Sequence record: OL631478.1
Source of the DNA: Escherichia phage ECML-1
Length of the DNA: 64,000 bases
Strand: one strand, 5' to 3'
Notes under the pieces: model-generated
What the model was told of the DNA's origin: nothing
Seen by the model: the letters and a program-made list of their open reading frames with translations, nothing else
Database searches by the model: none
Shown: piece by piece, positions 1 to 64,000 of the stretch
Numbering within the stretch: the first letter of the stretch is position 1
How the letters are laid out: each line of letters starts with the position of its first letter
Program-made: the position numbers and the translations under genes

Positions 1-332
1 GCACCACCAATTACAAAGACATCTTCATCAATAGAGCTATCAAGATACTTCAAAAATGCTCCAAATGACTCTTTACTGGCTTTAGCATACATTACATCAT
101 CTTTGCCAAAGTCTATGCCTAAGTATGGTACAGAATTTGTTAAGATGAGGTTTGCACGTTCTGGTAAAGGCTTACTCCCCAGAGTCTTGAAAGTCTCATT
201 ACCCATCACTACTAAGTTATTTTTAGTGAGTCTCTTAAACTCTTGCATGTCCTGTTTATGTCGAGGCCACGGCATACCAGTTGGAGTACCAAACTCACCA
301 TTTTCACCACTTGCAAAGATTAATTTAATCAT
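1..332 (-). CDS. frd: dihydrofolate reductase, partial (C-terminus runs off window start)
   Basis: Reverse-strand translation from ATG at 332..330 gives MIKLIFASGENGEFGTPTGMPWPRHKQDMQEFKRL..., matching the DHFR N-terminal pattern (T4 Frd-like MIKL..GLPW); no stop before position 1. Confidence 0.7.
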   Translation of the reverse strand, partial: MIKLIFASGENGEFGTPTGMPWPRHKQDMQEFKRLTKNNLVVMGNETFKTLGSKPLPERANLILTNSVPYLGIDFGKDDVMYAKASKESFGAFLKYLDSSIDEDVFVIGG

Positions 333-589
333 TTTGTAAACCCTTTCTTAATGAACCAGTTGATGACACTCTTCACAACTTTACTACGATGGTAGATAAA
401 ATGTGGAGAGGGTTGGTATGAACCATAAGCCCAGAAAGCGATAATTTCATTACACCCTGTGCATCGGGTACTTTCTTCAGCAATATGACCGTTGACTATT
501 TCACTTACCTCACCTTGTAAGTCTGTACACCCACAATGTGGACAACGGATAGGTGTTCCATCAGACTCATAGCAGTGTTCAATTTTCAT
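329..589 (-). CDS. small Cys-rich (zinc-ribbon-like) protein
   Basis: 86 aa ORF with CPHCGC and CTGCN motifs; tightly packed with neighbours. Confidence 0.45.
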   Translation of the reverse strand: MKIEHCYESDGTPIRCPHCGCTDLQGEVSEIVNGHIAEESTRCTGCNEIIAFWAYGSYQPSPHFIYHRSKVVKSVINWFIKKGFTK

Positions 590-1105
590 CTATTTAACCT
601 CAAAAACTGGTTCAAGAACCAATATAAAGTCTACACAGTCATCTTCTTCATCCAGAATACCATCAAAGTTCTTAGGAATGAAGTCGAAGAGGCTCATAAC
701 AAAACAGTCAGAGGTAACCTTTATAGTTCCTCCCATGTTCTCTACAGTTAACACTGTGCGACTTTCTTTTACCTCCCTCAGAAGATTACCCACAAAGTCA
801 TCTAAGAAGTACTTCATCAATGACTTAAAACCTTTAGGATAATCTGTACCAGAGTATGTTTCAATCTGAGGTACAAGCTTAACATTTATACTGGTCTTTG
901 TTAAGAATGCACTAGAGAACATACTATCAGGTAGCTTACAAACAGTCTTTCCAGTACCTTCATGTTCAATCTCAACAAAACCAGCTTCATCGCCACATGT
1001 AACTATTTTAAAAGATGCTTCATTCTCATACTGTGAAGCCATAAACTTTTTAAGCATTTCTTTAAGGAAATCTGCATGAGCATCTTGTAAGTAGATATCA
1101 ATCAT
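590..1105 (-). CDS. hypothetical protein
   Basis: 171 aa ORF, co-oriented and contiguous with flanking genes. Confidence 0.5.
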   Translation of the reverse strand: MIDIYLQDAHADFLKEMLKKFMASQYENEASFKIVTCGDEAGFVEIEHEGTGKTVCKLPDSMFSSAFLTKTSINVKLVPQIETYSGTDYPKGFKSLMKYFLDDFVGNLLREVKESRTVLTVENMGGTIKVTSDCFVMSLFDFIPKNFDGILDEEDDCVDFILVLEPVFEVK

Positions 1106-1118
1106 AGTTAATCACCTA

Positions 1119-1478
1119 TTATGGGAACAGACACTTAATGTCATCATTTTTGAAAACGAAACTTGTGTAGTTGTGACCGTCAACATCCAGCCAAACAGCC
1201 TGAACATCTACACCATCAAGATTCTGGTAAAGCTCTTTGATGAAGTGGTCTTTCACAACCTGACTGCTAGTTGTTTCCAGCTTAATGTTTGAGATTGCTG
1301 AGCCTACAGCCATATAGCCCATGACACGTTTCTTCTCAGTGTGCTTAATCTTACCATCTTTGTAAGCCATAATGAGATTGGAGAGAATCTTCACACCATA
1401 ATACTTTTCAAGGTGAGTTGGTACGCCATAAAAGCCTAATGCGAAGTTTTCAGAGTGGATAATGTTTTCACGTTTCAT
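1119..1478 (-). CDS. hypothetical protein
   Basis: 119 aa ORF in the leftward operon. Confidence 0.5.
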   Translation of the reverse strand: MKRENIIHSENFALGFYGVPTHLEKYYGVKILSNLIMAYKDGKIKHTEKKRVMGYMAVGSAISNIKLETTSSQVVKDHFIKELYQNLDGVDVQAVWLDVDGHNYTSFVFKNDDIKCLFP

Positions 1479-1479
1479 A

Positions 1480-1809
1480 TTAATCTGCCAACCTTAAATT
1501 GAAATTAACACCAAATTTTTCACATACTTCCAACATATACTCAAGGGAGACGTTACCAGTGAGATGGATTATGTTGGATACACGAGCCTGAGAGATACCA
1601 CAAATTTTAGCAACTTGCTCTTGAGAAAGACCTCTGGATTTAATCTCTCTCTTAAAACGATGTGCAACGAAGTCTCTCATTTCGTCTACATCCATTGGAC
1701 AAATATAACTCTCCATTTCAGCCTCTCTGTCAGCCTCCCAATCATCTTGTGGAGCATAAGGGTCAAAAACCTCATTCATCTTTCTTCTTCCGTTTTCGTG
1801 AAGTGTCAA
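1480..1809 (-). CDS. helix-turn-helix DNA-binding protein
   Basis: 109 aa; segment LSQEQVAKICGISQARVSNIIH resembles an XRE-type HTH. Confidence 0.45.
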   Translation of the reverse strand: MTLHENGRRKMNEVFDPYAPQDDWEADREAEMESYICPMDVDEMRDFVAHRFKREIKSRGLSQEQVAKICGISQARVSNIIHLTGNVSLEYMLEVCEKFGVNFNLRLAD

Positions 1810-1984
1810 TCAATGAATCTATGTTTGTAGCCCTAACCTTTTCACGTTCATCATTAAGATAATCATCAAGAGCCTTTTCAATCTGTGAATCATCTTGACA
1901 GATAACTGTAAAGACTGTAAAGCCGTCTGTATCATCAATTACCTTACCATAACCGCTTCTGGGATGTAACTTTTTAAGAGCCAT
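1772..1984 (-). CDS. hypothetical protein
   Basis: 70 aa ORF with a basic C-terminus; overlaps the downstream gene start by 38 nt. Confidence 0.35.
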   Translation of the reverse strand: MALKKLHPRSGYGKVIDDTDGFTVFTVICQDDSQIEKALDDYLNDEREKVRATNIDSLIDTSRKRKKKDE

Positions 1985-1985
1985 A

Positions 1986-2369
1986 TCAAATACCTGTGCA
2001 GCTTCTGTTTTCTAAGAAATACTCAACGCCATACATAGCTTTTTGCATCAAATCTTCTTTAAACTGGATACGGTGGTTGAGCATCGCCTGTACATCAATA
2101 TCATCATGGTGTTTCTCTTTAATGTTTGCAGATTGCAGGAAATACTCTGCAAGAACACGATATTGATAGTCAGTCACCTTATCAGTCATCTCTGTTAAAG
2201 ACTCTTCAGAGATTGGTTTAAGTAGTTCACCTTTAGATAGAGCAACACCTTTTACAATCTGACAAGTATCCTCTGGGACACCTGATAAGTTCACATTTGG
2301 CAGTTCTGTTGCATTGACTGGTAAATTCATTGCCATAACCATTGCAGCAGCTAATAAAATCTTTTTCAT
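1986..2369 (-). CDS. secreted or periplasmic protein (signal peptide)
   Basis: N-terminus MKKILLAAAMVMAMNLPVNA is signal-peptide-like. Confidence 0.5.
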   Translation of the reverse strand: MKKILLAAAMVMAMNLPVNATELPNVNLSGVPEDTCQIVKGVALSKGELLKPISEESLTEMTDKVTDYQYRVLAEYFLQSANIKEKHHDDIDVQAMLNHRIQFKEDLMQKAMYGVEYFLENRSCTGI

Positions 2370-2469
2370 AATGACCTCAAAGTTATATTAAATTTTGTAT
2401 TACATTGAGTATAAAAATAAGCTATAACACCTGACTTGTCAACAGATTTTATAGCTTATTTGGCAGATT

Positions 2470-2850
2470 TTTTTATAAGGCTACTGCCATCCTTCCATAC
2501 CTTACCTAACCAAACCGAACCTCACACAACCAGACCGAGCCGCACCCCGCCTTATTAAAAGACCCTCTTAAAGACCTTTTAAAAAGGTAAGTCTCATTTT
2601 AATGTAGCTGAGACTAACTACCCGCACCGAACCTCACCTGACCTGACCGCGCCATACCTAACCGTGCCTTACCACACCTCACTTAAAAACCCTTTTAAAA
2701 GACTCTTAAGTGATGTAATCGAATTTTTATGTAGCTCCGATTAACTACCCATACCTCACTTTACCTAACCTGACCTTACAAGACCGTACCTGACCCGACC
2801 CCACCTCGCAGTACCTTGTTAAAAGACCCTCTTAAAGACCTTTTAAAAAG
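2470..2850. repeat. three tandem ~120 bp intergenic repeat units with G-depleted C/A-rich tracts
   Basis: Units each hold a 60-70 nt tract almost free of G on the + strand (e.g. tacccgcaccgaacctcacctgacctgacc) followed by cttaaaagaccctcttaaagaccttttaaaaag (2563-2588 and 2818-2850) or a close variant. Confidence 0.6.
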
Positions 2851-2866
2851 GAGCCTCCGAAGAGGC
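2841..2866 (-). terminator. intrinsic terminator (minus strand)
   Basis: Reverse complement reads agcctc-ttcg-gaggct followed by ccttttt; lies just downstream of the gene ending at 2879. Confidence 0.6.
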
Positions 2867-2878
2867 TACCTAGTCAAC

Positions 2879-3319
2879 TTAGAAAGGTTTTCTACGTTGC
2901 TTGTTAATGTTAGCTTTCATAGCAGCTAAATGGTTTTGCTGTTCAATCAGTCGTGAACGTTCTTGATGACTAAGTGCCATAGTGTTCACATTCTCAATCG
3001 CTTGAGTGGCTTGCTTTAAAGCACGACCAATCTTACCAGACATTTTACGTTTTGCAATAGTTGCTTGATGTTTAGGTTCAACCACACGATAACCAACACC
3101 CATTGAAGCAACCAGATAAATCTTCTCTTCTTTAAGAAGCTTCTCAATAAACTTCTCAAGTCGGTTTAGACGTGTAAGCGCATAAGCCTTCATTTCATCT
3201 TCGTACTTAACAATGTCACCTTGATAAGTTGGCTTCACAATACCTAAGAAGGTGTCCATCTCAGAATGTGATACAGTGTCACCGTAACTAAACTTTGCTG
3301 CTAATGCTTTTGTATTCAT
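2879..3319 (-). CDS. hypothetical protein
   Basis: 146 aa ORF. Confidence 0.5.
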   Translation of the reverse strand: MNTKALAAKFSYGDTVSHSEMDTFLGIVKPTYQGDIVKYEDEMKAYALTRLNRLEKFIEKLLKEEKIYLVASMGVGYRVVEPKHQATIAKRKMSGKIGRALKQATQAIENVNTMALSHQERSRLIEQQNHLAAMKANINKQRRKPF

Positions 3320-3321
3320 AA

Positions 3322-3927
<606 letters not shown>

Positions 3928-3989
3928 TTAGTTGATTGTTAAGTTGTTTGTAAAGAACCCTCAACAGAAGACTCTTTAGAAACTTGGTA

Positions 3990-4150
3990 GATTTTTAACG
4001 TGGCTACTACCATCCACCCATACCTCACCTAACAACACCTAACAACACAAAACTACACCCCACACCACCGCACCACACCAAACATCACTTAAAAACCCTC
4101 TTAGAAGACCCTTAAGTGATGCTGGTGAGTACCCGTTGGTTTATGCTGCT
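3990..4150. repeat. fourth copy of the G-depleted C/A-rich repeat unit
   Basis: ggctactaccatccacccatacctcacctaacaacacctaacaacac...cttaaaaaccctcttagaagaccc; same architecture as the 2470-2850 units, followed by the 8-bp-stem hairpin ggtgagta/tactcacc. Confidence 0.55.
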
Positions 4151-4186
4151 CAGTATACTCACCAAATTTTCTATGTCAACAACTTT

Positions 4187-5290
4187 TTATTCGTAGTCTC
4201 GAATAACTAACCCAACAGGGAACTGTAAAGAACCTTTACGAGTCATCTTCTGGAACTGAACCGTCAAAGGTTTCCCGATAAACTCTTCAGGATGTTCAGC
4301 AAGATACTGTTTCTTCTCATGAGTAGTCTTCCATGAGACATCTACAAAGACGTTAGGAAGAGTCTCTACAACGAACTTGCCATGACCACGTTTATCAGTC
4401 TTTACACCAGTCACTTTAAACTCTTCAGTGTGCATCTTCTTGTGCTTAATCAAGAAGTATGAACGGTGACAACACTCATAGAAGGAGTCTTCAGAGATTG
4501 AACGGTACATTGCGCCTTCAAACTTAGCTTCAACCCACTTATCATGAGCTTCATCAAACTCTTCCCAAGAGTTAACACGACGAGATTTAACAGGGACAAC
4601 TTTACAGCCATCTCTAAAGTCATTCAATGGTGAAGTCTCAATAATATCTCTACGCTCAGGCCACGTCTTAGTACTATCACAGATATCATACCAGTAGAAC
4701 TTAAGTAAGTGTCTGTCAGGATTGTCTTCATTTTTAATCATGGAGACAATATCTTCTAAGTCCCACCCATGAGCATAAATCTCTCCATCAAATTCATCAA
4801 CATCTTTGTGGAGCCTTAACATTGCCATAATGTCGGGTATTAGTTCAGTAGGGATTTTATAAACAGTATTCTCACGAGAGTATGCTGTGAATACACTACC
4901 AATGCTTAAGTGTCTTGAAATTCTACAACGGACACCATCAAGTTTTGGTTGAGCATCAGCAGGGAACTTCAAATACTTTGCATGGCTAACCTTTGCAGCA
5001 TCATGAGCAAGCTGTACACCCACCTTCTCAGTATTCTGTGCAGACTCTTTTGTGTAAGCATAACCTTTACGGTCAACTTGCTTTTTATACTTAGCAGCAA
5101 CTTCAAAGAGAGCTTGCTGTTCAGCGTTACGCTCATTCTTTTTACCGATGTTTTTAGGTTCTGCTGTATACTCTTCAAACATCATCTTGCCATTTTCTTT
5201 ACCATAGGTTGTAATAACTTTGTCACCTACAGCAACACATGACCAGACGTTGAAGGAACCGTCTTTATTTTGTTTGTACAGAATTGTCAT
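4187..5290 (-). CDS. ATP-dependent DNA ligase
   Basis: KLDGVRC (ligase motif I, KxDGxR) in the translation; start placed at the internal ATG (MTILYKQ) that has an upstream GGAG-like Shine-Dalgarno rather than the ORF-track start at 5323. Confidence 0.65.
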   Translation of the reverse strand: MTILYKQNKDGSFNVWSCVAVGDKVITTYGKENGKMMFEEYTAEPKNIGKKNERNAEQQALFEVAAKYKKQVDRKGYAYTKESAQNTEKVGVQLAHDAAKVSHAKYLKFPADAQPKLDGVRCRISRHLSIGSVFTAYSRENTVYKIPTELIPDIMAMLRLHKDVDEFDGEIYAHGWDLEDIVSMIKNEDNPDRHLLKFYWYDICDSTKTWPERRDIIETSPLNDFRDGCKVVPVKSRRVNSWEEFDEAHDKWVEAKFEGAMYRSISEDSFYECCHRSYFLIKHKKMHTEEFKVTGVKTDKRGHGKFVVETLPNVFVDVSWKTTHEKKQYLAEHPEEFIGKPLTVQFQKMTRKGSLQFPVGLVIRDYE

Positions 5291-5292
5291 TT

Positions 5293-5484
5293 TTATTCCT
5301 CTGAGTGATACCAAGTATTGCAAGCATTACATGCGTAAAGCTCTAAGTCATTTTTATCCGGTTTATGAAAGCAGTTTGCTCCGCAGTGGCAACGGAATGG
5401 CTTTCCATCAACTGTCAGGATGAATGATTGAATCTTCCCATCAGGAGTTCGTACAGCATTTTTATGCTTGTCTTCTTTGTTCAT
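5293..5484 (-). CDS. small zinc-ribbon protein
   Basis: 63 aa with CHCGANC and CNACN motifs. Confidence 0.4.
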   Translation of the reverse strand: MNKEDKHKNAVRTPDGKIQSFILTVDGKPFRCHCGANCFHKPDKNDLELYACNACNTWYHSEE

Positions 5485-5783
5485 TTTCTCTTACCACCAA
5501 TCTCTACGTCGATAACTTGAACATCGCCAGCAACATCAAACTTATGAATGATGCTTTCAGCAGTGTAAGTCCAACCATCAATGCGAACCAACTCACCTTC
5601 TCGTGGGACGATTGGATTACGTTGAGCTATGGTTGCAGTGGAGTGAACAACGTCATAACGATAGATATAGTTTACTAGGACTTCCATCGTGAAAACCTCA
5701 CTCAATAACCGTAGTATGTGATTGACCATTTTTGCCGTAGCTATAAGATGTTGTTGTTTGAGAGTTTGGACATCTGACAACAA
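5481..5783 (-). CDS. hypothetical protein
   Basis: 100 aa ORF; overlaps the next ORF in another frame, so one of the two may be spurious. Confidence 0.4.
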   Translation of the reverse strand: MLSDVQTLKQQHLIATAKMVNHILRLLSEVFTMEVLVNYIYRYDVVHSTATIAQRNPIVPREGELVRIDGWTYTAESIIHKFDVAGDVQVIDVEIGGKRK

Positions 5784-5934
5784 TAATATCCCTACTTATA
5801 GCATCACCATGTAACTTGTATACTCTGCAATCTTGCATCTCTGGTGGGAGACTGTAAGAAGCATTTTTATCTTCATAAGAAGGGTTGCAGCCAGATAGAA
5901 AAATAACACCAAGTGCAATTACTGCTTTCCACAT
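5698..5934 (-). CDS. putative lipoprotein
   Basis: MWKAVIALGVIFLSGC N-terminus (signal peptide with lipobox-like LSGC); start taken at the internal Met. Confidence 0.4.
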   Translation of the reverse strand: MWKAVIALGVIFLSGCNPSYEDKNASYSLPPEMQDCRVYKLHGDAISRDIIVVRCPNSQTTTSYSYGKNGQSHTTVIE

Positions 5935-6121
5935 AATACTCACCCTATTACTGTTCACGATGTTCTACTTCTCTGTATGTGCGTCGGTAGTTTATGATAA
6001 GAGGTGCTAATTCATTGCTTTTAACATTTGAACGTAACAGTTGCCAGTCAAAACCTTTAGCGACTCTTCCATATAAATTAAATAACTTTACTTTGCGTTT
6101 CATTTTTGGTATCTCCAATAC

Positions 6122-6334
6122 TCAGATGTCAATATTAATACGCTCACCCTTAAGGACTCCTGTACGGTCTCTTGCAATCTTACCGTCAACAATAAGAATG
6201 TGTGCAGACCTTAAAGAATCATGATTAAAACCTTTTACGAACTTACTAGGCATCACTACAATAAGCATCTCCTGAATTAACTCTGGAGTGTAGCAATTGC
6301 CATGAAGTTGCTGAATAACGTCTGCAAGTGTCAT
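6122..6334 (-). CDS. hypothetical protein
   Basis: 70 aa ORF between the polymerase gene and the lipoprotein gene. Confidence 0.35.
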   Translation of the reverse strand: MTLADVIQQLHGNCYTPELIQEMLIVVMPSKFVKGFNHDSLRSAHILIVDGKIARDRTGVLKGERINIDI

Positions 6335-6395
6335 ATAACCTCCTATACAAGATACAGTATAAGGTACTCTTCCATGAGCACCTTGTCAACACTAA

Positions 6396-9095
6396 TTAGT
6401 GAACCTCAAGCCAGCTTTTACCAACCTTACCAGTACCTGTAACAAGCGTTTCTTTCTTAAGACCTAAGTTCTTAGAAGCTTGTCCATAATACCAGTCAGT
6501 AACTGCTTTCACTTCTGCCGTCATACTTTCTGGACATTCCCAACTCGTCTCGTCGTGATATGCGCAGAGTAAACGAGCACCAATAGCTGGTTTACGCCCA
6601 TTTAACTTCATTAAGCCTTCGTCAATCATACGACGGCAAGCAAGGTTAATTGCCTCATTTTGAATCTGAGCCTCTGAACCCATGAGCAAATAATTCAACA
6701 GCTTATGCGGAGATTTACACCACAACCAAGCTCCAGCAACCTTTACAAAACCCCCTTTAGAGATTGCAGCAGTCTTACCAAACACCTCTTCAAGTGCCTT
6801 TTTAGTTGCTTTGTAGTCAGCTTCCAAGTCATCTAACAGCTTCTTAATTTTAGGCAAACGTATAAAGTAAGTCTGTTTAGTCAGCGCACCTTCCTTAGTA
6901 GTCGCAGCTTTAATCGTCTTAGCAAACTTCTCATCACCTGCACCGAACAGCAGTGCATAGATACCATTCTTAGCTTTCTTACGACCTTTGCTAATCTCAT
7001 GAAGAAGATTCTCATCCTGAGTAGCTCGACAAGTCAAGATGTCCTGCTCATCATTCAAGCTAAAGTAAATACTGTTCAGTGTATGTGCATCAGTTCCTGA
7101 ATAGACAACGTACAGGTCATTCTCAGAGTCATAGCGAAGGTACTTATCAATCTCTGGGTTGAGGTACTCATCAAAGTGTTTGCAGTAATAGCGTCCATCT
7201 TCTTGACGAATGAACTCAATTTCTTCTTTACCTTGCGTTACCGCTTTGGTGAAGTCTTTATCACCCATAAAGTTACAAAGTAGAACTAGCTGGGCTGAGT
7301 TCATATCTACAGAGACAACGTTAGTACCTTCCTCACAAATCCACACTGCCCTCATTGGTTCCCCATAGACAGCAGCACCAGACGGTACGTTTACAATACC
7401 ATATTGTGTCATACGTCCAGTTGAAGTACCAAACACCATTGCACCAGCACTAAGGCGACCATCAGGACGAATCTGGTTCAACCAACCTTTTTCATCATCC
7501 TTTGAGTTCTCAATAGTTCTGCGTCGGTGCATCAAAGTATAGTACTTAGCAATCTTCTGTCCAAGCTCACCTTCAATCGTATCATAAGATGATTCAGTAA
7601 GTTTTGGTGAAGTACGGATTAAGCAAGGCTCAAGCAAATCTGTGTACTTCTTCACAGACCAGTTATGCTCAATGTACTGTACACCTTCATGTTCAACATA
7701 GCTCAAACCACACCGCTCAACCATTTCCTGCCACTTAGGATGTTTTGTAATCATCTTTTTATTGTCTTTGAAACGACAAACTTTGACAGGGCGACCGTCT
7801 GAGTCTTTCTTGTAGTTCCAGTCATCTGGAATCCAACCAACTGATTTCAAGTAGTCTTTAACAACTGCTACCTGAGTCATACGAGAAACTTCAAAATCAA
7901 TTGGTGTATATGGTGCATCAATCAAACCTGTGTAGCGACTTGACTCAAGCTCAAAGTGGTTAACAACGTGACTGTTATAGTACTTCACAGTTTTGACTGT
8001 TTTCACTGGCTTCCAGTCTTTGCATTTCTTACCAATCTTTGCATTCAACTCATTGCAAATTGCACGAGCATCCTTCATTGCTACAAAGCCTTCCTTGTAC
8101 TCTTCACCAGTTACAGAGTTGGTTGGTGTATAGCAATTCCTCTTTTCAATGTTAAAAATCTTTGTAGTTGGCTTACCAAATGGTTTGATTTCGTATGTCT
8201 GCATCTCACCGTTACGCACCTGTTGACGGTACTTCGTCTTAGGATACTTGGTGATTCTCTTCAACCCATCTGCATGACCAAATGTTTCAACATACTCATT
8301 CCAAGCCTTTGCAAACTCTTCACCAGTTACTTTACCTTTGGTCTTAATAGTTGGAGGTAGATGTGGTTCAACCTCTGAAGCAAGCTCATTAGTCAACTTG
8401 TCAAGTTCCTTTACATGGAACTCCATAAGCTCTTTATCAGCTTTCCAACCATTGATAGCTTGCTGGCTCATCCAGAAAGATGTTTCTTTAGCTCGCATGT
8501 AGGTTTCATAAGTATCTATGCCACACTTCTTAAGCTTGAGATACTCATTATCAAGTGCCCGTTTAGTTTTGGCGTTAATACGGATATCTTCTACAACACG
8601 AGTGAAGATTTCTGCATTCCACACACCCCAATGTTCAATCTCTGGTTTACGAACACCAACACGAGCACCCCATGCAGCCAAACCATGAGCACCTTTATAA
8701 CCCTTTGGAGTTGGTCTATCCATCCACTGAACACGAGACTGGATAAGAGAATCCTGAAAGAAATTACTCCACGGTTTACACTTTGGGTTATCAAAGTTCC
8801 ATAAATCAGGTGCAATGTGATTGAAAACCCACCAGTCATAACCGAGACCGTTATGGATGCAAAGACGTTTTGCCTTTAACGCAAACTCAATACCTTCACG
8901 TAAGCCACCCTTGATGTACTTGGTGTACTTGTGACCGAGAATAGGTTCATCTGTAAAGACCCATACAGGTGGCTCTTCATCGTCAGATTTATAGTCTGCG
9001 AAAGCCATTACGTGCACTTTAGTGAACTCAAGGAGTAAACCATCAGTTTCTGTATCACCAACTAAATGTAAGTTTTTAAAATCTACGTTTTCCAT
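6396..9095 (-). CDS. DNA polymerase, family A (T7-type) with N-terminal 3'-5' exonuclease domain
   Basis: N-terminal GDTETDG, HNGLGYDWWVF and HGLAAWGARVG motifs parallel T7 DNA polymerase exo motifs; about 900 aa; start placed at MENVDF (ATG at 9095) which follows an AGAGGGAG Shine-Dalgarno. Confidence 0.8.
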   Translation of the reverse strand: MENVDFKNLHLVGDTETDGLLLEFTKVHVMAFADYKSDDEEPPVWVFTDEPILGHKYTKYIKGGLREGIEFALKAKRLCIHNGLGYDWWVFNHIAPDLWNFDNPKCKPWSNFFQDSLIQSRVQWMDRPTPKGYKGAHGLAAWGARVGVRKPEIEHWGVWNAEIFTRVVEDIRINAKTKRALDNEYLKLKKCGIDTYETYMRAKETSFWMSQQAINGWKADKELMEFHVKELDKLTNELASEVEPHLPPTIKTKGKVTGEEFAKAWNEYVETFGHADGLKRITKYPKTKYRQQVRNGEMQTYEIKPFGKPTTKIFNIEKRNCYTPTNSVTGEEYKEGFVAMKDARAICNELNAKIGKKCKDWKPVKTVKTVKYYNSHVVNHFELESSRYTGLIDAPYTPIDFEVSRMTQVAVVKDYLKSVGWIPDDWNYKKDSDGRPVKVCRFKDNKKMITKHPKWQEMVERCGLSYVEHEGVQYIEHNWSVKKYTDLLEPCLIRTSPKLTESSYDTIEGELGQKIAKYYTLMHRRRTIENSKDDEKGWLNQIRPDGRLSAGAMVFGTSTGRMTQYGIVNVPSGAAVYGEPMRAVWICEEGTNVVSVDMNSAQLVLLCNFMGDKDFTKAVTQGKEEIEFIRQEDGRYYCKHFDEYLNPEIDKYLRYDSENDLYVVYSGTDAHTLNSIYFSLNDEQDILTCRATQDENLLHEISKGRKKAKNGIYALLFGAGDEKFAKTIKAATTKEGALTKQTYFIRLPKIKKLLDDLEADYKATKKALEEVFGKTAAISKGGFVKVAGAWLWCKSPHKLLNYLLMGSEAQIQNEAINLACRRMIDEGLMKLNGRKPAIGARLLCAYHDETSWECPESMTAEVKAVTDWYYGQASKNLGLKKETLVTGTGKVGKSWLEVH

Positions 9096-9154
9096 TTTTA
9101 CTCCCTCTAAAATCATTAACCTCATACATTACTGCAAAAAATTATAAAAAGCAA

Positions 9155-9178
9155 GTTGACAATGCACTTGACAAGGTG
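9155..9178. promoter_or_regulatory. conserved divergent-junction motif gttgacaatgcacttgacaaggtg (two tandem TTGACA boxes)
   Basis: Near-identical copy at 55625..55648, the other divergent junction; a perfect TATAAT on the minus strand lies at 9141..9146. Confidence 0.45.
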
Positions 9179-9352
9179 TTAATCTTTGCGAAGTGGGTTT
9201 TTACTTAAAAGGTTACTTAACAGTTTAACTATACAGATACTTTAAAACTCTTAAAAGATTATTTAATAGCTTTTAAAAAGCTTTAAAGTATAACGTATAG
9301 AATACGTTAAGATAAAAGATTAAAACTTAATAGTTACTTAAAAGAGGCTTAC

Positions 9353-9775
9353 ATGCAGAAAATGTTTGTTCACCCAGACATAGCTGACTTTGTTAGAGCT
9401 TTGCAGAAGTTGGAAGAACTTGACATTGCTGCTCAACGGGAATATGCTCACCATCACAGGAGAATGGTTGATATACAACATGAAATAGAGTTGTCTGAAA
9501 ACTATGAAGATGACTTAAAATGCTCTGTATTTGAGCATATGAAAGATGTTGCTACAGCTAGACGTAAAGCCAAAGACACAGTTGCTTTACTAGATTCTCT
9601 TAAAAAGAGGTTGCAAAGTGGTACAGACCTGTGTAATCTAGCATCACTGATTAACGATGTCGAAACTTCTTGGGATAGACACTACTATCCACGTTCTGAA
9701 AAGACACTTGACTTTTCTTCATCAGAAAACTTAAAATGTTCTAGAAAGAAACTTAACCAACTGAGAGAGAAATAA
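9353..9775 (+). CDS. hypothetical protein
   Basis: 140 aa ORF, first gene of the rightward block. Confidence 0.5.
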   Translation: MQKMFVHPDIADFVRALQKLEELDIAAQREYAHHHRRMVDIQHEIELSENYEDDLKCSVFEHMKDVATARRKAKDTVALLDSLKKRLQSGTDLCNLASLINDVETSWDRHYYPRSEKTLDFSSSENLKCSRKKLNQLREK

Positions 9776-9776
9776 T

Positions 9777-10577
9777 ATGAATATCGATGTAGAAAAGATG
9801 CTTGAAGAGAAAGGTGTTGATGAAGCATTCTTAATCAATGCCGTAGAAAGCATGGCTATGATTCTTCGTGGTAACAACTACACAGAACAGTTTATGCCTG
9901 CAAGCTATAACTTGCCTGAAGACAAGTCTGATAACGGTGCTTTTGCAGAACAGGTCAACATGATGTTAACAGACACTACACTTGCTCTGGCATCTATTGC
10001 GGTTGGTGTTGATGCACTTGCTGAGTTCATTTTTTATGAAATGCAAAAGAATGACTATATCAGGATGTCAGACGAAGATAAGGAACTGTTGCTGACTAAG
10101 GACACTGATTCCATTATTGATACGCTTATCTCATCAACGAGTGCTGTTATGGCTGTTCTTGAGAAGCGTATGGAAGAGAAACTTTCACGATATGAAAAAC
10201 TTGATTGGGGCGTAGAAGAATTAAACCCACGAATCAAAGAGATTATCCAGCAAACTAAAGAGTCTTTGGAAGAAGCTGTTGAAAATGACTCTGTAGCTGA
10301 CATTGAACCACTTCAGGTGAAAGTTGCACTGATGATTCCAGCTATCTCTACGATGATGAATATCGTTGCACTAATCCAACTGTCACAGATGATGGGTGTG
10401 AGTATTGAGTTCATTGAGGAAATGACTGGTGGCGTTAGTATGCAAGCAATCAATGATGTTTTGGTGAATATTGGTGCTTCAATCATTGAAGAGAAGCTAC
10501 GCATTAACTTCGGTGATGATTTTGTGAAGCAAATCTCAGCTATGGCTGAAAAAGAGTCTGCTGACCAACTGCACTAA
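9777..10577 (+). CDS. hypothetical protein
   Basis: 266 aa ORF. Confidence 0.55.
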   Translation: MNIDVEKMLEEKGVDEAFLINAVESMAMILRGNNYTEQFMPASYNLPEDKSDNGAFAEQVNMMLTDTTLALASIAVGVDALAEFIFYEMQKNDYIRMSDEDKELLLTKDTDSIIDTLISSTSAVMAVLEKRMEEKLSRYEKLDWGVEELNPRIKEIIQQTKESLEEAVENDSVADIEPLQVKVALMIPAISTMMNIVALIQLSQMMGVSIEFIEEMTGGVSMQAINDVLVNIGASIIEEKLRINFGDDFVKQISAMAEKESADQLH

Positions 10578-10594
10578 GTCTTTATAAATCTTAC

Positions 10595-10620
10595 AAGCCT
10601 CCTTAGTTGGGGGCTTTTTA
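10595..10620 (+). terminator. intrinsic terminator
   Basis: aagcctcc-ttagtt-gggggctt followed by ttttt. Confidence 0.55.
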
Positions 10621-10638
10621 GTAATTAAGGGAGATAAA

Positions 10639-11382
10639 ATGAGTAATATTATCGCATTTACTGGAAAGGCACGTTCTGGAAAAGACACCTCATGTTCTAT
10701 TGTGAAGAACATCTTAGAGGATGAGTATGGCTACAATGTTGCTGTAATGGCCTTTGCAGACAACCTTAAACTGTCTGCATCAAAGATATTTGACCTGACT
10801 TGGAATGACCTGTATGGTGAAACTAAAGAGACTCCACAGGTATTTGACTTATCATATCCTGAACTGATGTTTAAAGTTACGGAAGCTATGGAGTTCACCT
10901 TCAGAGATGAACGTTACCATATGGACTTCAAGCTTATGTCAGAGTTAACCGGACGATTAATCATGGAGCTTAAGAAGGTTGCTAAACCTACCCTATTAAC
11001 ACGTCTGGGATTTAGTAAAAAGTATAAATTCTCATCAAGACAAATTCAACAGATTTGGGGTACTGAAGTTGTCCGTAAAGTAATGGGCGACAAGTTCTGG
11101 TCTAAAGACCTTGAAAAAAGAATGGTTAGATTCCATGAAATGTGCTCACTTAGAAATCAATATGGTTTTGTCTTAATCAGTGATTTAAGATTTGACTCTG
11201 AAGCTGAATGGCTGAGTAGATTTGCACACCAAACTATTGAAGTAAAAAGAGACAATGTGGACAAAGTTTCATCACATGTTTCAGAAAATGGGATTTCTAC
11301 AAAATATGAGCGTGACATTATTCATAATAATGGTACTCTTGCAGACCTTGAGAACAAGCTAAGAGCCATCATTAAAGTTTAA
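10639..11382 (+). CDS. deoxynucleoside monophosphate kinase
   Basis: N-terminal P-loop IIAFTGKARSGKDT closely parallels the T4 gp1 dNMP kinase N-terminus; size (247 aa) fits. Confidence 0.6.
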   Translation: MSNIIAFTGKARSGKDTSCSIVKNILEDEYGYNVAVMAFADNLKLSASKIFDLTWNDLYGETKETPQVFDLSYPELMFKVTEAMEFTFRDERYHMDFKLMSELTGRLIMELKKVAKPTLLTRLGFSKKYKFSSRQIQQIWGTEVVRKVMGDKFWSKDLEKRMVRFHEMCSLRNQYGFVLISDLRFDSEAEWLSRFAHQTIEVKRDNVDKVSSHVSENGISTKYERDIIHNNGTLADLENKLRAIIKV

Positions 11383-11390
11383 AAGAGAGA

Positions 11391-11591
11391 ATGAAGATGA
11401 GAGTAAAAGACAATTTTAAAGTTATTGACCACCGTTTAGTGGAACTCTCATCTCTTTCCAATGAGGTAATGATTGAACGTCTTAAGAGAGTTGAATCACG
11501 AAGGAAAGAGATTGCAGATGAAATTCATGAACTGGACAAGATTGAAAATGGATTGAAGGCAGAACTACAACGAAGAGGTGCTAATGTCTAA
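11391..11591 (+). CDS. small coiled-coil protein
   Basis: 66 aa; overlaps the primase-helicase start by a few codons. Confidence 0.4.
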   Translation: MKMRVKDNFKVIDHRLVELSSLSNEVMIERLKRVESRRKEIADEIHELDKIENGLKAELQRRGANV

Positions 11592-13569
11592 AGGTCGTAA
11601 ATTGAAAGAGGCTGGTCAGTTTATTGGTCATTGTGCATGTCCACGTTGTGGTTCATCAGATGCTGGTTCAATCTATCATCATGACGATGATTCTTATTCG
11701 ATGACTTGCTTTAGTTGTAACAAAGGTTTCCCAGAGTGGGATTTTGATAAAGGACAAATCGTGAGCACTTATTCTACTGGTTCAGACAATAAAAACCGTA
11801 CTTTCCGTGGAATGGATTTAGACGATGTAAAAGAAAACCTTGAAGCAATGGACTTGAAAGACAGGAAGATTCCTGCAAAAGTTCTTGAGCGTTTGGGTAT
11901 TAAGGTTGACATTGACAGTGATGGTGAAATTGACGCGCATTTCTACCCAACTTACAAACGCAATGAAGATGGCAAGCTAGAGCATGTTGGCTACCGTGTT
12001 CGTCACCGTTACCCAGAAGACCATCCAAAAGAACACCTACGTGGTAAGCTAAAAGACTTTTCAGGTGGTGTTGGAGACATTAAAGGTGAACTGGCAATGT
12101 TCGGTTCATGGATTGCTCCAGAAGGTGGCAACCGTCTATTCATCTGGGAAGGTGAGATGGAATGCGCTACAGCAATCTACATGACTTCTCTGGCGATTAA
12201 AGATAAGTCTCGTCGTAAGAATTACTGTCACGTATCTGTTCCATCAGGTGCAAACATTAAGTCTATCAAAGACAACTATCAGTACATCACATCGTTTGAT
12301 GAGATTTACTTGTGCTTTGATAACGATGAAGCAGGTGCTAAAGCTACCAAAGAGGCTGCTGGTATCCTACCTATTGAGAAGGTTCGTTTATTCCAGTATC
12401 CAGAAGGTGTAAAAGACCTTAACGAATGGTGGACAAAGTTCTATAAAGAGAAAGATACAGTTCTGGAAGGATTTAAGCAGCGTATCTACAACGCACCTCG
12501 TTACTGCCCTGCTGGTATCAAGAACTTTGCAGATGGTTTTGAGGCAATGAGGAATCGTGGTCAGATTCCATTGATTCCTTTCCCAGAGTCTTTCGGAGAT
12601 TTGAACAGGCTGACTTATGGTGGTTATGGTTTAGGTGAGATTACAACTATTGCAGCACCATCTTCAGTAGGTAAGTCAGCTTACACTCGTGAGATGATTT
12701 ATTCAGCTTGGAAAGAAACTGATTATAATATCGGTGTAATTCCTGTAGAAGATACCTATGAAGAGTTGATGGAGATGCTCTGTGCAATTCACCTGAGCAA
12801 ACAGATTTCTGAGATTCCTTATGATGAACGGGATTGGGATGAATTAAAAGGAGCACACGCAGAACTATCTAAAGGTCGTCGTATCCATATCGTTGACCAT
12901 CAAGGGGCAATTGACCAAGATAACCTGCTAGAGTTTGTTGACTATCTTGTTAACAGTTTAGATTGCAAGATTATCATTCTTGACCCTATCACGTTAGCCC
13001 TGTCACGTTCAGATACGGATGAAGAGGAAGTTTTGTCTGAGCTATTGCGTCGTTGCAAACGCTACCAGTATGCGCAGGTAAACGTATGTCACGTTCGTAA
13101 GAGTGCAGGTGGTCAGAAAGCTAACTCTGAAGGTGGGGATATCTCTGAAGAGGATATCAAGGGTTCTGGTGCGTATTTCCAGATTTCCATGAATAATATT
13201 TTGTTAATGCGTAACAAGGTTGACCCAGACCCTGTTAAGAAAAACTTGACAAAAATCAAGTTAACTAAATGTCGTCGTCACGGTAAGTCAACGGGTATTG
13301 CTGGTCATACTTGGTACAATCCAGATACAGGGCGTCTCATTAAAGCATCTGGTTGTGGAGTTGACATTGATGGTGCAGCAGAAAATATCCGTCAACAGTT
13401 TGGTATTGGTGAGGCTGAAGACCATTACGATGACTCTTTGCCACATTATGAGGATGAAGTGTTTGACCGTGAGACTGGTGAAGTCTATACTGATGAGCAG
13501 CGTCAAAGCTCAACGATTCCACCTGTATTAAGTGAGGATGCAGATGACTGCCCGTTCGAAACTGAGTGA
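11578..13569 (+). CDS. bifunctional DNA primase/helicase (T7 gp4-like)
   Basis: N-terminal zinc ribbon CACPRCGSSD...CFSCNKGF, then a DnaB-family helicase with Walker A (GLGEITTIAAPSSVGKS) and Walker B-like IIILDP. Confidence 0.8.
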   Translation: MLMSKGRKLKEAGQFIGHCACPRCGSSDAGSIYHHDDDSYSMTCFSCNKGFPEWDFDKGQIVSTYSTGSDNKNRTFRGMDLDDVKENLEAMDLKDRKIPAKVLERLGIKVDIDSDGEIDAHFYPTYKRNEDGKLEHVGYRVRHRYPEDHPKEHLRGKLKDFSGGVGDIKGELAMFGSWIAPEGGNRLFIWEGEMECATAIYMTSLAIKDKSRRKNYCHVSVPSGANIKSIKDNYQYITSFDEIYLCFDNDEAGAKATKEAAGILPIEKVRLFQYPEGVKDLNEWWTKFYKEKDTVLEGFKQRIYNAPRYCPAGIKNFADGFEAMRNRGQIPLIPFPESFGDLNRLTYGGYGLGEITTIAAPSSVGKSAYTREMIYSAWKETDYNIGVIPVEDTYEELMEMLCAIHLSKQISEIPYDERDWDELKGAHAELSKGRRIHIVDHQGAIDQDNLLEFVDYLVNSLDCKIIILDPITLALSRSDTDEEEVLSELLRRCKRYQYAQVNVCHVRKSAGGQKANSEGGDISEEDIKGSGAYFQISMNNILLMRNKVDPDPVKKNLTKIKLTKCRRHGKSTGIAGHTWYNPDTGRLIKASGCGVDIDGAAENIRQQFGIGEAEDHYDDSLPHYEDEVFDRETGEVYTDEQRQSSTIPPVLSEDADDCPFETE

Positions 13570-13821
13570 TAGCTATAAAAGAGAGGGGTTCATACCCTTC
13601 TTTGAAGAAAAAAGTTTAAATAAATTTCAGGAAGAGTGTTTGACAAAGGTTGATAGGTTCTATAGAATGCTCTACATGAAATGTGATGGTGGTGTCGAAG
13701 TAGAGAAAAAGTCCTATCACAATACTGTCACAGTCATCATCACTATACCTGAACATAATATTGGTTGGCTGTTTGTAATAAAAGAAAATGTGTTTGAATA
13801 TCAAGTATATCGGAGAATATC

Positions 13822-13971
13822 ATGAAACACTCTAAAGCATTTGAAAAAGTTTTTGGGGATTCCTTAAAAGTCACTGCTGGAAAACCAGCAAAATACTATG
13901 AAGAGAAGCGTGTAAGAACTGGAAAAACTGCACGTAAAGCAGCTTCTAAAGATAAGCACAACTTCCAGTAA
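13822..13971 (+). CDS. small basic protein (49 aa, not in ORF track)
   Basis: ATG at 13822 to TAA at 13969-13971; MKHSKAFEKVFGDSLKVTAGKPAKYYEEKRVRTGKTARKAASKDKHNFQ. Confidence 0.25.
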   Translation: MKHSKAFEKVFGDSLKVTAGKPAKYYEEKRVRTGKTARKAASKDKHNFQ

Positions 13972-13978
13972 TTAATGT

Positions 13979-14007
13979 TTGACAATAGAGTATCAACAAA
14001 TTAGAAT
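13979..14007 (+). promoter_or_regulatory. sigma70-like promoter
   Basis: TTGACA, 17 nt spacer, TAGAAT, upstream of the gene starting at 14044. Confidence 0.55.
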
Positions 14008-14043
14008 TGGTACTCTTCATAAATTGAGATAGAGGTTTAAATA

Positions 14044-14901
14044 ATGTCTAAAGTTGTTAAAATGAAAGCTCCGGTAGAGAAGTACAACGGTACTGAACGT
14101 CAAACTCTGCGTTACCTTCTGAAAGATGTCTGGTTTTATTACCTGAACACTTCACCACGTCCGGGAAAAGGCAAGTCCATTGATAAGAAATTCCCAGGCA
14201 AAGACTGTAACTACAGCGTTTCAATTCTGGCAGAAGATGGTAACAAGCTGTTTAAAGAGTTTACTAAGTCTAAGAAAAACCCAGAAGGTTGGGATAAAGT
14301 TACCACTGAAGCAGTTGATGCAGATGACTTCGAAGAGAAGTTTGGTTGCAAACCACCATTTGAAGCAGACACTTACTACATCTTGAAAGTAAGTCGTGCA
14401 GCAGCTTATAAAGATGGTGCTGTATGGACAGCTAAACAGTCATTCCCTGTAATGCTGATTGAAGAAGTAAATGGTAAGCGTGTAGCTGTTAAGCAGCCGA
14501 TGAAGAAAATCAAAGCTCAAGCATCTGACAAACATGAAGATGATAAGAACTATGATGTAATTCATCCAGATATTGCAGTTGGTAACGGTTCTTTTGGTAG
14601 TGTGATTCTTTCTACTCACTTCTACACTTTTGAGAACAATGTCTTGACAAAGCCTATTCAGGAACAGTTTATCATTGATACTCTTGTACCTTACACTGGT
14701 GGTAACGGTGCTAACGGTGAACCTGAACTGGATGAAGATGAACTGGCTATGCTTGGTCTTGATGGTGTCGAAGATAACGGTGAAATCACTGAAGAAGACG
14801 CAACAGACCATAAATCTTCGAATGATTCTGATGATGGTGACGATGAAGACTTGCCAGACCCAGATGACGAAGAAGATGAAGACTTCGATACAGAAGACTA
14901 A
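14044..14901 (+). CDS. putative ssDNA-binding protein with acidic C-terminal tail
   Basis: Acidic C-terminus (DDEEDEDFDTED) as in T7 gp2.5 and T4 gp32; sits in the replication module. Confidence 0.4.
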   Translation: MSKVVKMKAPVEKYNGTERQTLRYLLKDVWFYYLNTSPRPGKGKSIDKKFPGKDCNYSVSILAEDGNKLFKEFTKSKKNPEGWDKVTTEAVDADDFEEKFGCKPPFEADTYYILKVSRAAAYKDGAVWTAKQSFPVMLIEEVNGKRVAVKQPMKKIKAQASDKHEDDKNYDVIHPDIAVGNGSFGSVILSTHFYTFENNVLTKPIQEQFIIDTLVPYTGGNGANGEPELDEDELAMLGLDGVEDNGEITEEDATDHKSSNDSDDGDDEDLPDPDDEEDEDFDTED

Positions 14902-14918
14902 TCTCTAAAAGTTACTTT

Positions 14919-14948
14919 AAAGCCCTGTACTTAGTATGGGGCTTTTTC
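14919..14948 (+). terminator. intrinsic terminator
   Basis: aaagccc...gggcttt hairpin followed by a T-run. Confidence 0.5.
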
Positions 14949-14963
14949 ATATGGAGAGCCATA

Positions 14964-16010
14964 ATGGAGAAGTACACATTAACAAAGCTTCCCGATTCAG
15001 TTACACATATCTTTATTGACTCTGACAGCATTGCCTATAAAGGTGCTTGTGTAGTTGAGAAAGCAAAGTATAAATACGTTAATAAACTCACAGCAGAAGA
15101 ATCTGAACCATTTGATAATGCGAAAGATGCTGCAAGATGGTTAGCAGACCAGAGAATCCTTGTGGAAGAGCTTGGCCTGACATTTGATGAAGATGAATGG
15201 GAAAGACAGACTTGGAAAGAAGCTAAGAGTGAAAAAGAAGCTATCATGGCTACTCAACAGGTGCTTCAGGAATGGCTTAAGGTTGTTGGGAAAGAAAGAA
15301 CTTGGGTAGGCTATTTAACAGAGAAAGGTGTGCATAAACATAAAGACATTAAAGGTCTTGAGCACCAATATCAAGGTAACCGTAAAGATGCTGTCACACC
15401 AACACACTTAGTCGCTTGTCGTGAATATCTTTTATCCAGACCAGAGTTCAAACTGATTCTTGATGGATTTGAAGCTGACTCTATCGTTATTGCTAAAGCT
15501 GAAAAGATGGGAAAAAAAGCTGCCTTAATGAGTATTGATAAAGACCTTCGCCAAGCTGAAGGTACTTACTGCATTGATATGACCTATGAAAAATCACCTT
15601 TAATTTTCATTGCTGATAACAACGTTGGTGAAATTTGGGATTGTCCAATAAAATCGACACCAAAAGCTAAGAAGACAGTTGGTGTAGGTTTTAAGTTTCT
15701 TTGTTATCAAGCTGTTGCTGGTGATAATGCGGATAATTATTTTGGTTTAAAGGGTGTTGGTAAGGCTGCTGTGATGAAGGCTCTTGAAGGGAAAACAACT
15801 TACAAAGAGTGTCTTGATGCAATTTACGAGTTATATGCTAAGAAAGACTCCTATACTTATGTATCATGGGATGGTCAGACAATCACCAGAACACCTTTAG
15901 AATTAATGCAGCAACACTTTTTCTTAGCTTATCAGGAAAGAAACAAGAAAGACGATTTTACTTTTGATAAGTATGGGTGGACACCAAATGTTAACTCAAC
16001 AAACTCTTAA
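14964..16010 (+). CDS. 5'-3' exonuclease (T7 gp6-like, FEN family)
   Basis: Motifs IFIDSDSIAY, GNRK, DGFEADS, SIDKDLRQ and VAGDNADNYFGLKGVG follow the T7 gene 6 exonuclease pattern. Confidence 0.6.
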   Translation: MEKYTLTKLPDSVTHIFIDSDSIAYKGACVVEKAKYKYVNKLTAEESEPFDNAKDAARWLADQRILVEELGLTFDEDEWERQTWKEAKSEKEAIMATQQVLQEWLKVVGKERTWVGYLTEKGVHKHKDIKGLEHQYQGNRKDAVTPTHLVACREYLLSRPEFKLILDGFEADSIVIAKAEKMGKKAALMSIDKDLRQAEGTYCIDMTYEKSPLIFIADNNVGEIWDCPIKSTPKAKKTVGVGFKFLCYQAVAGDNADNYFGLKGVGKAAVMKALEGKTTYKECLDAIYELYAKKDSYTYVSWDGQTITRTPLELMQQHFFLAYQERNKKDDFTFDKYGWTPNVNSTNS

Positions 16011-16479
16011 AGAATACCTGCACTATGACCCCGAAACAGGGGTCTTTACTTGGATTAAGAAGTCTGCTAAGCACACAAAAATTGGTTCTGTTGCAGGTAC
16101 AAACTTAAGGGGATACATCAGAATCTATTTGTTTGGTAAGGGTTATTATGCACATACACTGGCTGTTCTGTATATGGACGGTTACCTTCCTGAGTGTGTT
16201 GACCATAAAAACCATGTAACCCTAGATAATCGCTGGATAAATCTTAGGGCATGTACGTTATCAGAGAACCAATGTAATAGGTTACTCAATAAGAATAATA
16301 AATCAGGTGTTAAAGGTGTGTACTACAAAAAACAGTATGGTAAGTGGGCTACACAGATAACTTTTAAGAAGAGAGTTTACTTCTTCGGCAACTATGACAC
16401 GATTGCTGAAGCAGCAGAGGTTGTAAATAGGGAACGCCAACGTTTACACAGAGAGTTTGCTAATAAAGGTGATGAATGA
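15964..16479 (+). CDS. HNH homing endonuclease with AP2-like DNA-binding domain
   Basis: YYAHTLAVLYMDGYLPECVDHKNHVTLDN then SGVKGVYYKKQYGKWATQITF; true start may be an internal Met. Confidence 0.55.
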   Translation: MISMGGHQMLTQQTLKEYLHYDPETGVFTWIKKSAKHTKIGSVAGTNLRGYIRIYLFGKGYYAHTLAVLYMDGYLPECVDHKNHVTLDNRWINLRACTLSENQCNRLLNKNNKSGVKGVYYKKQYGKWATQITFKKRVYFFGNYDTIAEAAEVVNRERQRLHREFANKGDE

Positions 16480-16976
16480 GAAAAATAAAAGGTTTTGGCA
16501 ATTGCCCTGAATATGGTCACTGGATTTCACTATGTGGTGAAGTTGACCCAGCAAAGCACTTTGGTTTTGTCTACCTAGTGTACTGTAAAAAGACTGGACA
16601 GTACTATTTGGGTAAGAAACAGCTTAATAGTGTGACCAAAAGAAAAGTTGCTGGGAAGACTCGGAAGAAGGTAGTCACTAAGGAGAGTGATTGGATGACT
16701 TACGAAACCTCTTCTGAGTATATTAAAAAAGATATTGAGAGCTTTGGAAAAGAATTTTTTGACTTTTACATTATTCAGACCTACTACACAAAAGGTGGCC
16801 TAGTCTATGGTGAAGCAAACCTTCAACATAAATTCGATGTAATGACAAAAAGGATTGACTCGAAGCTCAGACTCTTCTACAATGCCAATATTGCAGCAAT
16901 TAAGTTTATTACTAAAGAAACTTATGAAGATGCTGAAAAAAGAATCCATAAGGTAATGAAAGCAAATTGTGCTTGA
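16476..16976 (+). CDS. putative GIY-YIG homing endonuclease
   Basis: N-terminal GFVYLVYCKKTGQYYLGKK resembles the GIY-YIG motif. Confidence 0.45.
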   Translation: MRKIKGFGNCPEYGHWISLCGEVDPAKHFGFVYLVYCKKTGQYYLGKKQLNSVTKRKVAGKTRKKVVTKESDWMTYETSSEYIKKDIESFGKEFFDFYIIQTYYTKGGLVYGEANLQHKFDVMTKRIDSKLRLFYNANIAAIKFITKETYEDAEKRIHKVMKANCA

Positions 16977-16982
16977 TAACTA

Positions 16983-17246
16983 TTGAGAGAGAATAAAATG
17001 TTTAACAAAAGCAAAGCTGTGAGTCATGTAGCAAAAGTTGACAGCAAGATTGAAGAACTTGAGCGCATCCTTGCAAATGCTAGAGAGTCAATAATCAAAG
17101 AAGTTGAAGCTGTTGAATCTCAAATGCAGCACCTAATGCTTAAACGTCAAGAGCTACGTGAGCATCTAGAATATATTGAAACACGAGAGCTAAAAGTTAA
17201 CAGATATTTTAAGGAGTCCGAATGTTTAACTCAAGAGAATCAGTAA
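16983..17246 (+). CDS. hypothetical coiled-coil protein
   Basis: 87 aa ORF. Confidence 0.4.
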   Translation: MRENKMFNKSKAVSHVAKVDSKIEELERILANARESIIKEVEAVESQMQHLMLKRQELREHLEYIETRELKVNRYFKESECLTQENQ

Positions 17247-17977
17247 AAAACTGGAACCTTCGTTGTGGAAACACTCAAAAGCAACCTTACAGTAATGAGT
17301 ATTGGGAATCTTTAAAATCTCAATCTCTGTGTATGCTTGAAGAAGCAAAAGAGCTTGTAAAAGCAATTGAAGAGAAAGACCCCATTGAGACACTGGATGC
17401 TCAGGCAGATTTACAATATGTTCTTGACGGTTTGATTTACCTGTCACAACATGACCATAACGGTGCTATGGAAGCTGTTTGCCATAATAATGACCTGAAG
17501 TACACAGATGACTATGAAGAAGCTTTAAAACGTCTTGCAGACATTGAAAAGCGTACTGGTCAAGAGTGTATTATTCGAATGTCAGTGGTTGATGGTAAAG
17601 AGTGGTATGCGATTGTCCGTGCAGCCGATGGGAAGATTATGAAGCAATCAAATCTCCCTAAAGTACAGCTTGGTGAATACATTGTAGAGCTTGAAAGCCA
17701 AGAACTTTTTGTGGTAGTATCTGAGACATGCGTTATCTGCAAAGGTATTGTAGGTAGCTTAAAGGATTTGGGTGTAGATGGTTTTGTAGAAGTTAATCCA
17801 ATTACCTCTAAAGCAGATAAAGACTTCTGTAAAGAGAATGGACTATGGATTGCAGATATTGTCTACTATGATGGTGAGCAGTTCCATGTAACCTCATACC
17901 CGAAACTGAATTATGATGCTAATAACCTGAAGTGCTGGTTAAAAGGGGTTGGTTATAATGGATTCACAGAACATTAA
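17222..17977 (+). CDS. putative MazG-like nucleotide pyrophosphohydrolase
   Basis: N-terminal EEAKELVKAIEEKDPIETLDAQADLQYVLDGL has a MazG-like acidic pattern; low certainty. Confidence 0.35.
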   Translation: MFNSRESVKNWNLRCGNTQKQPYSNEYWESLKSQSLCMLEEAKELVKAIEEKDPIETLDAQADLQYVLDGLIYLSQHDHNGAMEAVCHNNDLKYTDDYEEALKRLADIEKRTGQECIIRMSVVDGKEWYAIVRAADGKIMKQSNLPKVQLGEYIVELESQELFVVVSETCVICKGIVGSLKDLGVDGFVEVNPITSKADKDFCKENGLWIADIVYYDGEQFHVTSYPKLNYDANNLKCWLKGVGYNGFTEH

Positions 17978-18281
17978 TAAAGAAGGTGTGGCTCAGAAGA
18001 GCCACTTCTCAAACTACAATATCTCTATGACGGTGTTTATGAATGACCCGTTACTTGAGAAGTATGGTGAGACTCCAGATACACTTCTGGATAATGAACA
18101 AGTTTTAAAAGCAGTCCTGTACAAATACGGGATTGATATTGAGAAAGAGTATTCTTTTGAAATCTGTCAACACAGGAATACTTTTGGTAAAGTTGTAATG
18201 GCTCCACTCTTCATGGGTGTAGAAAGAACTGACTATGGTTGGTTATATCTAAAAAGAAACTTGGAGAAATACCGTGTCTAA
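17949..18281 (+). CDS. hypothetical protein
   Basis: 110 aa ORF. Confidence 0.4.
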   Translation: MVIMDSQNINKEGVAQKSHFSNYNISMTVFMNDPLLEKYGETPDTLLDNEQVLKAVLYKYGIDIEKEYSFEICQHRNTFGKVVMAPLFMGVERTDYGWLYLKRNLEKYRV

Positions 18282-18609
18282 AGCAAAAAAGCTATCTTAT
18301 GATGACATTATCTCAGGTGCTAAATTAGGTGTTGATAGTATCGGACAAGATGTTAAGCACGGAGACACAGTTATGTACTGTGACGACAGAAGAGGCAGAA
18401 GTGCAATCTTGTTTGGAAGAATTGTTTGCAAGATGCGAGGCAATTACGTTGTTGCAGACATGGATGTGAATGTCACACAAAAACTTGAAACAATTATGGA
18501 TGCTAGTACACCGTCATGGTTCCTAAATTGTATGCACGCCTCTTCAGTCACAAAAGTAAGTGATAAGTTTTACGATATGTGGCAGAATGAGCAAATTTTC
18601 AAGATTTAA
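18274..18609 (+). CDS. hypothetical protein
   Basis: 111 aa ORF. Confidence 0.45.
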   Translation: MSKAKKLSYDDIISGAKLGVDSIGQDVKHGDTVMYCDDRRGRSAILFGRIVCKMRGNYVVADMDVNVTQKLETIMDASTPSWFLNCMHASSVTKVSDKFYDMWQNEQIFKI

Positions 18610-18615
18610 ACTAGG

Positions 18616-18637
18616 GAGCCTCTTCGGAGGCTCTTTT
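18616..18637 (+). terminator. intrinsic terminator
   Basis: gagcctc-ttcg-gaggctc followed by tttt. Confidence 0.7.
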
Positions 18638-18655
18638 CATCTGTAGGATTCAAAA

Positions 18656-20890
18656 ATGATTAAGACAATTAAAAAATCAAACGGTACAGTAGTAAGCTTT
18701 GACCCAGAAAGACTGAATAAGTGGGCATCATGGGCAGATAAGCGCGGAATCATCTGGTCAGAAGTCACTATGGAAGCCATGAAACGTGTCTATGAAGGTT
18801 GCACTACAAAAGAGATGCACCAAGCCATGATTGATGTTTGTGTTGATAAACAAACTCAAGAGTACTCAGATATGGCTGGACGACTGCTTTTGGGTATTAT
18901 CTACAAAGAAGCCTTTGGAGGCTTTACTAAGGTTCCTACGCTGATTACCTTCGTTAAAAATATGGAGAGAGCAGGACTTTGGGAGAAGATGGATTATTCA
19001 CAGGAAGAGCTTGAATACCTGCAAGGTTACATCGTGCACTCAAAAGATATCTCTTACGGTTATGCAGTCTTGAAACAGTTCAGAGACAAGTATGGTATCC
19101 GTGATATTAAAACGGGAAGACTGTTTGAGTCACCACAATTTATGTTTATGGGTATGGCTATGAAAGCCTTTGAGAAGCAACCAAAGCACCGTAGACTGCA
19201 AGATGTTATCAAGCTGTACACTTACCTATCTGACCTGAAGATTAACGCTCCTACTCCTTACCTGAATGGTTTAAGAGCCACTAAATCAGGTTATGCGTCA
19301 TGCTGTTTGATTAAGGCGAATGATACCGCTGAATCTCTCGGTATTGCTGCAAAGGTTGCTTATGATATGACTACAAAGCAAGCTGGTATCGGGATGCTGA
19401 TGGAGACTCGCACTATTGGTGATGGTATCCGTCAAAATACTATTGAACACATGGGTAAGCTACCTTATTACAAGCTTGTACGTTCATCTGTAGAGGCAAA
19501 CAAACAGAAGAGTCGTGGTGGTTCAGCTAACAACTTCTATACTGCTCTAGACCCGCAGATTGAAGATTTACTGCGTTTGAAGCACCCTACAACGGTTCCT
19601 TCGAAACGTATTAACGAGATGGACTACTCATTTGGTACAAATGATTATTTCTGGCAGTGTGTTCAATATGATACGGATTGGTTGCTATTCTCTTACAAAG
19701 ATGCACCAAAACTCTATGACATGTTCTACACAGCATCTGCTGATGAGTTTGCTATGGCAGTTGGTCACGCAGTACATTCAGGAGTTAAGCACAGACGAGT
19801 AAAGGCTCGTGAAATTGCCAAGCTGTTTATTCAACAGCGTTATGCTACAGGTCGTGTGTATCCATTCTTCACTAACAATGCGAACACACATACACCATTT
19901 AAAGAACCATTGAAGATGTCAAATCTTTGTATGGAAATTGTGTTGCCAGTGTATGGTTTTGAGAAAGAGACAGACCTTTACAGAGACGATGCTGTGAAAG
20001 AGGATGGTGAGGTGGCTCTTTGCTTCCTAGCTAGTTTGGTTGCAGGGAGAATTTCAGAAGATGAATACGCTGACGTTGCTTATTATGCTCTTGCAATGGT
20101 TGACTCCGTTATTGACCTTATGGATTATCCGTATCCGTCGATGCGTAACCATGTTCAGAAGCGTCGTTCTGTTGGGATTGGCCTTACAAATGTGGCTCAT
20201 TACCTTGCGAAGAACTACGTGAACTACTCTTCACGAGCAGGTAAAACGAAACTTCATGAACTTGCAGAGATGCACTCTTACTATCTGCATGAAGCCTCGC
20301 TGAGACTTGCTAAAGAGCGTGGCGTTCCAGAATACATGAAGTTCACTAAGTATCCTGAAGGCTGGGTTCCTCCAAAGACAGCTAACAAGAAGATTGATGA
20401 AAAGCATGATGCGAAACTACGATATGATTGGGATGACTTAGCACAACGTATCAAAGAGAATGGTGGAATCCGAAACTCTGTATTAGAAGCTTACATGCCT
20501 AATGAGAGTTCTTCACTAGCAACTAATACGACAAATGGCTTGTATCCAATTCGTGACTTTATTTTAACTAAAAAGTCTGCAACTGGTAACGTGCTGTTTA
20601 TTGTTCCAGATTATGAAGAGTTGAAGTATGTCTATGAAATTGCTTGGGATATCGACACCTTTGATATGATTGACTGTTATGCAATTGTTCAAAAGTTCAC
20701 TGGTCAAGCTATCTCTTCAGACTTCTATGTTGACTACGCAAAAGCTAAGAAGGTATCATTGGCTCAAGCTTTGAAGTACATGATTTATGCCAACTCGGTA
20801 GGTATGAAAACCATGTACTACCTTAACAGCCGCATTGGTGTAGGTAAATCTGCACTGCAAGATGCTTATTGCGAGGGTTGTGGTGTTTAG
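18656..20890 (+). CDS. nrdA: ribonucleotide reductase class Ia large subunit
   Basis: 744 aa; N-terminal ATP-cone-like region and active-site SNLCMEIVLP; followed by nrdB. Confidence 0.85.
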   Translation: MIKTIKKSNGTVVSFDPERLNKWASWADKRGIIWSEVTMEAMKRVYEGCTTKEMHQAMIDVCVDKQTQEYSDMAGRLLLGIIYKEAFGGFTKVPTLITFVKNMERAGLWEKMDYSQEELEYLQGYIVHSKDISYGYAVLKQFRDKYGIRDIKTGRLFESPQFMFMGMAMKAFEKQPKHRRLQDVIKLYTYLSDLKINAPTPYLNGLRATKSGYASCCLIKANDTAESLGIAAKVAYDMTTKQAGIGMLMETRTIGDGIRQNTIEHMGKLPYYKLVRSSVEANKQKSRGGSANNFYTALDPQIEDLLRLKHPTTVPSKRINEMDYSFGTNDYFWQCVQYDTDWLLFSYKDAPKLYDMFYTASADEFAMAVGHAVHSGVKHRRVKAREIAKLFIQQRYATGRVYPFFTNNANTHTPFKEPLKMSNLCMEIVLPVYGFEKETDLYRDDAVKEDGEVALCFLASLVAGRISEDEYADVAYYALAMVDSVIDLMDYPYPSMRNHVQKRRSVGIGLTNVAHYLAKNYVNYSSRAGKTKLHELAEMHSYYLHEASLRLAKERGVPEYMKFTKYPEGWVPPKTANKKIDEKHDAKLRYDWDDLAQRIKENGGIRNSVLEAYMPNESSSLATNTTNGLYPIRDFILTKKSATGNVLFIVPDYEELKYVYEIAWDIDTFDMIDCYAIVQKFTGQAISSDFYVDYAKAKKVSLAQALKYMIYANSVGMKTMYYLNSRIGVGKSALQDAYCEGCGV

Positions 20891-20945
20891 TTTTAACAAC
20901 TATGAGGGTCGTAAAAGACCCTCTAAAAATAACTTTGGAGAGACC

Positions 20946-21203
20946 ATGAAAGATTTAATAGAAAAACATGAGCGACCAATATACTTGCTCTACAAACCCC
21001 GCAAAGCATTGTACTATGTGAGCAGCACAGGTATCATGATAAAGCAGAATAATGACTTATGGGTCACTGGAGCCTCTTACATCTCTACAGTAGATGGTAA
21101 AATCTACGCAAGACCTTATGAGATGTTTAACAAAGAAAATTGGGAAGTTTTAGACAGAAAACAAGCCTTAGAAATGATAAAGAAAGGAGAAATCACGCTA
21201 TGA
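20946..21203 (+). CDS. hypothetical protein
   Basis: Start taken at the internal Met (MKDLIEKHERP) after nrdA stop; overlaps nrdB start by 4 nt. Confidence 0.35.
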   Translation: MKDLIEKHERPIYLLYKPRKALYYVSSTGIMIKQNNDLWVTGASYISTVDGKIYARPYEMFNKENWEVLDRKQALEMIKKGEITL

Positions 21204-22273
21204 TTAACCAGCACCCAATCTTTTTAGGTGGCGAGAGAAAAACTTTTGACTCACTTAACAAGCACTACCCAAAAATCTTTGAACTTTATAAACAACAAAA
21301 AGCACAAGATTGGTCAGAAGATGAGTTCCCTTTTGAACAATCACGTCTTGATTTTGAGAGTGTCCCAGCATCAATGTCAGGTGTAATGCTTGAGATTCTT
21401 AAGTGGCAATGGGAAGCGGATACTCAAGTTGCTAAGAGCTTGGCATTTGCCTTTGCACCATTTATCTCTGATGACATCTATGCAACTGCAATTATGAAGC
21501 AGTCTGAGATTGAAAACCTACATGCTCTTACTTACTCAGAGATTGTAAGGCAATGTATTAAAAACCCTGAAACAATCTTAGATGAGATTAACCAGAATGT
21601 TGCTGTGCAAGACCGATTAAAAACTGTGAATCGTGTTCTTGAAGAATTACTGGATGAAGGCATAAACTATCGTCTCAGTTATGTGCGTGACTCACTTCTG
21701 GACAAAGACCCATTACACTTCCATAAAGTGATTCTAAAAGGTCTATTTGCAGTGACTGCACTTGAAGGCATTTCCTTCATGGCATCCTTTGCATGTACCT
21801 TTGCACTTGATGCTCAGGATAAATTTCAGGGTATTGCTCAAGCTGTCCAGAAAATTATGCTTGATGAAATCCTTCACACCAAGATTGATATTGAAGTTTT
21901 AAAAGAAACTTTAAGAGATGATGAGTGGCAGAAAGCTTTTCAACAAATTCTTCCAGAGATTAAAGTAATCTTAGATGAAGTAGTTGAAAGTGAAGAGAAA
22001 TGGTCGTATTATATCTTCTCCGAAGGACGTGCTGTAGTTGGCTTAAATACAAAACTTCTTCATGAGTGGGTTTACTATAATGCTGCCCCACTGTATGATA
22101 TGTTTGGCATTCCCAGAGATTTTGTAGCTCCTAAAGAACCACCTTTGAAGTATATGATTAAGAAGATGGAAATTGATAAAGAGCAGAATGCTAATCAGGA
22201 GCAACAGAACGGTGCGTACCTGTTGAATACTGTTGTAGATGATTTGAATAGTGGATTTTTAGAGGTTCCTTAA
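21200..22273 (+). CDS. nrdB: ribonucleotide reductase class Ia small subunit
   Basis: Start at MINQHPIF with AAAGGAGAA Shine-Dalgarno (ORF-track start at 21140 is probably too far upstream); position after nrdA. Confidence 0.8.
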   Translation: MINQHPIFLGGERKTFDSLNKHYPKIFELYKQQKAQDWSEDEFPFEQSRLDFESVPASMSGVMLEILKWQWEADTQVAKSLAFAFAPFISDDIYATAIMKQSEIENLHALTYSEIVRQCIKNPETILDEINQNVAVQDRLKTVNRVLEELLDEGINYRLSYVRDSLLDKDPLHFHKVILKGLFAVTALEGISFMASFACTFALDAQDKFQGIAQAVQKIMLDEILHTKIDIEVLKETLRDDEWQKAFQQILPEIKVILDEVVESEEKWSYYIFSEGRAVVGLNTKLLHEWVYYNAAPLYDMFGIPRDFVAPKEPPLKYMIKKMEIDKEQNANQEQQNGAYLLNTVVDDLNSGFLEVP

Positions 22274-22515
22274 TGACTTATGTGATTTACTCCAAAACTG
22301 GATGCCCTCAGTGTGAGACTGCAAAGAATTTTGCAAAAGCTCGTGGTATTGACCATGTTGTGAGAATGTTAGGGCAGGACTATGAACTGTCAGACCTGAT
22401 GGATATTGCACAGATGCCAGTTCGTCAGATGCCATTCATCATGAAAACTGATGGACAAAACCTAAAACCTGTTGGGACGCTACAGAATTTTATGGCAGAG
22501 GTGAATAATGCTTAA
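22273..22515 (+). CDS. glutaredoxin-like protein (NrdH/Grx family)
   Basis: CPQC redox motif in an 80 aa protein directly after nrdB. Confidence 0.6.
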   Translation: MTYVIYSKTGCPQCETAKNFAKARGIDHVVRMLGQDYELSDLMDIAQMPVRQMPFIMKTDGQNLKPVGTLQNFMAEVNNA

Positions 22516-22714
22516 ACGCATTTGGGAAGGTTTGGTTGTCGATGCACCAGCTATTGTGATTGGTATGCTGATTGTTAACCTATTTACTGATTTTGAACAA
22601 GGTTCATTGTTTGGGGCCATGTTACTATGGGTTATCTTTGAAATATTAGAGATACAGTTAGGTATCACTGAAAAACTGAGAAAACTCTTTGCGAAGTTTT
22701 CTAAAAAGATTTAA
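22508..22714 (+). CDS. small membrane protein
   Basis: 68 aa with two hydrophobic segments. Confidence 0.4.
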   Translation: MLKRIWEGLVVDAPAIVIGMLIVNLFTDFEQGSLFGAMLLWVIFEILEIQLGITEKLRKLFAKFSKKI

Positions 22715-22722
22715 AATGAAAG

Positions 22723-22744
22723 GGTCTCTTCGGAGACCTTTTTA
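22723..22744 (+). terminator. intrinsic terminator
   Basis: ggtctc-ttcg-gagacc followed by tttttt. Confidence 0.7.
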
Positions 22745-22762
22745 GCATGTAAAGGGGCAATA

Positions 22763-24907
22763 ATGAACAAAGTACAGATTATTAAAAAGAATGGCTCACT
22801 TGAAGAACCTGATATCAAAAAAGTTTTAGCAGCAGTCACAAAGTCAGCTAACAGAGTTGGTTATAAAGAGCTTCCACCAGATGTTACTCAAGCTCTTGAG
22901 TCAGCATTTATGAGGATTCTGGTAAAGTCCACTAAGCAGAATAATTTGCTAATTTCTGTAAATGATATTCACAGTATTGTTGAAGGTGCTTTGGCAGAGG
23001 TCAATCACGAGATTTATGAGTCTTACTCAACATACAGAAATTACCGTAAAGAGGTTGCTCAAAATTGGGACGAACTCTACCAGAAGACTAAAGATACACT
23101 CTTCTTAGGTGACCGTGAAAATGCTAACTTTGACAGCAGTTTAATTTCTACGAAAGGTTCAATTATCCGTGGTTACCTGACTAAAGAAATATTTAAACAG
23201 TATCATCTAACACCAGAGGAACTTGAAGCCATTGAGAAAGGCTTTATCTATATCCACGATTTGAGAGACCTGATTTTTGGTGGTATTAACTGTTGCCTGT
23301 TTGACATTGGTAAAGTACTAAAAGGTGGCTTTGAAATGTCCGGCATTGAGTACTGTGAACCTAAATCTGTACTGTCAGCGTTGCAGGTTATTGGTGACGT
23401 AGTACTTTCAGCAACTGCACAGCAATTTGGTGGTTTTACTTTAGCAGAGATTGATAAGGTACTTGTACCGTATGCTAAGAAGTCTCTACGCTATCATGCT
23501 GAGAAAGCATCATCTTATGGTATTCCTAAAGAGCATTACCACAATTATGTAATGGAGCAGCTACAGATTGAACTAACTCAAGGTTTCCAGTCACTTGAAA
23601 TGAAACTAAATACCGTACCTTGTAGCCGTGGGGATTTTGCATTTACAACTTTGACATTCGGGTTACTTGACTCAGATATGTCTAATGAAGATAACCGACT
23701 GCAATATATGATTGCAAGTACTCTCCTAGATGTTCGTATGAATGGACAAGGTAAGAGCAAGAAACCTGTTGTATTCCCTAAACTGGTTTATATTTATGAC
23801 CAGAAGAGACATAATGAGAATATCTGTCAAGGCCACCTGTACAGTAAAGCTATAGAGTGTTGCTCTAAAGCGATGTATCCAGATTTCTTAAGTGTATCTG
23901 GTCATGGTGCTGTAGCAGAAGCTTTTGAGCGTTCTGGCAAGGTAATCTCGCCGATGGGTTGTAGAGCCTTCTTATCTCCATATCTTAACGAGGATGGGGA
24001 AGAGTTTTACGTTGGTCGTGCTAACATTGGTGCTGTATCTTTGAACTTGCCAATGATTTACCAGTACTCTAAAGAGAATGGTTTAGATTTCTGGAAAGAG
24101 CTTGATAAGTACCTAGAGATGATTCGCAACTTCCACAAGAAACGCTACGAAATGATTGCTAATATGCCAGCAAGTTCTAACCCTCTTGCGTTCACACAAG
24201 GTGGTCTGTACAAAGGAACTAAGAAACCTACTGACAAGGTTGGTTGGGATATTGTGAAGTCCTTCACAGCTTCTTTTGGTGTTACTGCGCTTGATGAGTT
24301 GTCTGTTCTTGCTGAAGGTAAACGACTTCATGAAGTTGGAAGCTATAGTTTTGCATATGATGTTCTGGCATACATTAACATGAAAACCGAAGAGTTTAAA
24401 AATGAAGATGGCTTCTTATATGCCGTCTATGGTACTCCAGCAGAATCACTTTGTGGAACTCAGTTAAAACAGTTCAGAGATATGTTTGGCGTCATTAAAG
24501 GTGTCTCTGACAAGGAATACTTTACAAACAGTTTCCATATGAATGTTGCAGCAGACATCTCACCATTTGAGAAGCAGGACTTAGAAGAGCCATTCTTCCA
24601 TATCTGTAGAGGCGGCAGAATCCAGTATGTAAGGGTAGCTAACCCAGAAAACTTGCCAGCACTTAAAAGTTGTATTACCAGAGGGATGTTGAAGGGTTTT
24701 TATCAGGGACTTAACTTTGACTTAGCAATCTGTGAACATTGTGGTAACAGACCAAAGGCTGATGTTGAAGAATGTGAGGTTTGCCATTCACACGACATCT
24801 CTGTGATTAACAGGGTGTGCGGATATCTTGGGTGGACTAAGATTAAAGGTGAATCTCGAATGAATGATGCAAAAATCGCTGAGATTCGTGACAGAATTTC
24901 TATGTAA
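22763..24907 (+). CDS. nrdD: anaerobic ribonucleoside-triphosphate reductase
   Basis: 714 aa; C-terminal zinc ribbon CEHCG...CEVCH and glycyl-radical motif RVCGYLG. Confidence 0.85.
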   Translation: MNKVQIIKKNGSLEEPDIKKVLAAVTKSANRVGYKELPPDVTQALESAFMRILVKSTKQNNLLISVNDIHSIVEGALAEVNHEIYESYSTYRNYRKEVAQNWDELYQKTKDTLFLGDRENANFDSSLISTKGSIIRGYLTKEIFKQYHLTPEELEAIEKGFIYIHDLRDLIFGGINCCLFDIGKVLKGGFEMSGIEYCEPKSVLSALQVIGDVVLSATAQQFGGFTLAEIDKVLVPYAKKSLRYHAEKASSYGIPKEHYHNYVMEQLQIELTQGFQSLEMKLNTVPCSRGDFAFTTLTFGLLDSDMSNEDNRLQYMIASTLLDVRMNGQGKSKKPVVFPKLVYIYDQKRHNENICQGHLYSKAIECCSKAMYPDFLSVSGHGAVAEAFERSGKVISPMGCRAFLSPYLNEDGEEFYVGRANIGAVSLNLPMIYQYSKENGLDFWKELDKYLEMIRNFHKKRYEMIANMPASSNPLAFTQGGLYKGTKKPTDKVGWDIVKSFTASFGVTALDELSVLAEGKRLHEVGSYSFAYDVLAYINMKTEEFKNEDGFLYAVYGTPAESLCGTQLKQFRDMFGVIKGVSDKEYFTNSFHMNVAADISPFEKQDLEEPFFHICRGGRIQYVRVANPENLPALKSCITRGMLKGFYQGLNFDLAICEHCGNRPKADVEECEVCHSHDISVINRVCGYLGWTKIKGESRMNDAKIAEIRDRISM

Positions 24908-24916
24908 AACTTGACA

Positions 24917-24956
24917 AGGTGATGTGGGTCTTGATAGGCTTGCATCACCTTTTTTA
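24917..24956 (+). terminator. intrinsic terminator
   Basis: aaggtgatg...catcacctt hairpin followed by ttttt. Confidence 0.6.
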
Positions 24957-25061
24957 TTGGATGTTAGATATGGCAGAGAACATCATTGGCCTATTCATAG
25001 GTTCTGTCTTACTAGGGTTCTTTTTAGGACTCTCTTATTGTGAATTGAGAGATAAGTTAAA

Positions 25062-25262
25062 ATGTTTAAGATATCAAAAACGATGATATACATACTCCAC
25101 ATTCTAATCTTCTTCTTTGGGGTTAGTGTTATGTTATGGGGTTTTTCAGACCCACAATGGAGTTTATCATATCATGGTCAGATGGATTTATGGTCATGCT
25201 TCAAACCATTTTTAGGGTTAGCTATAGCATTCAGTGCATTACCAACTAAGGTGAAATTATGA
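25062..25262 (+). CDS. small membrane protein
   Basis: 66 aa with two predicted transmembrane segments. Confidence 0.35.
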   Translation: MFKISKTMIYILHILIFFFGVSVMLWGFSDPQWSLSYHGQMDLWSCFKPFLGLAIAFSALPTKVKL

Positions 25263-25654
25263 TTAAGTTAAACCAAAAACAGTTAGAGTGGATTAAAGAT
25301 TACGCCTCAGAGTGTGGCTCTTGCGAAAAGAATCACGTAAAATACTCAACATTCCATACGGCCTTCACATTGTATATCAGCGACAACGTTCTAAGCGATT
25401 CCGTAGAAGATGGTGTAGCATTGCCTAATGAATTGCTTGATAAATTAGCTGTAGTCACTGGAACGTGGAGTGAAGAAGATGGTCACGAGCTATCTGACGA
25501 TGTTGTCTTCTACAGTCTTGAAAATATTATGAATCCAGAGTACATTATGCTAATGACTTGTGCACAAGACTGTGTGCCACTACAAAACTTCATTAAAGAG
25601 CACTGTGAAGAATTTATTACTAAACAGGTTCCTTGTCAGGTGGTGTTTGAATGA
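25259..25654 (+). CDS. hypothetical protein
   Basis: 131 aa ORF. Confidence 0.45.
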   Translation: MIKLNQKQLEWIKDYASECGSCEKNHVKYSTFHTAFTLYISDNVLSDSVEDGVALPNELLDKLAVVTGTWSEEDGHELSDDVVFYSLENIMNPEYIMLMTCAQDCVPLQNFIKEHCEEFITKQVPCQVVFE

Positions 25655-25950
25655 GTAAAACAATTCGAAGAAAAGGTTTAAAGAACGTTCATGGACTCTA
25701 TGAGTGGAGAAATGAGGTACGTAACAGAGAAAATGCTTCAGATGTCTACTTCCATTCTGATATGATGTCCAGAAAAGGTGGCTCTTACGACTTCACAAGC
25801 CAGCCTTGTAGAGAGATTAAGAAGGCCACTAAACGTCTTACAAGAACACAAATAAGGCAGCTTTCTAAGACATCCTTCTTAGATGAAGATTTTGATATTG
25901 ATAGCAAGTCTCCAAAGAAAGCCGCTAAGAACACTTATATGTATTGGTGA
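25651..25950 (+). CDS. hypothetical protein
   Basis: 99 aa ORF. Confidence 0.45.
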   Translation: MSKTIRRKGLKNVHGLYEWRNEVRNRENASDVYFHSDMMSRKGGSYDFTSQPCREIKKATKRLTRTQIRQLSKTSFLDEDFDIDSKSPKKAAKNTYMYW

Positions 25951-25959
25951 GGTAACTAG

Positions 25960-26445
25960 ATGAATTACATGGAGATTCGACCATTTGACACAGCTAATGG
26001 TGAAGGGGTTCGTGTAAGCCTCTTCGTAGCTGGTTGTAAGCATCACTGTGAAGGTTGCTTTAATAAGGAATCTTGGAAGTTTAATGCTGGTAAAGAGTTC
26101 ACTTATGCAAACCTCTATGGCATCATTAAATTAATGGATGATAATGCCGTCAGTGGGTTGTCAATACTTGGTGGAGAACCTCTGGATGATAGAAATATTC
26201 AAGAGGTTACCAACATATGCAAACGTATTAAAACCGTTTACCCAGAAAAATCTATCTGGCTATGGACAGGTTTTCAGTTACACGAAAAAATTCACCTAGA
26301 TGTGATGAAATATGTTGACGTGGTGATTGATGGTAAGTATGATTCATCTAAACCAACAGTTAAACCATATCGTGGTTCTGATAACCAAAACCTCTGGAGA
26401 AAAGAGTACGGATGGCAAGGTGATTGTCAGTGGAGAGCAGAGTGA
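25960..26445 (+). CDS. nrdG: anaerobic ribonucleotide reductase activating enzyme (radical SAM)
   Basis: CKHHCEGC radical-SAM cysteine cluster; 161 aa; close to nrdD. Confidence 0.75.
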   Translation: MNYMEIRPFDTANGEGVRVSLFVAGCKHHCEGCFNKESWKFNAGKEFTYANLYGIIKLMDDNAVSGLSILGGEPLDDRNIQEVTNICKRIKTVYPEKSIWLWTGFQLHEKIHLDVMKYVDVVIDGKYDSSKPTVKPYRGSDNQNLWRKEYGWQGDCQWRAE

Positions 26446-26541
26446 TTATTCTGGCAAATGGACTAAGGTATAACTCCAATTGGTATCACTGAAGAAGAAC
26501 TTCATAAGTTCTGTATTAAACTTTAATGAGAGAGACTAAAA

Positions 26542-26808
26542 ATGGGAATTTTAGGTAATATGAAAGCTGGATTCTTGAAGGCACTGGAAAAAGCAGCAGC
26601 AATTGTTTCTATGACTGGAAAGCAGGTCGGTGTAGATGCTTCAGCGGTTGCACAGGTTCTTGCAAGCCAAATTGAACAGCAGCCTTACATCTACGTAGGA
26701 CGTGGTAAAGGTGGTAAGAAACAAGCCCACCGCCAATCTGGTGCAGCAGCTATTAAACGAGCAGCTAAGAAAGCTCGTAACCGTAAACGTAACAAGAAGG
26801 TTAAATAA
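26542..26808 (+). CDS. small basic protein
   Basis: 88 aa with Lys/Arg-rich C-terminus. Confidence 0.4.
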   Translation: MGILGNMKAGFLKALEKAAAIVSMTGKQVGVDASAVAQVLASQIEQQPYIYVGRGKGGKKQAHRQSGAAAIKRAAKKARNRKRNKKVK

Positions 26809-26810
26809 CC

Positions 26811-27131
26811 ATGAGCAAAGTTTATAACACTCGTAAATTACAGATTTTCGTACTGTGCCAGTTTATGGCTAAAGAATACAACTTCTACTATTGTGGTACA
26901 GGTTTTATTAGCGATGATGATGGCTCATACCTCCCATTCAAAGAAGCTGTAAAACTCTTTAATGAAGAGAAAAGCTCTAAGAAAGATATTGAAAAGGTTA
27001 AGCTAACCTACAGCAAGAAAGATAAGAAGATTATCTGCCTAGATAACTTTGTGAAAGTTACTGGAGAAGCAAAAGAGTTTATGGATGAGAGTGATATTTC
27101 ATTCACAAGCATCTTGAAAGTAGCTCAGTAA
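26811..27131 (+). CDS. hypothetical protein
   Basis: 106 aa ORF. Confidence 0.45.
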   Translation: MSKVYNTRKLQIFVLCQFMAKEYNFYYCGTGFISDDDGSYLPFKEAVKLFNEEKSSKKDIEKVKLTYSKKDKKIICLDNFVKVTGEAKEFMDESDISFTSILKVAQ

Positions 27132-27143
27132 ACAGATACTATA

Positions 27144-27169
27144 AGGGGACTGTAAAGGTTCCCTTTTTA
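27144..27169 (+). terminator. intrinsic terminator
   Basis: ggggac...gttccc hairpin followed by tttttatttt. Confidence 0.5.
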
Positions 27170-27182
27170 TTTTGGAGGTAAA

Positions 27183-27698
27183 ATGTATCTGTCAAACCTG
27201 AAACGTTCGGTTGCAATGTCAGTTCTAAGACTCAGCTTTGATGAGCGTCAAGAGTTTATAGACTCCCACAAATATGACCCTTCAAATTCTAATCACATGG
27301 TTCTTTGGAATCGTGATAACTTCCGTGAAAGAGCACTTGTCCGTTATTACCCACACTACACAATAGATAACCTGTATGAATGGTGTGTTGTGAAGAACAC
27401 CATTGCAACACTGAACAATCTTTGCAGGTATACGGGTAAGCAAACATTTACATTAGGTCATCACAAACCTGTTACAAAAGGTGGTGAACATCACTGTGCA
27501 AACTGGTTTATCCAAACTAAAACTGATAACCAGAAGCAAGGAGATAGCCTCCTAAGTATCCCTAAGATGACCTATGAAGAGCAAGAGAAATATATCAAAA
27601 ATAATATGCCAGATGTGCTTGACAACAACTATACAGATTTGGCAATATCTCTCCTGTTGAAGTTCGAGACAGTTTATAGGGCAACTTATAATGGCTAA
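27183..27698 (+). CDS. putative HNH-family nuclease
   Basis: LGHHKPVTKGGEHHCANW resembles an HNH core; weak. Confidence 0.35.
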   Translation: MYLSNLKRSVAMSVLRLSFDERQEFIDSHKYDPSNSNHMVLWNRDNFRERALVRYYPHYTIDNLYEWCVVKNTIATLNNLCRYTGKQTFTLGHHKPVTKGGEHHCANWFIQTKTDNQKQGDSLLSIPKMTYEEQEKYIKNNMPDVLDNNYTDLAISLLLKFETVYRATYNG

Positions 27699-27969
27699 AG
27701 AAAAGTGGGAGATTTTACCATTAGTCAGTGAAGGTGGTAATGGTTGTGAGATGTACATGATACGTGGTCATGTTCCAGAACCAATTGCACTTGAGATGGT
27801 AAACAACTTTACAGATGGTTCTTACAAAGACTTAGGAGAGCCAACTATAAAGCATCAATGGGTAAAGCCTGTACCAGACAGCACAGGTAACTGTAGTGTA
27901 CTTTACCACGTTGTAGACCCTGTAAAATGCAAATCTGCAATGGCAGTAACAAACGTAACCTTTGATTGA
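27691..27969 (+). CDS. hypothetical protein
   Basis: 92 aa ORF. Confidence 0.4.
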   Translation: MAKEKWEILPLVSEGGNGCEMYMIRGHVPEPIALEMVNNFTDGSYKDLGEPTIKHQWVKPVPDSTGNCSVLYHVVDPVKCKSAMAVTNVTFD

Positions 27970-27984
27970 GATAGAGAGAAAACT

Positions 27985-28866
27985 ATGAAAACTGTTATTG
28001 AAGCCGTCATCACCGCACAAGAGAAATTCTTCCACACAGAAAAATTTAATATCATCCAATTCCCATCTGGAGAAATTGGTGGAAACTTCTCTGAAGATTT
28101 TGTTAAGTTTGCTGAGCGTAATGCTGGTAAGATTGATAATGTTATATTTACTGTACAGGGGTATGACAAAGATACACTGTTTGCATTAGCTTTGGCTAAG
28201 GATGCCGTTGACAGTCTTGTTCCCCAGAAATCAGCGATGAAAACCGTTGTTTTCGGGTTCTTACCAAATGCTCGATATGACCGCCACATGTTCAAAGGTG
28301 ATGCAGCAGCACTGAAAGTCTTTGCCAACCTTGTTAATGCAATGGGTTTTGATGCAGTATGTGCTCTTGACCCTCACAGTAATGTTGCAGAAAACTTATT
28401 TAAGTGTTTTCAGAGCATGAAGCAAAAAGATGTGGCAGTACACTTTGCAAGTGACCCACGCATTGATTTCTTAGTAGCCCCAGATGCAGGTGCAGCTAAG
28501 AAGACTGAAGATGCCGCTAAAGAGGTAGATAAACCATATATCACAATGTCTAAGGTGCGCAATCTTAAGACTGGAGAAATCACTGGTATGCGAATCCTTG
28601 ATGATGTTGATTTGACAGATAAAACTGTCATGATTCTTGATGATATTTGTGATGGTGGTCGAACCTTCGTAGAAGCAGCGAAACATCTTCGTGAAGCAGG
28701 TGCAAAACGTGTGGAACTCTATGTAACACATGGTATCTTCTCTAAAGGTGTTGAAAACCTTCTTGACAATGGTATTGACCATATTTACACTACAAACTCT
28801 TTAGGCGAAGCTAAAGACCGTGGCTTAACACACTATGGTCAAGTTACTGTAGCAACCATTGATTAG
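27985..28866 (+). CDS. ribose-phosphate pyrophosphokinase-like protein (Prs-like; candidate ADPR-PP synthetase of a NARP1-type pathway)
   Basis: PRTase-fold signature VMILDDICDGGRTF plus N-terminal Prs-like domain; 293 aa; two genes upstream of the NAMPT-like gene. Confidence 0.65.
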   Translation: MKTVIEAVITAQEKFFHTEKFNIIQFPSGEIGGNFSEDFVKFAERNAGKIDNVIFTVQGYDKDTLFALALAKDAVDSLVPQKSAMKTVVFGFLPNARYDRHMFKGDAAALKVFANLVNAMGFDAVCALDPHSNVAENLFKCFQSMKQKDVAVHFASDPRIDFLVAPDAGAAKKTEDAAKEVDKPYITMSKVRNLKTGEITGMRILDDVDLTDKTVMILDDICDGGRTFVEAAKHLREAGAKRVELYVTHGIFSKGVENLLDNGIDHIYTTNSLGEAKDRGLTHYGQVTVATID

Positions 28867-28874
28867 GTAACAGT

Positions 28875-29366
28875 ATGAATAAGGGTTATTTTGAAAAATA
28901 CCTAATATATGAACCAGATACAGGTTTATTAATTTGGAGAGTAACCCTTTGCAGTACCGCTATTGCTGGTAATGTGGCTGGCACAAGGTCTAAGAAGGGT
29001 TATATCCAAGTCCAGATAAATAAGAATAGGTACTATGCACATAATATTGCATGGATTATGTCTGGAGGTGAGATACCAAGTGGATATGAGATAGACCACA
29101 TAGACCTTGATAAAGCTAATAATAAGTTGGAGAACTTAAGACTTAGCACAAAGTCACAAAATCAGAGGAATAGAGGTATATACAAGAATAATAAAACTGG
29201 TGTGAAGGGTGTAAGTTTTTGTAAACAAACAGGTCTTTACAAAGCAAGAGTCACGCTTTACCATAAAGAATACTTTTGTGGAAGATTTAAAACGGTAGAA
29301 GAAGCAAAAGAAGCTGTAATTAAAAAGCGAATAGAACTTCATGGTGAGTTTGCAAGACATAACTAA
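28875..29366 (+). CDS. HNH homing endonuclease with AP2-like domain
   Basis: Paralogous to 15964..16479 (YYAHNIAWIMSGGEIPSGYEIDHIDLDKANN; TGVKGVSFCKQTGLYKARVT). Confidence 0.55.
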   Translation: MNKGYFEKYLIYEPDTGLLIWRVTLCSTAIAGNVAGTRSKKGYIQVQINKNRYYAHNIAWIMSGGEIPSGYEIDHIDLDKANNKLENLRLSTKSQNQRNRGIYKNNKTGVKGVSFCKQTGLYKARVTLYHKEYFCGRFKTVEEAKEAVIKKRIELHGEFARHN

Positions 29367-29380
29367 GAGAGAGATAAAAT

Positions 29381-31162
29381 ATGAGTAAGTCACTTTACGC
29401 AGTACCAGCAGGTCTTAATGCAGATGCTTACAAGGCATCACATATATATCAGTATCCAGATGCTACGCAATATCTTATGTTGAACCTGACACCACGTAGT
29501 GACAAATGGTTTAACAGTCCATTAGCAATTGATGGTGTAGTCGCTTTTGGTATTCAACGTTTTGTTAAAGATTACTTGATAGACCACTGGAATGCCACCT
29601 TCTTTGAACGTGACAAAAAAGAAGCAATTGACGAAATCTTAGAAGTCATGAACGGTGTTCTGGGCAAAGATGCTATTGGTCGAGAGCATTGGGAAGCACT
29701 TCACGACTTAGGTTATCTGCCAGTCGAAGTATACGCTGTAGAAGAAGGCACAGTTGTTCCTATGCGTGTCCCAATGATTGTCTTCCAGAACACTGTTTCA
29801 GGTTTCCATTGGGTAGCAGGTTATCTGGAAGATGCTTTCTCTGCTGAGATTTGGAAGGCTTGCACTATTGCAACTATTGCATTGCATTACAAACGCATCT
29901 GTAAGAAGTGGGCTGACCTTACTTGTGACAACGACTTGCATCTGCCCTATCAGTGTCATGACTTTGCTATGCGTGGTATGTCAGGCTTTACTGATGACGC
30001 ATTTAATGCTGTAGGTCACTTAACCAGCTTTAAAGGGACTGATAGCTTCCCTGCTGTATACACGGCTAAACGAATCTATGGACAGTCCTACCCAATCTCT
30101 GATATTGGTAGTTCTGTACCAGCCACTGAGCACTCTGTAATGTGTGCAAACATTGCTTGGGAAGGTGGTAATGAGTTGATTGAAGAAGAAAGACGCTTTA
30201 AAGGTGAGTTACAAACCTTCCGTCGTTTCTTAACAGAAACTTACCCAACAGGTATTGCAAGCATTGTTTCAGATACTTATAACTTCTGGAGAACTGTGTC
30301 AGAAATCTTACCAGCACTTCGTAAAGAAATTATGGAACGTGATGGCAAACTGGTAATTCGCCCTGACTCTGGAGACCCTGTACATATTGTCACAGGTTAT
30401 AAAGCAATCCACTTAGAATGTGCTAAGAAGGCTTATTACGAGCACCTAAGCAAGCTGGAAGCCAGTGACACAATGTTGAATGCTGTTCTGAACATGAAGC
30501 TTGAGAACATCAACTATGGTATTGCTGGATGGCTACTGTCAGAAGGCTACGAGATGGTTGTTGACAGAGAAGACTTTGAAGTTGCTGATACAGTGATGTT
30601 GAAAAATGCTTATATGGTTGGTTCTGCAAACGTTGTAACACGTCCTGTAGCTGAGATTGATGGAGCTATTAAGACACTGTACAACATCTTTGGGGGAACT
30701 ATTAACTCTAAAGGCTTTAAAGTACTGGATGAGCATATTGGACTTATTTATGGCGACTCTATCACGTTGGAACGTGCAAATGAAATACTGAAGCGTTTGT
30801 ATGAAATGGGTTTTGCAAGCTCTAACGTAGTGTTTGGTGTAGGTTCTTACACTTACCAGTACATGACTCGTGACACCTTTGCATTTGCTGTCAAAGCAAC
30901 CCTTGCAAGCATTGGTGGTAAAGAGATTATGCTTGCAAAAGACCCTAAAACAGATAGTGGTGTTAAGAAGTCTGCTTTTGGTGGTGTAGCACCTATGTGG
31001 GATGGTGAAAATCTGAAAGCTGTAGATGGCTATGGGTTCCAGAGCTTTGCAGATGCACTTGAACATCCAGCTTGTGCTTTACGTCTAGTCTTTAGCGACT
31101 CTGAGCAGTTCGGCTACACAACTCTTGGTGATATTCGAAATAATATTGACAAGCAGCTTTAA
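29381..31162 (+). CDS. nicotinamide phosphoribosyltransferase-like protein (NadV/NAMPT family; candidate Namat)
   Basis: 593 aa with NAMPT-family architecture (YKASHIYQYP N-terminus, conserved central and C-terminal blocks). Confidence 0.7.
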   Translation: MSKSLYAVPAGLNADAYKASHIYQYPDATQYLMLNLTPRSDKWFNSPLAIDGVVAFGIQRFVKDYLIDHWNATFFERDKKEAIDEILEVMNGVLGKDAIGREHWEALHDLGYLPVEVYAVEEGTVVPMRVPMIVFQNTVSGFHWVAGYLEDAFSAEIWKACTIATIALHYKRICKKWADLTCDNDLHLPYQCHDFAMRGMSGFTDDAFNAVGHLTSFKGTDSFPAVYTAKRIYGQSYPISDIGSSVPATEHSVMCANIAWEGGNELIEEERRFKGELQTFRRFLTETYPTGIASIVSDTYNFWRTVSEILPALRKEIMERDGKLVIRPDSGDPVHIVTGYKAIHLECAKKAYYEHLSKLEASDTMLNAVLNMKLENINYGIAGWLLSEGYEMVVDREDFEVADTVMLKNAYMVGSANVVTRPVAEIDGAIKTLYNIFGGTINSKGFKVLDEHIGLIYGDSITLERANEILKRLYEMGFASSNVVFGVGSYTYQYMTRDTFAFAVKATLASIGGKEIMLAKDPKTDSGVKKSAFGGVAPMWDGENLKAVDGYGFQSFADALEHPACALRLVFSDSEQFGYTTLGDIRNNIDKQL

Positions 31163-31176
31163 AAGTATATGATAAG

Positions 31177-31197
31177 AGGCTCCTACGGGAGCCTTTT
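31177..31197 (+). terminator. intrinsic terminator
   Basis: ggctcc-tacg-ggagcc followed by ttttt. Confidence 0.7.
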
Positions 31198-31215
31198 TAA
31201 TTTCTGGAGAAGATT

Positions 31216-31551
31216 ATGAAAATCAAAGAGATGAACATCAACATCGTCTTAGAGGAACGTTGGGAGAACATCAAGAAACCTGAAAATGGTCATAAGTTCC
31301 TTAACAAAATTTTAGTAGCAGCTAAAGAAGAACTGACTGGTAAGATTGCAGCAGCAATCACAATAAAGGTCTGTGTAAAAGGTCTTCCAGACAATCACCA
31401 ATTTGCACTTGACGAGTTTAAAGAAAGCTTCTACAATCCAAATAAACAGATGCTTGAAAGTAACTTTGCAGTATCTACAAGTATCGTCCATGACAGAAGC
31501 TTTATCCTTTACAAGAATATGAGAGGTGAGTCATGCAAGCATATTGGATAG
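31216..31551 (+). CDS. hypothetical protein
   Basis: 111 aa ORF. Confidence 0.45.
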   Translation: MKIKEMNINIVLEERWENIKKPENGHKFLNKILVAAKEELTGKIAAAITIKVCVKGLPDNHQFALDEFKESFYNPNKQMLESNFAVSTSIVHDRSFILYKNMRGESCKHIG

Positions 31552-31709
31552 AAATTTTACTGTCACTTGGTGGCGTAGCAGTGTTTGTTTACCTTCTTTG
31601 TAAGTACTATGCAGAGCACAAAAAATGTGACTACTGTAATGGGGAAGGTTATACAAGAGCAGGTTGTTGCCCTATGTGTGGTGGTTCTGGTAAAATGTTT
31701 AACAAGTAA
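31533..31709 (+). CDS. small membrane zinc-ribbon protein (58 aa, not in ORF track)
   Basis: MQAYWIEILLSLGGVAVFVYLLCKYYAEHKKCDYCNGEGYTRAGCCPMCGGSGKMFNK; one transmembrane segment plus CxxC..CxxC. Confidence 0.3.
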   Translation: MQAYWIEILLSLGGVAVFVYLLCKYYAEHKKCDYCNGEGYTRAGCCPMCGGSGKMFNK

Positions 31710-31737
31710 TTTAACAGTAAACTAAGAGGAAAGTATT

Positions 31738-34104
31738 ATGCGCATGGTAAACGACCACGCAGAAGTGATTAAGAGTTCAACTTCTTTAGAGACGTCTCAA
31801 GCACAGATTACAATGACACCTGAGATGTTCAGCCTTTTGAGTTCTGGTGTATATACCTTTAAAGAAAGGGCAGTGATTCGTGAACTGTCATGTAACGCAG
31901 TAGATGCTCAGAAAGAAGCTGGAAAAGAGAACATCCCATTCCATGTGCATTTACCTACTCGTTTTGAGCCTTACTTCGAAGTTCGTGATTTTGGAACTGG
32001 ATTGACTCATGATAAAGTTATGAGTTTGTACCTAAACTATGGAGCTTCTACGAAGAATGACTCTAATGACTACATTGGTGCAATGGGTATCGGCTCAAAG
32101 TCACCATTTGCAATTGCTCAGTCATTCACAGTATCTAGCTATGTTGATGGTGTTGTTAATAAGTACTCTGTTTATCTTGAGAATGGTATCCCTCAAGTAA
32201 CTAAGCTGACAACTAACCCAACAAAAGAACCTAATGGTTTAGCTGTACGTGTGGCGGTTGCTGACCACCGTATCTCAAAGTTCTTTGAAGAAGCTGGGAA
32301 TGTGTACTCATACTTCACTGTAAAACCAGAAAGTAATATTGAGTACGACGATGTATTAGCAGATATGAACGTCATTGCCCGTGAAGAAGGTGTTTATGAT
32401 GCCATGATTCATAAGCACAGCTGGCGTTCTAGTGATAACAGGACAGAGTTTAATGTGGTGATGGGTAACATTGCCTACCCTGTTAACATGGAAGCATTAC
32501 TTGGTGATGATTTCTTCAAAGTATTGCCAGAATTTTTCCGTAGGAGCGTAGACCTTGTAAACATCTACATGCCTATTGGTTCAGTCGCTATTGCAGCTTC
32601 TCGTGAAGCATTGCAGATGAATGACACGACAAAAAATGTTATCATTGAGGCTACTAAAAAGATAACTGAAGCAATTACAAAGGATGTTATCAAGAAAGTT
32701 AACAGTCAACCTACACTCATGGATGCTGCACAGGCTTATGCTGAGTTACGTTTGAACTCACGAGAGATGTTTAATGCTGTGTGTCCAAAGTTAGAGTGGG
32801 GAGGCGTTAAGCTTGATTCTCTGGAAGAAGAATTACTAAACATTCGTCGTGGAATTATCTACGCAGAAGACGGCTCAGTCATTTATGAACGTGACGGTAA
32901 AGGTAATATTAAGGTTGATAGGAACGGAAACAACATCCCTAAAGTAGATTATCTTTATGACCCAGTTGCTTATGTCAAGTTCAACTCTTTAGAGAGTAAG
33001 ATTCGTGCAACAGCACTTTCCTACACTCAAGAGGCAAGTATGTTCAATATCTTTGGCGCAATGCGTAAAAGCCAAATTGAACAGTTTTTGTTTGTTATAA
33101 ATGACCGTCGCAATAAAAATGGTACTGAGAAGACTGTAGGACGCAACCAAATCTTGCGTGGTGCATGTCGAGACTATGCCAGTGAGTCAAGTCTGTTTCA
33201 CAGATACAATGGTATTGTCTTTGTATTCTCGACTGAAAAAGAGTTAGATGACTTAATCAATCTGCACAAACTTGATAAAAGCTTGTTAAAGATTGTGAAA
33301 ATGTCTGATAAGGAACACCATTACCAGCGTAAAGAAGCTGTAAGAGGTGTTGTAAAACTCTGGAAAGCTGTTCCAGCAGAAGGTGTAGCTTCCTATAAAG
33401 AGGTTTCAGAGGACTTTGATACAATTGAAGAGCCTCAGCTTTACATTAAGGCAGTTGGTGATACAGTTGATGGTAGATGTTTTTGCTCATCTCCAGAAGA
33501 TGTAGCTAAGTCAGTTGCTAATGTTACAGGTAAGACAGTCTATGTTTTCCGAAAAGCAAATTGGAAAAAGATACCAGAAGATTGGATTGAAGTAGATGAG
33601 AAACTCTTGAACGACAGCTTAACTGATGTTCACTGGATTAACCATAACAGATATATGACGCGTATCTATATGAATGGTGTCCTTGACCTTACAAGCAGTT
33701 GGATTATTGCCAGAAACTTTACGTTTAATAACAGGAAGATTTCTCGCGGGTATTGTTATTCAAGGGATACTATTAAGACAATCTTCTTAGAAGGGAATGA
33801 AGATGCTGTTGAGGCAATGTTTGGTAAGATTCAGTATGTGGCTGCACCGTTTGCATACACTTACACTATCAGTGTTCTTCAGGATTTGAAGTCATGCCTT
33901 GATAATGACACAAAACTGTACAAAAAGATTAAGAAAGCAGGTGACCGCATGGTTATCAAGCTGACAAACTATCTTTCAAAAAGAAAACAAGAAAACTTCT
34001 TGCTTTCACACTTAGATTGGAATAAAGTATCACCTATCGAAGTGAGTAAGTTTTTAGGCTTTGATGTGAAGTGTGTTCCAGAAGGGACTACAATTTACGA
34101 TTAA
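31738..34104 (+). CDS. rIIA: rIIA-like protein with N-terminal GHKL-type ATPase motifs
   Basis: N box ELSCNAVDA, G1 box VRDFGTGL and G2 box GAMGIGSKSPF near the N-terminus; 788 aa, comparable to T4 rIIA (725 aa). Confidence 0.5.
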   Translation: MRMVNDHAEVIKSSTSLETSQAQITMTPEMFSLLSSGVYTFKERAVIRELSCNAVDAQKEAGKENIPFHVHLPTRFEPYFEVRDFGTGLTHDKVMSLYLNYGASTKNDSNDYIGAMGIGSKSPFAIAQSFTVSSYVDGVVNKYSVYLENGIPQVTKLTTNPTKEPNGLAVRVAVADHRISKFFEEAGNVYSYFTVKPESNIEYDDVLADMNVIAREEGVYDAMIHKHSWRSSDNRTEFNVVMGNIAYPVNMEALLGDDFFKVLPEFFRRSVDLVNIYMPIGSVAIAASREALQMNDTTKNVIIEATKKITEAITKDVIKKVNSQPTLMDAAQAYAELRLNSREMFNAVCPKLEWGGVKLDSLEEELLNIRRGIIYAEDGSVIYERDGKGNIKVDRNGNNIPKVDYLYDPVAYVKFNSLESKIRATALSYTQEASMFNIFGAMRKSQIEQFLFVINDRRNKNGTEKTVGRNQILRGACRDYASESSLFHRYNGIVFVFSTEKELDDLINLHKLDKSLLKIVKMSDKEHHYQRKEAVRGVVKLWKAVPAEGVASYKEVSEDFDTIEEPQLYIKAVGDTVDGRCFCSSPEDVAKSVANVTGKTVYVFRKANWKKIPEDWIEVDEKLLNDSLTDVHWINHNRYMTRIYMNGVLDLTSSWIIARNFTFNNRKISRGYCYSRDTIKTIFLEGNEDAVEAMFGKIQYVAAPFAYTYTISVLQDLKSCLDNDTKLYKKIKKAGDRMVIKLTNYLSKRKQENFLLSHLDWNKVSPIEVSKFLGFDVKCVPEGTTIYD

Positions 34105-34183
34105 AGTGTTTGACAAGGGGCTTCAAAGCCCCTTAGAATAGCCTCACAAATTGATTGATTAACTAACAAGAGAGAGTAATAAG

Positions 34184-35293
34184 ATGACTACTAAAACTAA
34201 AGCACAGATTGACGCAGAAATTTACAAACTGGTTAAAGAAGGTAAGCTGACCAAAACAGCTATTGCACAGAAATTTAACACTTCAACCCGTTCAGTTGGT
34301 CGTGCTGTAGAGCGTCATGAAGCAACCTTAAAAGGGAAGAAGAAGGTGACTTCTACACCAGCTACGAAGACTTTGAAGCAAGTTGCTAAGACTTTTAAAA
34401 AGAAAGCTGGCAAACCAGTTGAAAAGGTCGTTAAAGACGCTGTACAGAAAGCTCCAGTAAATAAACTGCACGAAGCTATGCAGAAAGATGACAAGATTGA
34501 GTACATGATTACTGGTGATTCTGTAATTATGACTTATGGTTCAGAATCTGAAATTGTTGAGTCTACTCATCCGAACTATCAAGAGATTGTAGTTCATGTT
34601 GTGAAAGGTGAGTTCAAGAAAGCATTTGAACTGATGAACATTCGTAAGTCTATCGAAAACTTCACTCAGGGTGCTATCACAATCAAAGGCGACAAGCTAT
34701 TCTACGGTGCTGTTGAGATGCGTTCTACTCTGGTTGACCGTATTCTTCACATGATGAAAACTGGCGATAAAGGTTTTGAACGACTTGTAATGTTCTTCGA
34801 AAAACTGATGGAAAACCCATCTAAAGATTCTGTAGAACAACTTTGGGGATTTGTATCTCACCTTGATGTTGAAATTGATGAAGAAGGCTACATCATTGGT
34901 TGGAAGAAAGTCTCTACTCGTGAAGGCAAGCTGGTTGACTCTCACACCTACAAAGTGCCTAATGATTTGGGTAACATTGTAGAAATGCCACGTTGGATGG
35001 TTGATAATAACCGTAACGTAACTTGCTCTCAAGGTCTTCATGTTGGTGCTTGGGATTATGTTCGTTGCTTCTCAGGTGATACAATCCTGAAGGTTCGCGT
35101 ACATCCACGAGATGTTGTATCTGTTCCAACTGATTACAACGATATGAAGATGCGTTCCTCTCGTTATGAAGTTGCAGCAATCGTTGATAATCAACGTAAA
35201 GTGCTGGAAGCATGGGACGGTAAGACTGAAGCTTTGCATGTCATCGTTGGCACTGCTGGTGAACTCATCTCTCAACGTAAACGTGAAATCTAA
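34184..35293 (+). CDS. hypothetical protein (rIIB-like by position)
   Basis: 369 aa ORF directly after the rIIA-like gene; assignment is positional only. Confidence 0.3.
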   Translation: MTTKTKAQIDAEIYKLVKEGKLTKTAIAQKFNTSTRSVGRAVERHEATLKGKKKVTSTPATKTLKQVAKTFKKKAGKPVEKVVKDAVQKAPVNKLHEAMQKDDKIEYMITGDSVIMTYGSESEIVESTHPNYQEIVVHVVKGEFKKAFELMNIRKSIENFTQGAITIKGDKLFYGAVEMRSTLVDRILHMMKTGDKGFERLVMFFEKLMENPSKDSVEQLWGFVSHLDVEIDEEGYIIGWKKVSTREGKLVDSHTYKVPNDLGNIVEMPRWMVDNNRNVTCSQGLHVGAWDYVRCFSGDTILKVRVHPRDVVSVPTDYNDMKMRSSRYEVAAIVDNQRKVLEAWDGKTEALHVIVGTAGELISQRKREI

Positions 35294-35308
35294 TAAGTAA
35301 TTTCTTAA

Positions 35309-35333
35309 AAGGCTGCTTCGGCGGCCTTTTTTA
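35309..35333 (+). terminator. intrinsic terminator
   Basis: aaggctgc-ttcg-gcggcctt followed by ttttt. Confidence 0.6.
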
Positions 35334-35393
35334 TTTGTATTTTGTGCAGAGTGCTGTATAATTGTTGTCACGATAAACTAAACAGGAGAACCA

Positions 35394-35942
35394 ATGAAGA
35401 AATTGATTCTAGGTTTGTGCTTAATGTTTACAGCACACTTATCTTATGCAGTTGACTGCCCAGAGCTATCAATTAGCCAAAAAGTGAACATGTTAAAAGC
35501 TTACCAGTATGGTGAGAATAACATGGGGAAAGGTTGGGGTATCACTCTAGCAGCTATAGCCTTACAAGAGTCAGAGTTAGGTCTGAAGGTAGAAAATAAA
35601 AAGACCCATGACTATGGTATCTTCCAGAATCACTTGAAGACTGTTGTAAAGCGTAACAAAATTAGTCCTAATGTTGCTAAAAAGAAACTCTTAAAAGATT
35701 TTGACTATGCCGCAAAAGAAACACATAAAGAGCTTGAGTTTTGGACGAAGGTACATGGTCACCCAAAGTCAAAGAAGACTTTACAAAAAGTTTTAGCATC
35801 ATATAATGCTGGGTATTCGTACAGAATCCCTAAAGCTAAGAAATACTCTCAAGATGTCTATAACAATATGAAAGTTATCGCTCAATGTGAATTTGCAACA
35901 AACATTTCTAAGGTAAATCATGAAAAAATTAAGAAAGTCTGA
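35394..35942 (+). CDS. secreted protein, possible lytic transglycosylase (SLT-like)
   Basis: Signal peptide MKKLILGLCLMFTAHLSYA; AIALQESELGL...DYGIFQ resembles the SLT catalytic motif. Confidence 0.4.
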   Translation: MKKLILGLCLMFTAHLSYAVDCPELSISQKVNMLKAYQYGENNMGKGWGITLAAIALQESELGLKVENKKTHDYGIFQNHLKTVVKRNKISPNVAKKKLLKDFDYAAKETHKELEFWTKVHGHPKSKKTLQKVLASYNAGYSYRIPKAKKYSQDVYNNMKVIAQCEFATNISKVNHEKIKKV

Positions 35943-36615
35943 TGAAGTCCTGTGCCACGCTTATGACTTGCATCCTCATGAGTTAGGTCTTGATTCCTGT
36001 GTATGGACTCCAGAACAGTGCAGAGATTTTGAAGACACTGCAAGAGAGGTTGTATGTTCACTTGAAGAGTTCCACACATCAGAACCCATTGTGAACGTTG
36101 TGGACAAAGAGACTGGACAAACTATAGGTGTAAGGCGTGATAGTTTAGTGATAGTCAATAAAGACCTTGTAGAAAAAGGTAACCTCATCTTAGCAGATAT
36201 TGATGGTGTTCTTACAAATTTTAATCACGAAGATTGCTCAACGGAATTGACTGATGGGTCATTCTCACAGTACACTAATCTTCTTGATTCTGTAAGAGCA
36301 AAACCAACATATGTTTTCAACATTATTGATGCAATTGCAAATCATGCAGCAGTTGGACTCTTGACAGCAAGAGGTGAATCTCAGAGAATACCTACTGAGA
36401 TGTTTTTAAGGCACAATATAGAGCATGATTACTTGCTTTTTATGCGTGGTTTTGGAACTAACTCTATAAGTGCAGAAAGTTTGAAAGTGAGGATGATTCA
36501 GTCTTGCATTCTTCCTTACTTTAATATAGTATGCTTTATAGAAGATACAGAGAAGAATGTTCAGAAGGTAAACAGAATCCTTCCACACATTAAAACTATG
36601 TTAGTTAAACATTGA
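35920..36615 (+). CDS. hypothetical protein
   Basis: 231 aa ORF. Confidence 0.45.
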   Translation: MKKLRKSDEVLCHAYDLHPHELGLDSCVWTPEQCRDFEDTAREVVCSLEEFHTSEPIVNVVDKETGQTIGVRRDSLVIVNKDLVEKGNLILADIDGVLTNFNHEDCSTELTDGSFSQYTNLLDSVRAKPTYVFNIIDAIANHAAVGLLTARGESQRIPTEMFLRHNIEHDYLLFMRGFGTNSISAESLKVRMIQSCILPYFNIVCFIEDTEKNVQKVNRILPHIKTMLVKH

Positions 36616-37091
36616 GAGAAGAACTTATGAACAATATCATTACGGTAGCACTGGACGATACGGCAAACAAATCTGAAGTAGTTCGTAAAATGATTCAAGG
36701 TAACTTTGAAGGTAAAATTTTCCGTGCTGTTAATGTAAAAGCTGATGGTAGCATTCGCGAATATCGTGCATTGTTGAACGTTAAGAAGCACGTAAAAGGT
36801 GTTGGTTCAACGACTGCACACAAAGAAAACCTGATGACTATCTATGATATGGGTAAGGCTTCAGAGTTAGGTGCTGAAGGTATCGTTAAAGAAGGTGCTC
36901 CGTATCGCTCTTTCAATCTGGAAACTACTCTTATGCTTTCCTTTACAAGTGGTTCCAAAACAATCACTTATCTCTTTACTGATGCTGCAACGGTATCTGC
37001 TATTAAGGATAGCACTGTCAAAGCTGGCGTAGTTGCTGCTGCAAAAGCTTCTTCGATGGCTGCGAATATCCTTGCTAAAGTCCTCGGTTAA
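36612..37091 (+). CDS. hypothetical protein
   Basis: 159 aa ORF. Confidence 0.45.
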   Translation: MREELMNNIITVALDDTANKSEVVRKMIQGNFEGKIFRAVNVKADGSIREYRALLNVKKHVKGVGSTTAHKENLMTIYDMGKASELGAEGIVKEGAPYRSFNLETTLMLSFTSGSKTITYLFTDAATVSAIKDSTVKAGVVAAAKASSMAANILAKVLG

Positions 37092-37103
37092 GGTTAAGAT
37101 ACA

Positions 37104-37125
37104 GGCTCCTTCGGGAGCCTTTTTC
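37104..37125 (+). terminator. intrinsic terminator
   Basis: aggctcc-ttcg-ggagcct followed by ttttt. Confidence 0.7.
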
Positions 37126-37143
37126 ATTTTAGGAGATTGTTAA

Positions 37144-37491
37144 ATGACATTTAAAGAGTTCTGTCAAGCTACTTTCATAATTGTTTTCTTAGTTGGGGCA
37201 GGTGTCTGGGGAGGATACTCTTACAGAGACTACCAAGTTGCTGAAACTGAGCTAAATAATGAGAAGCTGATAAGTGTTGCTAAAGATGCTTATCAGGAAG
37301 GTTTAGCCACACTCAGCACCAATTACAAAAATGATTTGAAAGACGTGCTTGCTAAGAATAAGCATACAAAAGAGGTACTAACGTATGAAAAGACTAAGCC
37401 AGAGTTTTATAATGTTTGTGTTACTGATAATTATGTCAGGGTGTTCAACGAACAAAGTGAACAGTACATTCAAAAACTCCCAAGTAAGTGA
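37144..37491 (+). CDS. membrane protein, i-spanin-like
   Basis: N-terminal transmembrane segment FIIVFLVGAGVWGGYSY followed by a charged helical region. Confidence 0.35.
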   Translation: MTFKEFCQATFIIVFLVGAGVWGGYSYRDYQVAETELNNEKLISVAKDAYQEGLATLSTNYKNDLKDVLAKNKHTKEVLTYEKTKPEFYNVCVTDNYVRVFNEQSEQYIQKLPSK

Positions 37492-37654
37492 GAGTGACAA
37501 GTACACTCAAGAAGAATCAAGATTCACTGTCAAAGGTAATACTGGTAGTGATGTGGCAGCAGCCCTTGAGTTTTATCGTGATGGTTTTTACCAGTGCACA
37601 ATCAAAGCTAATAACCTTATTGATATGATTTTATTAGGAAACAAACAGCAATGA
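37385..37654 (+). CDS. lipoprotein, o-spanin-like, overlapping previous gene in another frame
   Basis: MKRLSQSFIMFVLLIIMSGC has a lipobox-like cysteine; starts inside 37144..37491 in a different frame. Confidence 0.35.
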   Translation: MKRLSQSFIMFVLLIIMSGCSTNKVNSTFKNSQVSESDKYTQEESRFTVKGNTGSDVAAALEFYRDGFYQCTIKANNLIDMILLGNKQQ

Positions 37655-37920
37655 CAGAGAATGAAGACACTTTCTATGTAGAAGGGTACTTACTGCTACC
37701 ACGACCAAAAGAAACTTATATGCGGGTTGATTTCTCACCAACCATTATGGATAACGTGATGTGTCATATCTTTATGCAAGGTGTCACAGCACAGCTTAAG
37801 CATGTTGGTAAAGAGTGCAAAATAAAGGTTGACACTCATCCAGAAATCAAAGAGAATCACTACACATGGTTCTTACCAGACTCTAAAGAAATCTTAGCAG
37901 TTCTCAAAACGAGGAAGTAA
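37651..37920 (+). CDS. hypothetical protein
   Basis: 89 aa ORF. Confidence 0.45.
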   Translation: MTENEDTFYVEGYLLLPRPKETYMRVDFSPTIMDNVMCHIFMQGVTAQLKHVGKECKIKVDTHPEIKENHYTWFLPDSKEILAVLKTRK

Positions 37921-37922
37921 CT

Positions 37923-38246
37923 ATGCAGATTAATGGAAGAGACTTTGTAGCCGTTTACTACGAGAAAGATAAAGAAGTTGGCGTAGCACAAGTATCTTAT
38001 GGCAATGGTAAGTGGTTGTATGGGACAATCGCAGTAGTTGGAACAAGAAGTGATACAAAAACTTTTAAAGATTGTGTTGACCTTCTTGAAGAATCCATCC
38101 AGAATCATTGGTGTCTGATATGGATGACTGACAACGAAGTGATAGAACGTTTCAAAAAGATTGATATCAACATTGACAGTATTGAGCATGTTGATTTATA
38201 TGAGCTAACTGAGAAGGTAAACTATGAAAGCTCTAGAGGTAATTGA
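37923..38246 (+). CDS. hypothetical protein
   Basis: 107 aa ORF. Confidence 0.45.
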   Translation: MQINGRDFVAVYYEKDKEVGVAQVSYGNGKWLYGTIAVVGTRSDTKTFKDCVDLLEESIQNHWCLIWMTDNEVIERFKKIDINIDSIEHVDLYELTEKVNYESSRGN

Positions 38247-38451
38247 TAAAGACACTGGAGAAGTTACATCAGCATGTGTTTTCGTTAGTGACGACACAGT
38301 GATACCGTTTTACAATCTCGATAACTTTAGTTTCACAGGGATAACTCCAGAAGAATACTTTGAAGACCTCACCTTTGCCAGAATTTCTATAGATACATTT
38401 TATAAATGCTTCTATGATGAAGGCAAAGAATTACGAGAAACTGAACTATAA
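38224..38451 (+). CDS. hypothetical protein
   Basis: 75 aa ORF. Confidence 0.4.
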   Translation: MKALEVIDKDTGEVTSACVFVSDDTVIPFYNLDNFSFTGITPEEYFEDLTFARISIDTFYKCFYDEGKELRETEL

Positions 38452-38463
38452 GGTGTATATTAT

Positions 38464-38664
38464 ATGGCTGACTTCTGCAAAGACTGTTCTATCGAAATGT
38501 TCGGACGTGATACAGGTGACTTAAAAGGTCTTATCACTGAAGATGACTTTAAAGCTGGCTATGCAATGCCAGTAATCTGTGAAGGTTGCGGGTGTATCTG
38601 GGTAGACCACGAAGGACAACGTGTAAAACCTTCAGAAGATAAAGAATCTTGGGAGAGATGTTAA
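38464..38664 (+). CDS. small zinc-ribbon protein
   Basis: CKDC...CEGCGC motifs in 66 aa. Confidence 0.4.
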   Translation: MADFCKDCSIEMFGRDTGDLKGLITEDDFKAGYAMPVICEGCGCIWVDHEGQRVKPSEDKESWERC

Positions 38665-39444
38665 ATGGGTATTGTAAAAGTTGTAAAAGGTAACTTACTG
38701 GCTGCCTTCAAAAACACAGATATTGAGTTAATTGCTCATGGTTGCAACTGTCGTAACCTCATGGGTGCTGGAATCGCTCAAAAAATTGCTAAGATTTTCC
38801 CAAAAGCTGAAGAAGCTGACCGGAAATTCCATAAAAAGTTTGGCTACAGTGCTCATGATATCGGATACCAGATGGTTGGTGAGGTGTCACATGCTCGAAC
38901 GGAGTATGGTTACATTTTTAACCTATATACACAGTTGGATGTTGGGAAGTGTGCATCATACCGATACTTAGTGGAGTCACTAGAAAAACTCCGTAAATTT
39001 TGCTGGCTGCACAACATTCGTAAGATTGGTTTACCCATGATTGGGGCAGGTATAGGCGGTTTAGATGCACAAGCTGTGAAAAGCCTCATTAATAGTGTTA
39101 TGTATAACGTTGATGTGTACCTCTACGTCTATGATGAAGCAATGGCAAGTGTAGTTACCCCTAAGTATGCTACCTCAGCACCACAATTCTATGATGGTGT
39201 CGTGCTAAGTGACGGGAAGACTAATCAAGTTACCCTCTATCAGCTTGTTGATGGCAAGGTTGAGGTTAGTTACCCTCTGGTTAGTGAGATGGGTATGTGT
39301 AACAGTGAAATGTTCCCAGTTGACCCGTTTGGAAGATATGAAGGGGTGTTCTTTGATAACTACCCAGCAGCATACATCTACACAACAAATCAGGATGAAG
39401 TTCACTACTTGCTGTATTCTAAAAAGTTCAAATTCATAAGCTGA
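38665..39444 (+). CDS. macro-domain (ADP-ribose binding/processing) protein
   Basis: IELIAHGCNCRNLMGAGIAQKI and GLPMIGAGIGGLD resemble the two glycine-rich macro-domain motifs. Confidence 0.45.
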   Translation: MGIVKVVKGNLLAAFKNTDIELIAHGCNCRNLMGAGIAQKIAKIFPKAEEADRKFHKKFGYSAHDIGYQMVGEVSHARTEYGYIFNLYTQLDVGKCASYRYLVESLEKLRKFCWLHNIRKIGLPMIGAGIGGLDAQAVKSLINSVMYNVDVYLYVYDEAMASVVTPKYATSAPQFYDGVVLSDGKTNQVTLYQLVDGKVEVSYPLVSEMGMCNSEMFPVDPFGRYEGVFFDNYPAAYIYTTNQDEVHYLLYSKKFKFIS

Positions 39445-39477
39445 TTAGCACTTCATAGTATCTACAAATCATCTAAG

Positions 39478-39524
39478 AAGGCTGCCTAACCCATTGAAAA
39501 ATTTAAGGTAAGGCGGCCTTTTTC
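39478..39524 (+). terminator. intrinsic terminator (long-loop hairpin)
   Basis: aaggctgcct...aggcggcctt followed by tttt. Confidence 0.45.
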
Positions 39525-39527
39525 ATT

Positions 39528-39680
39528 TTCAATTTGTGCAGGTATCTGTAGGGGTCTGTACAGATATCCCAAAAAATCTCATCGCCGGATAGAAAAATCA
39601 TTTTCAAAACGTGCAGACCCCGCTCAGGTCGGGCAAGAAAAATCATTTTAGAATTGTGCAGGTAGGTTTTTATAGAGAGC
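39528..39680. repeat. three direct repeats of aaaatcatttt-N-gtgcag motif
   Basis: tcattttcaatttgtgcaggt, aaaaatcattttcaaaacgtgcagaccc and aaaaatcattttagaattgtgcaggtagg; followed by a CT-only tract ccctctccccctcttactccccctctccc (39701-39729). Confidence 0.5.
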
Positions 39681-39840
39681 CAGACCAACCCCTCTCCCCC
39701 TCTTACTCCCCCTCTCCCTAAAAGTCAAGAGAAAAATTTGTAGCGGATTGAAAAATAATTCTTGATTTGTGTTCTGTTTTGTGGTAGTCGTGTGCGCCCG
39801 TTTCATTACAGTTTTGCCAAAAATATTTTTAAAATTTTTC

Positions 39841-39869
39841 TTGACTCTTTGAGTGTGGTTATCTAATAT
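39841..39869 (+). promoter_or_regulatory. sigma70-like promoter driving the small-gene array
   Basis: TTGACT, 17 nt spacer, TAATAT. Confidence 0.55.
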
Positions 39870-39875
39870 TTGCAT

Positions 39876-39932
39876 CAACGGGGAGGGAATGACCTTCCCC
39901 ACTAAATAAAGTCCTAAACTGGAGATTCAAAA
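39876..39932 (+). promoter_or_regulatory. type-1 cassette: 5' stem-loop plus conserved leader with RBS
   Basis: ggggagg-gaatgac-cttcccc hairpin then actaaataaagtcctaaactggagattcaaaa immediately before the ATG. Confidence 0.6.
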
Positions 39933-40316
39933 ATGGCTTATCGTGCACCTAAATTCATCAACAAAGACAACTTTCGCAACGCACTGGAGAAGTCACTTGA
40001 TGAAAATTTTAAAGGTAACATTATCATTGTTCACGCATTCAATTTTAAGTATGATGTAAACGGGAATAGAATCAACCATTACACGGCAACCATGTTAGAT
40101 GGTACTCTTTCAAGTGAAAAAGCCATTTTACATGCACTTGCTGGACGTGGTAAAAACCTGATAAAATGTGATAAGAGACGTTATCAGGGTGGCGCATATG
40201 GTTATGATGATGCTGTTTATCATCTTGAAAATATGGGCTATAAAGTAGAAAAAGCTGGAGTGTCTCAAATAATCGGTAGTGATGGTTATGTAACTATCTT
40301 CAAAATTAACAAATAA
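39933..40316 (+). CDS. hypothetical small protein
   Basis: 127 aa ORF preceded by a type-1 cassette; ends in KINK, which lies inside the next cassette. Confidence 0.55.
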   Translation: MAYRAPKFINKDNFRNALEKSLDENFKGNIIIVHAFNFKYDVNGNRINHYTATMLDGTLSSEKAILHALAGRGKNLIKCDKRRYQGGAYGYDDAVYHLENMGYKVEKAGVSQIIGSDGYVTIFKINK

Positions 40317-40328
40317 AGTACTTTACAA

Positions 40329-40402
40329 GGGGCTTATAGTTCGATAAAGTAAGCCCCAGATAAAGAGCTTTACCACTAAATCCTAAATTGGAGAACTTAA
40401 AA
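40329..40402 (+). promoter_or_regulatory. type-2 cassette: ggggctta/taagcccc hairpin plus conserved leader
   Basis: ggggcttatagttcgataaagtaagcccc then agataaagagctttaccactaaatcctaaattggagaacttaaaa before the ATG. Confidence 0.6.
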
Positions 40403-40696
40403 ATGGCTATTATCAAAAACGTTGTAATTACCGCAAAGACTCGTGATGACGCTCGTATCATGGCTAAAAAGTTATGCGGGAAAGTGGTTGACAACGGAAA
40501 ACAATCTGCTGTAAGGTGGGGCGTGAAGGTTGATAAGCAGTTGAAGTTAAAAAATTCACCGATAAACCTTTTTACATGTGTAAACACTATCGGGAAGACA
40601 AGTGTATACACGAAAAAGGCATATATTAGACGCGTAGCATTAACATCCCCCATTCGTACAATGAGAAGTTATGCAAAGCTGAAAATTAACAAATAA
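40403..40696 (+). CDS. hypothetical small protein
   Basis: Start at ATG 40403 in the conserved leader context (ORF-track start 40388 is a TTG); ends in KINK. Confidence 0.5.
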   Translation: MAIIKNVVITAKTRDDARIMAKKLCGKVVDNGKQSAVRWGVKVDKQLKLKNSPINLFTCVNTIGKTSVYTKKAYIRRVALTSPIRTMRSYAKLKINK

Positions 40697-40707
40697 AGTA
40701 CTTTACA

Positions 40708-40781
40708 GGGGGCTTAAAAGTTGATATCTTAAGCCCCAGATAAAGAGCTTTACCACTCAATCCTAAACTGGAGATTCAAAA
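40708..40781 (+). promoter_or_regulatory. type-2 cassette
   Basis: gggggcttaaaagttgatatcttaagcccc plus conserved leader; loop differs from other copies while the stem is kept. Confidence 0.6.
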
Positions 40782-41294
40782 ATGAAAACTGTAGACGCTA
40801 CCTTTGAAGTTGTAAAAGAAAAATTCACTATTATCTACGAAGCGGTAAATTGCTTTGAAGCAAGCCATAATCTTGATAATTGGAAGTTTACAGATGACCA
40901 TCAAGGCGGTGTGACGATTAAAAATCCTAACTGTCAGCGTAATGAATTTAAATATGCAATCCCTTTACATTACAGCCTTAAACAGCTTTCAAGTGACTAT
41001 GCAAAACAAGGCCGTGAGAATCCATCGAAAGAGGCTTACACGAGCTTACAGAAAGAACTAGAAAGAGATTTAGAGGCTTCAGAGTATAACCTTGCCGCGA
41101 AAGTTGTGGATGCAAACGGTAGCACGGTTTTAGAAAGTTTTTATCTTGGTTATGCTTTCGATTGGTGCTATCGTGACGGCGATGATTTAGAGGATAGACT
41201 AAAAGAAGAGGTGAACAACGCAGACGCAGAATCTGAAGTATTAGAACGTTTGGAATCGTTGAAAGACTCAGTGATGAATATCTTTAAGAACTAA
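40782..41294 (+). CDS. hypothetical protein
   Basis: 170 aa ORF. Confidence 0.55.
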   Translation: MKTVDATFEVVKEKFTIIYEAVNCFEASHNLDNWKFTDDHQGGVTIKNPNCQRNEFKYAIPLHYSLKQLSSDYAKQGRENPSKEAYTSLQKELERDLEASEYNLAAKVVDANGSTVLESFYLGYAFDWCYRDGDDLEDRLKEEVNNADAESEVLERLESLKDSVMNIFKN

Positions 41295-41310
41295 ATAGAT
41301 TTCTTTACAC

Positions 41311-41386
41311 GGGGTTATCAGACTGATAAGATAGCCCCAGATAAAGAGCTTTATTCAAATCAACCCTTAAACTAGGAGATTCTAAA
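41311..41386 (+). promoter_or_regulatory. type-2 cassette (variant stem)
   Basis: ggggttatcagactgataagatagcccc; stem changes are compensatory relative to other copies. Confidence 0.55.
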
Positions 41387-41683
41387 ATGAAATTATCAAA
41401 TAAAGTCCGTGAAAATTTAAGCAAGTTACTTAATAAAATTGATTTCATTGAAACATCAAGGAATAGTCATGATGTTATGGAATGGTTACACGGAAAAATC
41501 AAAGGCCGTCGTGTAGTGATTTGCTTATGGAACAGTTGCAGGGAGTATAAAAAACCTGTATTGCAAGTCAATATTTATGATGATACTTTTAAAAGTCCTG
41601 TAAAGTCTAAAAGCGATTTATTAGAATCCTATGAGATAACTGTAAATGGCAAAGTATCACGTAAAGAGGAAACACCATGTTAA
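41387..41683 (+). CDS. hypothetical protein
   Basis: 98 aa ORF. Confidence 0.5.
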   Translation: MKLSNKVRENLSKLLNKIDFIETSRNSHDVMEWLHGKIKGRRVVICLWNSCREYKKPVLQVNIYDDTFKSPVKSKSDLLESYEITVNGKVSRKEETPC

Positions 41684-42009
41684 TGACTGGTATCACTGCA
41701 ATCATTGCCATTTTCGCGCTATATAAGGCATATAAAGCCTATAATCTGGCAAGTAAGGCAATCACACAACAGGTTAATAATAACCTTGTAATGAGCTTTC
41801 TAGAGCGTTTAAGTGATGAACAATTAAAACGGCTAGAAATGAGCTTTAGATTCAGGGCGAGAACTTATCAAATCAGTGACATTTTCAAAGATAATTTTCA
41901 ATTAGTCGATGATTATAATTCTCTGATAAATGCTTTAAATATTAGTGACTTAAAAGATTATCACGCTGTAATTGTTCAAGAATTGAGCAAACGAAAACAA
42001 AACTGTTGA
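41677..42009 (+). CDS. hypothetical membrane protein
   Basis: 110 aa; N-terminal hydrophobic segment MLMTGITAIIAIFALY; overlaps the upstream gene by 7 nt; no cassette. Confidence 0.45.
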   Translation: MLMTGITAIIAIFALYKAYKAYNLASKAITQQVNNNLVMSFLERLSDEQLKRLEMSFRFRARTYQISDIFKDNFQLVDDYNSLINALNISDLKDYHAVIVQELSKRKQNC

Positions 42010-42098
42010 CACTGATTTTTAGATAGATTAAATTACACATCAACGGGGAGGCAATAACCTCCCTACTAAATAAAGTCCTTAAACTAGGAGATTCAAAA
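42006..42098 (+). promoter_or_regulatory. type-1 cassette with promoter (TTGACA-17-TAAATT), stem-loop and leader
   Basis: TTGACA at 42006, TAAATT at 42029, hairpin gggagg-caataa-cctccc, then the conserved leader. Confidence 0.6.
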
Positions 42099-42371
42099 AT
42101 GTATACTACTAACAACGGTCGTACTTTAAATGTCACTCTACGTCACTATGTTGATGGTGTAATGTGCTTTGATGATTTACAAGCTGAGCAACACATCTTA
42201 GATTGGCAAGTAGCAGGACTCCAAAAAACTGCTACCGGATACGGGAAAAAGATTCCAACTAGCTGGAAAGTACACTATGAAGGCCGTTTGCGCAGAATTT
42301 ATCAAGATGTGCAAAGCAATAGCGCATCGAGTTACATTATAGTAAAAGGCAAAAAACTGCATTTAATGTAA
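42099..42371 (+). CDS. hypothetical protein
   Basis: 90 aa ORF. Confidence 0.5.
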   Translation: MYTTNNGRTLNVTLRHYVDGVMCFDDLQAEQHILDWQVAGLQKTATGYGKKIPTSWKVHYEGRLRRIYQDVQSNSASSYIIVKGKKLHLM

Positions 42372-42383
42372 AGTACTTTACAA

Positions 42384-42457
42384 GGGGCTTATAGTTCGAT
42401 AAAGTAAGCCCCAGATAAAGAGCTTTACCACTAAATCCTAAATTGGAGAACTTAAAA
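42384..42457 (+). promoter_or_regulatory. type-2 cassette
   Basis: ggggcttatagttcgataaagtaagcccc plus conserved leader. Confidence 0.6.
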
Positions 42458-42862
42458 ATGGCTATTAATAACCGTGAATTATCAATTTTAAAAGCACGTT
42501 TGACCGTTAACCGGATTAATGTTATCACGTCATCAGCACCAGATGAAACACTGCAAAACATTATTGGGAAGATTCAAAGTGTTATCTTAGACGTTGAAAG
42601 CGTAAAAAATTCATTGGCTGACGTTGCAGCAGGTATCACACTAGACGGTGCGCAATATGAAATGTCCGACATGTTAGGCAAATCTAAGGTAATGAATAAA
42701 GAGTTAGATTTGAAAATGTTCCGATTTGCTGTTAAAGTGTGGCTATCTGTCGAGTATGATGCTAACTTTGCAATCGCTGACTTTTTCGCCACTTGGTTGC
42801 AGCGTAATTTGACTAATCATGACTTCCGCGATATCTGTGATGCAATTTATGCAGAACTCTAA
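42458..42862 (+). CDS. hypothetical protein
   Basis: Start at ATG 42458 (MAINNREL) in the conserved leader context. Confidence 0.5.
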   Translation: MAINNRELSILKARLTVNRINVITSSAPDETLQNIIGKIQSVILDVESVKNSLADVAAGITLDGAQYEMSDMLGKSKVMNKELDLKMFRFAVKVWLSVEYDANFAIADFFATWLQRNLTNHDFRDICDAIYAEL

Positions 42863-42871
42863 AAAATTTTG

Positions 42872-42966
42872 TTGACACTGGTTTTTAGATAGATTAAATT
42901 ACACATCAACGGGGAGGGAATGACCTTCCCCACTAAGTAAAGTCCTTAAACTAGGAGATTCAAAAA
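42872..42966 (+). promoter_or_regulatory. type-1 cassette with promoter (TTGACA-17-TAAATT)
   Basis: TTGACA at 42872, TAAATT at 42895, hairpin 42911-42931, then the conserved leader. Confidence 0.6.
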
Positions 42967-43170
42967 ATGGCTATTATTAATGATTTAACCATTGAAACTA
43001 CACACATCAAAGATATCAAAGTTGGCGATATAGTCCTTTCCCACGGCGTAGAAAAAACTGTCACTGCAAAGGATATCAAAGAGGATTCTTTCATGGGTAG
43101 GACTCTCTTCGGTGATTCTTATTGCTTAGGCTATCTTGCAGTTTTAAAAGTTGTCAAAAATAACAAATAA
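42967..43170 (+). CDS. hypothetical small protein
   Basis: 67 aa; ends NNK followed by the cassette sequence. Confidence 0.5.
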   Translation: MAIINDLTIETTHIKDIKVGDIVLSHGVEKTVTAKDIKEDSFMGRTLFGDSYCLGYLAVLKVVKNNK

Positions 43171-43182
43171 AGTACTTTACAA

Positions 43183-43256
43183 GGGGCTTAAAAGTTGATA
43201 ACTTAAGCCCCAGATAAAGAGCTTTACCACTAAATCCTAAACTGGAGATTCTAAAA
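43183..43256 (+). promoter_or_regulatory. type-2 cassette
   Basis: ggggcttaaaagttgataacttaagcccc plus conserved leader. Confidence 0.6.
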
Positions 43257-43505
43257 ATGATGAACTACTTTAACATTCCCGATACCTGTAGATTATTGAC
43301 ACAAGAAGAAAATTTGGGTAAACCTTTCATTTACCACATGCCAGATAACACGGCAAAAACTTATAGTTACAATGTTAACCGTTTCACCGCATACGCTGCA
43401 AAGAACGGCTATAGGTTGGTTACTCAAAAAGTAATGCTGGTTACAACTGCTGGCGAGATTCCTACAGTTGCAGTCAAACTAGTTTTCTCAAAGAAAGTTA
43501 AATAA
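43257..43505 (+). CDS. hypothetical small protein
   Basis: 82 aa ORF. Confidence 0.5.
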   Translation: MMNYFNIPDTCRLLTQEENLGKPFIYHMPDNTAKTYSYNVNRFTAYAAKNGYRLVTQKVMLVTTAGEIPTVAVKLVFSKKVK

Positions 43506-43517
43506 AGCACTTTACAA

Positions 43518-43590
43518 GGGGCTTATAGTTCGATAAAGTAAGCCCCAGATAAAGAGCTTTACCACTAAATCCTAAACTGGAGATTCAAAA
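43518..43590 (+). promoter_or_regulatory. type-2 cassette
   Basis: ggggcttatagttcgataaagtaagcccc plus conserved leader. Confidence 0.6.
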
Positions 43591-44133
43591 ATGAAATGCT
43601 ATCACGGAACTACTCAAGAAAATTTCCTCAACCTGATTAATAACGGTGATAAACCATCAGGCGCATGGAATTGTTCGGATATGGACGGCAATTTTTACGT
43701 GTATCCAGAAAATAAAATCTATGGCGACGATGATGAAGAGATAACATCGGAAGGTATTCAGCAAGCTCTAGGCAATGCCACTATCACCGCAGCTTTTCAG
43801 ATGAAGACTCAAAATATTGTTATCTTAGAACTCGATATTCCAGAGGATGAGCTAAACGATGATTATTCTTGTGATAATATGTCGAGTGTAGCAAGTTTTA
43901 CAGAGTACTTTGATGTAAATTGGATTAAAAAGGTCTATACAACAGAGTTTAACGCTATGTATTCACCTTTTTGTCTTCCTTCATTGGATAACCCAAATTT
44001 AAACTATCTTGATGAGTCTCTGGAGCTTCTTGCTAAAAGTGTTCAACAGTCGGACAGTATTCAGGTTTTTTGTGACATCATGGATACACTGACAGGAAAC
44101 ATTGCAGAAGAGGATTTAAAGAGCTTTTTCTAA
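43591..44133 (+). CDS. hypothetical protein
   Basis: 180 aa ORF. Confidence 0.55.
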   Translation: MKCYHGTTQENFLNLINNGDKPSGAWNCSDMDGNFYVYPENKIYGDDDEEITSEGIQQALGNATITAAFQMKTQNIVILELDIPEDELNDDYSCDNMSSVASFTEYFDVNWIKKVYTTEFNAMYSPFCLPSLDNPNLNYLDESLELLAKSVQQSDSIQVFCDIMDTLTGNIAEEDLKSFF

Positions 44134-44165
44134 AAACCTATGCAATCACCTTATAAACACTAATC

Positions 44166-44186
44166 AGCCCCTTGTAGGGGCTTTTA
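44166..44186 (+). terminator. intrinsic terminator
   Basis: cagcccc-ttgt-aggggct followed by ttt. Confidence 0.5.
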
Positions 44187-44199
44187 GAGGGCTTAAATC

Positions 44200-44433
44200 A
44201 TGCTTACAACCATTTACCTCATCCTTTCCATCTGTAATGGCCATTCATGTGACTTTAAAGGGCTTGAAGAGTTTACAGGAAGTAAAGAAAATGCTATTCA
44301 AGTTTGCCAGATAGCAAGGAAAGACTATCCCGCTAGTGATGATATACAATGTTACTTTAAGACAGAAGATGACGACGGAATCTATTTCGACAGTGTTGAC
44401 GGTCAATATGAAATTGTCATTGAAAAAGACTAG
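44200..44433 (+). CDS. hypothetical small protein (possible signal peptide)
   Basis: 77 aa; hydrophobic N-terminus MLTTIYLILSICNG; own GAGGG Shine-Dalgarno, no cassette. Confidence 0.45.
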   Translation: MLTTIYLILSICNGHSCDFKGLEEFTGSKENAIQVCQIARKDYPASDDIQCYFKTEDDDGIYFDSVDGQYEIVIEKD

Positions 44434-44524
44434 ACAAGCCCGATAAAAGTCTGTAAATTGTCAATCAACGGGGAGGGAATGACCTTCCCCACTAAGTAAA
44501 GTCCTTAAACTAGGAGATTCAAAA
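44431..44524 (+). promoter_or_regulatory. type-1 cassette with promoter (TAGACA-17-TAAATT)
   Basis: Hairpin ggggagggaatgaccttcccc at 44470-44490, then the conserved leader. Confidence 0.55.
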
Positions 44525-44866
44525 ATGGCTTATGTAACCGTAATTACCGATAAAGCTGGCGCATCTTGGTCAACTCAGGTTAGTGATAAGATGTCACCTA
44601 TGCAGTGCCTAAAATACTTTGAACAGTGGAACAAAGGCGAGGACACAAGCCCCTTTCAAGTGATGCAGATTATCCATGTAGACAACGAAGGAAATAAAAC
44701 GACGCTGAATAGTGAGTACTATGCAAGCCGTTTTGAAACGAGAAGTAAAACAATGAAACTTTTACGTGAATCCGGTTATGCCCATATCGCCGCGTTAATC
44801 TGGGATGACCTGCTAAAAAGTCAGCGTATCAGCTATGTAAAACCTGAAAAAATATTCATCAGTTAA
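44525..44866 (+). CDS. hypothetical protein
   Basis: 113 aa ORF. Confidence 0.5.
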   Translation: MAYVTVITDKAGASWSTQVSDKMSPMQCLKYFEQWNKGEDTSPFQVMQIIHVDNEGNKTTLNSEYYASRFETRSKTMKLLRESGYAHIAALIWDDLLKSQRISYVKPEKIFIS

Positions 44867-44996
44867 TCAATAACTTACAAAAAACTTTTAAAAAAAATGT
44901 TGACAATCCCTCTTGACATTGGTAACTTTGTTCGAGGGGGTTTATCTAAAAGGGATTTACTTAAAAGATTCTTTATAGATAAGCTTAAAAAATTGC

Positions 44997-45087
44997 TTGC
45001 AATCAGCTATCAAAACAAGTAAATTACTAATCAACGGGAGGGATGACCTCCCCACTAAATAAAAATCCTTAAACTAGGAGAGTCAAA
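44997..45087 (+). promoter_or_regulatory. type-1 cassette with promoter (TTGCAA-17-TAAATT)
   Basis: Variant hairpin gggagg-gatga-cctcccc and conserved leader. Confidence 0.5.
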
Positions 45088-45618
45088 ATGAACAAATTTC
45101 AAGCTATCAACTTCATTCGTTCAAATGCTGTAATGTCTAAGCCTGTAAAAGATACATACGAATTCCGTTGTAATGGGGTACATTTCGCAACAATCACCAA
45201 ATCAGAAAACGGGGCTTATTACGTTCATCGTCGTAATGTTTCAACCGTTGTAGTCTCTCACTTTATGCAAGCTGTAGCGGAATTATTACCGTTATTCTTA
45301 GAGATTTACTTAGATGAGTGTAAAAACGTTCACAACCACGTTAAAAGCCTTTTAAACGGTTATAAAATGGCTTATGAACGCTCTATCAAGTCCTTAAACA
45401 AGTTTTACAATGCACCTGCAAATACTGTTTCAATGGCTTATGATGTAAACGGTGAGTTAGTTAGTCTCTTTAAAGTGGAAGAAATTAAACTGTATAATTT
45501 ACGTCCTAGTGGTTACTCTAAGACTCTTGGTGAAGGTTTATCCTTTAATATCAAGAACTTAGAAAAAACTTTAAAAGACATTGAAAAAGATATTGACGAG
45601 ACAATTAAAAGTCTGTAA
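45088..45618 (+). CDS. hypothetical protein
   Basis: 176 aa ORF. Confidence 0.55.
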   Translation: MNKFQAINFIRSNAVMSKPVKDTYEFRCNGVHFATITKSENGAYYVHRRNVSTVVVSHFMQAVAELLPLFLEIYLDECKNVHNHVKSLLNGYKMAYERSIKSLNKFYNAPANTVSMAYDVNGELVSLFKVEEIKLYNLRPSGYSKTLGEGLSFNIKNLEKTLKDIEKDIDETIKSL

Positions 45619-45680
45619 ATTGTCAATCAACGGGGAATGACCTTCCCCACTAAATAAAATCCTAAACTGGAGTTATCAAG
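45606..45680 (+). promoter_or_regulatory. type-1 cassette overlapping the upstream stop codon
   Basis: aaaagtctgtaaattgtcaatcaacgggg is shared with the 44441-44473 copy; hairpin ggggaatgaccttcccc. Confidence 0.5.
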
Positions 45681-45944
45681 ATGGAAAACGTAGAATTAAC
45701 CACACTTTTACAAATTGCAACCGACAAAGAAGATGTAGCATTATTTCACCGTATCGAAAGCGATTTATTCAATGGTGAAATCATCAAAGAATCTTACGAA
45801 GTTGTCGGATTCAAAGATGGTAAAGCATTTGGATTCTTTGACCTCGACAAAGGCAACGCTGTTACAAAGTACGATGTTTTGTCTTGTGAGATTCTTACAA
45901 AATACAACGAAAAAAGGCTTGCAACATACGCCAATATGCAGTAA
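45681..45944 (+). CDS. hypothetical small protein
   Basis: 87 aa ORF. Confidence 0.5.
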   Translation: MENVELTTLLQIATDKEDVALFHRIESDLFNGEIIKESYEVVGFKDGKAFGFFDLDKGNAVTKYDVLSCEILTKYNEKRLATYANMQ

Positions 45945-46008
45945 ATTACTAATTAACGGGGGATGACCTCCCCCACTAAGTAAAGTCCTAAACTGGAGAA
46001 TCTAAATT
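45939..46008 (+). promoter_or_regulatory. type-1 cassette overlapping the upstream stop codon
   Basis: cagtaaattactaattaacgggggatgacctcccccactaagtaaagtcctaaactggagaatctaaatt. Confidence 0.5.
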
Positions 46009-46257
46009 ATGTCAACTATCCGCGTAACTGTTAATGCTTATGGCTGCCACGAACTTGATGCAAAATTCGATATCGGTGGAACAAATAACACCTTTGACCT
46101 TATCAAAATGCTGATTCAGCAGGTGCTACCAGATTATAACCCTACCGATGACTTTTGGAAGGACGCTGTAAAAGAAGCCATAAACGAGGAATATCACTAC
46201 CACTACTGGGGAGAAAAAATTGTCTCCCTGTACTACAACAAGCAAGATTATAACTAA
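46009..46257 (+). CDS. hypothetical small protein
   Basis: 82 aa ORF; last gene of the rightward array. Confidence 0.5.
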   Translation: MSTIRVTVNAYGCHELDAKFDIGGTNNTFDLIKMLIQQVLPDYNPTDDFWKDAVKEAINEEYHYHYWGEKIVSLYYNKQDYN

Positions 46258-46319
46258 TCGACGCAGCGGGGCTAAATAGCCCCAGATACCTGAAAAGCTC
46301 CTTCTCATAGGGGCTTTTT

Positions 46320-47860
46320 TACGTCTATGTAATAGCCTCTATACAACCCTTTCCCTTTCCTTTCCAGAATCTATCCCAGACCTTAAAAGCAATAACTCTA
46401 TAGTCTACTCTATAACCTCTTATCAAATCAACTTAAATAAAAGCCAATAACCCCAGAAAGGGGATGGCCCATTTAAACGCTCTATAAAGCTCTATAACAG
46501 CCTTATCAACCTAACTTAAGGGATTGCATTACCTCACCCTTAAAAGCCCTTTATAAAGCTTCCCAGAGACTTAAAAGAATCTTATAAGGGTGTAAGCTTT
46601 ATCATCTCGTTAGTATTCTTGTGAATATCTAAAAAGGGCTTGTTAGTGTCTTAAAAGTATGTTATAGGGGCTATAAAGTTACTTTGAAGTTACGTAAAAG
46701 TTACGTAAATGCTAGCCCCCTTAACATTTTCTTAACAATTTCTTAACAAACCCTACATAGTTATGCTTTTAAGGCACTTGTTAGCAACTTGTTAGCCCCT
46801 TGTTAAATCTCTGTTAAGACCACGTAAAAACCTTGTAAGAGTCTTTGACATAGCCTTTAAAGCCCCTGTAAAGCCTTATAAAGAGGTATCTGTACAGTTG
46901 GGGTGTAATTACTAGGAAGAGGCTTAAAAGAGCTTACAAGGAGCTATAGAGAGCTTTTAAAAGGTATGTTTAGAGAATCACTAAGAGGGAAAGGGAACGA
47001 TAAGAAAAGAGTAGTGACCATGTTAATAGCTTGTTAAAAAGATTAAACACTTGTTAGGAACTTGTTAATTATCTTAACAAAATAACTCTTAAAAATTAAC
47101 TTGTTAGCTCTTGTTAGTCATCTGTTAAGACTCTGTAAAGACCATGTATTGACTGTTAAGAACTTGTTACAGCCTTGTTAGTTATGTTAAGAATCTGTTA
47201 AGACCTCTGAAGAGATGTTAAGAGCTTGAGAGAGTTGTTAAGAGATTGTTAAGGATATTTTAAAATTTTGCAAAGTACTTGTAAGGGAGTTGTTAAGGGC
47301 TACCAAGTAGATATACATCTCCTACAGATATTTTTCAGTTCCTTCAAAGACCCTAAAAAATGACTTGATAGTCCTATTTTATAAAAATTTTAAAAATCTG
47401 AATAATTACCTATACAGTCTTTCTAAAATACAGGTAATAACAGGCTTATAAGATACCTTGTTAGTACCGTGTTAGACCTTGTGAGATAAGGTCTGTGAAG
47501 ACATTCCTGTTAAGTTTGTTAAAACAGTCTATATAGAGGCTTAGTAATACCTAGTGAACACCTATAGAGAGTATCATAGCTGACATAGAGATTAAGAGGT
47601 GTATAGGAGCTTCTAAGAGGATGTAGAAAGATGGTTAAGGTGATTGTATAGGTTGTTAAGAAGGCTTGTTAGAAGAGTGTTTAGATGGCTATTTAGAAGG
47701 GCTATACAGAGGGCTATTAAGACCACTAGATAGTTACTAAGATACTATATAGTACTATATAACTATATAGAGAGTAAGATTAAGAAGGTTGTTAAGAAGG
47801 ATAGATATTTTATTCACATATGATGGTGACCCAGAGGTTGGGACAACCGATAAAATTTTA
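46320..47860. repeat. ORF-free 1.5 kb region with a dense array of short TGTTA(A/G)G-type iterons
   Basis: No ORF of 60 aa or more on any frame; more than 30 occurrences of cttgttag/ctgttaag/ttgttaag-like motifs between about 46700 and 47700; plus actatatag direct repeats at 47740-47770. Confidence 0.6.
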
Positions 47861-47867
47861 TAAAAAT

Positions 47868-47893
47868 TAAAAAGCCCCCAATTAAGGAGGCTC
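47868..47893 (-). terminator. intrinsic terminator (minus strand)
   Basis: Reverse complement reads agcctcc-ttaatt-gggggct followed by ttttt; same hairpin family as the plus-strand terminator at 10595. Confidence 0.6.
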
Positions 47894-47903
47894 TTAAGAT
47901 ATT

Positions 47904-48497
47904 TTAAATCAGTGTTTCCAGAACTGTCTTCAGTGAAGACTTGGTTGTCTGATAAAAATGAGTAAATCCATTGTTGTTATCGAATATCTGCATCATGATA
48001 TCATCTCCCTTAATTGGGTACACTCGGATATCATAGTGAAACCCATTAAAGACACAAGAACCACTACAGAATGCTCTAAAGTCATCCACTGAGATGTACT
48101 CTTCATGACCTGTGATTTTTATACAAACACCTTTACTTGGTCTCTTAGGATTGATATCTTCCATCACAGACATATTCTGTCCACCAAGAGATACCATAGT
48201 GACCACTTTACGGTTCTTCTGTTTAAAGTACATCTTAACTTTCTGCAAAGTGTCTTCATAGAACGGATAAGACCTTTCTACAAAGATTCCTTCAAGTGGT
48301 TCTTTACCATTTTCAACTTCTCTGTTATGCCGTACTGCAAAGATGATTTGTTCGAACCAGTCAAAATTTTCTTCGGAGAGTGCTCCACGAATATCATTCC
48401 AGTCAAGGACTAGGTAGTTACCTTCAACTTCTTTTAAGTTATCTTTTTCCATAGCTATCACACCATTATCGTAAAACTTGGTAAGCTGGAACTGCAA
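47904..48497 (-). CDS. hypothetical protein
   Basis: 197 aa ORF; first gene of the leftward block. Confidence 0.5.
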   Translation of the reverse strand: MQFQLTKFYDNGVIAMEKDNLKEVEGNYLVLDWNDIRGALSEENFDWFEQIIFAVRHNREVENGKEPLEGIFVERSYPFYEDTLQKVKMYFKQKNRKVVTMVSLGGQNMSVMEDINPKRPSKGVCIKITGHEEYISVDDFRAFCSGSCVFNGFHYDIRVYPIKGDDIMMQIFDNNNGFTHFYQTTKSSLKTVLETLI

Positions 48498-48930
48498 ACT
48501 TGTTGCCGTTGTTCTTAATGAGGTCTTCTTCTGTTACTAAGAATGTAATCCCACATAAGTGTGTGTATTGGCTATCATACTCAAATATTTTAAGTAAGTA
48601 TTTACCATCGTGATAAACAGATTCTACTACACCTTTTGCAACAATCTTTCCAGTCTTGAAATCTTTAAGAGGGTATACATTACCAACTTTAGGGACTGTT
48701 TTCATCTCAGGTTCTTTTAGCTTCTCACCAGTTTCTACATCACCTAGTAAGTGAGAACTCTCAAACGCTACGTACTGCATATAAACTTCTGAGCATTCCC
48801 AGATAAAACAATGTACAAGAACCTTAGCAGCATGTCTTGAGCAATTCAACTTATCACAAATTTCTTTATACATTTCGTCTTTAGTTGAGTTGTCAAGCAT
48901 TGCTTTTCGAACTGTTTCTTTAACTTTCAT
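48466..48930 (-). CDS. hypothetical protein
   Basis: 154 aa ORF. Confidence 0.5.
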   Translation of the reverse strand: MKVKETVRKAMLDNSTKDEMYKEICDKLNCSRHAAKVLVHCFIWECSEVYMQYVAFESSHLLGDVETGEKLKEPEMKTVPKVGNVYPLKDFKTGKIVAKGVVESVYHDGKYLLKIFEYDSQYTHLCGITFLVTEEDLIKNNGNKFAVPAYQVLR

Positions 48931-49348
48931 AAGCTCTCCGAATAACCCTATTAAGCATCTCTAAAGTCAGCTTTCCAGATTCTAAATGTGGCATAACAAG
49001 CTTTAAAGCTTTTTCAACATCATGCACAACATCTATTATACCTTCTGCATAGGCTTCTACAAGGATATCTTTTACATTTTGTGATTTACCTTTTTGTGGT
49101 ATCACTAGACGCATATCAAACTCATTTGCTTGAGGATGGTTCTTACCACGCCAGAGACCGTCCTTATCAAAGCTTATAAAGTTATCCTCATTAAAATTAA
49201 TACCACAAACAACAAACTTATCTAGCACTATGCAGTTGAGAGGGTAATCATCATTTGCATCATTCATTCCGAGAAACTTAACAGTAGAGATATATCTCTG
49301 TGTCTTTGCATCTACAACGTCAAGCTCTTTACCTATAAGTTCTTCCAT
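48920..49348 (-). CDS. hypothetical protein
   Basis: 142 aa ORF. Confidence 0.5.
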   Translation of the reverse strand: MEELIGKELDVVDAKTQRYISTVKFLGMNDANDDYPLNCIVLDKFVVCGINFNEDNFISFDKDGLWRGKNHPQANEFDMRLVIPQKGKSQNVKDILVEAYAEGIIDVVHDVEKALKLVMPHLESGKLTLEMLNRVIRRAYES

Positions 49349-49400
49349 TTCGCTACCTTCTAAGTTTCTACAAAGGGGCTATCAAGTAACCCCTAAGTTA

Positions 49401-49625
49401 TTACTCAGACTTTTCAGTCTTCTTATCGGATTTCTTACTAGTCTTCTTCTCAGCTTTCTGTTCAGGCTCCTTCTCAGAAGTTGCCTTAATAACCATACCA
49501 AGAAGCTCTGATAAGTCACTCTTCAGCAAAGTAACAGGCTGCTCGTTGTAGAAGTTTTTGTCAAGATAAACTTTGAACTCTTCTATAGAAGGAAATCCAA
49601 AGATTGGTACAGGTGTCTTAATCAT
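49401..49625 (-). CDS. hypothetical small protein with Lys-rich C-terminus
   Basis: 74 aa ORF. Confidence 0.4.
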   Translation of the reverse strand: MIKTPVPIFGFPSIEEFKVYLDKNFYNEQPVTLLKSDLSELLGMVIKATSEKEPEQKAEKKTSKKSDKKTEKSE

Positions 49626-49701
49626 TACTTAGTCTCTCCATAGGCATCTTTCAAGATTGCCTTGTTAATCATTTCAGCGATTGCAAAACGAACACATACA
49701 G

Positions 49702-50235
49702 CTATAATTGTAGGTTGCATTCTTTACTTACCTCTTCAAGTTTAATCTCCGAGTCCTTAAGTCGTTTCTTATGAACTCTGAACCTCATTAGTGAGATGAT
49801 AATACCAGCTAAAGGAACAGCATACAAGTACCAGATATCATGCAACTTTGCAGTAATCTGTGTAATTGTCAAATCTTGAGCTATGTAGCCGATTGCTGAT
49901 ACTACCAGTAACATTGCTAAGAAGAACACTAGTATCATAGCAATATTTAGACAACCTCTGGCATGGTATTCATGCTTAATACACTTATTCTTTTCGTCAA
50001 CAACTCTGTTGTAGTCATTTGTAAAGTCTCTGTAGAAAGCTTTCAGGTATTCTTGAGTATAGCCTTCAAAGCAACCTGTACCGTACCAATAATCACCACC
50101 AAAATGTGCTACGATACCGGTATCTCCATTCGGTTTGGTTACTTTTAAAGAAGTATGATGGCGAGTATCCTGATAATCTATCTTGTATCTTTCTTCGTAA
50201 ATCATTTCCCAACCCCTCTCAATCGTTTGTTCCAC
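49702..50235 (-). CDS. hypothetical membrane protein
   Basis: 177 aa with two hydrophobic segments (IAMILVFFLAMLLVVSAIGYI; YAVPLAGIIISLM). Confidence 0.45.
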   Translation of the reverse strand: MEQTIERGWEMIYEERYKIDYQDTRHHTSLKVTKPNGDTGIVAHFGGDYWYGTGCFEGYTQEYLKAFYRDFTNDYNRVVDEKNKCIKHEYHARGCLNIAMILVFFLAMLLVVSAIGYIAQDLTITQITAKLHDIWYLYAVPLAGIIISLMRFRVHKKRLKDSEIKLEEVSKECNLQL

Positions 50236-50420
50236 TCAAGGTCAACAAGTCTTTGCAGGACTTTTCCTCTAGGTGTTACACCTTTTAAACCTGCATCATA
50301 GCAACGGTAAAAGTCACCTTCAGCATGTTTACCGTAGCATTTCCTGATATTCTGGCTCCTACGATACTGTTCTAACAGGGACAGCTTGTAGTAGTCTTCA
50401 ACTGTAGTTAGTTTTTTCAT
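50202..50420 (-). CDS. hypothetical protein
   Basis: 72 aa ORF. Confidence 0.35.
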   Translation of the reverse strand: MKKLTTVEDYYKLSLLEQYRRSQNIRKCYGKHAEGDFYRCYDAGLKGVTPRGKVLQRLVDLEWNKRLRGVGK

Positions 50421-50503
50421 TCTTTTACCATGTCTCTTGTCTAGAAACTAAAAAGGGAACTACCTCTCGATAGCTCCCATCATAATCAGTGTTGTATACT
50501 CGG

Positions 50504-51085
50504 TCAAGAGTATTTTTTAGGCAGTAATGCACTGCGCTTGTTACTCTCTTCACTCAACAGTGCAATGAAGTCATCACTTTTACCTTTCCACGGGCTGAAT
50601 GAAGGGATATGCTCACGAATGGCTTCAATCACCGTTTTCAGTGCTGTATTTTTCATCCACCAATCAGAATCTGCTGATGCTACCACGTAGTATCCACCGT
50701 CATCAGTTAAAATTGGCTCAGAAATACATGGTGAAATCAAAGTGGTGATGATTGAACCATTGTTCATGTAGTATGTTCGTTTCATAACCTTTTCAAGAAG
50801 CTTGTGAAGGTCACCAAACAATGTTACAAGTTCTTTGTGGTCAATATCTTTTTCGAGGCTTGCTCGATACTTCAATAGTGCAGCATCAACCTCTCTGTCA
50901 TTGAACTTGAAATATTGAACTTCTTCAACAAGGCAAACACTGATGTTGTTAACGTTCATAGTCAACTTACAAACTTTTACAGGAGAGTTGATATTCGGTT
51001 GAAAAAGTGCAATACACCCTTCAATATTTCCAAAGTGTTGTACCAGTGTTACTTGTGGAGTAATATTCTGTTGCTCTTCGGACAT
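50504..51085 (-). CDS. hypothetical protein
   Basis: 193 aa ORF. Confidence 0.5.
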   Translation of the reverse strand: MSEEQQNITPQVTLVQHFGNIEGCIALFQPNINSPVKVCKLTMNVNNISVCLVEEVQYFKFNDREVDAALLKYRASLEKDIDHKELVTLFGDLHKLLEKVMKRTYYMNNGSIITTLISPCISEPILTDDGGYYVVASADSDWWMKNTALKTVIEAIREHIPSFSPWKGKSDDFIALLSEESNKRSALLPKKYS

Positions 51086-51429
51086 TACAGTTTCCTCATT
51101 AAATACTTTTTAAGTTGTGTGTTAGGTTTCTCAAAAACTTCTATAGAAGATATCTTGACAGATTCACCACGCATACCTGTATGTTTGAATATATAGTACT
51201 CTAACATCCCTATATACTTTGCTGGTAAGTCATGTTTGACATACACCGTTACAGAATCTTCAAATTCAACAACCTTTGTACCATCTTTGTAGTTAAACTC
51301 TTTAGGATGGTTGTAGTTGTCGATGTCGTACATTAAAAAGAGTCTTTTCCGTTGCATATCAAGCTTATTGGTTAAAGACTCTTTGATGTCTGAGAAGTTT
51401 TTATACACTATGACGTGGAGCTTACTCAT
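51085..51429 (-). CDS. hypothetical protein
   Basis: 114 aa ORF. Confidence 0.45.
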   Translation of the reverse strand: MSKLHVIVYKNFSDIKESLTNKLDMQRKRLFLMYDIDNYNHPKEFNYKDGTKVVEFEDSVTVYVKHDLPAKYIGMLEYYIFKHTGMRGESVKISSIEVFEKPNTQLKKYLMRKL

Positions 51430-51715
51430 CGTTAAACTCTCTGACGAAGAAGTAGTTGACTTTATTATTACCTACCATAAGGTCAAAGCAGGTATTCTCA
51501 AAAGGTTTGTTGTAGGCATCATATGAAGTATACGTATCAGCTACTTGTTTAGTGTTGAGCTTTTTACTTGATGGATTTAAGAGGCCACCATACAGTTTCT
51601 TGATAGCCTCTTCTACAACAGACCAGATGATTTCGTCAGTAATTTCTTCGTACAGGTCAAGTTCACGCTCTAGTGAGAAGTCACAAATAGGGAAAATAAC
51701 CTGTACTTTACTCAT
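51422..51715 (-). CDS. hypothetical protein
   Basis: 97 aa ORF. Confidence 0.45.
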   Translation of the reverse strand: MSKVQVIFPICDFSLERELDLYEEITDEIIWSVVEEAIKKLYGGLLNPSSKKLNTKQVADTYTSYDAYNKPFENTCFDLMVGNNKVNYFFVREFNDE

Positions 51716-52110
51716 TAGCGAATGACCTGTGTTACCTGAATAGCTTCAGTTACTGACAAATCACCAACCGTTTCTTCTTTGACGAAGGTGAAGGTAAGTT
51801 CAACAGGCTCTTGTTCTTCCTGCTCAACCGGAATACCGTTAAGCTCATCAAAGATTGATTGAGTTGTCCAGTCTTCTCCACCATCTGGGTAGTGGATTGC
51901 GTAAAGTGGAAACTCTAAATTATACCAAGCAAAAACAGGGCAACCATCTGCATCATCTCGACATCTGTGGAGATATGTGTTTGTACCTTCAAAATGCAAA
52001 TGGAGATTACCATTCTTCTCAAATAGAAGAGCATCTTGCAGGTCTAGTTCCTCATTTTCGCTGTAACGACTGACATCAACCTTAACATGGATATGACTGT
52101 TATTATTCAT
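51715..52110 (-). CDS. hypothetical protein
   Basis: 131 aa ORF. Confidence 0.45.
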   Translation of the reverse strand: MNNNSHIHVKVDVSRYSENEELDLQDALLFEKNGNLHLHFEGTNTYLHRCRDDADGCPVFAWYNLEFPLYAIHYPDGGEDWTTQSIFDELNGIPVEQEEQEPVELTFTFVKEETVGDLSVTEAIQVTQVIR

Positions 52111-52501
52111 AAAAACCTCTCTCTGCTTGTTCGATTTTTGCTCTTAAAATTTCGCAATGTTGTAAATGGTAGTTAGCTTCTTGTTCATGTGTTGCTAACT
52201 GCCTTTCAAGAACAGTTTTATAATAACCTGCAAGTTGCTCTTTTGTCAACGGGTGTTCTGAAATAATATCAAGTCCACTTTCGCCAAGAGGGTTGAATTG
52301 TCCATGCTCATTGACATTGTAAGTCTCAAACTTGAACAGGCCATTGTTCACAGACTCAATAGGTGACAGTTCAACAAGCTCTACAGTAAACCGTGTATAC
52401 ACCTTGTCGCCTCTTGAAACCACATTGTTTCCGACAATGCGTACAAGCGAACCATTACGAGTGTACTTAAAAGTCCCAAAGTCACTAGCCCAAAGCTTCA
52501 T
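52103..52501 (-). CDS. hypothetical protein
   Basis: 132 aa ORF. Confidence 0.45.
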   Translation of the reverse strand: MKLWASDFGTFKYTRNGSLVRIVGNNVVSRGDKVYTRFTVELVELSPIESVNNGLFKFETYNVNEHGQFNPLGESGLDIISEHPLTKEQLAGYYKTVLERQLATHEQEANYHLQHCEILRAKIEQAERGFYE

Positions 52502-52520
52502 AGTTTTCTCCTTAGAAAAT

Positions 52521-52542
52521 AAAAAAGGCTCCCGAAGGAGCC
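52521..52542 (-). terminator. intrinsic terminator (minus strand)
   Basis: Reverse complement reads ggctcc-ttcg-ggagcc followed by tttttt; directly downstream of the endolysin gene. Confidence 0.65.
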
Positions 52543-52552
52543 TATGAAGATA

Positions 52553-53017
52553 TTACTTTGGATATACACTGTCAAGATAAATGTCAGCTTCCATTCTACG
52601 TCTGTTTTTCAGACCGTTTGAGGTGACCTTCTTACCTTTGACTGTAACCTTGTTCCACCACTGCATAGCTTCTGCGCAACCTACCTTATTACCAGCATTG
52701 TGGCGCTTGATAAATGTAGAATCCTGCATAGCTGTGATGCCGATGTTGTATGTTTCACTTACAAGTGCATCAAACTCGTTCTGAGAAGTTGGAACCTTGA
52801 TAGCTTTGTTCACTGCTGTAACAAACTTTTCAACATCTGCGAGAAGATAATGTTCAGCTTGTTCAGCAGTAATTATCATACCCATCTTAACAGGTTTTCC
52901 GTCAATACGGATTGTACCATACCCGATTGTAGGGATTCCGGCAGAGTCTTCGTAAGCCTCTAACTTCAGACCTTCAAAGAACTTAATAGCTTCTAAACCT
53001 TTTCTTGAGAGTTGCAT
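52553..53017 (-). CDS. endolysin, phage lysozyme (GH24-like)
   Basis: FEGLKLEAYEDSAGIPTIGYG matches the catalytic-Glu region of phage lysozymes; 154 aa. Confidence 0.75.
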   Translation of the reverse strand: MQLSRKGLEAIKFFEGLKLEAYEDSAGIPTIGYGTIRIDGKPVKMGMIITAEQAEHYLLADVEKFVTAVNKAIKVPTSQNEFDALVSETYNIGITAMQDSTFIKRHNAGNKVGCAEAMQWWNKVTVKGKKVTSNGLKNRRRMEADIYLDSVYPK

Positions 53018-54150
53018 TATGCCTCCCCTGCTGGGTTAACTGTAACTGTTGCCGCATTAGATGTTACAGAGCCACCTGCGCCAGTCACTACACAGGTGTA
53101 GCTTCCTGCATCAGCAGCGGTTGCACCTTCTTTGGTGTAAGTTGCAGCAGTTGCGTCTGGGATGACTTCCTCACCTTTCTTCCACTGATAACCTGTCGCA
53201 CCTGTTGCCACAACATTCAGTGTTAAGGTCTCACCTTCAGTGATTTCTTGATTGGTTGGTTGCTGAGTGATTACCGGAAGTGCATTCACAGTAACTGTTG
53301 CAGGGCTAGAAGTAACAGAACCACCTGCACCTGTTACAACGCAAGTGTATGAACCTGCATCTGCTGGCAGAGCACCAGACTTGCTATAGGTAGCATTTGT
53401 CGCTGAAGGAATGTCAGAGCCATCTTTCTTCCACTGGTAACCCGTTGCACCCGTTGCAGTCACTTCCAAGCTGATGTTTCCACCCTCATTGATGGTCTGG
53501 CTAGAAGGTTGTTGTGTAATCACAGGTAGTGCGTTCACAGTCACTGTTGCTGCATCTGAGGTAACACTTGTTCCACCCTCTCCAGATACAACACAAGTGT
53601 ATGAACCAGCGTCAGAAGGTGCTACTGACTGTTTTGTGTAAGTTGCAGAATTGGCACTAGGGATGTCCTCACCATCCTTTTTCCATTGATATCCAGTGGC
53701 ATTAGTTGCAATAACGCTTAGGGTAAGTGTACCCCCTTCATTTACTGTTTGATTGGTTGGTTGCTGAGTGATTGATGGTGGCTTGATAGCATCCTTCAAC
53801 TTAGCATTCAACATTGAGAAAGGTTTAACTCTTGCCAGCCATTCACAATAAACTGTATCAACGTCTTTACCATTGATAATTGCATATTGTAAGTCCATGA
53901 AGAAGTCAGACGTTCTCATTTGAGCACCAACGCTGTAAAGCAACTCATCACTAAATGGAACTTTGTAGTCTGGTTTGTAGTCAAACTTCTTAACTTCTGC
54001 AATATCAGCTTCAGGCCAATACGAACTATAGGTAAGTGGTAAAATAGCCTCTTGATATGTTCTAAAATCATATCTCTTACCAGCCTTTACGTTTGCAACG
54101 AAGCCCTTCACAAACTCTTTGAAGTCTGGGTAAGTCTTTGCTTTAATCAT
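53017..54150 (-). CDS. protein with three tandem Ig-like repeats (possible Hoc-like decoration or adhesin protein)
   Basis: Three ~85 aa repeats each with GATGYQWKKDG...AGSYTCVV...TVTVNALPVITQQP; N-terminal domain paralogous to the product of 54147..54518. Confidence 0.55.
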   Translation of the reverse strand: MIKAKTYPDFKEFVKGFVANVKAGKRYDFRTYQEAILPLTYSSYWPEADIAEVKKFDYKPDYKVPFSDELLYSVGAQMRTSDFFMDLQYAIINGKDVDTVYCEWLARVKPFSMLNAKLKDAIKPPSITQQPTNQTVNEGGTLTLSVIATNATGYQWKKDGEDIPSANSATYTKQSVAPSDAGSYTCVVSGEGGTSVTSDAATVTVNALPVITQQPSSQTINEGGNISLEVTATGATGYQWKKDGSDIPSATNATYSKSGALPADAGSYTCVVTGAGGSVTSSPATVTVNALPVITQQPTNQEITEGETLTLNVVATGATGYQWKKGEEVIPDATAATYTKEGATAADAGSYTCVVTGAGGSVTSNAATVTVNPAGEA

Positions 54151-54518
54151 TTCTTTTTAGCCTCTAAATGTGCGTTTAGTCTAAAATAACCTTTGTGATG
54201 CGGAGATACATCACCAACAACAATACCTTTAACCTTATAGCCTTTACCAATTACATACTGGATATCCATAAGGAATCTTCCAAGTCCAACAATATGGAAC
54301 ATTGGATATAATAGGTTCTCAGAATCTGGAATATTGATTTCAGGTTTGTAGGTACGCTGTTCGATTGTTGGTGTAATATCTTCTTCAGGCCATTTGCTGA
54401 GTCTCCATGTCAAAGGTGTTGGGATAACATCATTAAGGTTGTACCTTTCACCATTTTGCACGGAATTGATATAGGATTGTAGGAAGCAATAAAAGTCTTT
54501 TGCACTCTTAGCTTTCAT
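54147..54518 (-). CDS. hypothetical protein, paralogous to N-terminal domain of the Ig-repeat protein
   Basis: MKAKSAKDFYCFLQSYINSVQNGERYNL parallels MIKAKTYPDFKEFVKGFVANVKAGKRYDF. Confidence 0.5.
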   Translation of the reverse strand: MKAKSAKDFYCFLQSYINSVQNGERYNLNDVIPTPLTWRLSKWPEEDITPTIEQRTYKPEINIPDSENLLYPMFHIVGLGRFLMDIQYVIGKGYKVKGIVVGDVSPHHKGYFRLNAHLEAKKK

Positions 54519-54565
54519 TAAGTATCCTTATAAATAGTTAAAGGGGCATTAGCCCCTATTCACAC

Positions 54566-55156
54566 TTAAGCTTTGGTCTTAAGTAGGTTCTTAAGTTTTT
54601 TAAGATTCATACTCTCATCAAACTTAAAACCAAATCCATTGACATAATCAATGAACTCGGATTTCTTACTGAGTGACAATGCGTAACTCATATCAAAGTT
54701 CTTACTTGTTTCTGCGTCTGGACTAGAGTTCACATCAAATGAAATTTCCGTAGGCTCTTGCTTACTTTTTCTCATATTATCAACCAACAAACATGTATAG
54801 TTTGCTGGATAGAAATTTACACTACCATCAACGTAGCTGTACTTATTATTATGGATAAGGTTGGAAAATACCTTAAGGAATGTTTCTGAGTCGTGGCAAA
54901 CAAGTTTGAATTGGCTGCTCTCTCCAAGCGCAACTAATGAGTACGGACTTTCACTATCAAAGTCATAATTTTGATTCGATGCCGTTACTGTTACACGCAT
55001 CAAGTTATTAGCAATAGTCTTCTGTTTAAAAGAATTTTGAACATAGTGAAGACCTCTATCACACTGATTGACTAGCTCTTTAAGCAGGTCATTTGCATAT
55101 GGTGAATTAATTGATACAGAGCCATCACTATTGTAATTAAAACTTACTGTTAACAT
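54566..55156 (-). CDS. hypothetical protein
   Basis: 196 aa ORF. Confidence 0.5.
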   Translation of the reverse strand: MLTVSFNYNSDGSVSINSPYANDLLKELVNQCDRGLHYVQNSFKQKTIANNLMRVTVTASNQNYDFDSESPYSLVALGESSQFKLVCHDSETFLKVFSNLIHNNKYSYVDGSVNFYPANYTCLLVDNMRKSKQEPTEISFDVNSSPDAETSKNFDMSYALSLSKKSEFIDYVNGFGFKFDESMNLKKLKNLLKTKA

Positions 55157-55383
55157 TTTTCAGTTCTCCTGCGGTTTATAATTTTGCTGCAATAGAGAAA
55201 CGAAGTAAACTCACTGGAAGAAACCATTAAGTGTTGTTCACTAGATTGAGCCATTGCCCTGAAATACATTCCAGTCAAAGCATCATAGTGACTATTCTTT
55301 CCAATTGAGGTTATATAGCCATGACTCTTTGCAGTTTGATATAAATCTATAATATCTGCGATTTCTAATTGGGAACTACACAT
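55150..55383 (-). CDS. hypothetical protein
   Basis: 77 aa ORF. Confidence 0.4.
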   Translation of the reverse strand: MCSSQLEIADIIDLYQTAKSHGYITSIGKNSHYDALTGMYFRAMAQSSEQHLMVSSSEFTSFLYCSKIINRRRTEKC

Positions 55384-55547
55384 AGATAATCCTCTTGTCT
55401 TCTGTAATTTTGAAAGAACAGGTACAGACCAATTTCAGAGGATGAATAGTAGATTAACTCTACCCTTTTTGATTCCTTACGGTGATTGGTATTCTTACCT
55501 TTCTTCGGTTTATTTGATTTTCTCATTAAGTCTCCTTTGTATAACAA
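55365..55547 (-). CDS. small basic protein
   Basis: 60 aa with KPKKGKNTNHRKESKR. Confidence 0.35.
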   Translation of the reverse strand: MLYKGDLMRKSNKPKKGKNTNHRKESKRVELIYYSSSEIGLYLFFQNYRRQEDYLCVVPN

Positions 55548-55624
55548 GGCAGACCTACAGCTTTAAGTAAGATGGTACAGTAATCCATACAACAAGTCAA
55601 GAACTATTGCAAGTTAAAAAAGTT

Positions 55625-55648
55625 GTTGACAAAGTACTTGACAAGGTG
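55625..55648. promoter_or_regulatory. conserved divergent-junction motif gttgacaaagtacttgacaaggtg
   Basis: Second copy of the 24 nt element seen at 9155..9178; lies between divergently transcribed blocks. Confidence 0.45.
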
Positions 55649-55775
55649 TAGGCTTATAAATACTTAGAAGATAACTTAAAAGGTTCCTCTAAAAAGGCTA
55701 TTTAAACAGATATCTTTCTGGATATCTATCTTTTATCTTAAAAGCCTTTTAAGAGGTCTTATAAGAGGCATACCA

Positions 55776-56147
55776 ATGAAAAACAGAACAAACAAAGGCC
55801 AGTTTAAAAAAGGCCAGTCTGGAAACCCATCTGGAAGACCAAAAGGCTCTCGTAACAAAAGCTCACTTGTAAAAGCTCAACTGACCATTGATAATTCTGC
55901 TGAGTTTGCTGCAAAGTTGTTTGAGGCGGTTGTTACAAGGGATGCTGCTAAGCTTGCAGAGTTCGGTTTGACGACTGACGATGTAAACCTGAAGTCGATG
56001 ATGGAGGCTGGTAAAACCATCATGACTCACTCAGCAGGTGAGATGAAAGCGATTGCAGCAGACACTAAGAAGACCCCTGATAATGGTGGTCAGTCTCAGA
56101 CAGATAACAAACCAACGTTCTCTGCTGTAGCGACTCTCAAAAAATAA
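55776..56147 (+). CDS. hypothetical protein
   Basis: 123 aa; N-terminal KGQSGNPSGRPKGSRNK basic motif. Confidence 0.5.
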   Translation: MKNRTNKGQFKKGQSGNPSGRPKGSRNKSSLVKAQLTIDNSAEFAAKLFEAVVTRDAAKLAEFGLTTDDVNLKSMMEAGKTIMTHSAGEMKAIAADTKKTPDNGGQSQTDNKPTFSAVATLKK

Positions 56148-56228
56148 TTTTAAAAGGTGTTGACAGACTCTACAAAGTTGCTCTAAAGTCTGTCACATCA
56201 ACAAACAAATGAGAGAAGAGAGTAAAAT

Positions 56229-62647: not shown

Positions 62648-63382
62648 ATGAAAGAGATGACAGAACAAGGTAAGGAGATTTTTAATCTCTTAAAAACCGG
62701 TAAAGGGTTCTCTAACCCACTGATTACCGGTGCAGCAGTTCTCGGTGGAACCGTAGCTGCTTCTACATCACTTGTAAGCTCTATTAGTTCTGTAACAGAC
62801 CCTACAATGAAGGAGAAACTTGTTGCTGCTGGACTTACAACAGTCCTTCTAAACAGCTTTACAACAAGCCTTACAAGCACTACAGCAACTACTAAAACTC
62901 TGACAGACTACGGTCAAAAGTCTATTGATGAGTTTTCATCACGTATGCAGGTAGCAAAGGGGTATTCCAATGTTATGGGTGCAGCAGGAGAACAAGTTGG
63001 TTGTACACCATTCAGTGGTATCATGGGTGTTGCTACAGAGTATGGTCAAAAAGCTATTGACATGATGAACAGTACACTAGATAGTGTTAATGGTGTGTTA
63101 AGTGACTTACAAGATGCTATTGATAAGGGTCTTGATACTGTTTCTGATTTAGCTAACCAAGCTGTCAGTAAGATTAATGAAGGTATCTCAAAGATTACAG
63201 CTTATGCAGATGAAGTTGTGCAGATGATTGAAGAAGAAGCTGCCCTTATTGCAGAGTACCTTAAAACGAATATCAATGGGTTCTTAGCAGGTATCTTACC
63301 AGACTGGTTTGATGATGCTTGTAAAACTGGTGTGATTGACACTATTGCAACACCAGAAATGAAGAACGCATTACAGAAATAA
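62648..63382 (+). CDS. hypothetical protein (Ser/Thr/Ala-rich)
   Basis: Start moved to the internal Met (MKEMTEQ) because the ORF-track start lies inside tRNA-Phe; 244 aa. Confidence 0.45.
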   Translation: MKEMTEQGKEIFNLLKTGKGFSNPLITGAAVLGGTVAASTSLVSSISSVTDPTMKEKLVAAGLTTVLLNSFTTSLTSTTATTKTLTDYGQKSIDEFSSRMQVAKGYSNVMGAAGEQVGCTPFSGIMGVATEYGQKAIDMMNSTLDSVNGVLSDLQDAIDKGLDTVSDLANQAVSKINEGISKITAYADEVVQMIEEEAALIAEYLKTNINGFLAGILPDWFDDACKTGVIDTIATPEMKNALQK

Positions 63383-63384
63383 TG

Positions 63385-63476
63385 GAAGATTAACCCTAAA
63401 AGGTAAGGGAGCAGTTTGCTAAACTGCCAGTAGCTGAGAAATCGGTGTACCAGTTCAAGTCTGGTATCTTCCTCCA
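63385..63476 (+). tRNA. tRNA-Ser(GCT)
   Basis: Type II, acceptor ggaagat/atcttcc, anticodon arm gcagt-ttgctaa-actgc, long variable arm, CCA encoded. Confidence 0.6.
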
Positions 63477-63480
63477 ATTT

Positions 63481-63556
63481 GAATCCGTGACAGAAATGGC
63501 TATGTGCCTGTCTGCAAAACAGGTTTATAAGGGTTCGAGTCCCTTCGGATTCTCCA
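63481..63556 (+). tRNA. tRNA-Cys(GCA)
   Basis: Acceptor gaatccg/cggattc, anticodon arm cctgt-ctgcaaa-acagg, T-arm aaggg-ttcgagt-ccctt, CCA encoded. Confidence 0.65.
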
Positions 63557-63592
63557 AGTTATTTTACTCTCTCTCAATTAAAATAATAATAA

Positions 63593-63652
63593 TGCCCTGC
63601 TATAAGTATTCTTCCTTTCGCTACCGAAGAGTATTTTTAGACAGGGCTTTTT
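63593..63652 (+). terminator. intrinsic terminator (compound hairpin)
   Basis: gccctg...cagggc outer stem followed by tttttt. Confidence 0.45.
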
Positions 63653-63718
63653 TACAGAGTTATACTTTATAAGAAGACTTATACAGTATGTCTCTGACGT
63701 ACATTGTGGTTTCTCCTT

Positions 63719-63742
63719 GACGGTCTCTGTGCCGTCTTTTTT
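63719..63742 (+). terminator. intrinsic terminator
   Basis: gacgg-tctctgt-gccgtc followed by tttttt. Confidence 0.6.
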
Positions 63743-63778
63743 AAGGAGAAACAAAATTAATTATTTGGAGAAAACATA

Positions 63779-63979
63779 ATGAGCGAGACCGTTTATAAAG
63801 AACTTTATGAAGCTAATAAAAAGCTAGAATTTATGCAGAATACTATCATGGCAATTGCAGACAGATTGTCTGTAGCAACAGGTATTGATATTAAAGAAGC
63901 ATCTATGGATGCACTTCTTGATGCTGTTGATGCAAAGTTCGAAGTTAAGAAAGAAGAGACTGCTACAGACTCTGAATAA
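63779..63979 (+). CDS. hypothetical small acidic protein
   Basis: 66 aa ORF with AGGAGAAA Shine-Dalgarno region upstream. Confidence 0.45.
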   Translation: MSETVYKELYEANKKLEFMQNTIMAIADRLSVATGIDIKEASMDALLDAVDAKFEVKKEETATDSE

Positions 63980-64000
63980 TTCTATTTGCGGAGGTGCTTA

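Follow-up and report, generated by a model that had tools for sequence, protein, structure and literature searches.

The window, i.e., the whole stretch analysed, comprises 64,000 nucleotides of Escherichia phage ECML-1 (OL631478.1). Its replication genes, listed with the frd gene at the window start and the neighbouring ORFs, are the following:

1–332, minus strand: frd (dihydrofolate reductase), limited to the first 110 codons; Pfam DHFR_1 (E 2e-18), matched at positions 1–97 of the 159 in the profile
4187–5290, minus strand: ATP-dependent DNA ligase, 367 aa from ATG; Pfam DNA_ligase_A_M (E 5.7e-7) and DNA_ligase_OB_2
6396–9125, minus strand: T7 gp5-like family A DNA polymerase, gene uninterrupted, 3'-5' exonuclease domain at the N-terminus; Pfam DNA_pol_A, E 4.4e-15
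9353–9775, plus strand: conserved 140-aa protein of unknown function, opening the rightward unit; phrog_4039, no Pfam match
9777–10577, plus strand: 266-aa acidic protein with the database label "minor tail protein"; phrog_4251, no Pfam match
10639–11382, plus strand: T4 gp1-type deoxynucleoside monophosphate (dNMP) kinase; Pfam DNMK (PF21448), E 4.9e-21, full length
11578–13569, plus strand: fused Zn-ribbon/TOPRIM primase/DnaB-family helicase, T7 gp4-type; Pfam Toprim_2 and DnaB_C
14044–14901, plus strand: 285-aa protein (p285), putative T7 gp2.5-family SSB (remote-homolog profile, predicted fold), with an acidic tail of ~65 residues ending DFDTED
14964–16010, plus strand: 5'-3' exonuclease, FEN/T7 gp6 type; phrog_107 exonuclease, E 7e-66, and a weak 5_3_exonuc SAM-fold match

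The replication genes are read outward from a switch point at ~9.2 kb. The leftward unit contains the polymerase and ligase genes together with small ORFs; the rightward unit comprises the dNMP kinase, primase-helicase, SSB and exonuclease, with nucleotide-supply genes after them.

The frd gene is incomplete because it is cut by the window start; in phage JK55, a dihydrofolate reductase is annotated at the homologous place. The thymidylate synthase gene lies just beyond the window edge. A complete VIPR RNA-guided silencing locus was also noted at 2495–4110, just left of the region 4187–16010; this system was reportedly first described in 2026. The mechanically defined ORF of the ligase reaches 5323, and its 367-aa form equals the JK55 ligase CDS in length. 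BLASTP detected no significant similarity between the ligase and T7 gp1.3; the nearest solved chains were 6imj (named only "DNA ligase") and the Chlorella virus ligase. For the polymerase, T7 DNA polymerase provided the only matches in the PDB sequence search, and BLASTP comparison with T7 gp5 gave E 1e-13 for the polymerase domain and E 2e-5 for the exonuclease domain. The exonuclease motifs LVGDTETDGL and HNGLGYD align with IVSDIEANAL and HNGHKYD of T7 gp5, in agreement with the earlier note made from the sequence alone, which had described T7-like motifs. The polymerase is 99.8% identical to that of phage finno. In several relatives its gene is interrupted by endonuclease genes; in the window, unlike in many relatives, no endonuclease gene lies beside or inside the polymerase and ligase genes.

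In the rightward unit, the place of the 140-aa protein is occupied in Erwinia phage phiEa21-4 by gp91, a "conserved phage protein" of similar size that is similar to Felix O1. The label of the 266-aa acidic protein is doubtful. This protein is encoded within the replication module and would correspond by position to approximately gene 98 of Felix O1, as numbered from the Gp96 polymerase and Gp101 primase-helicase; gene ~98 is missing from the virion proteins listed in the abstract of the Felix O1 genome paper (PMC3185647). The primase-helicase, which likely starts at the ATG at 11584, matched T7 gp4 in the PDB (E 7e-41) and showed 28% identity over the full length with T7 gp4A in BLASTP (E 5e-46). 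Its Zn ribbon (CPRCGSSD...CFSCNK) aligns with that of T7 gp4 (CDNCGSSD...CYVCEK), and its acidic C-terminal tail ends in PFETE. The exonuclease was similar to T7 gp6 (BLASTP, 21% identity, E 9e-7). The dNMP kinase, besides the Pfam match, was similar to the PDB entry 1dek (named deoxynucleoside monophosphate kinase; E 6.8e-4), which is T4 gp1, and was 24–25% identical to kinases of T4-like Acinetobacter phages. Thus, the Zn-ribbon primase/DnaB-type helicase, the gp6-like exonuclease and the gp1-like kinase had all been identified correctly in the earlier note.

The acidic-tailed protein, which had been called SSB-like, bears no such name in public annotation: PHROG 3877 is of "unknown function", and in relatives the gene is annotated as a "hypothetical protein". 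No direct match of p285 was found in Pfam, PDB or BLASTP, and direct pairwise comparison with T7 gp2.5 by BLASTP was not significant. A profile including remote homologs found T7 gp2.5 (1je5) with E 1.6e-7 and an hhalign probability of 94%, which fell to 22% with a profile of Ounavirinae sequences alone. In Foldseek, the AlphaFold2 model (pLDDT 84.7) had 4klk, the Enc34 SSB and T7 gp2.5 as top matches with a probability of 0.96–1.0 at modest TM-scores (0.27–0.34 by query, 0.40–0.53 by target). The best structural matches (probability 1.00) belong to the Enc34 SSB/DUF2815 family (PDB 5odj and 4klk; Enterobacter phage Enc34). Compared with this family, p285 is ~60–100 residues longer, with additional strands at the N-terminus and a longer acidic tail, and has no direct Pfam match, although some of its remote homologs match Pfam Enc34_ssDNA-bd and SBB_T7. 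C-terminal ends of remote members are SSB tips of DDIPF or DDW type. The remote-homolog profile and the predicted fold therefore support p285 as a T7 gp2.5-family single-stranded DNA-binding protein, an assignment that depends on intermediate sequences and the modelled structure because the direct gp2.5 comparison is non-significant and the Ounavirinae-only profile gives 22%.

An acidic F-x-T-E tip is common to the C-terminal ends of the putative SSB and the primase-helicase of the window (DFDTED and CPFETE, respectively), with a parallel change in phiEa21-4 (VPFKTE and IPFRTE). According to manual counts, all 16 of the closest SSB-family proteins have F/W-x-T-E at the C-terminus or at most three residues from it, and ~11 of the 17 closest primase-helicases have an F-x-T-x tip. 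In T7, too, the two tails share a C-terminal motif, DTDF in the helicase and DGDF in the SSB; there the Phe is terminal, whereas the tail aromatic of the window phage is not the last residue, and the analogy in docking may therefore be inexact.

The remaining nucleotide-supply genes and the rII homologs lie to the right of the region:

18656–20890, plus strand: nrdA, aerobic class Ia ribonucleotide reductase; Pfam Ribonuc_red_lgC, E 9e-91
21140–22273, plus strand: nrdB; Pfam Ribonuc_red_sm, E 2.3e-34
22273–22515, plus strand: glutaredoxin; Pfam Glutaredoxin, E 4.4e-7
22763–24907, plus strand: nrdD, anaerobic class III reductase; Pfam NRDD (E 6e-114), ATP-cone and Gly_radical
25960–26445, plus strand: nrdG, activase of the class III reductase; Pfam Fer4_12 (E 2.7e-43) and Radical_SAM
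31738–34104, plus strand: rIIA homolog; phrog_612 RIIA, E 1.8e-189
34184–35293, plus strand: rIIB homolog; phrog_609 RIIB, E 2.4e-89

All gene types named in the earlier note are thus present in the window, but only the ligase, polymerase, dNMP kinase, primase-helicase, acidic-tailed protein and exonuclease lie within 4187–16010; nrdAB, nrdDG and rIIA are found at 18.6–34.1 kb and frd at the window start. In the PDB, NrdA matched R1 chains of class Ia reductases, among them 4r1r of E. coli (E 1e-126). NrdA is 55% identical to that of an rV5-like phage, 49% to that of ICP1, ~37% to T5-like and ~31% to T4-like sequences.

The window is a segment of a Felixounavirus genome (subfamily Ounavirinae), and nothing was found that contradicts this placement. 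A DNA search with the region 4187–16010 found matches in 284 phage records, nearly all of them Felixounavirus or other Ounavirinae; at least 80% of the length was covered in 226, and 205 fell in the 90–95% identity band. Identity to the Felixounavirus group was 94–96% for positions 1–25000 and 93–96% for both 25001–50000 and 50001–64000 (Felix O1 itself, 94.8% over 96% of the latter). Ounavirinae were the source of the best protein matches for the polymerase, NrdA, dNMP kinase, primase-helicase and SSB-like protein. The series of ligase, polymerase, dNMP kinase, primase-helicase, exonuclease, nrdABDG with glutaredoxin, PRPP synthetase, NAMPT, rIIAB and a tRNA cluster is found with the same genes and order in Felix O1 and other Felixounaviruses; differences concern only strain-level gene content, e.g., an HNH-AP2 endonuclease gene after the exonuclease and the vipr-vap cassette, both absent from JK55. 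The gene set was already listed for Felix O1 by Whichard et al. (2010; PMC3185647), who found the best matches of Gp96 polymerase and Gp101 primase-helicase in podoviruses and the T7 group; the same paper reports no phage RNA polymerase.

The earlier note had regarded the region as an unplaced mosaic, and had named the same gene set in one well-characterised phage group as evidence to the contrary. Since Felixounavirus and other Ounavirinae carry this set, in print since 2010, and the best matches of polymerase, primase-helicase and NrdA all belong to Ounavirinae, that proposal is not upheld. A recent horizontal gain of a T7-type replication cassette or T4-type nucleotide genes by this genome or a small clade is very improbable, although the replication proteins are T7-like, the dNMP kinase and rII proteins belong to T4-type families, and local differences from relatives (homing endonucleases, VIPR cassette) exist. 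The same set occurs in >200 genomes at 90–95% DNA identity, and each observed insertion or deletion involves a single endonuclease gene or the VIPR cassette, not replication or nucleotide genes. Protein similarity to T7 and T4 is only 21–31%, and the likeness is therefore ancient. Moreover, most of the genes, nrdDG excepted, are annotated in largely the same order in phiEa21-4 of the distant genus Kolesnikvirus: td, frd, ligase, polymerase, conserved protein, dNMP kinase, primase-helicase, SSB-sized hypothetical protein, exonuclease, MazG, nrdAB, grx, PRPP kinase and nadV. There, frd is directly followed by the ligase, and extra genes separate the ligase from the polymerase. The polymerase of Erwinia phage Panisse, a relative of phiEa21-4, is 63% identical to that of the window.

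Even less credible is a chimeric assembly of T7-like and T4-like contigs, suggested only by the mixed protein affinities: the window is colinear across all junctions with many independently sequenced complete genomes (93–96% identity), and its G+C content is ~0.35–0.43 throughout, with no sharp break between replication and nucleotide-metabolism blocks. Equally negligible is an origin from another large virulent group with a family A polymerase and nrd, frd and td (T5-like or rV5-like), since the NrdA identities to those phages and the matches of the polymerase exonuclease domain to rV5-like and phiTE-like phages are far below the 92–100% to Felixounavirus proteins among the matches listed, and DNA identity was observed to Ounavirinae, with no DNA-level match to those groups reported.

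Very probably, then, the window derives from a Felix O1-like virulent myophage and represents its conserved early and middle region, in which the T7-like and T4-like set is old, stable and subfamily-wide. With T7 it shares a homologous polymerase, a full-length fused primase-helicase with Zn ribbon, the predicted gp2.5-family SSB fold with acidic tail, a gp6-type exonuclease and an ATP-dependent ligase. However, the replication proteins are only 21–28% identical to those of T7, the polymerase is ~200 residues longer than gp5, the virion is that of a myovirus and the order of the genes bears no relation to that in T7. With T4 it shares the enzyme families of the gp1 dNMP kinase (to our knowledge, otherwise phage-specific), frd, td, nrdAB and nrdDG, and rIIA/rIIB. 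In contrast to T4, where these genes are dispersed, they are grouped in one rightward unit; no hydroxymethylase or other T4 DNA-modification enzyme was found among the ORFs scanned. The T7-type and T4-type labels are loose even where the genes were identified correctly: NrdA is nearer to rV5-like phages and ICP1, and the ligase has no T7 likeness detectable by BLASTP.

On the model of the T7 homologs, a hexameric primase-helicase of gp4 type would unwind and prime the DNA, and both strands would be copied by a proofreading family A polymerase of gp5 type. The gp2.5-type SSB would coat the lagging-strand template, primers would be removed by the gp6-type 5'-3' exonuclease and nicks sealed by the ATP-dependent ligase; with T7 as the model, the acidic C-terminal tails of SSB and helicase probably dock on the polymerase. 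The dNTP supply would depend on phage-encoded ribonucleotide reductases, one aerobic and one anaerobic, that have a glutaredoxin of their own, and on DHFR, a dNMP kinase of broad range and a MazG-like pyrophosphatase; the PRPP synthetase-like enzyme and NAMPT, encoded next, would serve NAD salvage. This stretch of DNA is thus the module for DNA replication and nucleotide supply that is standard in Felix O1-like phages of E. coli and Salmonella. T7-like and T4-like genes are indeed mixed in it, but the mixture is ordinary and already known from hundreds of sequenced relatives. What is added to this picture is modest in both cases: the probable gp2.5-family SSB, p285, and the F-x-T-E tip that it shares with the helicase.

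The region at 4187–16010 of the window was compared with 50,697 phage records using megablast. As a result, 284 records matched it; 226 spanned 80% or more of its length, and 205 lay in the 90–95% identity band. Almost all of them belong to Felixounavirus or other Ounavirinae, and their hosts are Escherichia, Salmonella, Shigella and Citrobacter. For positions 1–25000 (94–96% identity), at least 80% of the sequence was covered by 200 of the 287 matching records, and for positions 25001–50000 (93–96% identity) by just 4 of 277. For positions 50001–64000 the identity was again 93–96%, with Felix O1 itself showing 94.8% over 96%. Each third of the window was colinear with Felixounavirus genomes at 93–96% identity over 81–100%, which can be set against a genus-level identity criterion of approximately 70% or more, the compared 64 kb being part of a genome of some 87 kb. 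Judged by these identities, the window is firmly placed in Felixounavirus, a well-studied phage genus. The most variable third among the relatives is 25001–50000. The G+C content ranges from about 0.35 to 0.43 across the window, and the sign of the GC skew tracks the direction of transcription, flipping at about 9 kb. A cluster of 25 tRNA genes is located at 57810–63556 (+); 22 tRNA genes were reported in the genome paper on Felix O1 (PMC3185647).

An earlier note had described the region as a mosaic core in which T7-type replication genes coexist with T4-type genes of nucleotide metabolism. The gene map constructed from the ORF listing and family scans (Pfam, PHROG) contains the following features.

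Gene map of the window around and beyond the region 4187–16010
1–332, minus strand: frd, truncated at the start of the window (DHFR_1, E 2e-18)
4187–5290, minus strand: ATP-dependent ligase (Pfam)
6396–9125, minus strand: family A polymerase (Pfam, comparison with T7 gp5)
9353–9775, plus strand: protein without assigned function
9777–10577, plus strand: 266-aa acidic protein, phrog_4251 "minor tail protein", no Pfam match
10639–11382, plus strand: dNMP kinase (Pfam DNMK)
11578–13569, plus strand: primase-helicase (Pfam)
14044–14901, plus strand: p285, an acidic-tailed 285-aa protein (PHROG 3877)
14964–16010, plus strand: 5'-3' exonuclease (comparison with T7 gp6)
15964–16479, plus strand: HNH-AP2 endonuclease
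16476–16976, plus strand: SegE-like GIY-YIG endonuclease (Pfam, E 9e-27)
17222–17977, plus strand: MazG-like protein
18656–20890, plus strand: nrdA
21140–22273, plus strand: nrdB
22273–22515, plus strand: glutaredoxin
22763–24907, plus strand: nrdD
25960–26445, plus strand: nrdG
27985–28866, plus strand: PRPP synthetase-like protein
29381–31162, plus strand: nicotinamide phosphoribosyltransferase (NAMPT)
31738–34104, plus strand: rIIA
34184–35293, plus strand: rIIB

All gene types listed in the earlier note are present in the window, but frd, nrdAB, nrdDG and rIIA fall outside 4187–16010. The gene set of the Ounavirinae is found here, namely, the T7-like polymerase and primase-helicase, nrdABDG, frd, dNMP kinase, PRPP synthetase and NAMPT, rIIAB and tRNAs (about 20 in the characteristic set); td, another member of this set, lies outside the window. 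The PRPP synthetase-like and NAMPT genes (27985–31162, +), which come after the nrd cluster, form a pair for NAD salvage, as is typical of these phages.

Two database labels attached to genes of this map are questionable. Homologues of the 16476–16976 product in JK55, a relative, and in phiEa21-4, an Erwinia phage of the distant genus Kolesnikvirus, carry the label "NAD synthetase"; judging by the domain match, this is probably an inherited misannotation of the SegE-like GIY-YIG endonuclease. The label "minor tail protein" for the 9777–10577 product is doubtful. This gene lies amid the replication genes. Its position is roughly that of Felix O1 gene 98, going by a numbering deduced from the Felix O1 paper, and gene 98 is missing from the virion protein list in the abstract of that paper (PMC3185647).

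The proteins of the window were compared directly with those of T7 using BLASTP. The primase-helicase aligns with T7 gp4A over the full length (28% identity, E 5e-46), including the Zn-ribbon cysteines, and its closest solved structures in the PDB search were T7 gp4; together with the Pfam matches to Toprim_2 and DnaB_C, this bears out the reading of a Zn ribbon, a TOPRIM primase and a DnaB-family helicase fused in one polypeptide. The polymerase matches T7 gp5 in both the polymerase domain (E 1e-13) and the exonuclease domain (E 2e-5), T7 polymerase is its only match among PDB sequences, and its exo I and exo II motifs align to those of gp5, as expected of a family A polymerase with T7-like exo motifs. 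It exceeds gp5 in length by about 200 residues and carries extra sequence between the segments aligning to T7 residues ~290 and 314. In a T7-type replisome, the thumb of the polymerase has a thioredoxin-binding insertion, and host thioredoxin serves as the processivity factor. The 5'-3' exonuclease is likewise gp6-like (21% identity to T7 gp6, E 9e-7). The ligase is ATP-dependent according to Pfam, as is T7 gp1.3, but the two show no significant similarity in BLASTP (E 1.2), and the name "T7-type" was rejected for this enzyme on that ground; its closest solved chains are of the 6imj type and the Chlorella virus ligase. A phage-encoded single-subunit RNA polymerase driving the replication genes is a hallmark of the T7 supergroup. 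According to the genome paper, which also remarked on the eukaryote-like nearest homologs of the ligase, Felix O1 does not encode an RNA polymerase (PMC3185647); this speaks against placing the phage in the T7 group itself, but is no argument against a T7-like replisome.

As for the genes called T4-type, the gp1-type dNMP kinase (Pfam DNMK, E 4.9e-21; PDB 1dek, E 6.8e-4) and the rIIA-like gene, which is part of a clear rII pair in PHROG, were recognised correctly. A specific kinship with the T4 clade was not found for NrdA, whose identity is 55% with the rV5-like phage FV3, 49% with ICP1, ~37% with T5-like and ~31% with T4-like phages. The PDB search also gave matches of NrdA to the R1 chains of the class Ia enzyme of E. 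coli (4r1r, E 1e-126). Since NrdA is nearer to FV3 and ICP1 than to T4-like phages, "T4-type" reads here as a functional analogy and not as a phylogenetic statement.

The earlier note had considered the combination worth placing phylogenetically. The best matches of the polymerase, NrdA, dNMP kinase, primase-helicase and SSB candidate all belong to Ounavirinae, so that a single known phage group holds both the best matches and the gene set, the outcome which the earlier note itself had named as refuting, and the combination is not unusual. phiEa21-4, of a different genus, shares the majority of these genes, though not nrdDG, and their order is for the most part preserved. Beyond Ounavirinae, the next relatives of the polymerase are large Vibrio phages (29–30%), followed by PaP3/LUZ24-like and T7-like podoviruses. 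The gene set was already given by Whichard et al. in 2010, with podovirus/T7-group affinities for the Felix O1 polymerase (Gp96) and primase-helicase (Gp101) (PMC3185647). What was read as a "mosaic" is the layout ancestral to the whole subfamily.

Alignment of the window with JK55 revealed differences at the level of cassettes only. JK55 lacks the HNH-AP2 endonuclease (15974–16472 of the window) and about 1.2 kb at roughly 2755–4057; adjoining its polymerase gene are an HNH endonuclease and a small ORF, both absent from the window. In many relatives endonuclease genes interrupt or flank the polymerase and ligase genes; in the window these endonuclease genes are absent, and the polymerase and ligase genes are intact. 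At its 3' end, the exonuclease gene overlaps with the HNH-AP2 homing-endonuclease gene (15964–16479, +).

The SSB-like acidic-tailed protein of the earlier note, p285, falls in PHROG 3877, a family labelled "unknown function", and the records of relatives annotate it as hypothetical. No Pfam match was found, a phmmer search of PDB sequences gave nothing significant, and direct BLASTP comparison with T7 gp2.5, the SSB of that phage, was not significant. A word-indexed search detected 14 relatives, all of them close; when a profile of these 14 was run exhaustively against 1.84 billion representatives, 64 proteins were recovered, most of them 200–240 aa long. In a 50-sequence alignment of the family, five members match Pfam SBB_T7 and three match Enc34_ssDNA-bd, and the profile of this alignment matches T7 gp2.5 (PDB 1je5) with an E of 1.6e-7. 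Comparison of the family with gp2.5 in hhalign gave a probability of 94% with the deep alignment vs. 22% with a shallow alignment of Ounavirinae only. AlphaFold behaved similarly: the pLDDT was 84.7 with the deep 50-sequence alignment vs. 50.9 with ten close homologs, and the Foldseek matches of the latter model were noise. For the deep model, the best nine Foldseek matches in the PDB were all chains of the gp2.5, Enc34 and DUF2815 families (1je5, 5odj and 4klk among them; probability 0.96–1.00, E 3.5e-5 to 1e-2), with modest TM-scores, and matches beyond these nine were noise. SSBs of the gp2.5 type have an OB fold and an acidic C-terminal tail whose aromatic tip is essential. The tail of p285 contains 26 Asp and Glu among its last 50 residues, with Phe at position -5, and remote members of the family terminate in classic SSB tips (...DDDIPF, ...DDLPF, ...DDEW). 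The profile, hhalign and predicted-fold matches support p285 as an SSB of the gp2.5 family, in agreement with the earlier note, the link to gp2.5 being transitive, through intermediate sequences.

In T7, the acidic tails of the SSB and the helicase both bind the polymerase. The T7 tails end in a terminal Phe (SSB ...EDGDF, primase-helicase ...NDTDF), whereas in the window an F-x-T-E tip is found instead (SSB ...EEDEDFDTED, primase-helicase ...DADDCPFETE). The two proteins of phiEa21-4 again resemble each other (SSB ...DDDDDVPFKTE, primase-helicase ...DDDDIPFRTE). By manual count, F/W-x-T-E stands at the C-terminus, or no more than three residues from it, in all 16 of the closest SSB-family proteins, and, of the 17 closest primase-helicases, about 11 bear an F-x-T-x tip. 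By analogy with T7, both tails would bind the polymerase here too, through a lineage-specific tip. The tip changes in parallel in the SSB and the helicase between genera, which suggests a single docking site on the enlarged polymerase; we regard it as an even question whether the common acidic, F-x-T-E-bearing tail reflects one such site for which both partners compete, with PHROG 3877 being the SSB.

Directly to the left of the region, at 2495–4110 (-), an apparently complete locus of the VIPR (Viral Interference Programmable Repeat) system was recognised through its 5-nt periodicity. It has the following parts.

Components of the VIPR locus
2495–2551, 2622–2678 and 2749–2815 (within 2851–2495), minus strand: vrRNA tracts downstream of vipr (pentamer pattern)
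2879–3319, minus strand: candidate ORF in the vap position, 146 aa, directly after vipr (phrog_5926, no Pfam match)
3322–3924, minus strand: vipr, RAMP family (PDB 36pp_D, "SUSP1 Vipr protein")
4021–4110, minus strand: degenerate vrRNA tract upstream of vipr (pentamer pattern)

The 1.2 kb absent from JK55 is bordered by a family of 90-nt repeats with 11–14 pentamers per copy; the pentamers read NNACC on the plus strand and GGYNN on the minus strand, which is the transcribed one. The window contains six occurrences of a seven-unit periodic pattern, against none in 100 shuffles; in relatives the pentamer pattern is kept and the sequence is not. The exact eight-unit pattern was detected in at least 120 IMG/VR contigs and, among the matches listed, many have 4–18 tandem tracts with short conserved delimiters between them. 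For 39 loci with three or more tracts, the ORFs lying up to 3 kb from the pentamer tracts were clustered. One family of ~200-aa proteins, which includes the window ORF 3322–3924, is present at 32 of the 39, always on the strand reading GGYNN; at the other seven (L013, L029, L041, L043, L058, L079 and L090), some of them short or cut, no ORF of this family was found within 3 kb. Homologs of the 146-aa ORF occupy the same flanks at other array loci. One IMG/VR locus (L058) has 17 tracts and another (L080) has 18 overlapping, staggered tracts. The profile of the ~200-aa family has a single solved-structure match, 36pp (E 7e-48), and the window protein itself matches 36pp_D with ~98% identity over 195 residues (E 2.4e-128).

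According to two 2026 preprints describing VIPR (10.64898/2026.04.26.720920, 10.64898/2026.04.26.720927), Vipr belongs to the RAMP family and polymerises on vrRNAs of alternating GGY and NN units; the NN dinucleotides read double-stranded DNA, skipping one base in each unit, and competing phages or satellites are thereby silenced in their transcription. In this system, the vrRNA genes contain 9–16 tandem GGY/NN pentamers and a conserved 3' tail, and flank vipr; the four tracts of the window fit this description. The system in the window is thus already known from these preprints, and the layout of the window, with one vrRNA upstream of vipr, then vipr, the candidate ORF in the vap position and three vrRNAs downstream, is the one reported for SUSP1. 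Other readings of the pentamer arrays, namely, an RNA site for a TRAP-like ring protein, a Rho loading site, decoys for restriction or BREX, G-quadruplexes, a replication origin or primase sites, and a packaging site, were dropped on the match to the SUSP1 Vipr structure and the VIPR papers. An Rfam search with the arrays found nothing, and literature searches yielded nothing on the pentanucleotide repeats and no usable information on Felixounavirus genome ends. For three of the four vrRNAs, the exact target patterns with a 1-nt skip (xNN) had no match in IMG/VR viral contigs.

The Vipr gene was identified in 129 phage records, with an identity of at least 95% in 116; in all 25 annotated phage records among the matches listed, vipr is a "hypothetical protein" or has no feature. 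In phiSUSP1 the Vipr identity is 97%, whereas the dNMP kinase is just 70% identical to that of the window, and JK55 retains three GGY/NN-like tracts at 4403–4743 but lacks vipr and vap. Taken together, this suggests that the vipr cassette is mobile or frequently lost. Orphan arrays such as that of JK55 might act in trans or be remnants.

With its mosaic core, the earlier note correctly read a phage module that is ordinary and well characterised, already known and published in 2010. The gains are minor: the SSB assignment, the common tail motif, two annotation corrections and the recognition of the adjoining VIPR locus. Going by its gene content, the phage can be recognised as carrying an apparently complete RNA-guided VIPR silencing locus, whose gene is called hypothetical or is unannotated in the records listed. 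PHROG 3877 gains a putative functional name, gp2.5-family SSB, where the records say hypothetical or unknown. The tail motif common to the SSB and the helicase is a testable feature; if the docking proposal is true, it would represent a lineage-specific form of the T7 replisome handshake and would give PHROG 3877 the function of an SSB.

Follow-up and report, generated by a model that had tools for sequence, protein, structure and literature searches.

A conserved second TTGACA box in the predicted host-type promoters at the divergent gene junctions of Felix O1-like phages

Introduction

The canonical sigma-70 promoters of phages, such as lambda PL and PR, T7 A1-A3 and the early promoters of T4, are read by unmodified host RNA polymerase. 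At lambda PR', region 4 of sigma-70 binds a -35-like TTGACT located just upstream of a -10-like element, once the Q protein has freed that region from the beta flap. In the middle promoters of T4, the MotA box, (a/t)(a/t)(a/t)TGCTTtA, replaces the -35 element at 12 +/- 1 bp from the -10 element, and about half of these promoters have a TGn motif (PMC2988021). As for the CII site of lambda and P22, it consists of a TTGC-N6-TTGC direct repeat around a weak -35 element (PMC2629481).

The DNA analysed here is a 64,000-nt stretch of Escherichia phage ECML-1 (OL631478.1), hereafter the window. It is 98-99% identical to many genomes of Felixounavirus, a genus of Felix O1-like myophages that infect Escherichia and Salmonella, including SP22, ASO1A and wV8. 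Felix O1 itself is a classical phage of diagnostics and biocontrol. Its genes are organised in four 'transcriptons' that diverge exactly at the ORF96/97 and ORF40/41 junctions, and the 40/41 divergence was termed odd in its genome paper (PMC3185647). According to the same work, Felix O1 has neither an RNA polymerase of its own nor apparent proteins that modify the promoter specificity of the host polymerase, and the temporal control of its transcription is not understood (PMC3185647). A putative promoter, P41, was listed as TTGACA(N15)TATAGG (Whichard et al. 2010, PMC3185647); besides P41, no homology to host promoters was reported in either intergenic region (PMC3185647).

A preliminary description of the window had drawn attention to a 24-nt motif with two TTGACA hexamers at both divergent junctions, and had proposed that it represents a shared early promoter or operator architecture. 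Here we describe the anatomy and the conservation of this motif, and we compare it with the systems above.

Results

A doubled hexamer at two junctions and a third site

The pattern GTTGACAAnGnACTTGACAAGGTG matches exactly at 9155-9178 and 55625-55648, with a chance expectation of 0. Copy 1, GTTGACAATGCACTTGACAAGGTG (9155..9178), and copy 2, GTTGACAAAGTACTTGACAAGGTG (55625..55648), are both on the + strand and have 22 of their 24 bases in common, the non-essential AGGTG included. Both were correctly located in the preliminary description; its start coordinate of 9141 merely takes in additional A/T-rich flank. Its statement that leftward and rightward genes diverge at the two places is also confirmed. 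Copy 1 is flanked by the DNA polymerase gene (- strand) and ORF 9353-9775 (+ strand), at the place that corresponds to the ORF96/ORF97 junction of Felix O1, and copy 2 lies between ORF 55547 (- strand) and the DUF5681 gene at 55776-56147 (+ strand), which is the ORF40/ORF41 junction. The predicted rightward promoter at the first junction, P97 (9156-9185), is at the head of a block of genes for replication and nucleotide metabolism, and the one at the second junction, P41 (55626-55654), is at the head of a block with the DUF5681 gene, the gene of a DUF2828/DUF7788 protein and a tRNA cluster.

The two copies are the only matches in the window when up to three mismatches are allowed, and 100 dinucleotide-preserving shuffles gave no match, which places the motif above random frequency. 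The more general pattern TTGACA-N6/7-TTGACA is found three times in the window versus 0.04 expected. The third hexamer pair, at 44900-44918, was missed in the preliminary description. It belongs to a putative double promoter, TTGACA-N7-TTGACA-N4-TAACTT (44900..44928, + strand), which precedes ORF22 in Felix O1. The feature presented as a property of the two junctions does characterise both of them, but it is better described as a promoter design found at three sites, hereafter sites 1 (9155), 2 (55625) and 3 (44900). The complete genome of the close relative ASO1A (87.6 kb) has just these three perfect double sites, and all three are present in Felix O1 itself.

The motif does not appear to act through its own structure. 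Its predicted fold does not differ significantly from those of shuffled sequences in 60-nt windows (z-scores of -1.1 and +0.8), and the idea of a hairpin or cruciform was rejected. A search against Rfam yielded only 24 tRNA matches, and none at the motif, at the leaders or in the ORF-free region described below.

The first hexamer reads as a -35 element

At all three sites, the first hexamer is a perfect TTGACA (9156..9161, 55626..55631 and from 44900, all on the + strand) and is invariant in the relatives. It is followed by the -10 hexamers TAATCT, TAGGCT and TAACTT, respectively, after a spacer that is 18 nt long at site 1 and 17 nt long at the other two sites. These -10 hexamers have A2 and T6 and match TATAAT at three of six positions. 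At site 1, the putative extended -10 element, TGt followed by TAATCT (9177..9185, + strand), has the TGn motif in register (TGtTAATCT); the corresponding sequence of phage Michonne is TGgTAGTCT, in which an inner base is changed while T1, A2 and T6 are kept. The TG of site 2 abuts the hexamer and is thus one base off (TG and TAGGCT, 55647..55654, + strand), and relatives have TAGCCT, TAAGTT or TAGTGT at this place, with TAnnnT kept. Site 3 has no TGn. Conserved T1, A2 and T6 with free inner bases are the signature of a working -10 element, and the position of the first TTGACA 17-18 nt from such a TAnnnT identifies it as the probable -35 element. The published P41 begins at this same hexamer at site 2, where it is invariant in 13 distinct sequences. 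The sequence features of sigma-70 promoters, namely a -35 element, a spacer of 17 +/- 1 nt and A2/T6 of the -10 element, are thus all found.

More distant relatives lend support to this assignment. In the Pectobacterium phage Arno18, the junctions have one TTGACA each, in the form of TTGACA-N17-TAGGCT and TTGACA-N18-TACCCT. In the Erwinia phage FIfi106, the ORF96/97 junction has a single TTGACA-N17-TACATT, and a degenerate -35 element, TTACAG, precedes TACACT at the ORF40/41 junction. As these outgroups have a single TTGACA at 17 or 18 nt from TAnnnT, the first hexamer is presumably the ancestral -35 element.

We also considered that the second TTGACA might be the -35 element of another promoter located 12 nt further down, and rejected this possibility. 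At none of the three sites, and in none of the relatives, does a TAnnnT follow the second hexamer at 16-18 nt, and with nothing resembling a -10 element at that distance it is not a second promoter. One GenBank record, that of ASO1A, already has promoters annotated at all three double sites, with the second TTGACA taken as the -35 element at site 2. Promoter prediction had been suggested in the preliminary description as a check of the motif. A simple consensus scan called neither junction site and found no match of at least 4/6 to TATAAT 16-18 nt past either TTGACA; it misses the sites because their -10 hexamers match TATAAT at just three positions. It is the footprints in the relatives that reveal the -35 and -10 elements.

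The second hexamer is as conserved as the first

The second TTGACA is found in the spacer, at about -23 to -18. It is separated from the first hexamer by 6-7 nt and from the -10 element by 4-6 nt, and neither distance is fixed. At site 1 (9168..9173, + strand), it is invariant in Felixounavirus, Michonne and SUSP2. Within the genus, only the linker varies at this site, at three bases in 13 distinct relatives, and Michonne and SUSP2 have TTGACA-N6-TTGACAAGGTG-(g/t)-TA(G/A)TCT, so that TGnTA(A/G)TCT is kept. At site 2 (55638..55643, + strand), the pattern TTGACA-N6-TTGACA-N3-TG-TAnnnT holds in 13 distinct sequences, among them Mooglevirus-like and Suspvirus-like contigs. All 12 bases of the two hexamers, the TG, T1, A2 and T6 are invariant in these sequences, while the six linker bases, two of the three bases following the second hexamer and the three inner bases of the -10 element vary. 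Site 3 follows the same rule in 16 relatives, with both hexamers invariant, a variable linker and TAACTT, TAATGT or TAGATT as the -10 element.

Altogether, each site was compared in 13-17 distinct sequences from three genera. The second hexamer is the same in all of them, and the bases on either side of it are saturated with changes. For comparison, we looked at a control promoter at 56160 in the same loci of the same relatives. Its hexamers are kept, while its spacer varies at most positions and also in length. Judging from these alignments, the invariance of the second hexamer is not normal behaviour for a promoter spacer.

Doubled hexamers have also been found outside this set of relatives. 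In Kolesnikvirus (FIfi106, phiEa21-4 and Prophecy), a conserved TTGACA-N6-TTGACA-N5-TAAAGT with a 17-nt spacer between the -35 and -10 elements is present in a non-homologous place, where it points into the ORF-free, word-rich (iteron) region of these phages. As Kolesnikvirus has a conserved double promoter of its own, the doubled design is not a one-off of a single lineage. A scan of IMG/VR for TTGACA-N6/7-TTGACA-N4-6-TAnnnT gave, among the matches listed, mostly contigs outside the related set, and is uninformative as to other phage groups.

These observations bear on the possibility that the second hexamer has no function. A 12-bp tandem duplication in the -35 region would have left it behind as a relic, and recombination would have carried it from promoter to promoter, so that it would be one of the many overlapping promoter-like signals commonly seen near bacterial promoters. 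The identity of sites 1 and 2 at 22 of 24 bases, AGGTG included, indeed suggests copying between sites, and a single hexamer suffices at both junctions of the distant relatives. A relic would hardly be expected to remain unchanged between saturated flanks in three genera, when the spacer of the control promoter drifts freely in the same genomes, and Kolesnikvirus has independently acquired or retained this geometry. We therefore give this explanation a very slim chance.

Partner promoters and single boxes

Just outside the motif, each junction has a candidate for a leftward promoter. At site 1, TTGCTT-N17-TAATGT (9126..9154, - strand) could serve the DNA polymerase gene; SUSP2 has TAATGT and Michonne TAGGGT as the -10 element, with the same 17-nt spacing. 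At site 2, the consensus scan identified TTGACT-N17-TACCAT (55572..55600, - strand), which is invariant in 13 of 13 relatives. As these leftward candidates adjoin the motif at each junction, both junctions are predicted to be back-to-back promoter pairs. At site 1, a single base separates the leftward and rightward -35 boxes.

We also examined whether the motif itself, read as TTGTCA on the - strand, might provide leftward -35 boxes. There is a loose fit at site 2 (TTGTCA-N18-AATAGT) and none at site 1. The candidates just outside the motif, running from 9154 to 9126 and from 55600 to 55572, are better than this reading. A perfect TATAAT on the - strand (9146 to 9141) was discarded as well, as its spacing from a -35 element is unusable (10 or 22 nt) and it is not conserved in Michonne and SUSP2.

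The shorter copies of the motif mentioned in the preliminary description do exist, about 2 nt away from the positions given there (24912 and 34107). The first, cTTGACAAGGTG, is at 24910-24921 and includes a single TTGACAAGGTG that represents the putative -35 element of TTGACA-N18-TAGGCT (24911..24940, + strand). It overlaps a terminator hairpin, AAGGTGATG...CATCACCTT, followed by a T-run, and the ASO1A record has a terminator annotation at the corresponding position. The second, tTTGACAAGGGG, is at 34109-34120, in the rIIA/rIIB gap. It includes a single TTGACAAGGGG, whose putative promoter, TTGACA-N18-TAGAAT (34110..34139, + strand), has a hairpin in its spacer and is annotated as a promoter in ASO1A. 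Another single box belongs to TTGACA-N17-TACCTT, downstream of the polymerase gene (6361..6389, - strand), with an exact TTGACAAGGTG at 6389-6379. We regard the single copies as ordinary -35 boxes that belong to other predicted promoters; two of them are embedded in hairpins.

A phage operator or a box for the host polymerase

A pair of identical hexamers that are offset by about one helical turn and overlap the footprint of RNA polymerase represents a classical operator layout. A phage DNA-binding protein bound to both hexamers in tandem would cover the region from -35 to -18 and might switch the three promoters off, or on, jointly. In line with this idea, local pseudo-palindromes are present within the direct repeat at sites 1 and 2, where each TTGACAA can be read as TTG-n-CAA and CTTGACAAG is a 9-bp palindrome. 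Furthermore, the window encodes a Cro/CI-type helix-turn-helix (HTH) protein (1480..1809, - strand; Pfam HTH_3, E = 5e-10; PHROG 'transcriptional regulator'), the sole evident candidate for a phage transcription factor among the 10 window proteins scanned. Its best sequence match in the PDB, 8vd6 ('CAP REPEAT'), is uninterpretable. Homologues of this protein were found only in Felixounavirus, Mooglevirus and Suspvirus, the set with doubled junction promoters, and are absent in Arno18 and FIfi106, whose junctions have single hexamers.

Several features of the sites do not fit an operator well. The co-occurrence of the HTH protein and the doubled junctions amounts to a single clade-level event, and Kolesnikvirus has a conserved double promoter without having the protein. 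The palindromic extension is not conserved, since site 3 has TTGACAT and relatives have aTTGACAAg or cTTGACAAc. The hexamers are unequally spaced between the sites (N6 versus N7). Finally, a protein whose specificity equals the optimum of sigma-70 for the -35 element would be a coincidence, unless its purpose is to compete with sigma-70. We consider an operator, the foremost of the rival explanations, unlikely. As Kolesnikvirus has the architecture without the protein, the HTH_3 protein is retained only as a weak candidate for the reader of the motif.

Long leaders and arrays of related words

The predicted transcripts of the three double promoters begin with long leaders. At site 1, the leader would be about 160 nt long (9192..9352, + strand) and contains CTTAAAAG/CTTAACAG words and inverted repeats. 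At site 2, it would be about 115 nt long (55661..55775, + strand) and form a long imperfect hairpin. The leader of site 3 (44936..45087, + strand) has a 23-bp hairpin near its 5' end and CTAAAAGG/CTTAAAAG words. As a group, these leaders are A/T-rich, structured and built from words of the CTTAAAAG/CTTAACAG type and inverted repeats. The distance from the -35 element to the start codon is 150-197 nt at the double promoters versus about 65-95 nt at other promoters of the window. The predicted folds are more stable than those of shuffled sequences at sites 2 (z-score of -2.9, with 0 of 200 shuffles as stable) and 3 (z-score of -3.8), and marginally so at site 1 (z-score of -1.7). The consensus fold of the site 1 leader has three compensatory pairs, as exemplified by CTTAAC/GTTAAG versus CTTTAT/ATAAAG, and that of site 2 has one, CCTCT/AGAGG versus CTTCT/AGAAG.

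The same family of words fills a 1.6-kb stretch devoid of ORFs at 46.3-47.9 kb, with a phasing of about 11 nt, and the orientation of the words flips near 46.76 kb. There are nine word matches in the 9-10 kb bin. In Arno18, the ORF-free region and both junctions have peaks of related words (TCTTAACA and TTAACAG); in FIfi106, such a peak is seen in the ORF-free region.

Promoters followed by unusual A/T-rich DNA are reminiscent of phage replication origins. The primary origin of T7 consists of tandem promoters and an A/T-rich stretch, and oriF and oriG of T4 consist of a promoter and a downstream unwinding element. The double promoters with their leaders of phased words might similarly be transcription-activated origins or primer promoters. 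The unusual length of the leaders for this genome, the word family shared with the ORF-free stretch, the word peaks in Arno18 and FIfi106, the proximity of site 1 to the DNA polymerase gene and the Kolesnikvirus double promoter, which would fire into an ORF-free iteron region, are compatible with such a role. This support is purely circumstantial. The turning points of the GC skew coincide with changes of gene orientation in the window, so the skew is uninformative on origins. Moreover, the compensatory changes point to base-paired stems and hence to a function of the leaders as RNA, and the leaders terminate at normal ribosome-binding sites of real genes. We consider an origin function highly improbable.

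Discussion

Taken together, sequence and phylogenetic footprinting provide good support for a promoter architecture shared by the two junctions, as had been proposed in the preliminary description. We propose that a host sigma-70 promoter has the 24-nt motif as its upstream half; the first TTGACA would be the -35 element and the second a selected cis-element, likely read by region 4 of sigma-70 or by a mimic or competitor of it. We put the probability of this reading at roughly 0.65. The double sites would thus be ordinary host-type promoters with an unusual, selected extra box.

How such promoters might work can be sketched as follows. P97 and P41 would carry paralogous copies of the motif. 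RNA polymerase would use the first TTGACA as the -35 element, and a TG and the minimal TAnnnT -10 element follow after the 17-18-nt spacer. Transcription would then start about 7 nt past the -10 element, near 9192 and 55661, and the transcript would run through the long (115-160 nt), structured, A/U-rich leader. We infer promoter activity at site 3 as well, with a start site near 44935. The second TTGACA cannot serve any downstream -10 element as a -35 box, yet it is conserved as strictly as the first. This combination suggests that selection maintains it as a cis-element, and that these promoters follow a distinct design. Its reader could be region 4 of sigma-70 itself, or a factor that mimics it or competes with it, and the second box might then be a non-productive docking register that modulates the capture or the release of RNA polymerase. 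Region 4 would be the simplest reader, since the second box is exactly its optimum and the design recurs in a genus without the HTH protein.

The double sites resemble canonical sigma-70 phage promoters in their TTGACA, their 17-18-nt spacer, A2/T6 of the -10 element, the TG at site 1, the A-rich sequence upstream of the -35 element and their location at the head of gene blocks. They differ from them by the second perfect TTGACA in the spacer, by a -10 element reduced to TAnnnT and by a very long leader. With T4 middle promoters, which depend on sigma appropriation by AsiA and MotA, they share a host-type -10 element combined with an extra upstream element, in a phage without its own RNA polymerase. 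However, what is added here is a TTGACA that stands 4-6 bp from the -10 element and beside a perfect -35 element, and both sequence and geometry thus exclude a promoter of the MotA type. As for CII-activated promoters, the likeness lies in a short direct repeat that starts with TTG, has a 6-nt gap and overlaps the -35 region, and in the presence of a weak element in the promoter. The CII repeats are 4 bp long with a 10-bp period and flank a poor -35 element, whereas those described here are 6 bp long with a period of 12-13 bp, and the -35 element, which is perfect, is followed by the second repeat. No CII homologue was found among the window proteins scanned, and the phage is virulent. A site for a CII-type activator was rejected on account of the TTGACA repeat, its period and the perfect -35 element.

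The element of lambda PR' offers the closest functional parallel that we know of, in that a -35-type hexamer a few bp from a -10-type element could be read by region 4 of sigma-70 in both cases. The PR' element comes into play in an elongation complex that has paused after initiation, and it depends on Q, whereas the box described here is in the spacer of a promoter, and the likeness is an analogy. The sites themselves are not new, as the same places were called putative promoters in the published annotations (P41 in Whichard et al. 2010, and GenBank MZ726791). Neither that paper nor that entry remarks on the doubling of the hexamer, on its conservation, on a third copy or on a link between the two junctions. 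In the literature that we searched, we found no description of a doubled -35 element, its strict conservation, the third copy, the link between the two junctions or the association with long word-rich leaders.

When these promoters are active is a separate question. In RT-PCR experiments with Felix O1, transcripts of ORF41 and ORF97 peak at 25 min, and those of ORF22, which lies behind the third copy, at 5 min. With such different peaks, the double promoters do not belong to a single dedicated temporal class. Of the 'shared early promoter' suggested in the preliminary description, the sharing is supported by sequence and footprinting, but 'early' is not established. Our literature search yielded no transcription-start, transcriptome or in vitro transcription data for Felix O1-like phages.

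A bolder proposal is that the spacer-embedded second -35 box defines an undescribed class of promoters of the Ounavirinae, in which a perfect TTGACA 4-6 nt before a minimal -10 element is read by region 4 of a holoenzyme that a phage factor has remodelled, or by a region-4-like phage protein. Such promoters might time or gate transcription into long, iteron-rich leaders or non-coding modules. Among these modules would be the starts of both major rightward blocks and, for Kolesnikvirus, its ORF-free iteron region, and they might perhaps couple transcription to the initiation of replication. At this stage, we find this extended proposal rather doubtful.

The heads of both major rightward blocks share one conserved design, which represents a concrete, mutable target for future experiments. 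If the second box turns out to have no measurable effect, these sites would be ordinary promoters, and the gain would be a better annotation of promoters in more than 250 sequenced relatives. If, on the other hand, it is read by region 4 of sigma-70 or by a mimic, the double promoters of Felix O1-like phages would reveal a new way of tuning a host-type promoter.

Predicted promoter variants and neighbouring genes

The double-TTGACA predicted promoter at the ORF40/41 divergent junction (site 2, 55625-55648, plus strand) differs in Felix O1, which has TTGACAAGGTATAGGCT where the window has ...GGTGTAGGCT (L203 ~330-345; Felix O1 record 21527-21545). With this difference the TG is lost and TATAGG is gained, and it is because TATAGG is created there that the Felix O1 genome paper called the promoter, P41, with a 15-nt spacer.

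The first gene behind site 2 (55776-56147) encodes a DUF5681 protein whose basic N-terminus (KKGQSGNPSGRPKGSRNK) contains an AT-hook-like GRP core. It is pure speculation that this protein binds A/T-rich DNA. Further on, the gene at 56229-57644 specifies a 471-aa protein that carries both a DUF2828 and a DUF7788 domain and is labelled 'vWFA protein' in some relatives; 24 tRNA matches are clustered directly downstream of this gene (57810-63553). As for the HTH_3 protein, a Cro/CI-type candidate regulator (1480-1809, minus strand), the N-terminal half is acidic and gave an unexpected sequence match to PDB 8vd6 'CAP REPEAT' (E = 3e-12).

Compact terminator-promoter modules can also be recognized from the sequence at 24911-24960 and 34110-34139. 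In the former, the hairpin directly after the consensus TTGACA also serves as the terminator of the upstream gene, and the -10 element, TAGGCT, lies within or beyond it; in the latter, the spacer is taken up by the hairpin, followed by the -10 element TAGAAT. The Felix O1 genome paper (PMC3185647) reports a 39-bp repeated promoter, TTGACACTG(A/G)TTTTTAGATAGATTAAATTACACATCAAC, copies of which are found at 42006-42045 and 42872-42911, with a GGGGAGG hairpin directly 3' of the repeat. Similar hairpins adjoin TTGACA boxes on the minus strand at 44464, 45626 and 46015. These repeat promoters and opposite-strand boxes with hairpins could specify short transcripts or act as antisense promoters.

A word family shared by leaders and an ORF-free region

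Between plus- and minus-strand gene blocks that converge on either side of it, a 1.6-kb region (46300-47900) is devoid of ORFs and densely filled with short phased words. Forward-orientation words (CTTAAAAG/CTTAACA) extend as far as ~46750, and their reverse-complement counterparts (CTTGTTAG, CTGTTAAG, TTGTTAAG), many of them spaced by 11 or 31 nt, occupy ~46750 to ~47700. The leaders, the predicted long 5' stretches between the double promoters and their first genes, are full of the same word family behind the junction promoters; leader stretches with CTTAAAAG/CTTAACAG are located at 9203-9345, 55674-55753 and 44946-44990. Over the window, CTTAAAAG occurs 21 times on the plus strand versus four on the minus strand.

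Distant relatives have their own versions of these words (TCTTAACA, TTAACAG or GAACAG). In Pectobacterium phage Arno18, related stretches are found at 31.7-31.9 and 70.5-70.8 kb, and the words peak at three places, the ORF-free region and each of the divergent junctions. In Erwinia phage FIfi106, a Kolesnikvirus, the peak coincides with the ORF-free region (70.0-71.5 kb). A predicted promoter separate from those of the window, TTGACA-N6-TTGACA-N5-TAAAGT, is conserved among Kolesnikvirus phages (FIfi106, phiEa21-4 and Prophecy). In FIfi106 it lies on the minus strand (L202 ~29435-29470, record position 71470). In these phages it is directed into their own ORF-free region, where TTCTAA words abound. 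The module is identical between phages, but its upstream context is not.

Rfam yielded no matches in the 46300-47900 stretch, and a keyword search of the text of the Felix O1 genome paper (PMC3185647) returned no mention of it. This stretch could serve as an origin or as an array for protein binding, or it could specify non-coding RNA.

Follow-up and report, generated by a model that had tools for sequence, protein, structure and literature searches.

A probable NARP1 operon with an HNH endonuclease gene in its intergenic spacer in Escherichia phage ECML-1

NAD+ reconstitution pathway 1 (NARP1) was discovered through genes 79-80 of phage Bas63 (Escherichia phage JohannRWettstein, MZ501086, a Felixounavirus) (Osterman et al., bioRxiv 10.1101/2024.02.11.579819). 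Deletion of these genes sensitised Bas63 about 20-fold to SIR2-HerA, and ADPR-pyrophosphate (ADPR-PP, m/z 720.010) was detected only when the genes and the defence system were present together (bioRxiv 10.1101/2024.02.11.579819). The counter-defence effect was retained in a host without pncC and nadR. In vitro, the enzymes of phage SpbetaL1 convert ADPR and ATP to ADPR-PP, and ADPR-PP and nicotinamide to NAD+ (same reference). Bas63 Adps was one of the queries that defined a phage-specific Adps clade, and in 97% of this clade a Namat homologue is found in the immediate vicinity.

The pathway is understood as follows. NAD+-depleting defences, such as SIR2-HerA, DSR1/2, type I Thoeris and SEFIR, split NAD+ into ADP-ribose and nicotinamide. 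Adps then moves pyrophosphate from ATP onto ADP-ribose, and Namat couples the resulting ADPR-PP with nicotinamide. In this scheme NAD+ arises directly, and neither NMN nor an NMN adenylyltransferase (NMNAT) is needed.

Here, we analyse a locus in a 64,000-nucleotide stretch of Escherichia phage ECML-1 (OL631478.1), referred to as the window. An earlier note, made from the sequence alone, had read a Prs-like and a NAMPT-like gene in this stretch as a candidate NARP1-type module. The phage is a Felixounavirus, for which 261 related phage records were found, with phage ekra as the top match (95.6%).

Layout of the locus and its transcription unit

The relevant features of the window, with the evidence for each, are as follows.

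27114..27165, + strand: predicted upstream boundary, a sigma70-like promoter match (TTGAAA-17-TACTAT, 27114-27142), then a terminator-like hairpin (27143-27165) and a T-run (consensus scan, fold)
27183..27698, + strand: 171-aa ORF, phrog_3500, with a weak HNH-like motif; first gene of the unit, orthologue of bas63_0077 (PHROG)
27691..27969, + strand: 92-aa ORF, phrog_4726, overlapping the preceding ORF by 8 nt; orthologue of bas63_0078 (PHROG)
27985..28866, + strand: adps, predicted ADP-ribose diphosphokinase (Prs-like), ADPR + ATP to ADPR-pyrophosphate (98% identity to Bas63 Adps)
28875..29366, + strand: free-standing HNH_3 / AP2-like homing endonuclease gene in the adps-namat spacer (Pfam and PHROG matches)
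29381..31162, + strand: namat, predicted nicotinamide ADP-ribose transferase (NAMPT-like), ADPR-PP + nicotinamide to NAD+ (97% identity to Bas63 Namat)
~30392..30670, + strand: lineage-specific Namat insertion of ~80 aa (residues ~343-427), gapped in the alignments with PDB structures as well as in the profile spans of NF006629 and phrog_448
31146..31197, + strand: predicted downstream boundary, an 11/12 sigma70-like promoter match (31146-31173) over the namat stop codon, then a strong terminator-like hairpin (31174-31197) (consensus scan, fold)
38665..39444, + strand: candidate accessory gene for a Macro-domain protein (residues ~3-160) with a ~100-aa C-terminal extension, Adpp homologue (Pfam, PHROG)

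The Prs-like, HNH-AP2 and NAMPT-like genes are found exactly where the earlier note had placed them, as three + strand ORFs of 293, 163 and 593 aa separated by 8 nt and then 14 nt, and its family labels agree with Pfam, NCBIfam and PHROG scans, albeit with a weak AP2 match. The two enzyme genes share a strand, a single gene separates them, and the namat start lies 514 nt past the adps stop codon, which places a Namat gene in the vicinity of adps. In the window phage and Bas63 alike, the locus is located between nrdG and rIIA.

Together with the two ORFs upstream, the three genes probably form a single transcription unit of five co-oriented ORFs (27183 to 31162) between terminator hairpins. The upstream hairpin, whose boundary function is a prediction, folds with -14.1 kcal/mol (z = -2.1) and the downstream one with -17.2 kcal/mol (z = -3.05); the downstream element as a whole (31146-31197) is 100% conserved in Bas63 and tootiki. 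The promoter match at 31146 does not appear to represent a repeated motif, as a search modelled on this site yielded 6 matches where 3.7 were expected, no significant excess. The neighbouring ORFs at 26542, 26811, 27183, 27691, 31216 and 31533 match only PHROGs of unknown function, except for a weak match of the 171-aa ORF at 27183 to phrog_2214 'HNH endonuclease' (E=2.2e-6); this ORF scores 310 bits against phrog_3500 and has no Pfam match. The 92-aa ORF at 27691 is kept in phage FM4b despite the loss of the NARP1 genes.

Identity of the two enzymes

The protein encoded by adps is identical to bas63_0079 in 287 of 293 residues (98%), at equal length and without gaps. By both marks of a canonical PRPP synthetase, equivalog score and N-terminal Prs domain, it falls short: it is below all curated Prs equivalog cut-offs of NCBIfam (best 111 vs 296, 79 vs 438 etc.), and its Pfam matches are confined to the C-terminal parts, Pribosyltran (E=1e-11) and Pribosyl_synth (E=1.3e-9), with no N-terminal Prs domain detected. 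The sole Prs-type model that it passes, TIGR01251 ribose-phosphate diphosphokinase (136 bits, cut-off 113), is a broad subfamily model. The score against phrog_619 is 333 bits. In a pairwise alignment with 4twb, K190 (in SKVRN) coincides with the lysine of the flexible catalytic loop of Prs, which is K197 in B. subtilis Prs, K162 in SpbetaL1 Adps and K192 in Gary Adps. Mutation of this lysine is inactivating in both phage enzymes (K162A in SpbetaL1, K192A in Gary). By these sequence comparisons, the window Adps is a member of the phage-specific Adps clade, apart from cellular Prs.

Namat shares 578 of 593 residues with bas63_0080 (97%), again at equal length and gap-free. It matches the NAPRTase (E=6.8e-35) and NAMPT_N profiles, NF006629 (471 bits, cut-off 405) and phrog_448 'nicotinamide phosphoribosyl transferase' (673 bits). 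The protein is nearer to SpbetaL1 Namat than to Nampt enzymes, with 434 bits to the SpbetaL1 structures 9w5w/9w5x, compared to 179 bits for Xanthomonas Nampt and ~145 bits for human NAMPT. The catalytic core is kept: H251 (in ATEHS) and R327 (in VIRPDSGD) align with their SpbetaL1 counterparts, R327 matching SpbetaL1 R306 and human R311. Function is abolished by mutants of SpbetaL1 R306 (PMC12774641) and by H243A in Gary Namat. The clamp that selects for ADPR-PP consists of a loop with a stacking residue and a helix with two aromatics, and in Bas63 the loop has a lysine followed by a stacking aromatic (PMC12774641). These residues are present in the window Namat, in the loop TPRSDKWF (K42, W43) and as Y490/Y494, which align with F392/Y396. 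The ~80-aa insertion has identical length in Bas63 and is missing from SpbetaL1 Namat and Nampt. According to tblastn it is restricted to Ounavirinae (253 records). It is peripheral to the NARP1 question.

The database names suggest a different role. In Pfam, NCBIfam and GenBank, the two proteins go by ribose-phosphate pyrophosphokinase and nicotinamide phosphoribosyltransferase, and the pair could accordingly boost canonical salvage, with PRPP made by the Prs-like enzyme, NMN by the NAMPT-like enzyme, and NAD+ completed by host NadR/PncC. We consider this highly improbable, as the 97-98% identical Bas63 proteins still counter defence without pncC and nadR and ADPR-PP was detected, the Prs-like protein is under every Prs equivalog cut-off, and Namat has the clamp residues for ADPR-PP. 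Since Namat keeps some PRPP-dependent NMN synthesis in vitro (PMC12774641), a secondary role in salvage is possible. A related route, NARP2, combines NadV with Nmnat. It was rejected because no NMNAT was found: as the earlier note had said of the window, Pfam scans of its ORFs of at least 45 aa detected no NMNAT/cytidylyltransferase domain (concatenated chunks, covering nearly all ORFs, with NrdA, NrdB, NrdD and DNA polymerase left aside in the rescan). For the ~23 kb of the window phage beyond the window, the equivalent part of Bas63 was scanned, and the ten hypothetical proteins of its structural module contain no NMNAT domain; Bas63 has no NMNAT annotation either. The combination that the earlier note had named as counter-evidence, an NMNAT gene elsewhere and clustering of the pair with canonical enzymes, was thus not found in the window or the equivalent region of Bas63, and the profile comparison that it had proposed came out on the side of Adps and Namat.

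The locus is therefore very probably an orthologue of the NARP1 operon of Bas63, as the earlier note had suspected. The 97-98% identity to experimentally characterised proteins decides the NARP1 question. From this identity and the conserved key residues, we infer that the window phage has the same chemistry and anti-defence phenotype. NARP1 in this phage is an already known system from the lineage of the published archetype and no new biology, because it was discovered and tested in the same genus. A reader of the sequence alone was nevertheless able to identify a genuine anti-defence module. Across this phage group, the GenBank names 'ribose-phosphate pyrophosphokinase' and 'nicotinamide/nicotinate phosphoribosyltransferase' are misleading as to function, and should be replaced by Adps and Namat.

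The endonuclease gene between adps and namat

The protein encoded between the two enzyme genes matches HNH_3 (E=5.6e-19) and phrog_99 'HNH endonuclease' (228 bits). Its AP2 match is weak (E=3.7e-4; 21.2 bits, under the gathering score of 33.3). According to the earlier note, the pair is split by a homing endonuclease. An HNH gene does lie between the two genes; 'split' is overstated, because the insertion is intergenic and the coding sequences of adps and namat remain intact and uninterrupted. What it replaces is a spacer of 45 nt that includes a conserved hairpin.

The HNH sequence is present in 61 of ~259 related phage records, FelixO1 included, and always in a single copy per record. All six carriers that were sampled have an identical junction, an intact ORF and the same three-gene arrangement. 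Their mean pairwise identity is 97.6% in the HNH gene, compared to 89.8% and 94.9% in the flanks. When 6 genomes with the HNH gene were compared to 6 without it, the sites that co-segregated with the gene were all close to the junction: the stop codon of Adps, the base preceding the namat ATG, and nucleotides 5 and 9 of namat. Long co-conversion tracts were rejected on the same genomes, because the farther flanks are reshuffled whatever the HNH status. A paralogue with 39% identity is located at 15964-16479, adjoining a GIY-YIG endonuclease gene. With an intact nuclease domain, presence/absence polymorphism at a single site, and uniformity above that of its flanks, the gene has the features of a typical free-standing homing endonuclease gene. 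It has taken the place of the ancestral spacer and hairpin, most likely as a selfish passenger outside the pathway. The free-standing phage HNH-AP2 endonucleases of phrog_99 likewise combine HNH_3 with an AP2-like region, occupy intergenic sites, show presence/absence polymorphism, and have several paralogues per genome. Compared to these, nothing unusual was seen in the window gene.

Two other views of the insertion have to be considered. It might have crippled the operon, by polar effects or by decoupling the enzymes, so that the module in the window phage is a decaying remnant. The insertion removed the conserved intergenic hairpin, natural loss of the module is known from phage FM4b, which retains ~250 nt only, and in the ekra record a 2-bp indel lies close to the start of namat. 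Decay is nevertheless highly improbable, as neither adps nor namat is truncated and every key residue is kept, the arrangement is intact in every sampled carrier while the HNH sequence recurs in dozens of records, and the spacing on both sides of the HNH gene is tight, with no terminator-like hairpin in either spacer (8 nt, 14 nt). Even less likely, the middle gene could be a functional accessory of the pathway, comparable to the Macro-domain Adpp or the RyR-domain RyDEP. Gene order lends this idea some appeal, since the Vibrio phage Gary order Adps-Adpp-Namat puts an accessory enzyme at the same position, and RyDEP is located inside the NARP1 locus of DyoEdafos. However, the protein has HNH_3 and AP2-like matches and no Macro or RyR signal, and identification as Adpp or RyDEP was rejected on these grounds. 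Moreover, most phages of the genus do not have the gene, among them Bas63, in which NARP1 was validated by experiment, and the paralogue of the gene resides elsewhere in the genome beside another endonuclease gene. A homing endonuclease gene within a full-length NARP1 operon is the reading that we prefer.

The HNH-carrying arrangement is without the intergenic hairpin of Bas63, and the relative expression of Adps and Namat could therefore differ between the two. The natural variants (HNH-plus, HNH-minus and module deletion) are ready comparisons for the influence of operon architecture on counter-defence.

A distant Macro-domain gene, and relation to described systems

The Macro-domain protein encoded at 38665-39444 exceeds the Pfam Macro gathering score (26.8 bits, threshold 22) and matches phrog_335 'phosphatase' with 289 bits. 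It is 28% identical to the characterised Gary Adpp (E=2e-13), and 36% identical to the NARP1-associated Macro protein of JG004 (E=3e-17). Its H25 and N28 (in AHGCNC) match Adpp H24 and N27, mutation of which abolished function (bioRxiv 10.64898/2026.01.28.702374). The gene lies 7.5 kb downstream of the NARP1 operon, and thus outside it, while NARP1-AP has Adpp, an ADPR-1''-phosphatase, within the operon. Members of the family are also found in T4-like phages that have no NARP1 and in FM4b, whose NARP1 genes were lost. Two Macro alleles within the genus are highly divergent (41% identity).

It is conceivable, if rather doubtful, that Felixounaviruses possess an extended pathway of the NARP1-AP type that operates in trans via this protein. 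If so, the Macro protein would convert ADPR-1''-phosphate (aRES, RES-domain defence product) to ADPR for Adps, and the phages would escape from aRES as well. In that case, an arms race at the phosphatase step would account for the divergence of the alleles. The lack of linkage to the operon is probably the reason why operon-based surveys left out this gene, which is a lead on resistance to RES-type NAD+ phosphorolysis.

Among the described systems, the window locus is most similar to NARP1 of Bas63, with which it shares the genus, the genomic position, the protein lengths (293 and 593 aa), 98% and 97% identity, and the Ounavirinae-specific Namat insertion. Bas63 differs in having the 45-nt spacer with hairpin and no endonuclease between adps and namat, and in carrying, past the namat terminator, one further gene (bas63_0081, 114 aa) that is missing from the window. 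The biochemically reconstituted NARP1 of Bacillus phage SpbetaL1 (PMC12774641) follows the same two-enzyme logic. Its Namat (9W5W/9W5X) aligns over the full length with 434 bits, and both proteins have the catalytic histidine and arginine and the aromatic residues of the clamp helix. However, SpbetaL1 Namat has ~490 aa and is without the ~80-aa and ~15-aa insertions of the window Namat, and in its clamp loop Arg40 stacks on the adenine, whereas the window protein, like that of Bas63, has a lysine followed by a tryptophan.

The NARP1-AP operon of Vibrio phage Gary (bioRxiv 10.64898/2026.01.28.702374) also consists of three genes with one between adps and namat, but there the middle gene encodes the Macro-domain phosphatase Adpp, and in the window an HNH endonuclease. 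Compared to Gary Adpp, the window Macro protein is encoded 7.5 kb off the operon, has ~100 aa of extra C-terminal region, and shares 28% identity. NARP2 of Vibrio phage KVP40 (NadV and Nmnat) is likewise a phage system for NAD+ restoration with a NAMPT-family enzyme. However, it requires an NMN adenylyltransferase and PRPP, whereas in the window no NMNAT domain was found and the partner gene of the NAMPT-family enzyme is adps.

The Prs-like and NAMPT-like genes and their relation to Bas63 NARP1

The three open reading frames lie exactly where the earlier note had placed them, all on the plus strand, and family scans confirm the Prs-like, HNH and NAMPT-like labels that it gave them. The spacers are only 8 nt (ORF1/ORF2) and 14 nt (ORF2/ORF3).

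27985-28866, plus strand: ORF1, Prs-like gene (adps), 293 aa
28875-29366, plus strand: ORF2, HNH gene, 163 aa
29381-31162, plus strand: ORF3, NAMPT-like gene (namat), 593 aa

ORF1 matches the phosphoribosyltransferase and PRPP-synthetase-associated domains, as well as TIGR01251 (136 bits, cut-off 113) and phrog_619. ORF2 matches HNH_3 (E=5.6e-19), with a weak, sub-threshold AP2 match (E=3.7e-4), and ORF3 matches NAPRTase, NAMPT_N, NF006629 (471 bits) and phrog_448 (673 bits). By megablast, the region 27000-32000 matches 261 phage records, nearly all of them from Felixounavirus, i.e. FelixO1-like myoviruses of Escherichia, Salmonella, Shigella and Citrobacter; the closest match is phage ekra, with 95.6% identity. 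The gene order is standard for the genus: nrdA, nrdB, glutaredoxin, nrdD, nrdG, small ORFs, prs-like, (HNH), nampt-like, small ORFs, rIIA, rIIB.

Escherichia phage JohannRWettstein (Bas63, GenBank MZ501086), in which NARP1 was discovered, is likewise classified in Felixounavirus. Its genes bas63_0079 (882 nt) and bas63_0080 (1782 nt) equal adps and namat of the window in length and genomic position, and direct, gapless comparison of the proteins finds 287/293 identical residues for the Prs-like and 578/593 for the NAMPT-like protein. Judged by this sequence identity, the gene pair of the window is orthologous to the type NARP1 system, a known system whose published archetype comes from this congeneric phage. 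Bas63 without its two NARP1 genes is ~20-fold more sensitive to SIR2-HerA, and NAD+ collapses in cells infected by the deletion mutant. ADPR-pyrophosphate (m/z 720.010), the product of Adps, is seen only when the NARP1 genes and the defence system are present together, and the effect of Bas63 NARP1 is still seen when the host lacks pncC and nadR (bioRxiv 10.1101/2024.02.11.579819).

The alternative is NARP2, the NadV plus Nmnat route, which the earlier note had disfavoured because it saw no NMNAT-like gene in the window. Pfam scans of nearly all the ORFs in the window with at least 45 aa agree, detecting no NMNAT-type domain. The window covers ~64 kb of the ~87-kb genome, and the missing part corresponds to the structural module of Bas63, which stood in for it: no NMNAT is annotated there, and ten of the larger hypothetical proteins that it encodes gave structural-protein matches only. 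NARP2 is therefore not supported. Comparison of the pair with characterised Adps/Namat and canonical Prs/NadV, as the earlier note had suggested, sides with NARP1. The best solved-structure matches of the window Namat are 9w5w and 9w5x (434 bits), the Namat structures of Bacillus phage SpbetaL1, against 179 bits for bacterial Nampt and ~145 bits for human NAMPT. The clamp loop reads TPRSDKWF (K42, W43) and agrees with the published pattern, in which Lys at the third loop position is followed by a residue that stacks on the adenine, "e.g. Bas63 Namat" (PMC12774641). Helix residues Y490 and Y494 align to F392 and Y396 of the SpbetaL1 enzyme, R327 aligns to R306, and H251 is the conserved catalytic histidine. 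The window Adps passes the broad Prs subfamily model only and falls far under every curated Prs equivalog cut-off (e.g. 111 vs 296 bits), and Pfam detects no N-terminal Prs domain in it. Its K190 aligns to the catalytic-loop lysine, the site of inactivating mutations in both published studies. Together with the Bas63 orthology and the lack of an NMNAT in the scanned sequences, the clamp and catalytic residues support the NARP1-type interpretation.

Compared with SpbetaL1 Namat and all Nampt structures, the window Namat has an insertion of ~80 aa (30392-30670, residues about 343-427). Matches to it come only from Ounavirinae (253 records), and the functional Bas63 enzyme shares it. A second, smaller insertion (~15 aa) lies near residue 258.

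The HNH gene between adps and namat

The gene pair had been described as split by a homing endonuclease. The HNH gene does lie between the two genes, but neither is interrupted: in a junction alignment of the window and ekra (with the HNH gene) against Bas63 and tootiki (without it), the HNH gene and an 8-nt leader stand in place of a 45-nt spacer, and adps and namat are both intact. The HNH sequence occurs in 61 records, FelixO1 included, as a single copy each; the module itself occurs in ~259. The insertion is a common polymorphism, annotated already in dozens of GenBank records.

In a sample of six genomes with and six without the HNH gene, all six carriers share an identical insertion junction and have an intact HNH ORF. 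Perfect co-segregation with the gene is confined to the junction, namely to the Adps stop codon (TAG vs TGA/TAA), the base before the namat ATG (T vs G), and namat nt 5 and 9, and the flanks beyond are reshuffled in the twelve genomes whatever their HNH status. Among the carriers, the HNH gene is more uniform than its flanks, with a mean pairwise identity of 97.6%, compared with 94.9% for namat and 89.8% over the final 600 nt of adps. The pattern fits a putative free-standing homing endonuclease that would have spread recently among these genomes. Related genes are present elsewhere in the window:

15964-16479: HNH_3/AP2-like paralogue, 39% identical to the HNH protein of the NARP1 locus
16476-16976: SegE-type GIY-YIG gene, adjoining the paralogue
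61639-62196: HNH gene inside the tRNA cluster

With the paralogue beside a SegE-type gene, the genome is therefore rich in such elements. The 471-aa product of 56229-57644 (plus strand), a gene immediately ahead of the tRNA genes, has DUF2828 and DUF7788 domains.

The displaced spacer, 45-46 nt long in HNH-less Bas63 (L005, 3628-3672), tootiki, Andreotti, REP8, EC6 and BPS17S6, contains a hairpin (GGGGCT-TGAA-AGCCCC, -11.5 kcal/mol) with a conserved stem, variable loops (TGAA, TAAA, TTCAAA, TTTA) and a short T-run after it. No equivalent is found in the window, and HNH-carrying genomes have lost the hairpin, which in HNH-less genomes may serve in attenuation or RNA stability. Its loss might alter the Adps:Namat expression ratio.

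Operon context and variation around the module

Strong terminator-like hairpins are located at 27143-27165 and, directly after the namat stop, at 31174-31197. A sigma70-like promoter match stands immediately before each of them (27114-27165 and 31146-31197 in all), so that a -10 element abuts the hairpin at both ends. The window, Bas63 and tootiki share the 31146-31197 element with 100% identity, so that it is better conserved than the coding sequence beside it. Between the hairpins lie five tightly packed co-oriented ORFs, which we infer to form an operon: adps, the HNH gene, namat, and two small upstream ORFs.

27183-27698, plus strand: 171-aa ORF, phrog_3500, weak HNH-like motif
upstream of adps, plus strand: 92-aa ORF, phrog_4726

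Conservation of both small ORFs extends to Bas63 and to Salmonella phage FM4b (L003, PP068124), which has lost NARP1, and we claim no functional link between them and NARP1. FM4b is a natural NARP1-minus Felixounavirus: nearly the whole adps-HNH-namat module is deleted, leaving ~250 nt (3001-3248) annotated as two tiny ORFs, and the flanking genes are kept.

Right after the namat terminator, Bas63 has an extra 114-aa gene, bas63_0081 (phrog_20372; L005, 5508-5852), which is absent from the window (31198-31215) and tootiki; several other relatives have a ~350-bp insertion somewhere in the post-namat region. Near the namat start, ekra (L001, about 8440) has a 2-bp insertion ~65 nt into the gene, which may be genuine or a sequencing artefact, and the CDS annotated there begins further downstream and encodes 561 aa; namat of radambza (L009) is 15 nt longer in its 5' region. 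In many relatives the match to the module begins only at query position 54 or ~277 (window 27985-28260, 5' adps), and identities across the final 600 nt of adps fall into two classes, ~87-89% and ~94-96%. Taken together, the two observations suggest mosaic recombination within adps.

A Macro-domain protein and the accessory genes of NARP1

Inside other NARP1 operons, two accessories have been described. One is Adpp, a phosphatase with a Macro domain (NARP1-AP, active against aRES), and the other is RyDEP, a glycosidase with a RyR domain. The HNH gene is neither, and is thus ruled out as a known accessory. A Macro-domain protein is encoded elsewhere in the window:

38665-39444, plus strand: Macro-domain protein (Pfam Macro, phrog_335), Tk.4-like, with a ~100-aa C-terminal extension

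It scores 26.8 bits against Pfam Macro (gathering score 22) and 289 bits against phrog_335 ('phosphatase'), and is a homologue of Adpp: it is 28% identical (E=2e-13) to the characterised Adpp of Vibrio phage Gary and 36% identical (E=3e-17) to the NARP1-associated Macro protein of JG004. Adpp residues H24 and N27, whose mutation abolishes function (bioRxiv 10.64898/2026.01.28.702374), are kept as H25 and N28. The protein is only 41% identical to the copies in Bas63 and most congeners, and 100% identical to that of Salmonella phage FSL SP-107. The same family occurs in 2,825 phage records, some of them from T4-like phages for which no NARP1 is reported, and FM4b retains its Macro 'phosphatase' gene, which both count against a dedicated link to NARP1. 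Such a link would be a lead rather than a finding. No Escherichia or Salmonella phage appears in the literature list of Macro proteins associated with NARP1, presumably because the Felixounavirus gene lies 7.5 kb from the operon.

What the first reader, a model, noticed from the sequence alone, without database searches (positions are those of the whole stretch)
37144..37654. Overlapping membrane-protein and lipoprotein genes (spanin-like pair) far from the endolysin
A protein with an N-terminal transmembrane segment (37144..37491) overlaps in another frame a lipoprotein-like ORF (37385..37654), the classic i-spanin/o-spanin arrangement, yet the endolysin gene is about 15 kb away on the opposite strand and no holin is evident beside either.
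Basis: inference. Interest (0 to 1): 0.4.

Follow-up and report, generated by a model that had tools for sequence, protein, structure and literature searches.

The report
Felix O1-type overlapped spanin gene pair
These two overlapping genes are the already catalogued two-part "spanin" of Felix O1-like phages, which most likely breaks the host outer membrane at the end of infection, and their distance from the other lysis genes is normal for this phage group.

Summary
ORF 37144..37491 (115 aa, N-terminal membrane segment) overlaps by 107 nt, in the +1 frame, ORF 37385..37654 (89 aa, lipoprotein signal ending in the lipobox IMSG-C20).

The window is a Felixounavirus genome, 96% identical to EC6 and wV8. 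Both frames are real genes:
- The lipoprotein frame has dN/dS of 0.05-0.15 outside the overlap.
- Synonymous change collapses inside the overlap, as expected for dual coding.
- The lipobox ORF persists in relatives whose membrane partner is only 26-28% identical, including Erwinia phages and Kuravirus podophages.

The pair is already published. Kongari et al. 2018 list Felix O1, wV8, EC6, Mushroom and Moogle in the 'JH2' i-spanin and o-spanin families, and Felix O1 itself under the 'overlapped' architecture. Many GenBank records annotate the pair as i-spanin and o-spanin.

The scattering of lysis genes is also published for Felix O1-like phages, as it is for T4. The endolysin is at 52553..53017 (-). 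A topology-based holin candidate (DUF7338) lies at 61639..62196 (+), inside the tRNA array.

I found no experimental test of this spanin family.

Verdict: interpretation supported, ordinary, already known.

The parts
37103..37130 (+). Intrinsic-terminator-like hairpin (AGGCTCC-TTCG-GGAGCCT followed by a T-run) just upstream of the i-spanin gene. Spanin transcription probably depends on read-through.
   Evidence: 7-pair stem, 5 G-C pairs; sequence read.
37131..37135 (+). Shine-Dalgarno sequence AGGAG, 8 nt before the i-spanin ATG.
   Evidence: Sequence.
37144..37491 (+). i-spanin gene (115 aa). Inner-membrane subunit with an N-terminal membrane segment and a C-terminal domain inferred to be periplasmic.
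   Evidence: ORF; phrog_1152 Rz-like spanin, E = 8e-42; 402 phage records; annotated i-spanin in relatives.
37159..37215 (+). Membrane segment of the i-spanin, residues 6-24 (FCQATFIIVFLVGAGVWGG).
   Evidence: Kyte-Doolittle 19-residue window, mean 1.75.
37417..37419 (+). Codon of Cys92 of the i-spanin. It is the only Cys in the C-terminal domain and is invariant in 7 diverse relatives, within the motif EK..P.F.N.C...F.
37372..37376 (+). Shine-Dalgarno sequence GAGGT, 8 nt before the o-spanin ATG, inside the i-spanin gene.
   Evidence: Sequence. Mushroom and Moogle records annotate a ribosome-binding site at the same place.
37385..37654 (+). o-spanin gene (89 aa precursor, 70 aa after cleavage). 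Outer-membrane lipoprotein subunit, in the +1 frame relative to the i-spanin.
   Evidence: phrog_4180, E = 9e-51; phrog_456 Rz-like spanin, E = 6e-5; dN/dS 0.05-0.15 outside the overlap; 319 phage records; annotated o-spanin.
37385..37491 (+). Dual-coding overlap of 107 nt. The conserved C-terminal motif of the i-spanin is read in one frame and the o-spanin signal peptide in the other.
   Evidence: variable columns are 18.7% here against 30-36% in the flanks, and dS is 0.06-0.24 here against roughly 1 or saturated outside.
37442..37444 (+). Codon of Cys20 of the o-spanin, the lipobox cysteine (IMSG|C). It is followed by Ser at +2, so there is no Asp inner-membrane retention signal.
   Evidence: C20 and S21 are invariant in 7 relatives.
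37595..37597 (+). Codon of Cys71 of the o-spanin. It is the only Cys in the mature protein apart from the lipid-modified Cys20, and is invariant within the motif LE[FYW][YW][RQ]D...C....N.L.
52553..53017 (-). Endolysin (154 aa, T4-lysozyme type, soluble), the peptidoglycan-degrading partner in lysis.
   Evidence: PF00959, E = 4.8e-40; phrog_7 endolysin, E = 4.6e-56.
61639..62196 (+). Holin candidate (185 aa, one N-terminal membrane segment), embedded in the tRNA array. The assignment appears to be by topology only.
   Evidence: 95.7% identical to Mushroom 'holin' gp87; tRNAs on both sides; DUF7338 and phrog_2143, both unknown function; PMC4392139.
31738..35293 (+). rIIA (31738..34104) and rIIB (34184..35293) homologues, upstream in the same gene run.
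   Evidence: ORFs; annotation of collinear relatives at the same offsets.

Best explanation
The two genes encode the two-component spanin of a Felix O1-like myophage (genus Felixounavirus), in the 'overlapped' gene architecture.

Shown here:
- Both frames are real, conserved, translated-looking genes.
- The first protein has one N-terminal membrane segment.
- The second has a lipoprotein signal with a lipobox cysteine and Ser at +2.
- Each has one invariant cysteine outside its membrane or lipid anchor.

Inferred by analogy with lambda Rz/Rz1 and T4 PseT.3/PseT.2:
- The 115-aa protein sits in the inner membrane with its roughly 90-residue C-terminal domain in the periplasm.
- The 89-aa precursor is lipidated at Cys20, cleaved, and sorted by the Lol pathway to the inner leaflet of the outer membrane.
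- The two periplasmic domains bind each other through the peptidoglycan mesh.
- The complex is covalently stabilised through the conserved cysteines.
- Once the holin has let the soluble lysozyme (52553..53017) destroy the cell wall, the freed complexes fuse the inner and outer membranes. That removes the last barrier to phage release.

The genes are remote from the endolysin and the candidate holin because this phage group, like T4, has no lysis cassette.
For: - ORFs, overlap and ribosome-binding sites.
- Membrane segment.
- Lipobox is rare in the window (3 of 234 ORFs).
- phrog_1152 'Rz-like spanin', E = 8e-42.
- Window is 96% identical to EC6 and wV8, and relatives annotate the same pair as i-/o-spanin.
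- Purifying selection on the second frame (dN/dS 0.05-0.15) and suppressed dS in the overlap.
- A lipobox ORF overlapping the 3' end of the i-spanin homologue is kept in Mooglevirus, Suspvirus, Kolesnikvirus and Kuravirus, where i-spanin identity falls to 26-28%.
- Invariant Cys92 (i) and Cys71 (o).
- Published census places Felix01, wV8, EC6, Mushroom and Moogle in the JH2 i- and o-spanin families, and Felix01 in the overlapped class: PMC6139136.
- Scattered lysis genes are described for this group: PMC3185647, PMC4319497, PMC4392139.
- Felix O1 ORF6, the i-spanin homologue, is maximally transcribed at 25 min, in the same class as the lysin ORF35: PMC3185647 Table 3.
Against: - I found no experimental test of any member of this sequence family. 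PMC8300805 states that further studies are needed.
- There is no detectable sequence similarity to the two tested paradigms. No Pfam Rz/Rz1 hit appears at E <= 1. BLASTP against T4 PseT.3 and PseT.2 gives E = 18 and 8.3.
- The o-spanin's own PHROG (4180) is labelled 'unknown function'. Its link to a spanin PHROG is weak (phrog_456, E = 6e-5).
- Topology of the first protein is not settled by flanking charges.
- Structure predictions are low-confidence (pLDDT 48.7 and 53.7).
- The pair lies in a run of middle-expressed genes behind a terminator-like hairpin, not in a late lysis module.
Confidence: 0.88

Rival explanations
1. The pair is an envelope-bridging or envelope-modifying complex with a function other than terminal lysis. 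It might act in superinfection exclusion or lysis timing together with the neighbouring rIIA/rIIB genes. On this reading the 'spanin' label has simply been propagated by topology.
For: - The pair lies immediately downstream of rIIA/rIIB and a Pnk-like gene, in a middle-expressed run of genes.
- No member of the family has been tested.
- The o-subunit's PHROG is of unknown function.
Against: - T4's experimentally verified spanins are likewise remote from e and t and sit next to pseT (PMC6139136).
- The same pair occurs in unrelated Kuravirus podophages without rII neighbours.
- No other spanin candidate is annotated in the complete Mushroom genome.
- The only other lipobox ORF in the window has no adjacent membrane-protein partner and no C-terminal membrane segment.
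Confidence: 0.06
2. The two proteins act independently. The lipoprotein would be a stand-alone outer-membrane factor, for example a receptor-blocking lipoprotein of the Llp/Cor kind. The gene overlap would then be mere genome compaction.
For: - Gene overlaps of a few bases are common throughout this genome.
- Interaction between the two proteins was not tested and could not be modelled here.
Against: - The 107-137 nt overlap and the pairing itself are kept across genera and even across phage families, while flanking genes change.
- Each partner keeps exactly one invariant cysteine outside its anchor, and each keeps a conserved C-terminal motif.
Confidence: 0.04
3. The second ORF is a chance open frame in an AT-rich genome, and only the first gene is real.
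For: Alternative-frame ORFs of 30-109 codons are frequent in this region. Many GenBank records leave the ORF as 'hypothetical protein'.
Against: - dN/dS is 0.05-0.15 in the non-overlapping part.
- dS is suppressed in the overlap.
- The ORF is intact over at least 80% of its length in all 319 phage records that match it.
- The lipobox Cys is invariant in relatives whose o-spanin is only 30-39% identical.
- It has its own Shine-Dalgarno sequence.
Confidence: 0.01

Closest known systems
'JH2' i-spanin and o-spanin families of Kongari et al. 2018 (Felix O1, wV8, EC6, FO1a, Mushroom, Moogle, UAB_Phi87, FSL SP-010/012/107; the i-spanin family also includes phiEco32-like podophages)
   Same: The window's proteins are 98-100% (i) and 94-100% (o) identical to named members. 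Sizes are the same (115 and 89 aa), the overlap is the same 107 nt, and the gene neighbourhood is the same. This is the family the pair belongs to.
   Different: Nothing of substance, only strain-level substitutions.
Phage P2 LysB/LysC (paradigm of the 'overlapped' spanin architecture)
   Same: The o-spanin gene starts inside the 3' part of the i-spanin gene in the +1 frame and extends beyond it (architecture as defined in PMC6139136).
   Different: P2 sits in a separate sequence family in the census. By my own knowledge of P2, its genes lie in a lysis cassette next to holin and endolysin. Here they are 15-24 kb from both.
Phage T4 PseT.3/PseT.2
   Same: - Subunit sizes are similar (117 and 83-99 aa against 115 and 89 aa).
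- Lysis genes are scattered.
- The spanin genes lie next to a polynucleotide kinase/phosphatase gene.
- The endolysin is a soluble T4-lysozyme type.
- rIIA and rIIB are present.
- The Mushroom authors call the system 'T4-like'.
   Different: - There is no sequence similarity (E = 18 and 8.3).
- T4's genes are 'separated' rather than overlapped, and lie upstream rather than downstream of pnk.
- T4 has no Cys in the i-spanin and two in the o-spanin (PMC6139136). Here each subunit has one.
- The candidate holin does not match the T4 holin family: no Pfam hit other than DUF7338.
Phage lambda Rz/Rz1
   Same: The inferred function and membrane topology are the same: an inner-membrane subunit plus an outer-membrane lipoprotein, with periplasmic cysteines.
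   Different: - There is no Pfam Rz/Rz1 match.
- Lambda's Rz1 is fully embedded within Rz and sits in a lysis cassette.
- Lambda Rz1 is short and proline-rich (my own knowledge). This mature o-spanin is 70 aa with no proline.

Membership tests
Two-component spanin (functional class; criteria of Summer 2007 / Kongari 2018) | i-spanin: a small protein with a single N-terminal transmembrane domain and the rest in the periplasm (N-in, C-out). | tested here: met
   One hydrophobic segment at residues 6-24 (KD 1.75) and none elsewhere. Orientation is inferred, not shown, because flanking charges are not decisive.
Two-component spanin (functional class; criteria of Summer 2007 / Kongari 2018) | o-spanin: an outer-membrane lipoprotein signal, meaning a basic n-region, a hydrophobic core, a lipobox ending in Cys, and no Asp at +2. 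| tested here: met
   MKRLSQSFIMFVLLIIMSG-C20-S fits the PS51257-type rule. C20 and S21 are invariant in 7 relatives. SignalP and LipoP were not available.
Two-component spanin (functional class; criteria of Summer 2007 / Kongari 2018) | The o-spanin gene is embedded in, overlapping, or immediately downstream of the i-spanin gene. | tested here: met
   107-nt overlap in the +1 frame, conserved as 107-137 nt in relatives.
Two-component spanin (functional class; criteria of Summer 2007 / Kongari 2018) | Periplasmic cysteine(s) available for intermolecular disulfide bonds. | tested here: met
   Cys92 (i) and Cys71 (o) are present and invariant. Actual bond formation is not testable here.
Two-component spanin (functional class; criteria of Summer 2007 / Kongari 2018) | Helical or coiled-coil periplasmic domain in the i-spanin. 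| tested here: inconclusive
   The single-sequence AlphaFold2 model is all-helical, but its mean pLDDT is only 48.7.
Two-component spanin (functional class; criteria of Summer 2007 / Kongari 2018) | Required for outer-membrane disruption; complements lambda Rz/Rz1 defects. | not testable with these tools
   I found no published test for this sequence family.
JH2 / Felix O1 spanin sequence families (Kongari 2018) and PHROG 1152 | Sequence membership of the i-spanin. | tested here: met
   phrog_1152, E = 8e-42, full length. It is 98-100% identical to FSL SP-107, wV8, EC6 and Mushroom, all of which are listed as family members.
JH2 / Felix O1 spanin sequence families (Kongari 2018) and PHROG 1152 | Sequence membership of the o-spanin. 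| tested here: met
   It is 94.4% identical to the Mushroom and wV8 o-spanin loci. It matches phrog_4180 at E = 9e-51.
Lambda Rz / Rz1 sequence families (Pfam Phage_lysis / Rz1) | Significant match to the Pfam models. | tested here: not met
   At E <= 1, Pfam returns only unrelated sub-threshold hits for both proteins.
T4 PseT.3 / PseT.2 sequence families | Detectable sequence similarity to the T4 proteins. | tested here: not met
   BLASTP E = 18 (i) and 8.3 (o).
T4-type holin T (tested on the holin candidate at 61639..62196) | Match to the T4 holin family. | tested here: not met
   The only Pfam hit at E <= 0.1 is DUF7338, and PHROGs gives only phrog_2143 of unknown function. The one feature shared with T4 holin T is a single N-terminal membrane segment followed by a long C-terminal domain.

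The most novel reading that the evidence does not exclude
This family has never been tested. Each subunit carries exactly one invariant cysteine outside its anchor, unlike lambda or T4. The genes are co-expressed with middle genes next to rIIA/rIIB. It therefore remains possible that the complex is not a classical lysis spanin. It could be a heterotypically disulfide-linked envelope bridge with a role in lysis timing or exclusion, working with a still unverified holin (DUF7338, encoded inside the tRNA array).
Probability: 0.06. Interest if true: 0.5.

Novelty: already known. Interest (0 to 1): 0.07.

Why it matters
It matters little beyond correct annotation. The pair should be labelled i-spanin and o-spanin (overlapped class, Felix O1/JH2 family). 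Many GenBank relatives still carry 'hypothetical protein' for the o-spanin.

Felix O1-like phages are widely used for Salmonella and E. coli biocontrol and diagnostics, and two points remain open for them. This spanin family has not been tested experimentally. The holin has been assigned only by topology.

Tried and rejected
- Pfam and NCBIfam scans of both proteins gave only sub-threshold, unrelated hits. The weak NCBIfam hits of the o-spanin are to the signal-peptide parts of bacterial lipoprotein families.
- Direct comparison with T4 PseT.3/PseT.2 showed no similarity, and comparison with T4 Pnk showed only faint similarity around the phosphatase DxDG motif. I therefore dropped the idea that the shared pnk neighbourhood reflects homology.
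- Single-sequence AlphaFold2 models of both proteins were of low confidence. I used them only as a hint of secondary structure and ran no fold search on them.
- I looked for a second spanin or a unimolecular spanin. The only other lipobox ORF (5698..5934, -) has no adjacent membrane-protein partner and no C-terminal membrane segment.
- I looked for a holin beside the endolysin or the spanins. Neither has a small membrane protein directly next to it. Other small membrane ORFs exist elsewhere in the window, and all belong to PHROGs labelled 'unknown function' or simply 'membrane protein'.
- Several fetched loci were not copied to the Python sandbox. I read those relatives with the ORF listing and the alignment tools instead.

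Full report
**1. What is in the sequence**

The first ORF, 37144..37491 (+), encodes 115 aa beginning MTFKEFCQATFIIVFLVGAGVWGGYSY. It has one hydrophobic segment, at residues 6-24, with a mean Kyte-Doolittle score of 1.75 over 19 residues, and no other.

The second ORF, 37385..37654 (+), lies in the +1 frame and encodes 89 aa beginning MKRLSQSFIMFVLLIIMSGCSTNK. This start has three features of a lipoprotein signal:
- a basic n-region (K2, R3);
- a hydrophobic core;
- a lipobox I-M-S-G-C with the cysteine at position 20 and Ser at +2.

It fits a PROSITE PS51257-type rule.

The two genes share 107 nt. Each start codon has a Shine-Dalgarno sequence 8 nt upstream: AGGAG at 37131-37135 and GAGGT at 37372-37376. 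The stop codon of the second gene overlaps the start of the next gene (ATGA at 37651-37654).

A GC-rich hairpin with a UUCG loop and a T-run lies just upstream, at 37103-37130.

**2. Is it more than chance?**

ORF length alone is not evidence here. Alternative-frame ORFs of up to 109 codons are common in this AT-rich region.

The lipobox, however, is rare. Of 234 stop-defined ORFs of at least 50 aa in all six frames of the window, three fit the rule. One of those is an antisense artefact without a hydrophobic core.

Conservation is decisive. I aligned the 511-nt locus with four relatives: BPS17W1, EP1, Moogle and SUSP1. Nei-Gojobori estimates against the window gave:

| Region and frame | dN/dS or dS |
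|---|---|
| Second frame, outside the overlap | dN/dS 0.05-0.15 |
| First frame, outside the overlap | dN/dS 0.04-0.15 |
| Overlap, either frame | dS 0.06-0.24 |
| Outside the overlap | dS about 1, or saturated |

Only 18.7% of alignment columns vary inside the overlap, against 30% and 36% in the flanks. This is the signature of two genuine overlapping genes.

**3. What the window is, and how far the pair extends**

The region is 96-97% identical to Escherichia phages EC6 and wV8 and to many Salmonella, Escherichia and Shigella Felixounavirus genomes.

By tblastn, the first protein is found in 402 phage records and the second in 319. In every matching record the match covers at least 80% of the query.

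A lipobox ORF overlapping the 3' end of the i-spanin homologue is kept in five further genera:

| Phage | Genus | Lipobox |
|---|---|---|
| Moogle | Mooglevirus | LISGC |
| SUSP1, EP1 | Suspvirus | LMSGC |
| vEam_W_25, SeKF_13 | Kolesnikvirus | TTASC (137-nt overlap) |
| ES17 | Kuravirus (a podophage) | SLSAC |

The Kolesnikvirus and Kuravirus i-spanins are only 26-28% identical to the window's.

Across these seven sequences, the o-subunit keeps C20, S21, E62, D66, C71, N76 and L78. The i-subunit keeps the motif EK..P.F.N.C92...FN. The conserved i-spanin motif is encoded in the overlap, opposite the signal peptide of the o-subunit. This pairs a constrained segment in one frame with a permissive one in the other.

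**4. Family assignment**

The first protein matches PHROG 1152 'Rz-like spanin' over its full length at E = 8e-42. The second matches PHROG 4180 (unknown function) at E = 9e-51, and more weakly PHROG 456 'Rz-like spanin' at E = 6e-5.

Collinear genes are annotated i-spanin and o-spanin in BPS17W1, Mushroom, Moogle, SUSP1 and many others.

The published spanin census (Kongari et al. 2018, PMC6139136) places Felix01, FO1a, wV8, EC6, Mushroom, Moogle, UAB_Phi87 and FSL SP-010/012/107 in the 'JH2' i-spanin and o-spanin families. The i-spanin family also contains phiEco32-like phages. The same census lists Felix01, FO1a and UAB_Phi87 under the 'overlapped' architecture.

The pair does not belong to the lambda Rz/Rz1 Pfam families. 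It shows no similarity to T4 PseT.3/PseT.2, with E = 18 and 8.3. NCBIfam adds nothing.

**5. The 'far from the endolysin, no holin' part**

The endolysin is at 52553..53017 (-). It is a 154-aa soluble T4-type lysozyme (PF00959, E = 4.8e-40; phrog_7) and lies 14.9 kb away.

It is also a published trait of the group:
- Whichard et al. 2010 state that holin-lysin cassettes are absent from Felix O1 and that, as in T4, no holin gene is adjacent to the lysin (PMC3185647).
- The Moogle announcement says that in Felix O1-like phages the lysis genes are scattered around the genome (PMC4319497).

T4's own verified spanin genes are remote from e and t and sit beside pseT (PMC6139136). In the window the pair also lies two genes downstream of a Pnk-like gene (35920..36615). 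The order differs from T4, and there is no spanin homology.

The protein annotated as holin in Mushroom (gp87) has a 95.7% identical homologue in the window at 61639..62196 (+). It sits inside the tRNA array, on the same strand as the tRNAs. It has one N-terminal membrane segment. It matches only DUF7338 and phrog_2143, both of unknown function, so the holin call appears to be topology-based and remains unverified.

Other small membrane ORFs in the window are 22508..22714, 24922..25086, 25062..25262, 41677..42009 and 49702..50205. All belong to PHROGs labelled 'unknown function' or simply 'membrane protein'.

**6. Mechanism**

The following points are shown here:
- there are two real overlapping genes;
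- the first protein has a membrane anchor;
- the second has a lipoprotein signal with Ser at +2;
- each subunit has one invariant cysteine outside its anchor.

The following points are inferred from the established lambda and T4 spanin models:
- the 115-aa protein is anchored in the inner membrane with its C-terminal domain in the periplasm;
- the 89-aa precursor is lipidated at Cys20, cleaved, and sent to the outer membrane by the Lol pathway;
- the two subunits bind through the peptidoglycan mesh and are stabilised by disulfides;
- after holin triggering and murein degradation by the lysozyme, the complexes fuse the two membranes.

Two further observations fit this but do not prove it. First, Felix O1 ORF6, the i-spanin homologue, peaks at 25 min by RT-PCR, in the same class as the lysin ORF35 (PMC3185647 Table 3). 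Second, the single-sequence AlphaFold2 models are low-confidence (pLDDT 48.7 and 53.7). They suggest an all-helical i-subunit, and an o-subunit with a disordered linker and a C-terminal helix at residues 54-85.

I found no experimental test of this family. One comparative paper states explicitly that further study of these spanins is needed (PMC8300805).

**7. Rivals**

- A chance ORF is excluded by the conservation data.
- A non-lysis envelope function, or independent action of the two proteins, cannot be formally excluded without experiments. Both are disfavoured for three reasons. The pairing is kept across phage families with different neighbours. No alternative spanin is annotated in the complete Mushroom genome. 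T4 provides a verified precedent for remote spanin genes.

**8. Verdict**

The apparent oddity of a spanin pair far from the endolysin, with no adjacent holin, is the normal and already described organisation of Felix O1-like phages. The feature is already known and is of low interest.

The residual open points are the lack of experimental verification of this spanin family and of the holin.

Noticed in passing
window 61639..62196 (+), within the tRNA array 57810..63556: The only annotated holin candidate of this phage group is a 185-aa protein with one membrane segment (DUF7338, phrog_2143). It is encoded in the middle of the 25-gene tRNA cluster, on the same strand as the tRNAs. The holin label in phage Mushroom appears to rest on topology only.
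   Followed up: partly
window 35394..35942 (+): This 182-aa protein has a clear N-terminal signal peptide (MKKLILGLCLMFTAHLSYA|VD) and a sub-threshold SLT transglycosylase hit (PF01464, E = 9e-4). It lies two genes upstream of the spanins. Felix O1 ORF3 is noted as similar to the T4 20.7-kDa protein of the vs-regB intergenic region. The Mushroom record calls it a 'RegB-like endoribonuclease', which looks like a mis-transferred name. It may be a secreted murein-active protein.
   Followed up: partly
window 5698..5934 (-): This is a second lipobox ORF (78 aa, MWKAVIALGVIFLSG|CNPSYED; phrog_902, unknown function), downstream of the DNA polymerase gene. It has no adjacent membrane-protein partner and no C-terminal membrane segment, so it is not a second spanin. 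It may be an exclusion-type lipoprotein, but that is only an idea.
   Followed up: partly
window 49702..50205 (-); 22508..22714 (+); 24922..25086 (+); 25062..25262 (+); 41677..42009 (+): These are small predicted membrane proteins in PHROGs labelled 'unknown function' or 'membrane protein'. The 167-aa protein with two membrane segments at 49702..50205 lies 2.3 kb downstream of the endolysin on the same strand. All are alternative holin or antiholin candidates.
   Followed up: partly
window 37103..37130 (+): A strong terminator-like hairpin with a UUCG loop and a T-run lies only 14 nt before the i-spanin ribosome-binding site. No promoter-like site sits between them, so spanin expression seems to need read-through.
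   Followed up: no
L003 (KP143762, phage Mushroom) 16514..20574: In the Mushroom record the tRNA genes are annotated on the + strand while the embedded holin gene is on the - strand. In the window the tRNAs and the holin homologue share one strand. The tRNA strand in that record is probably wrong.
   Followed up: no
window 35920..36615 (+) compared with L010 (T4) 6003..7782: In both T4 and Felix O1-like phages the spanin genes sit beside a polynucleotide kinase/phosphatase gene. The spanins are not homologous and the gene order differs. The window's Pnk-like protein shows only faint similarity to the phosphatase half of T4 Pnk.
   Followed up: partly
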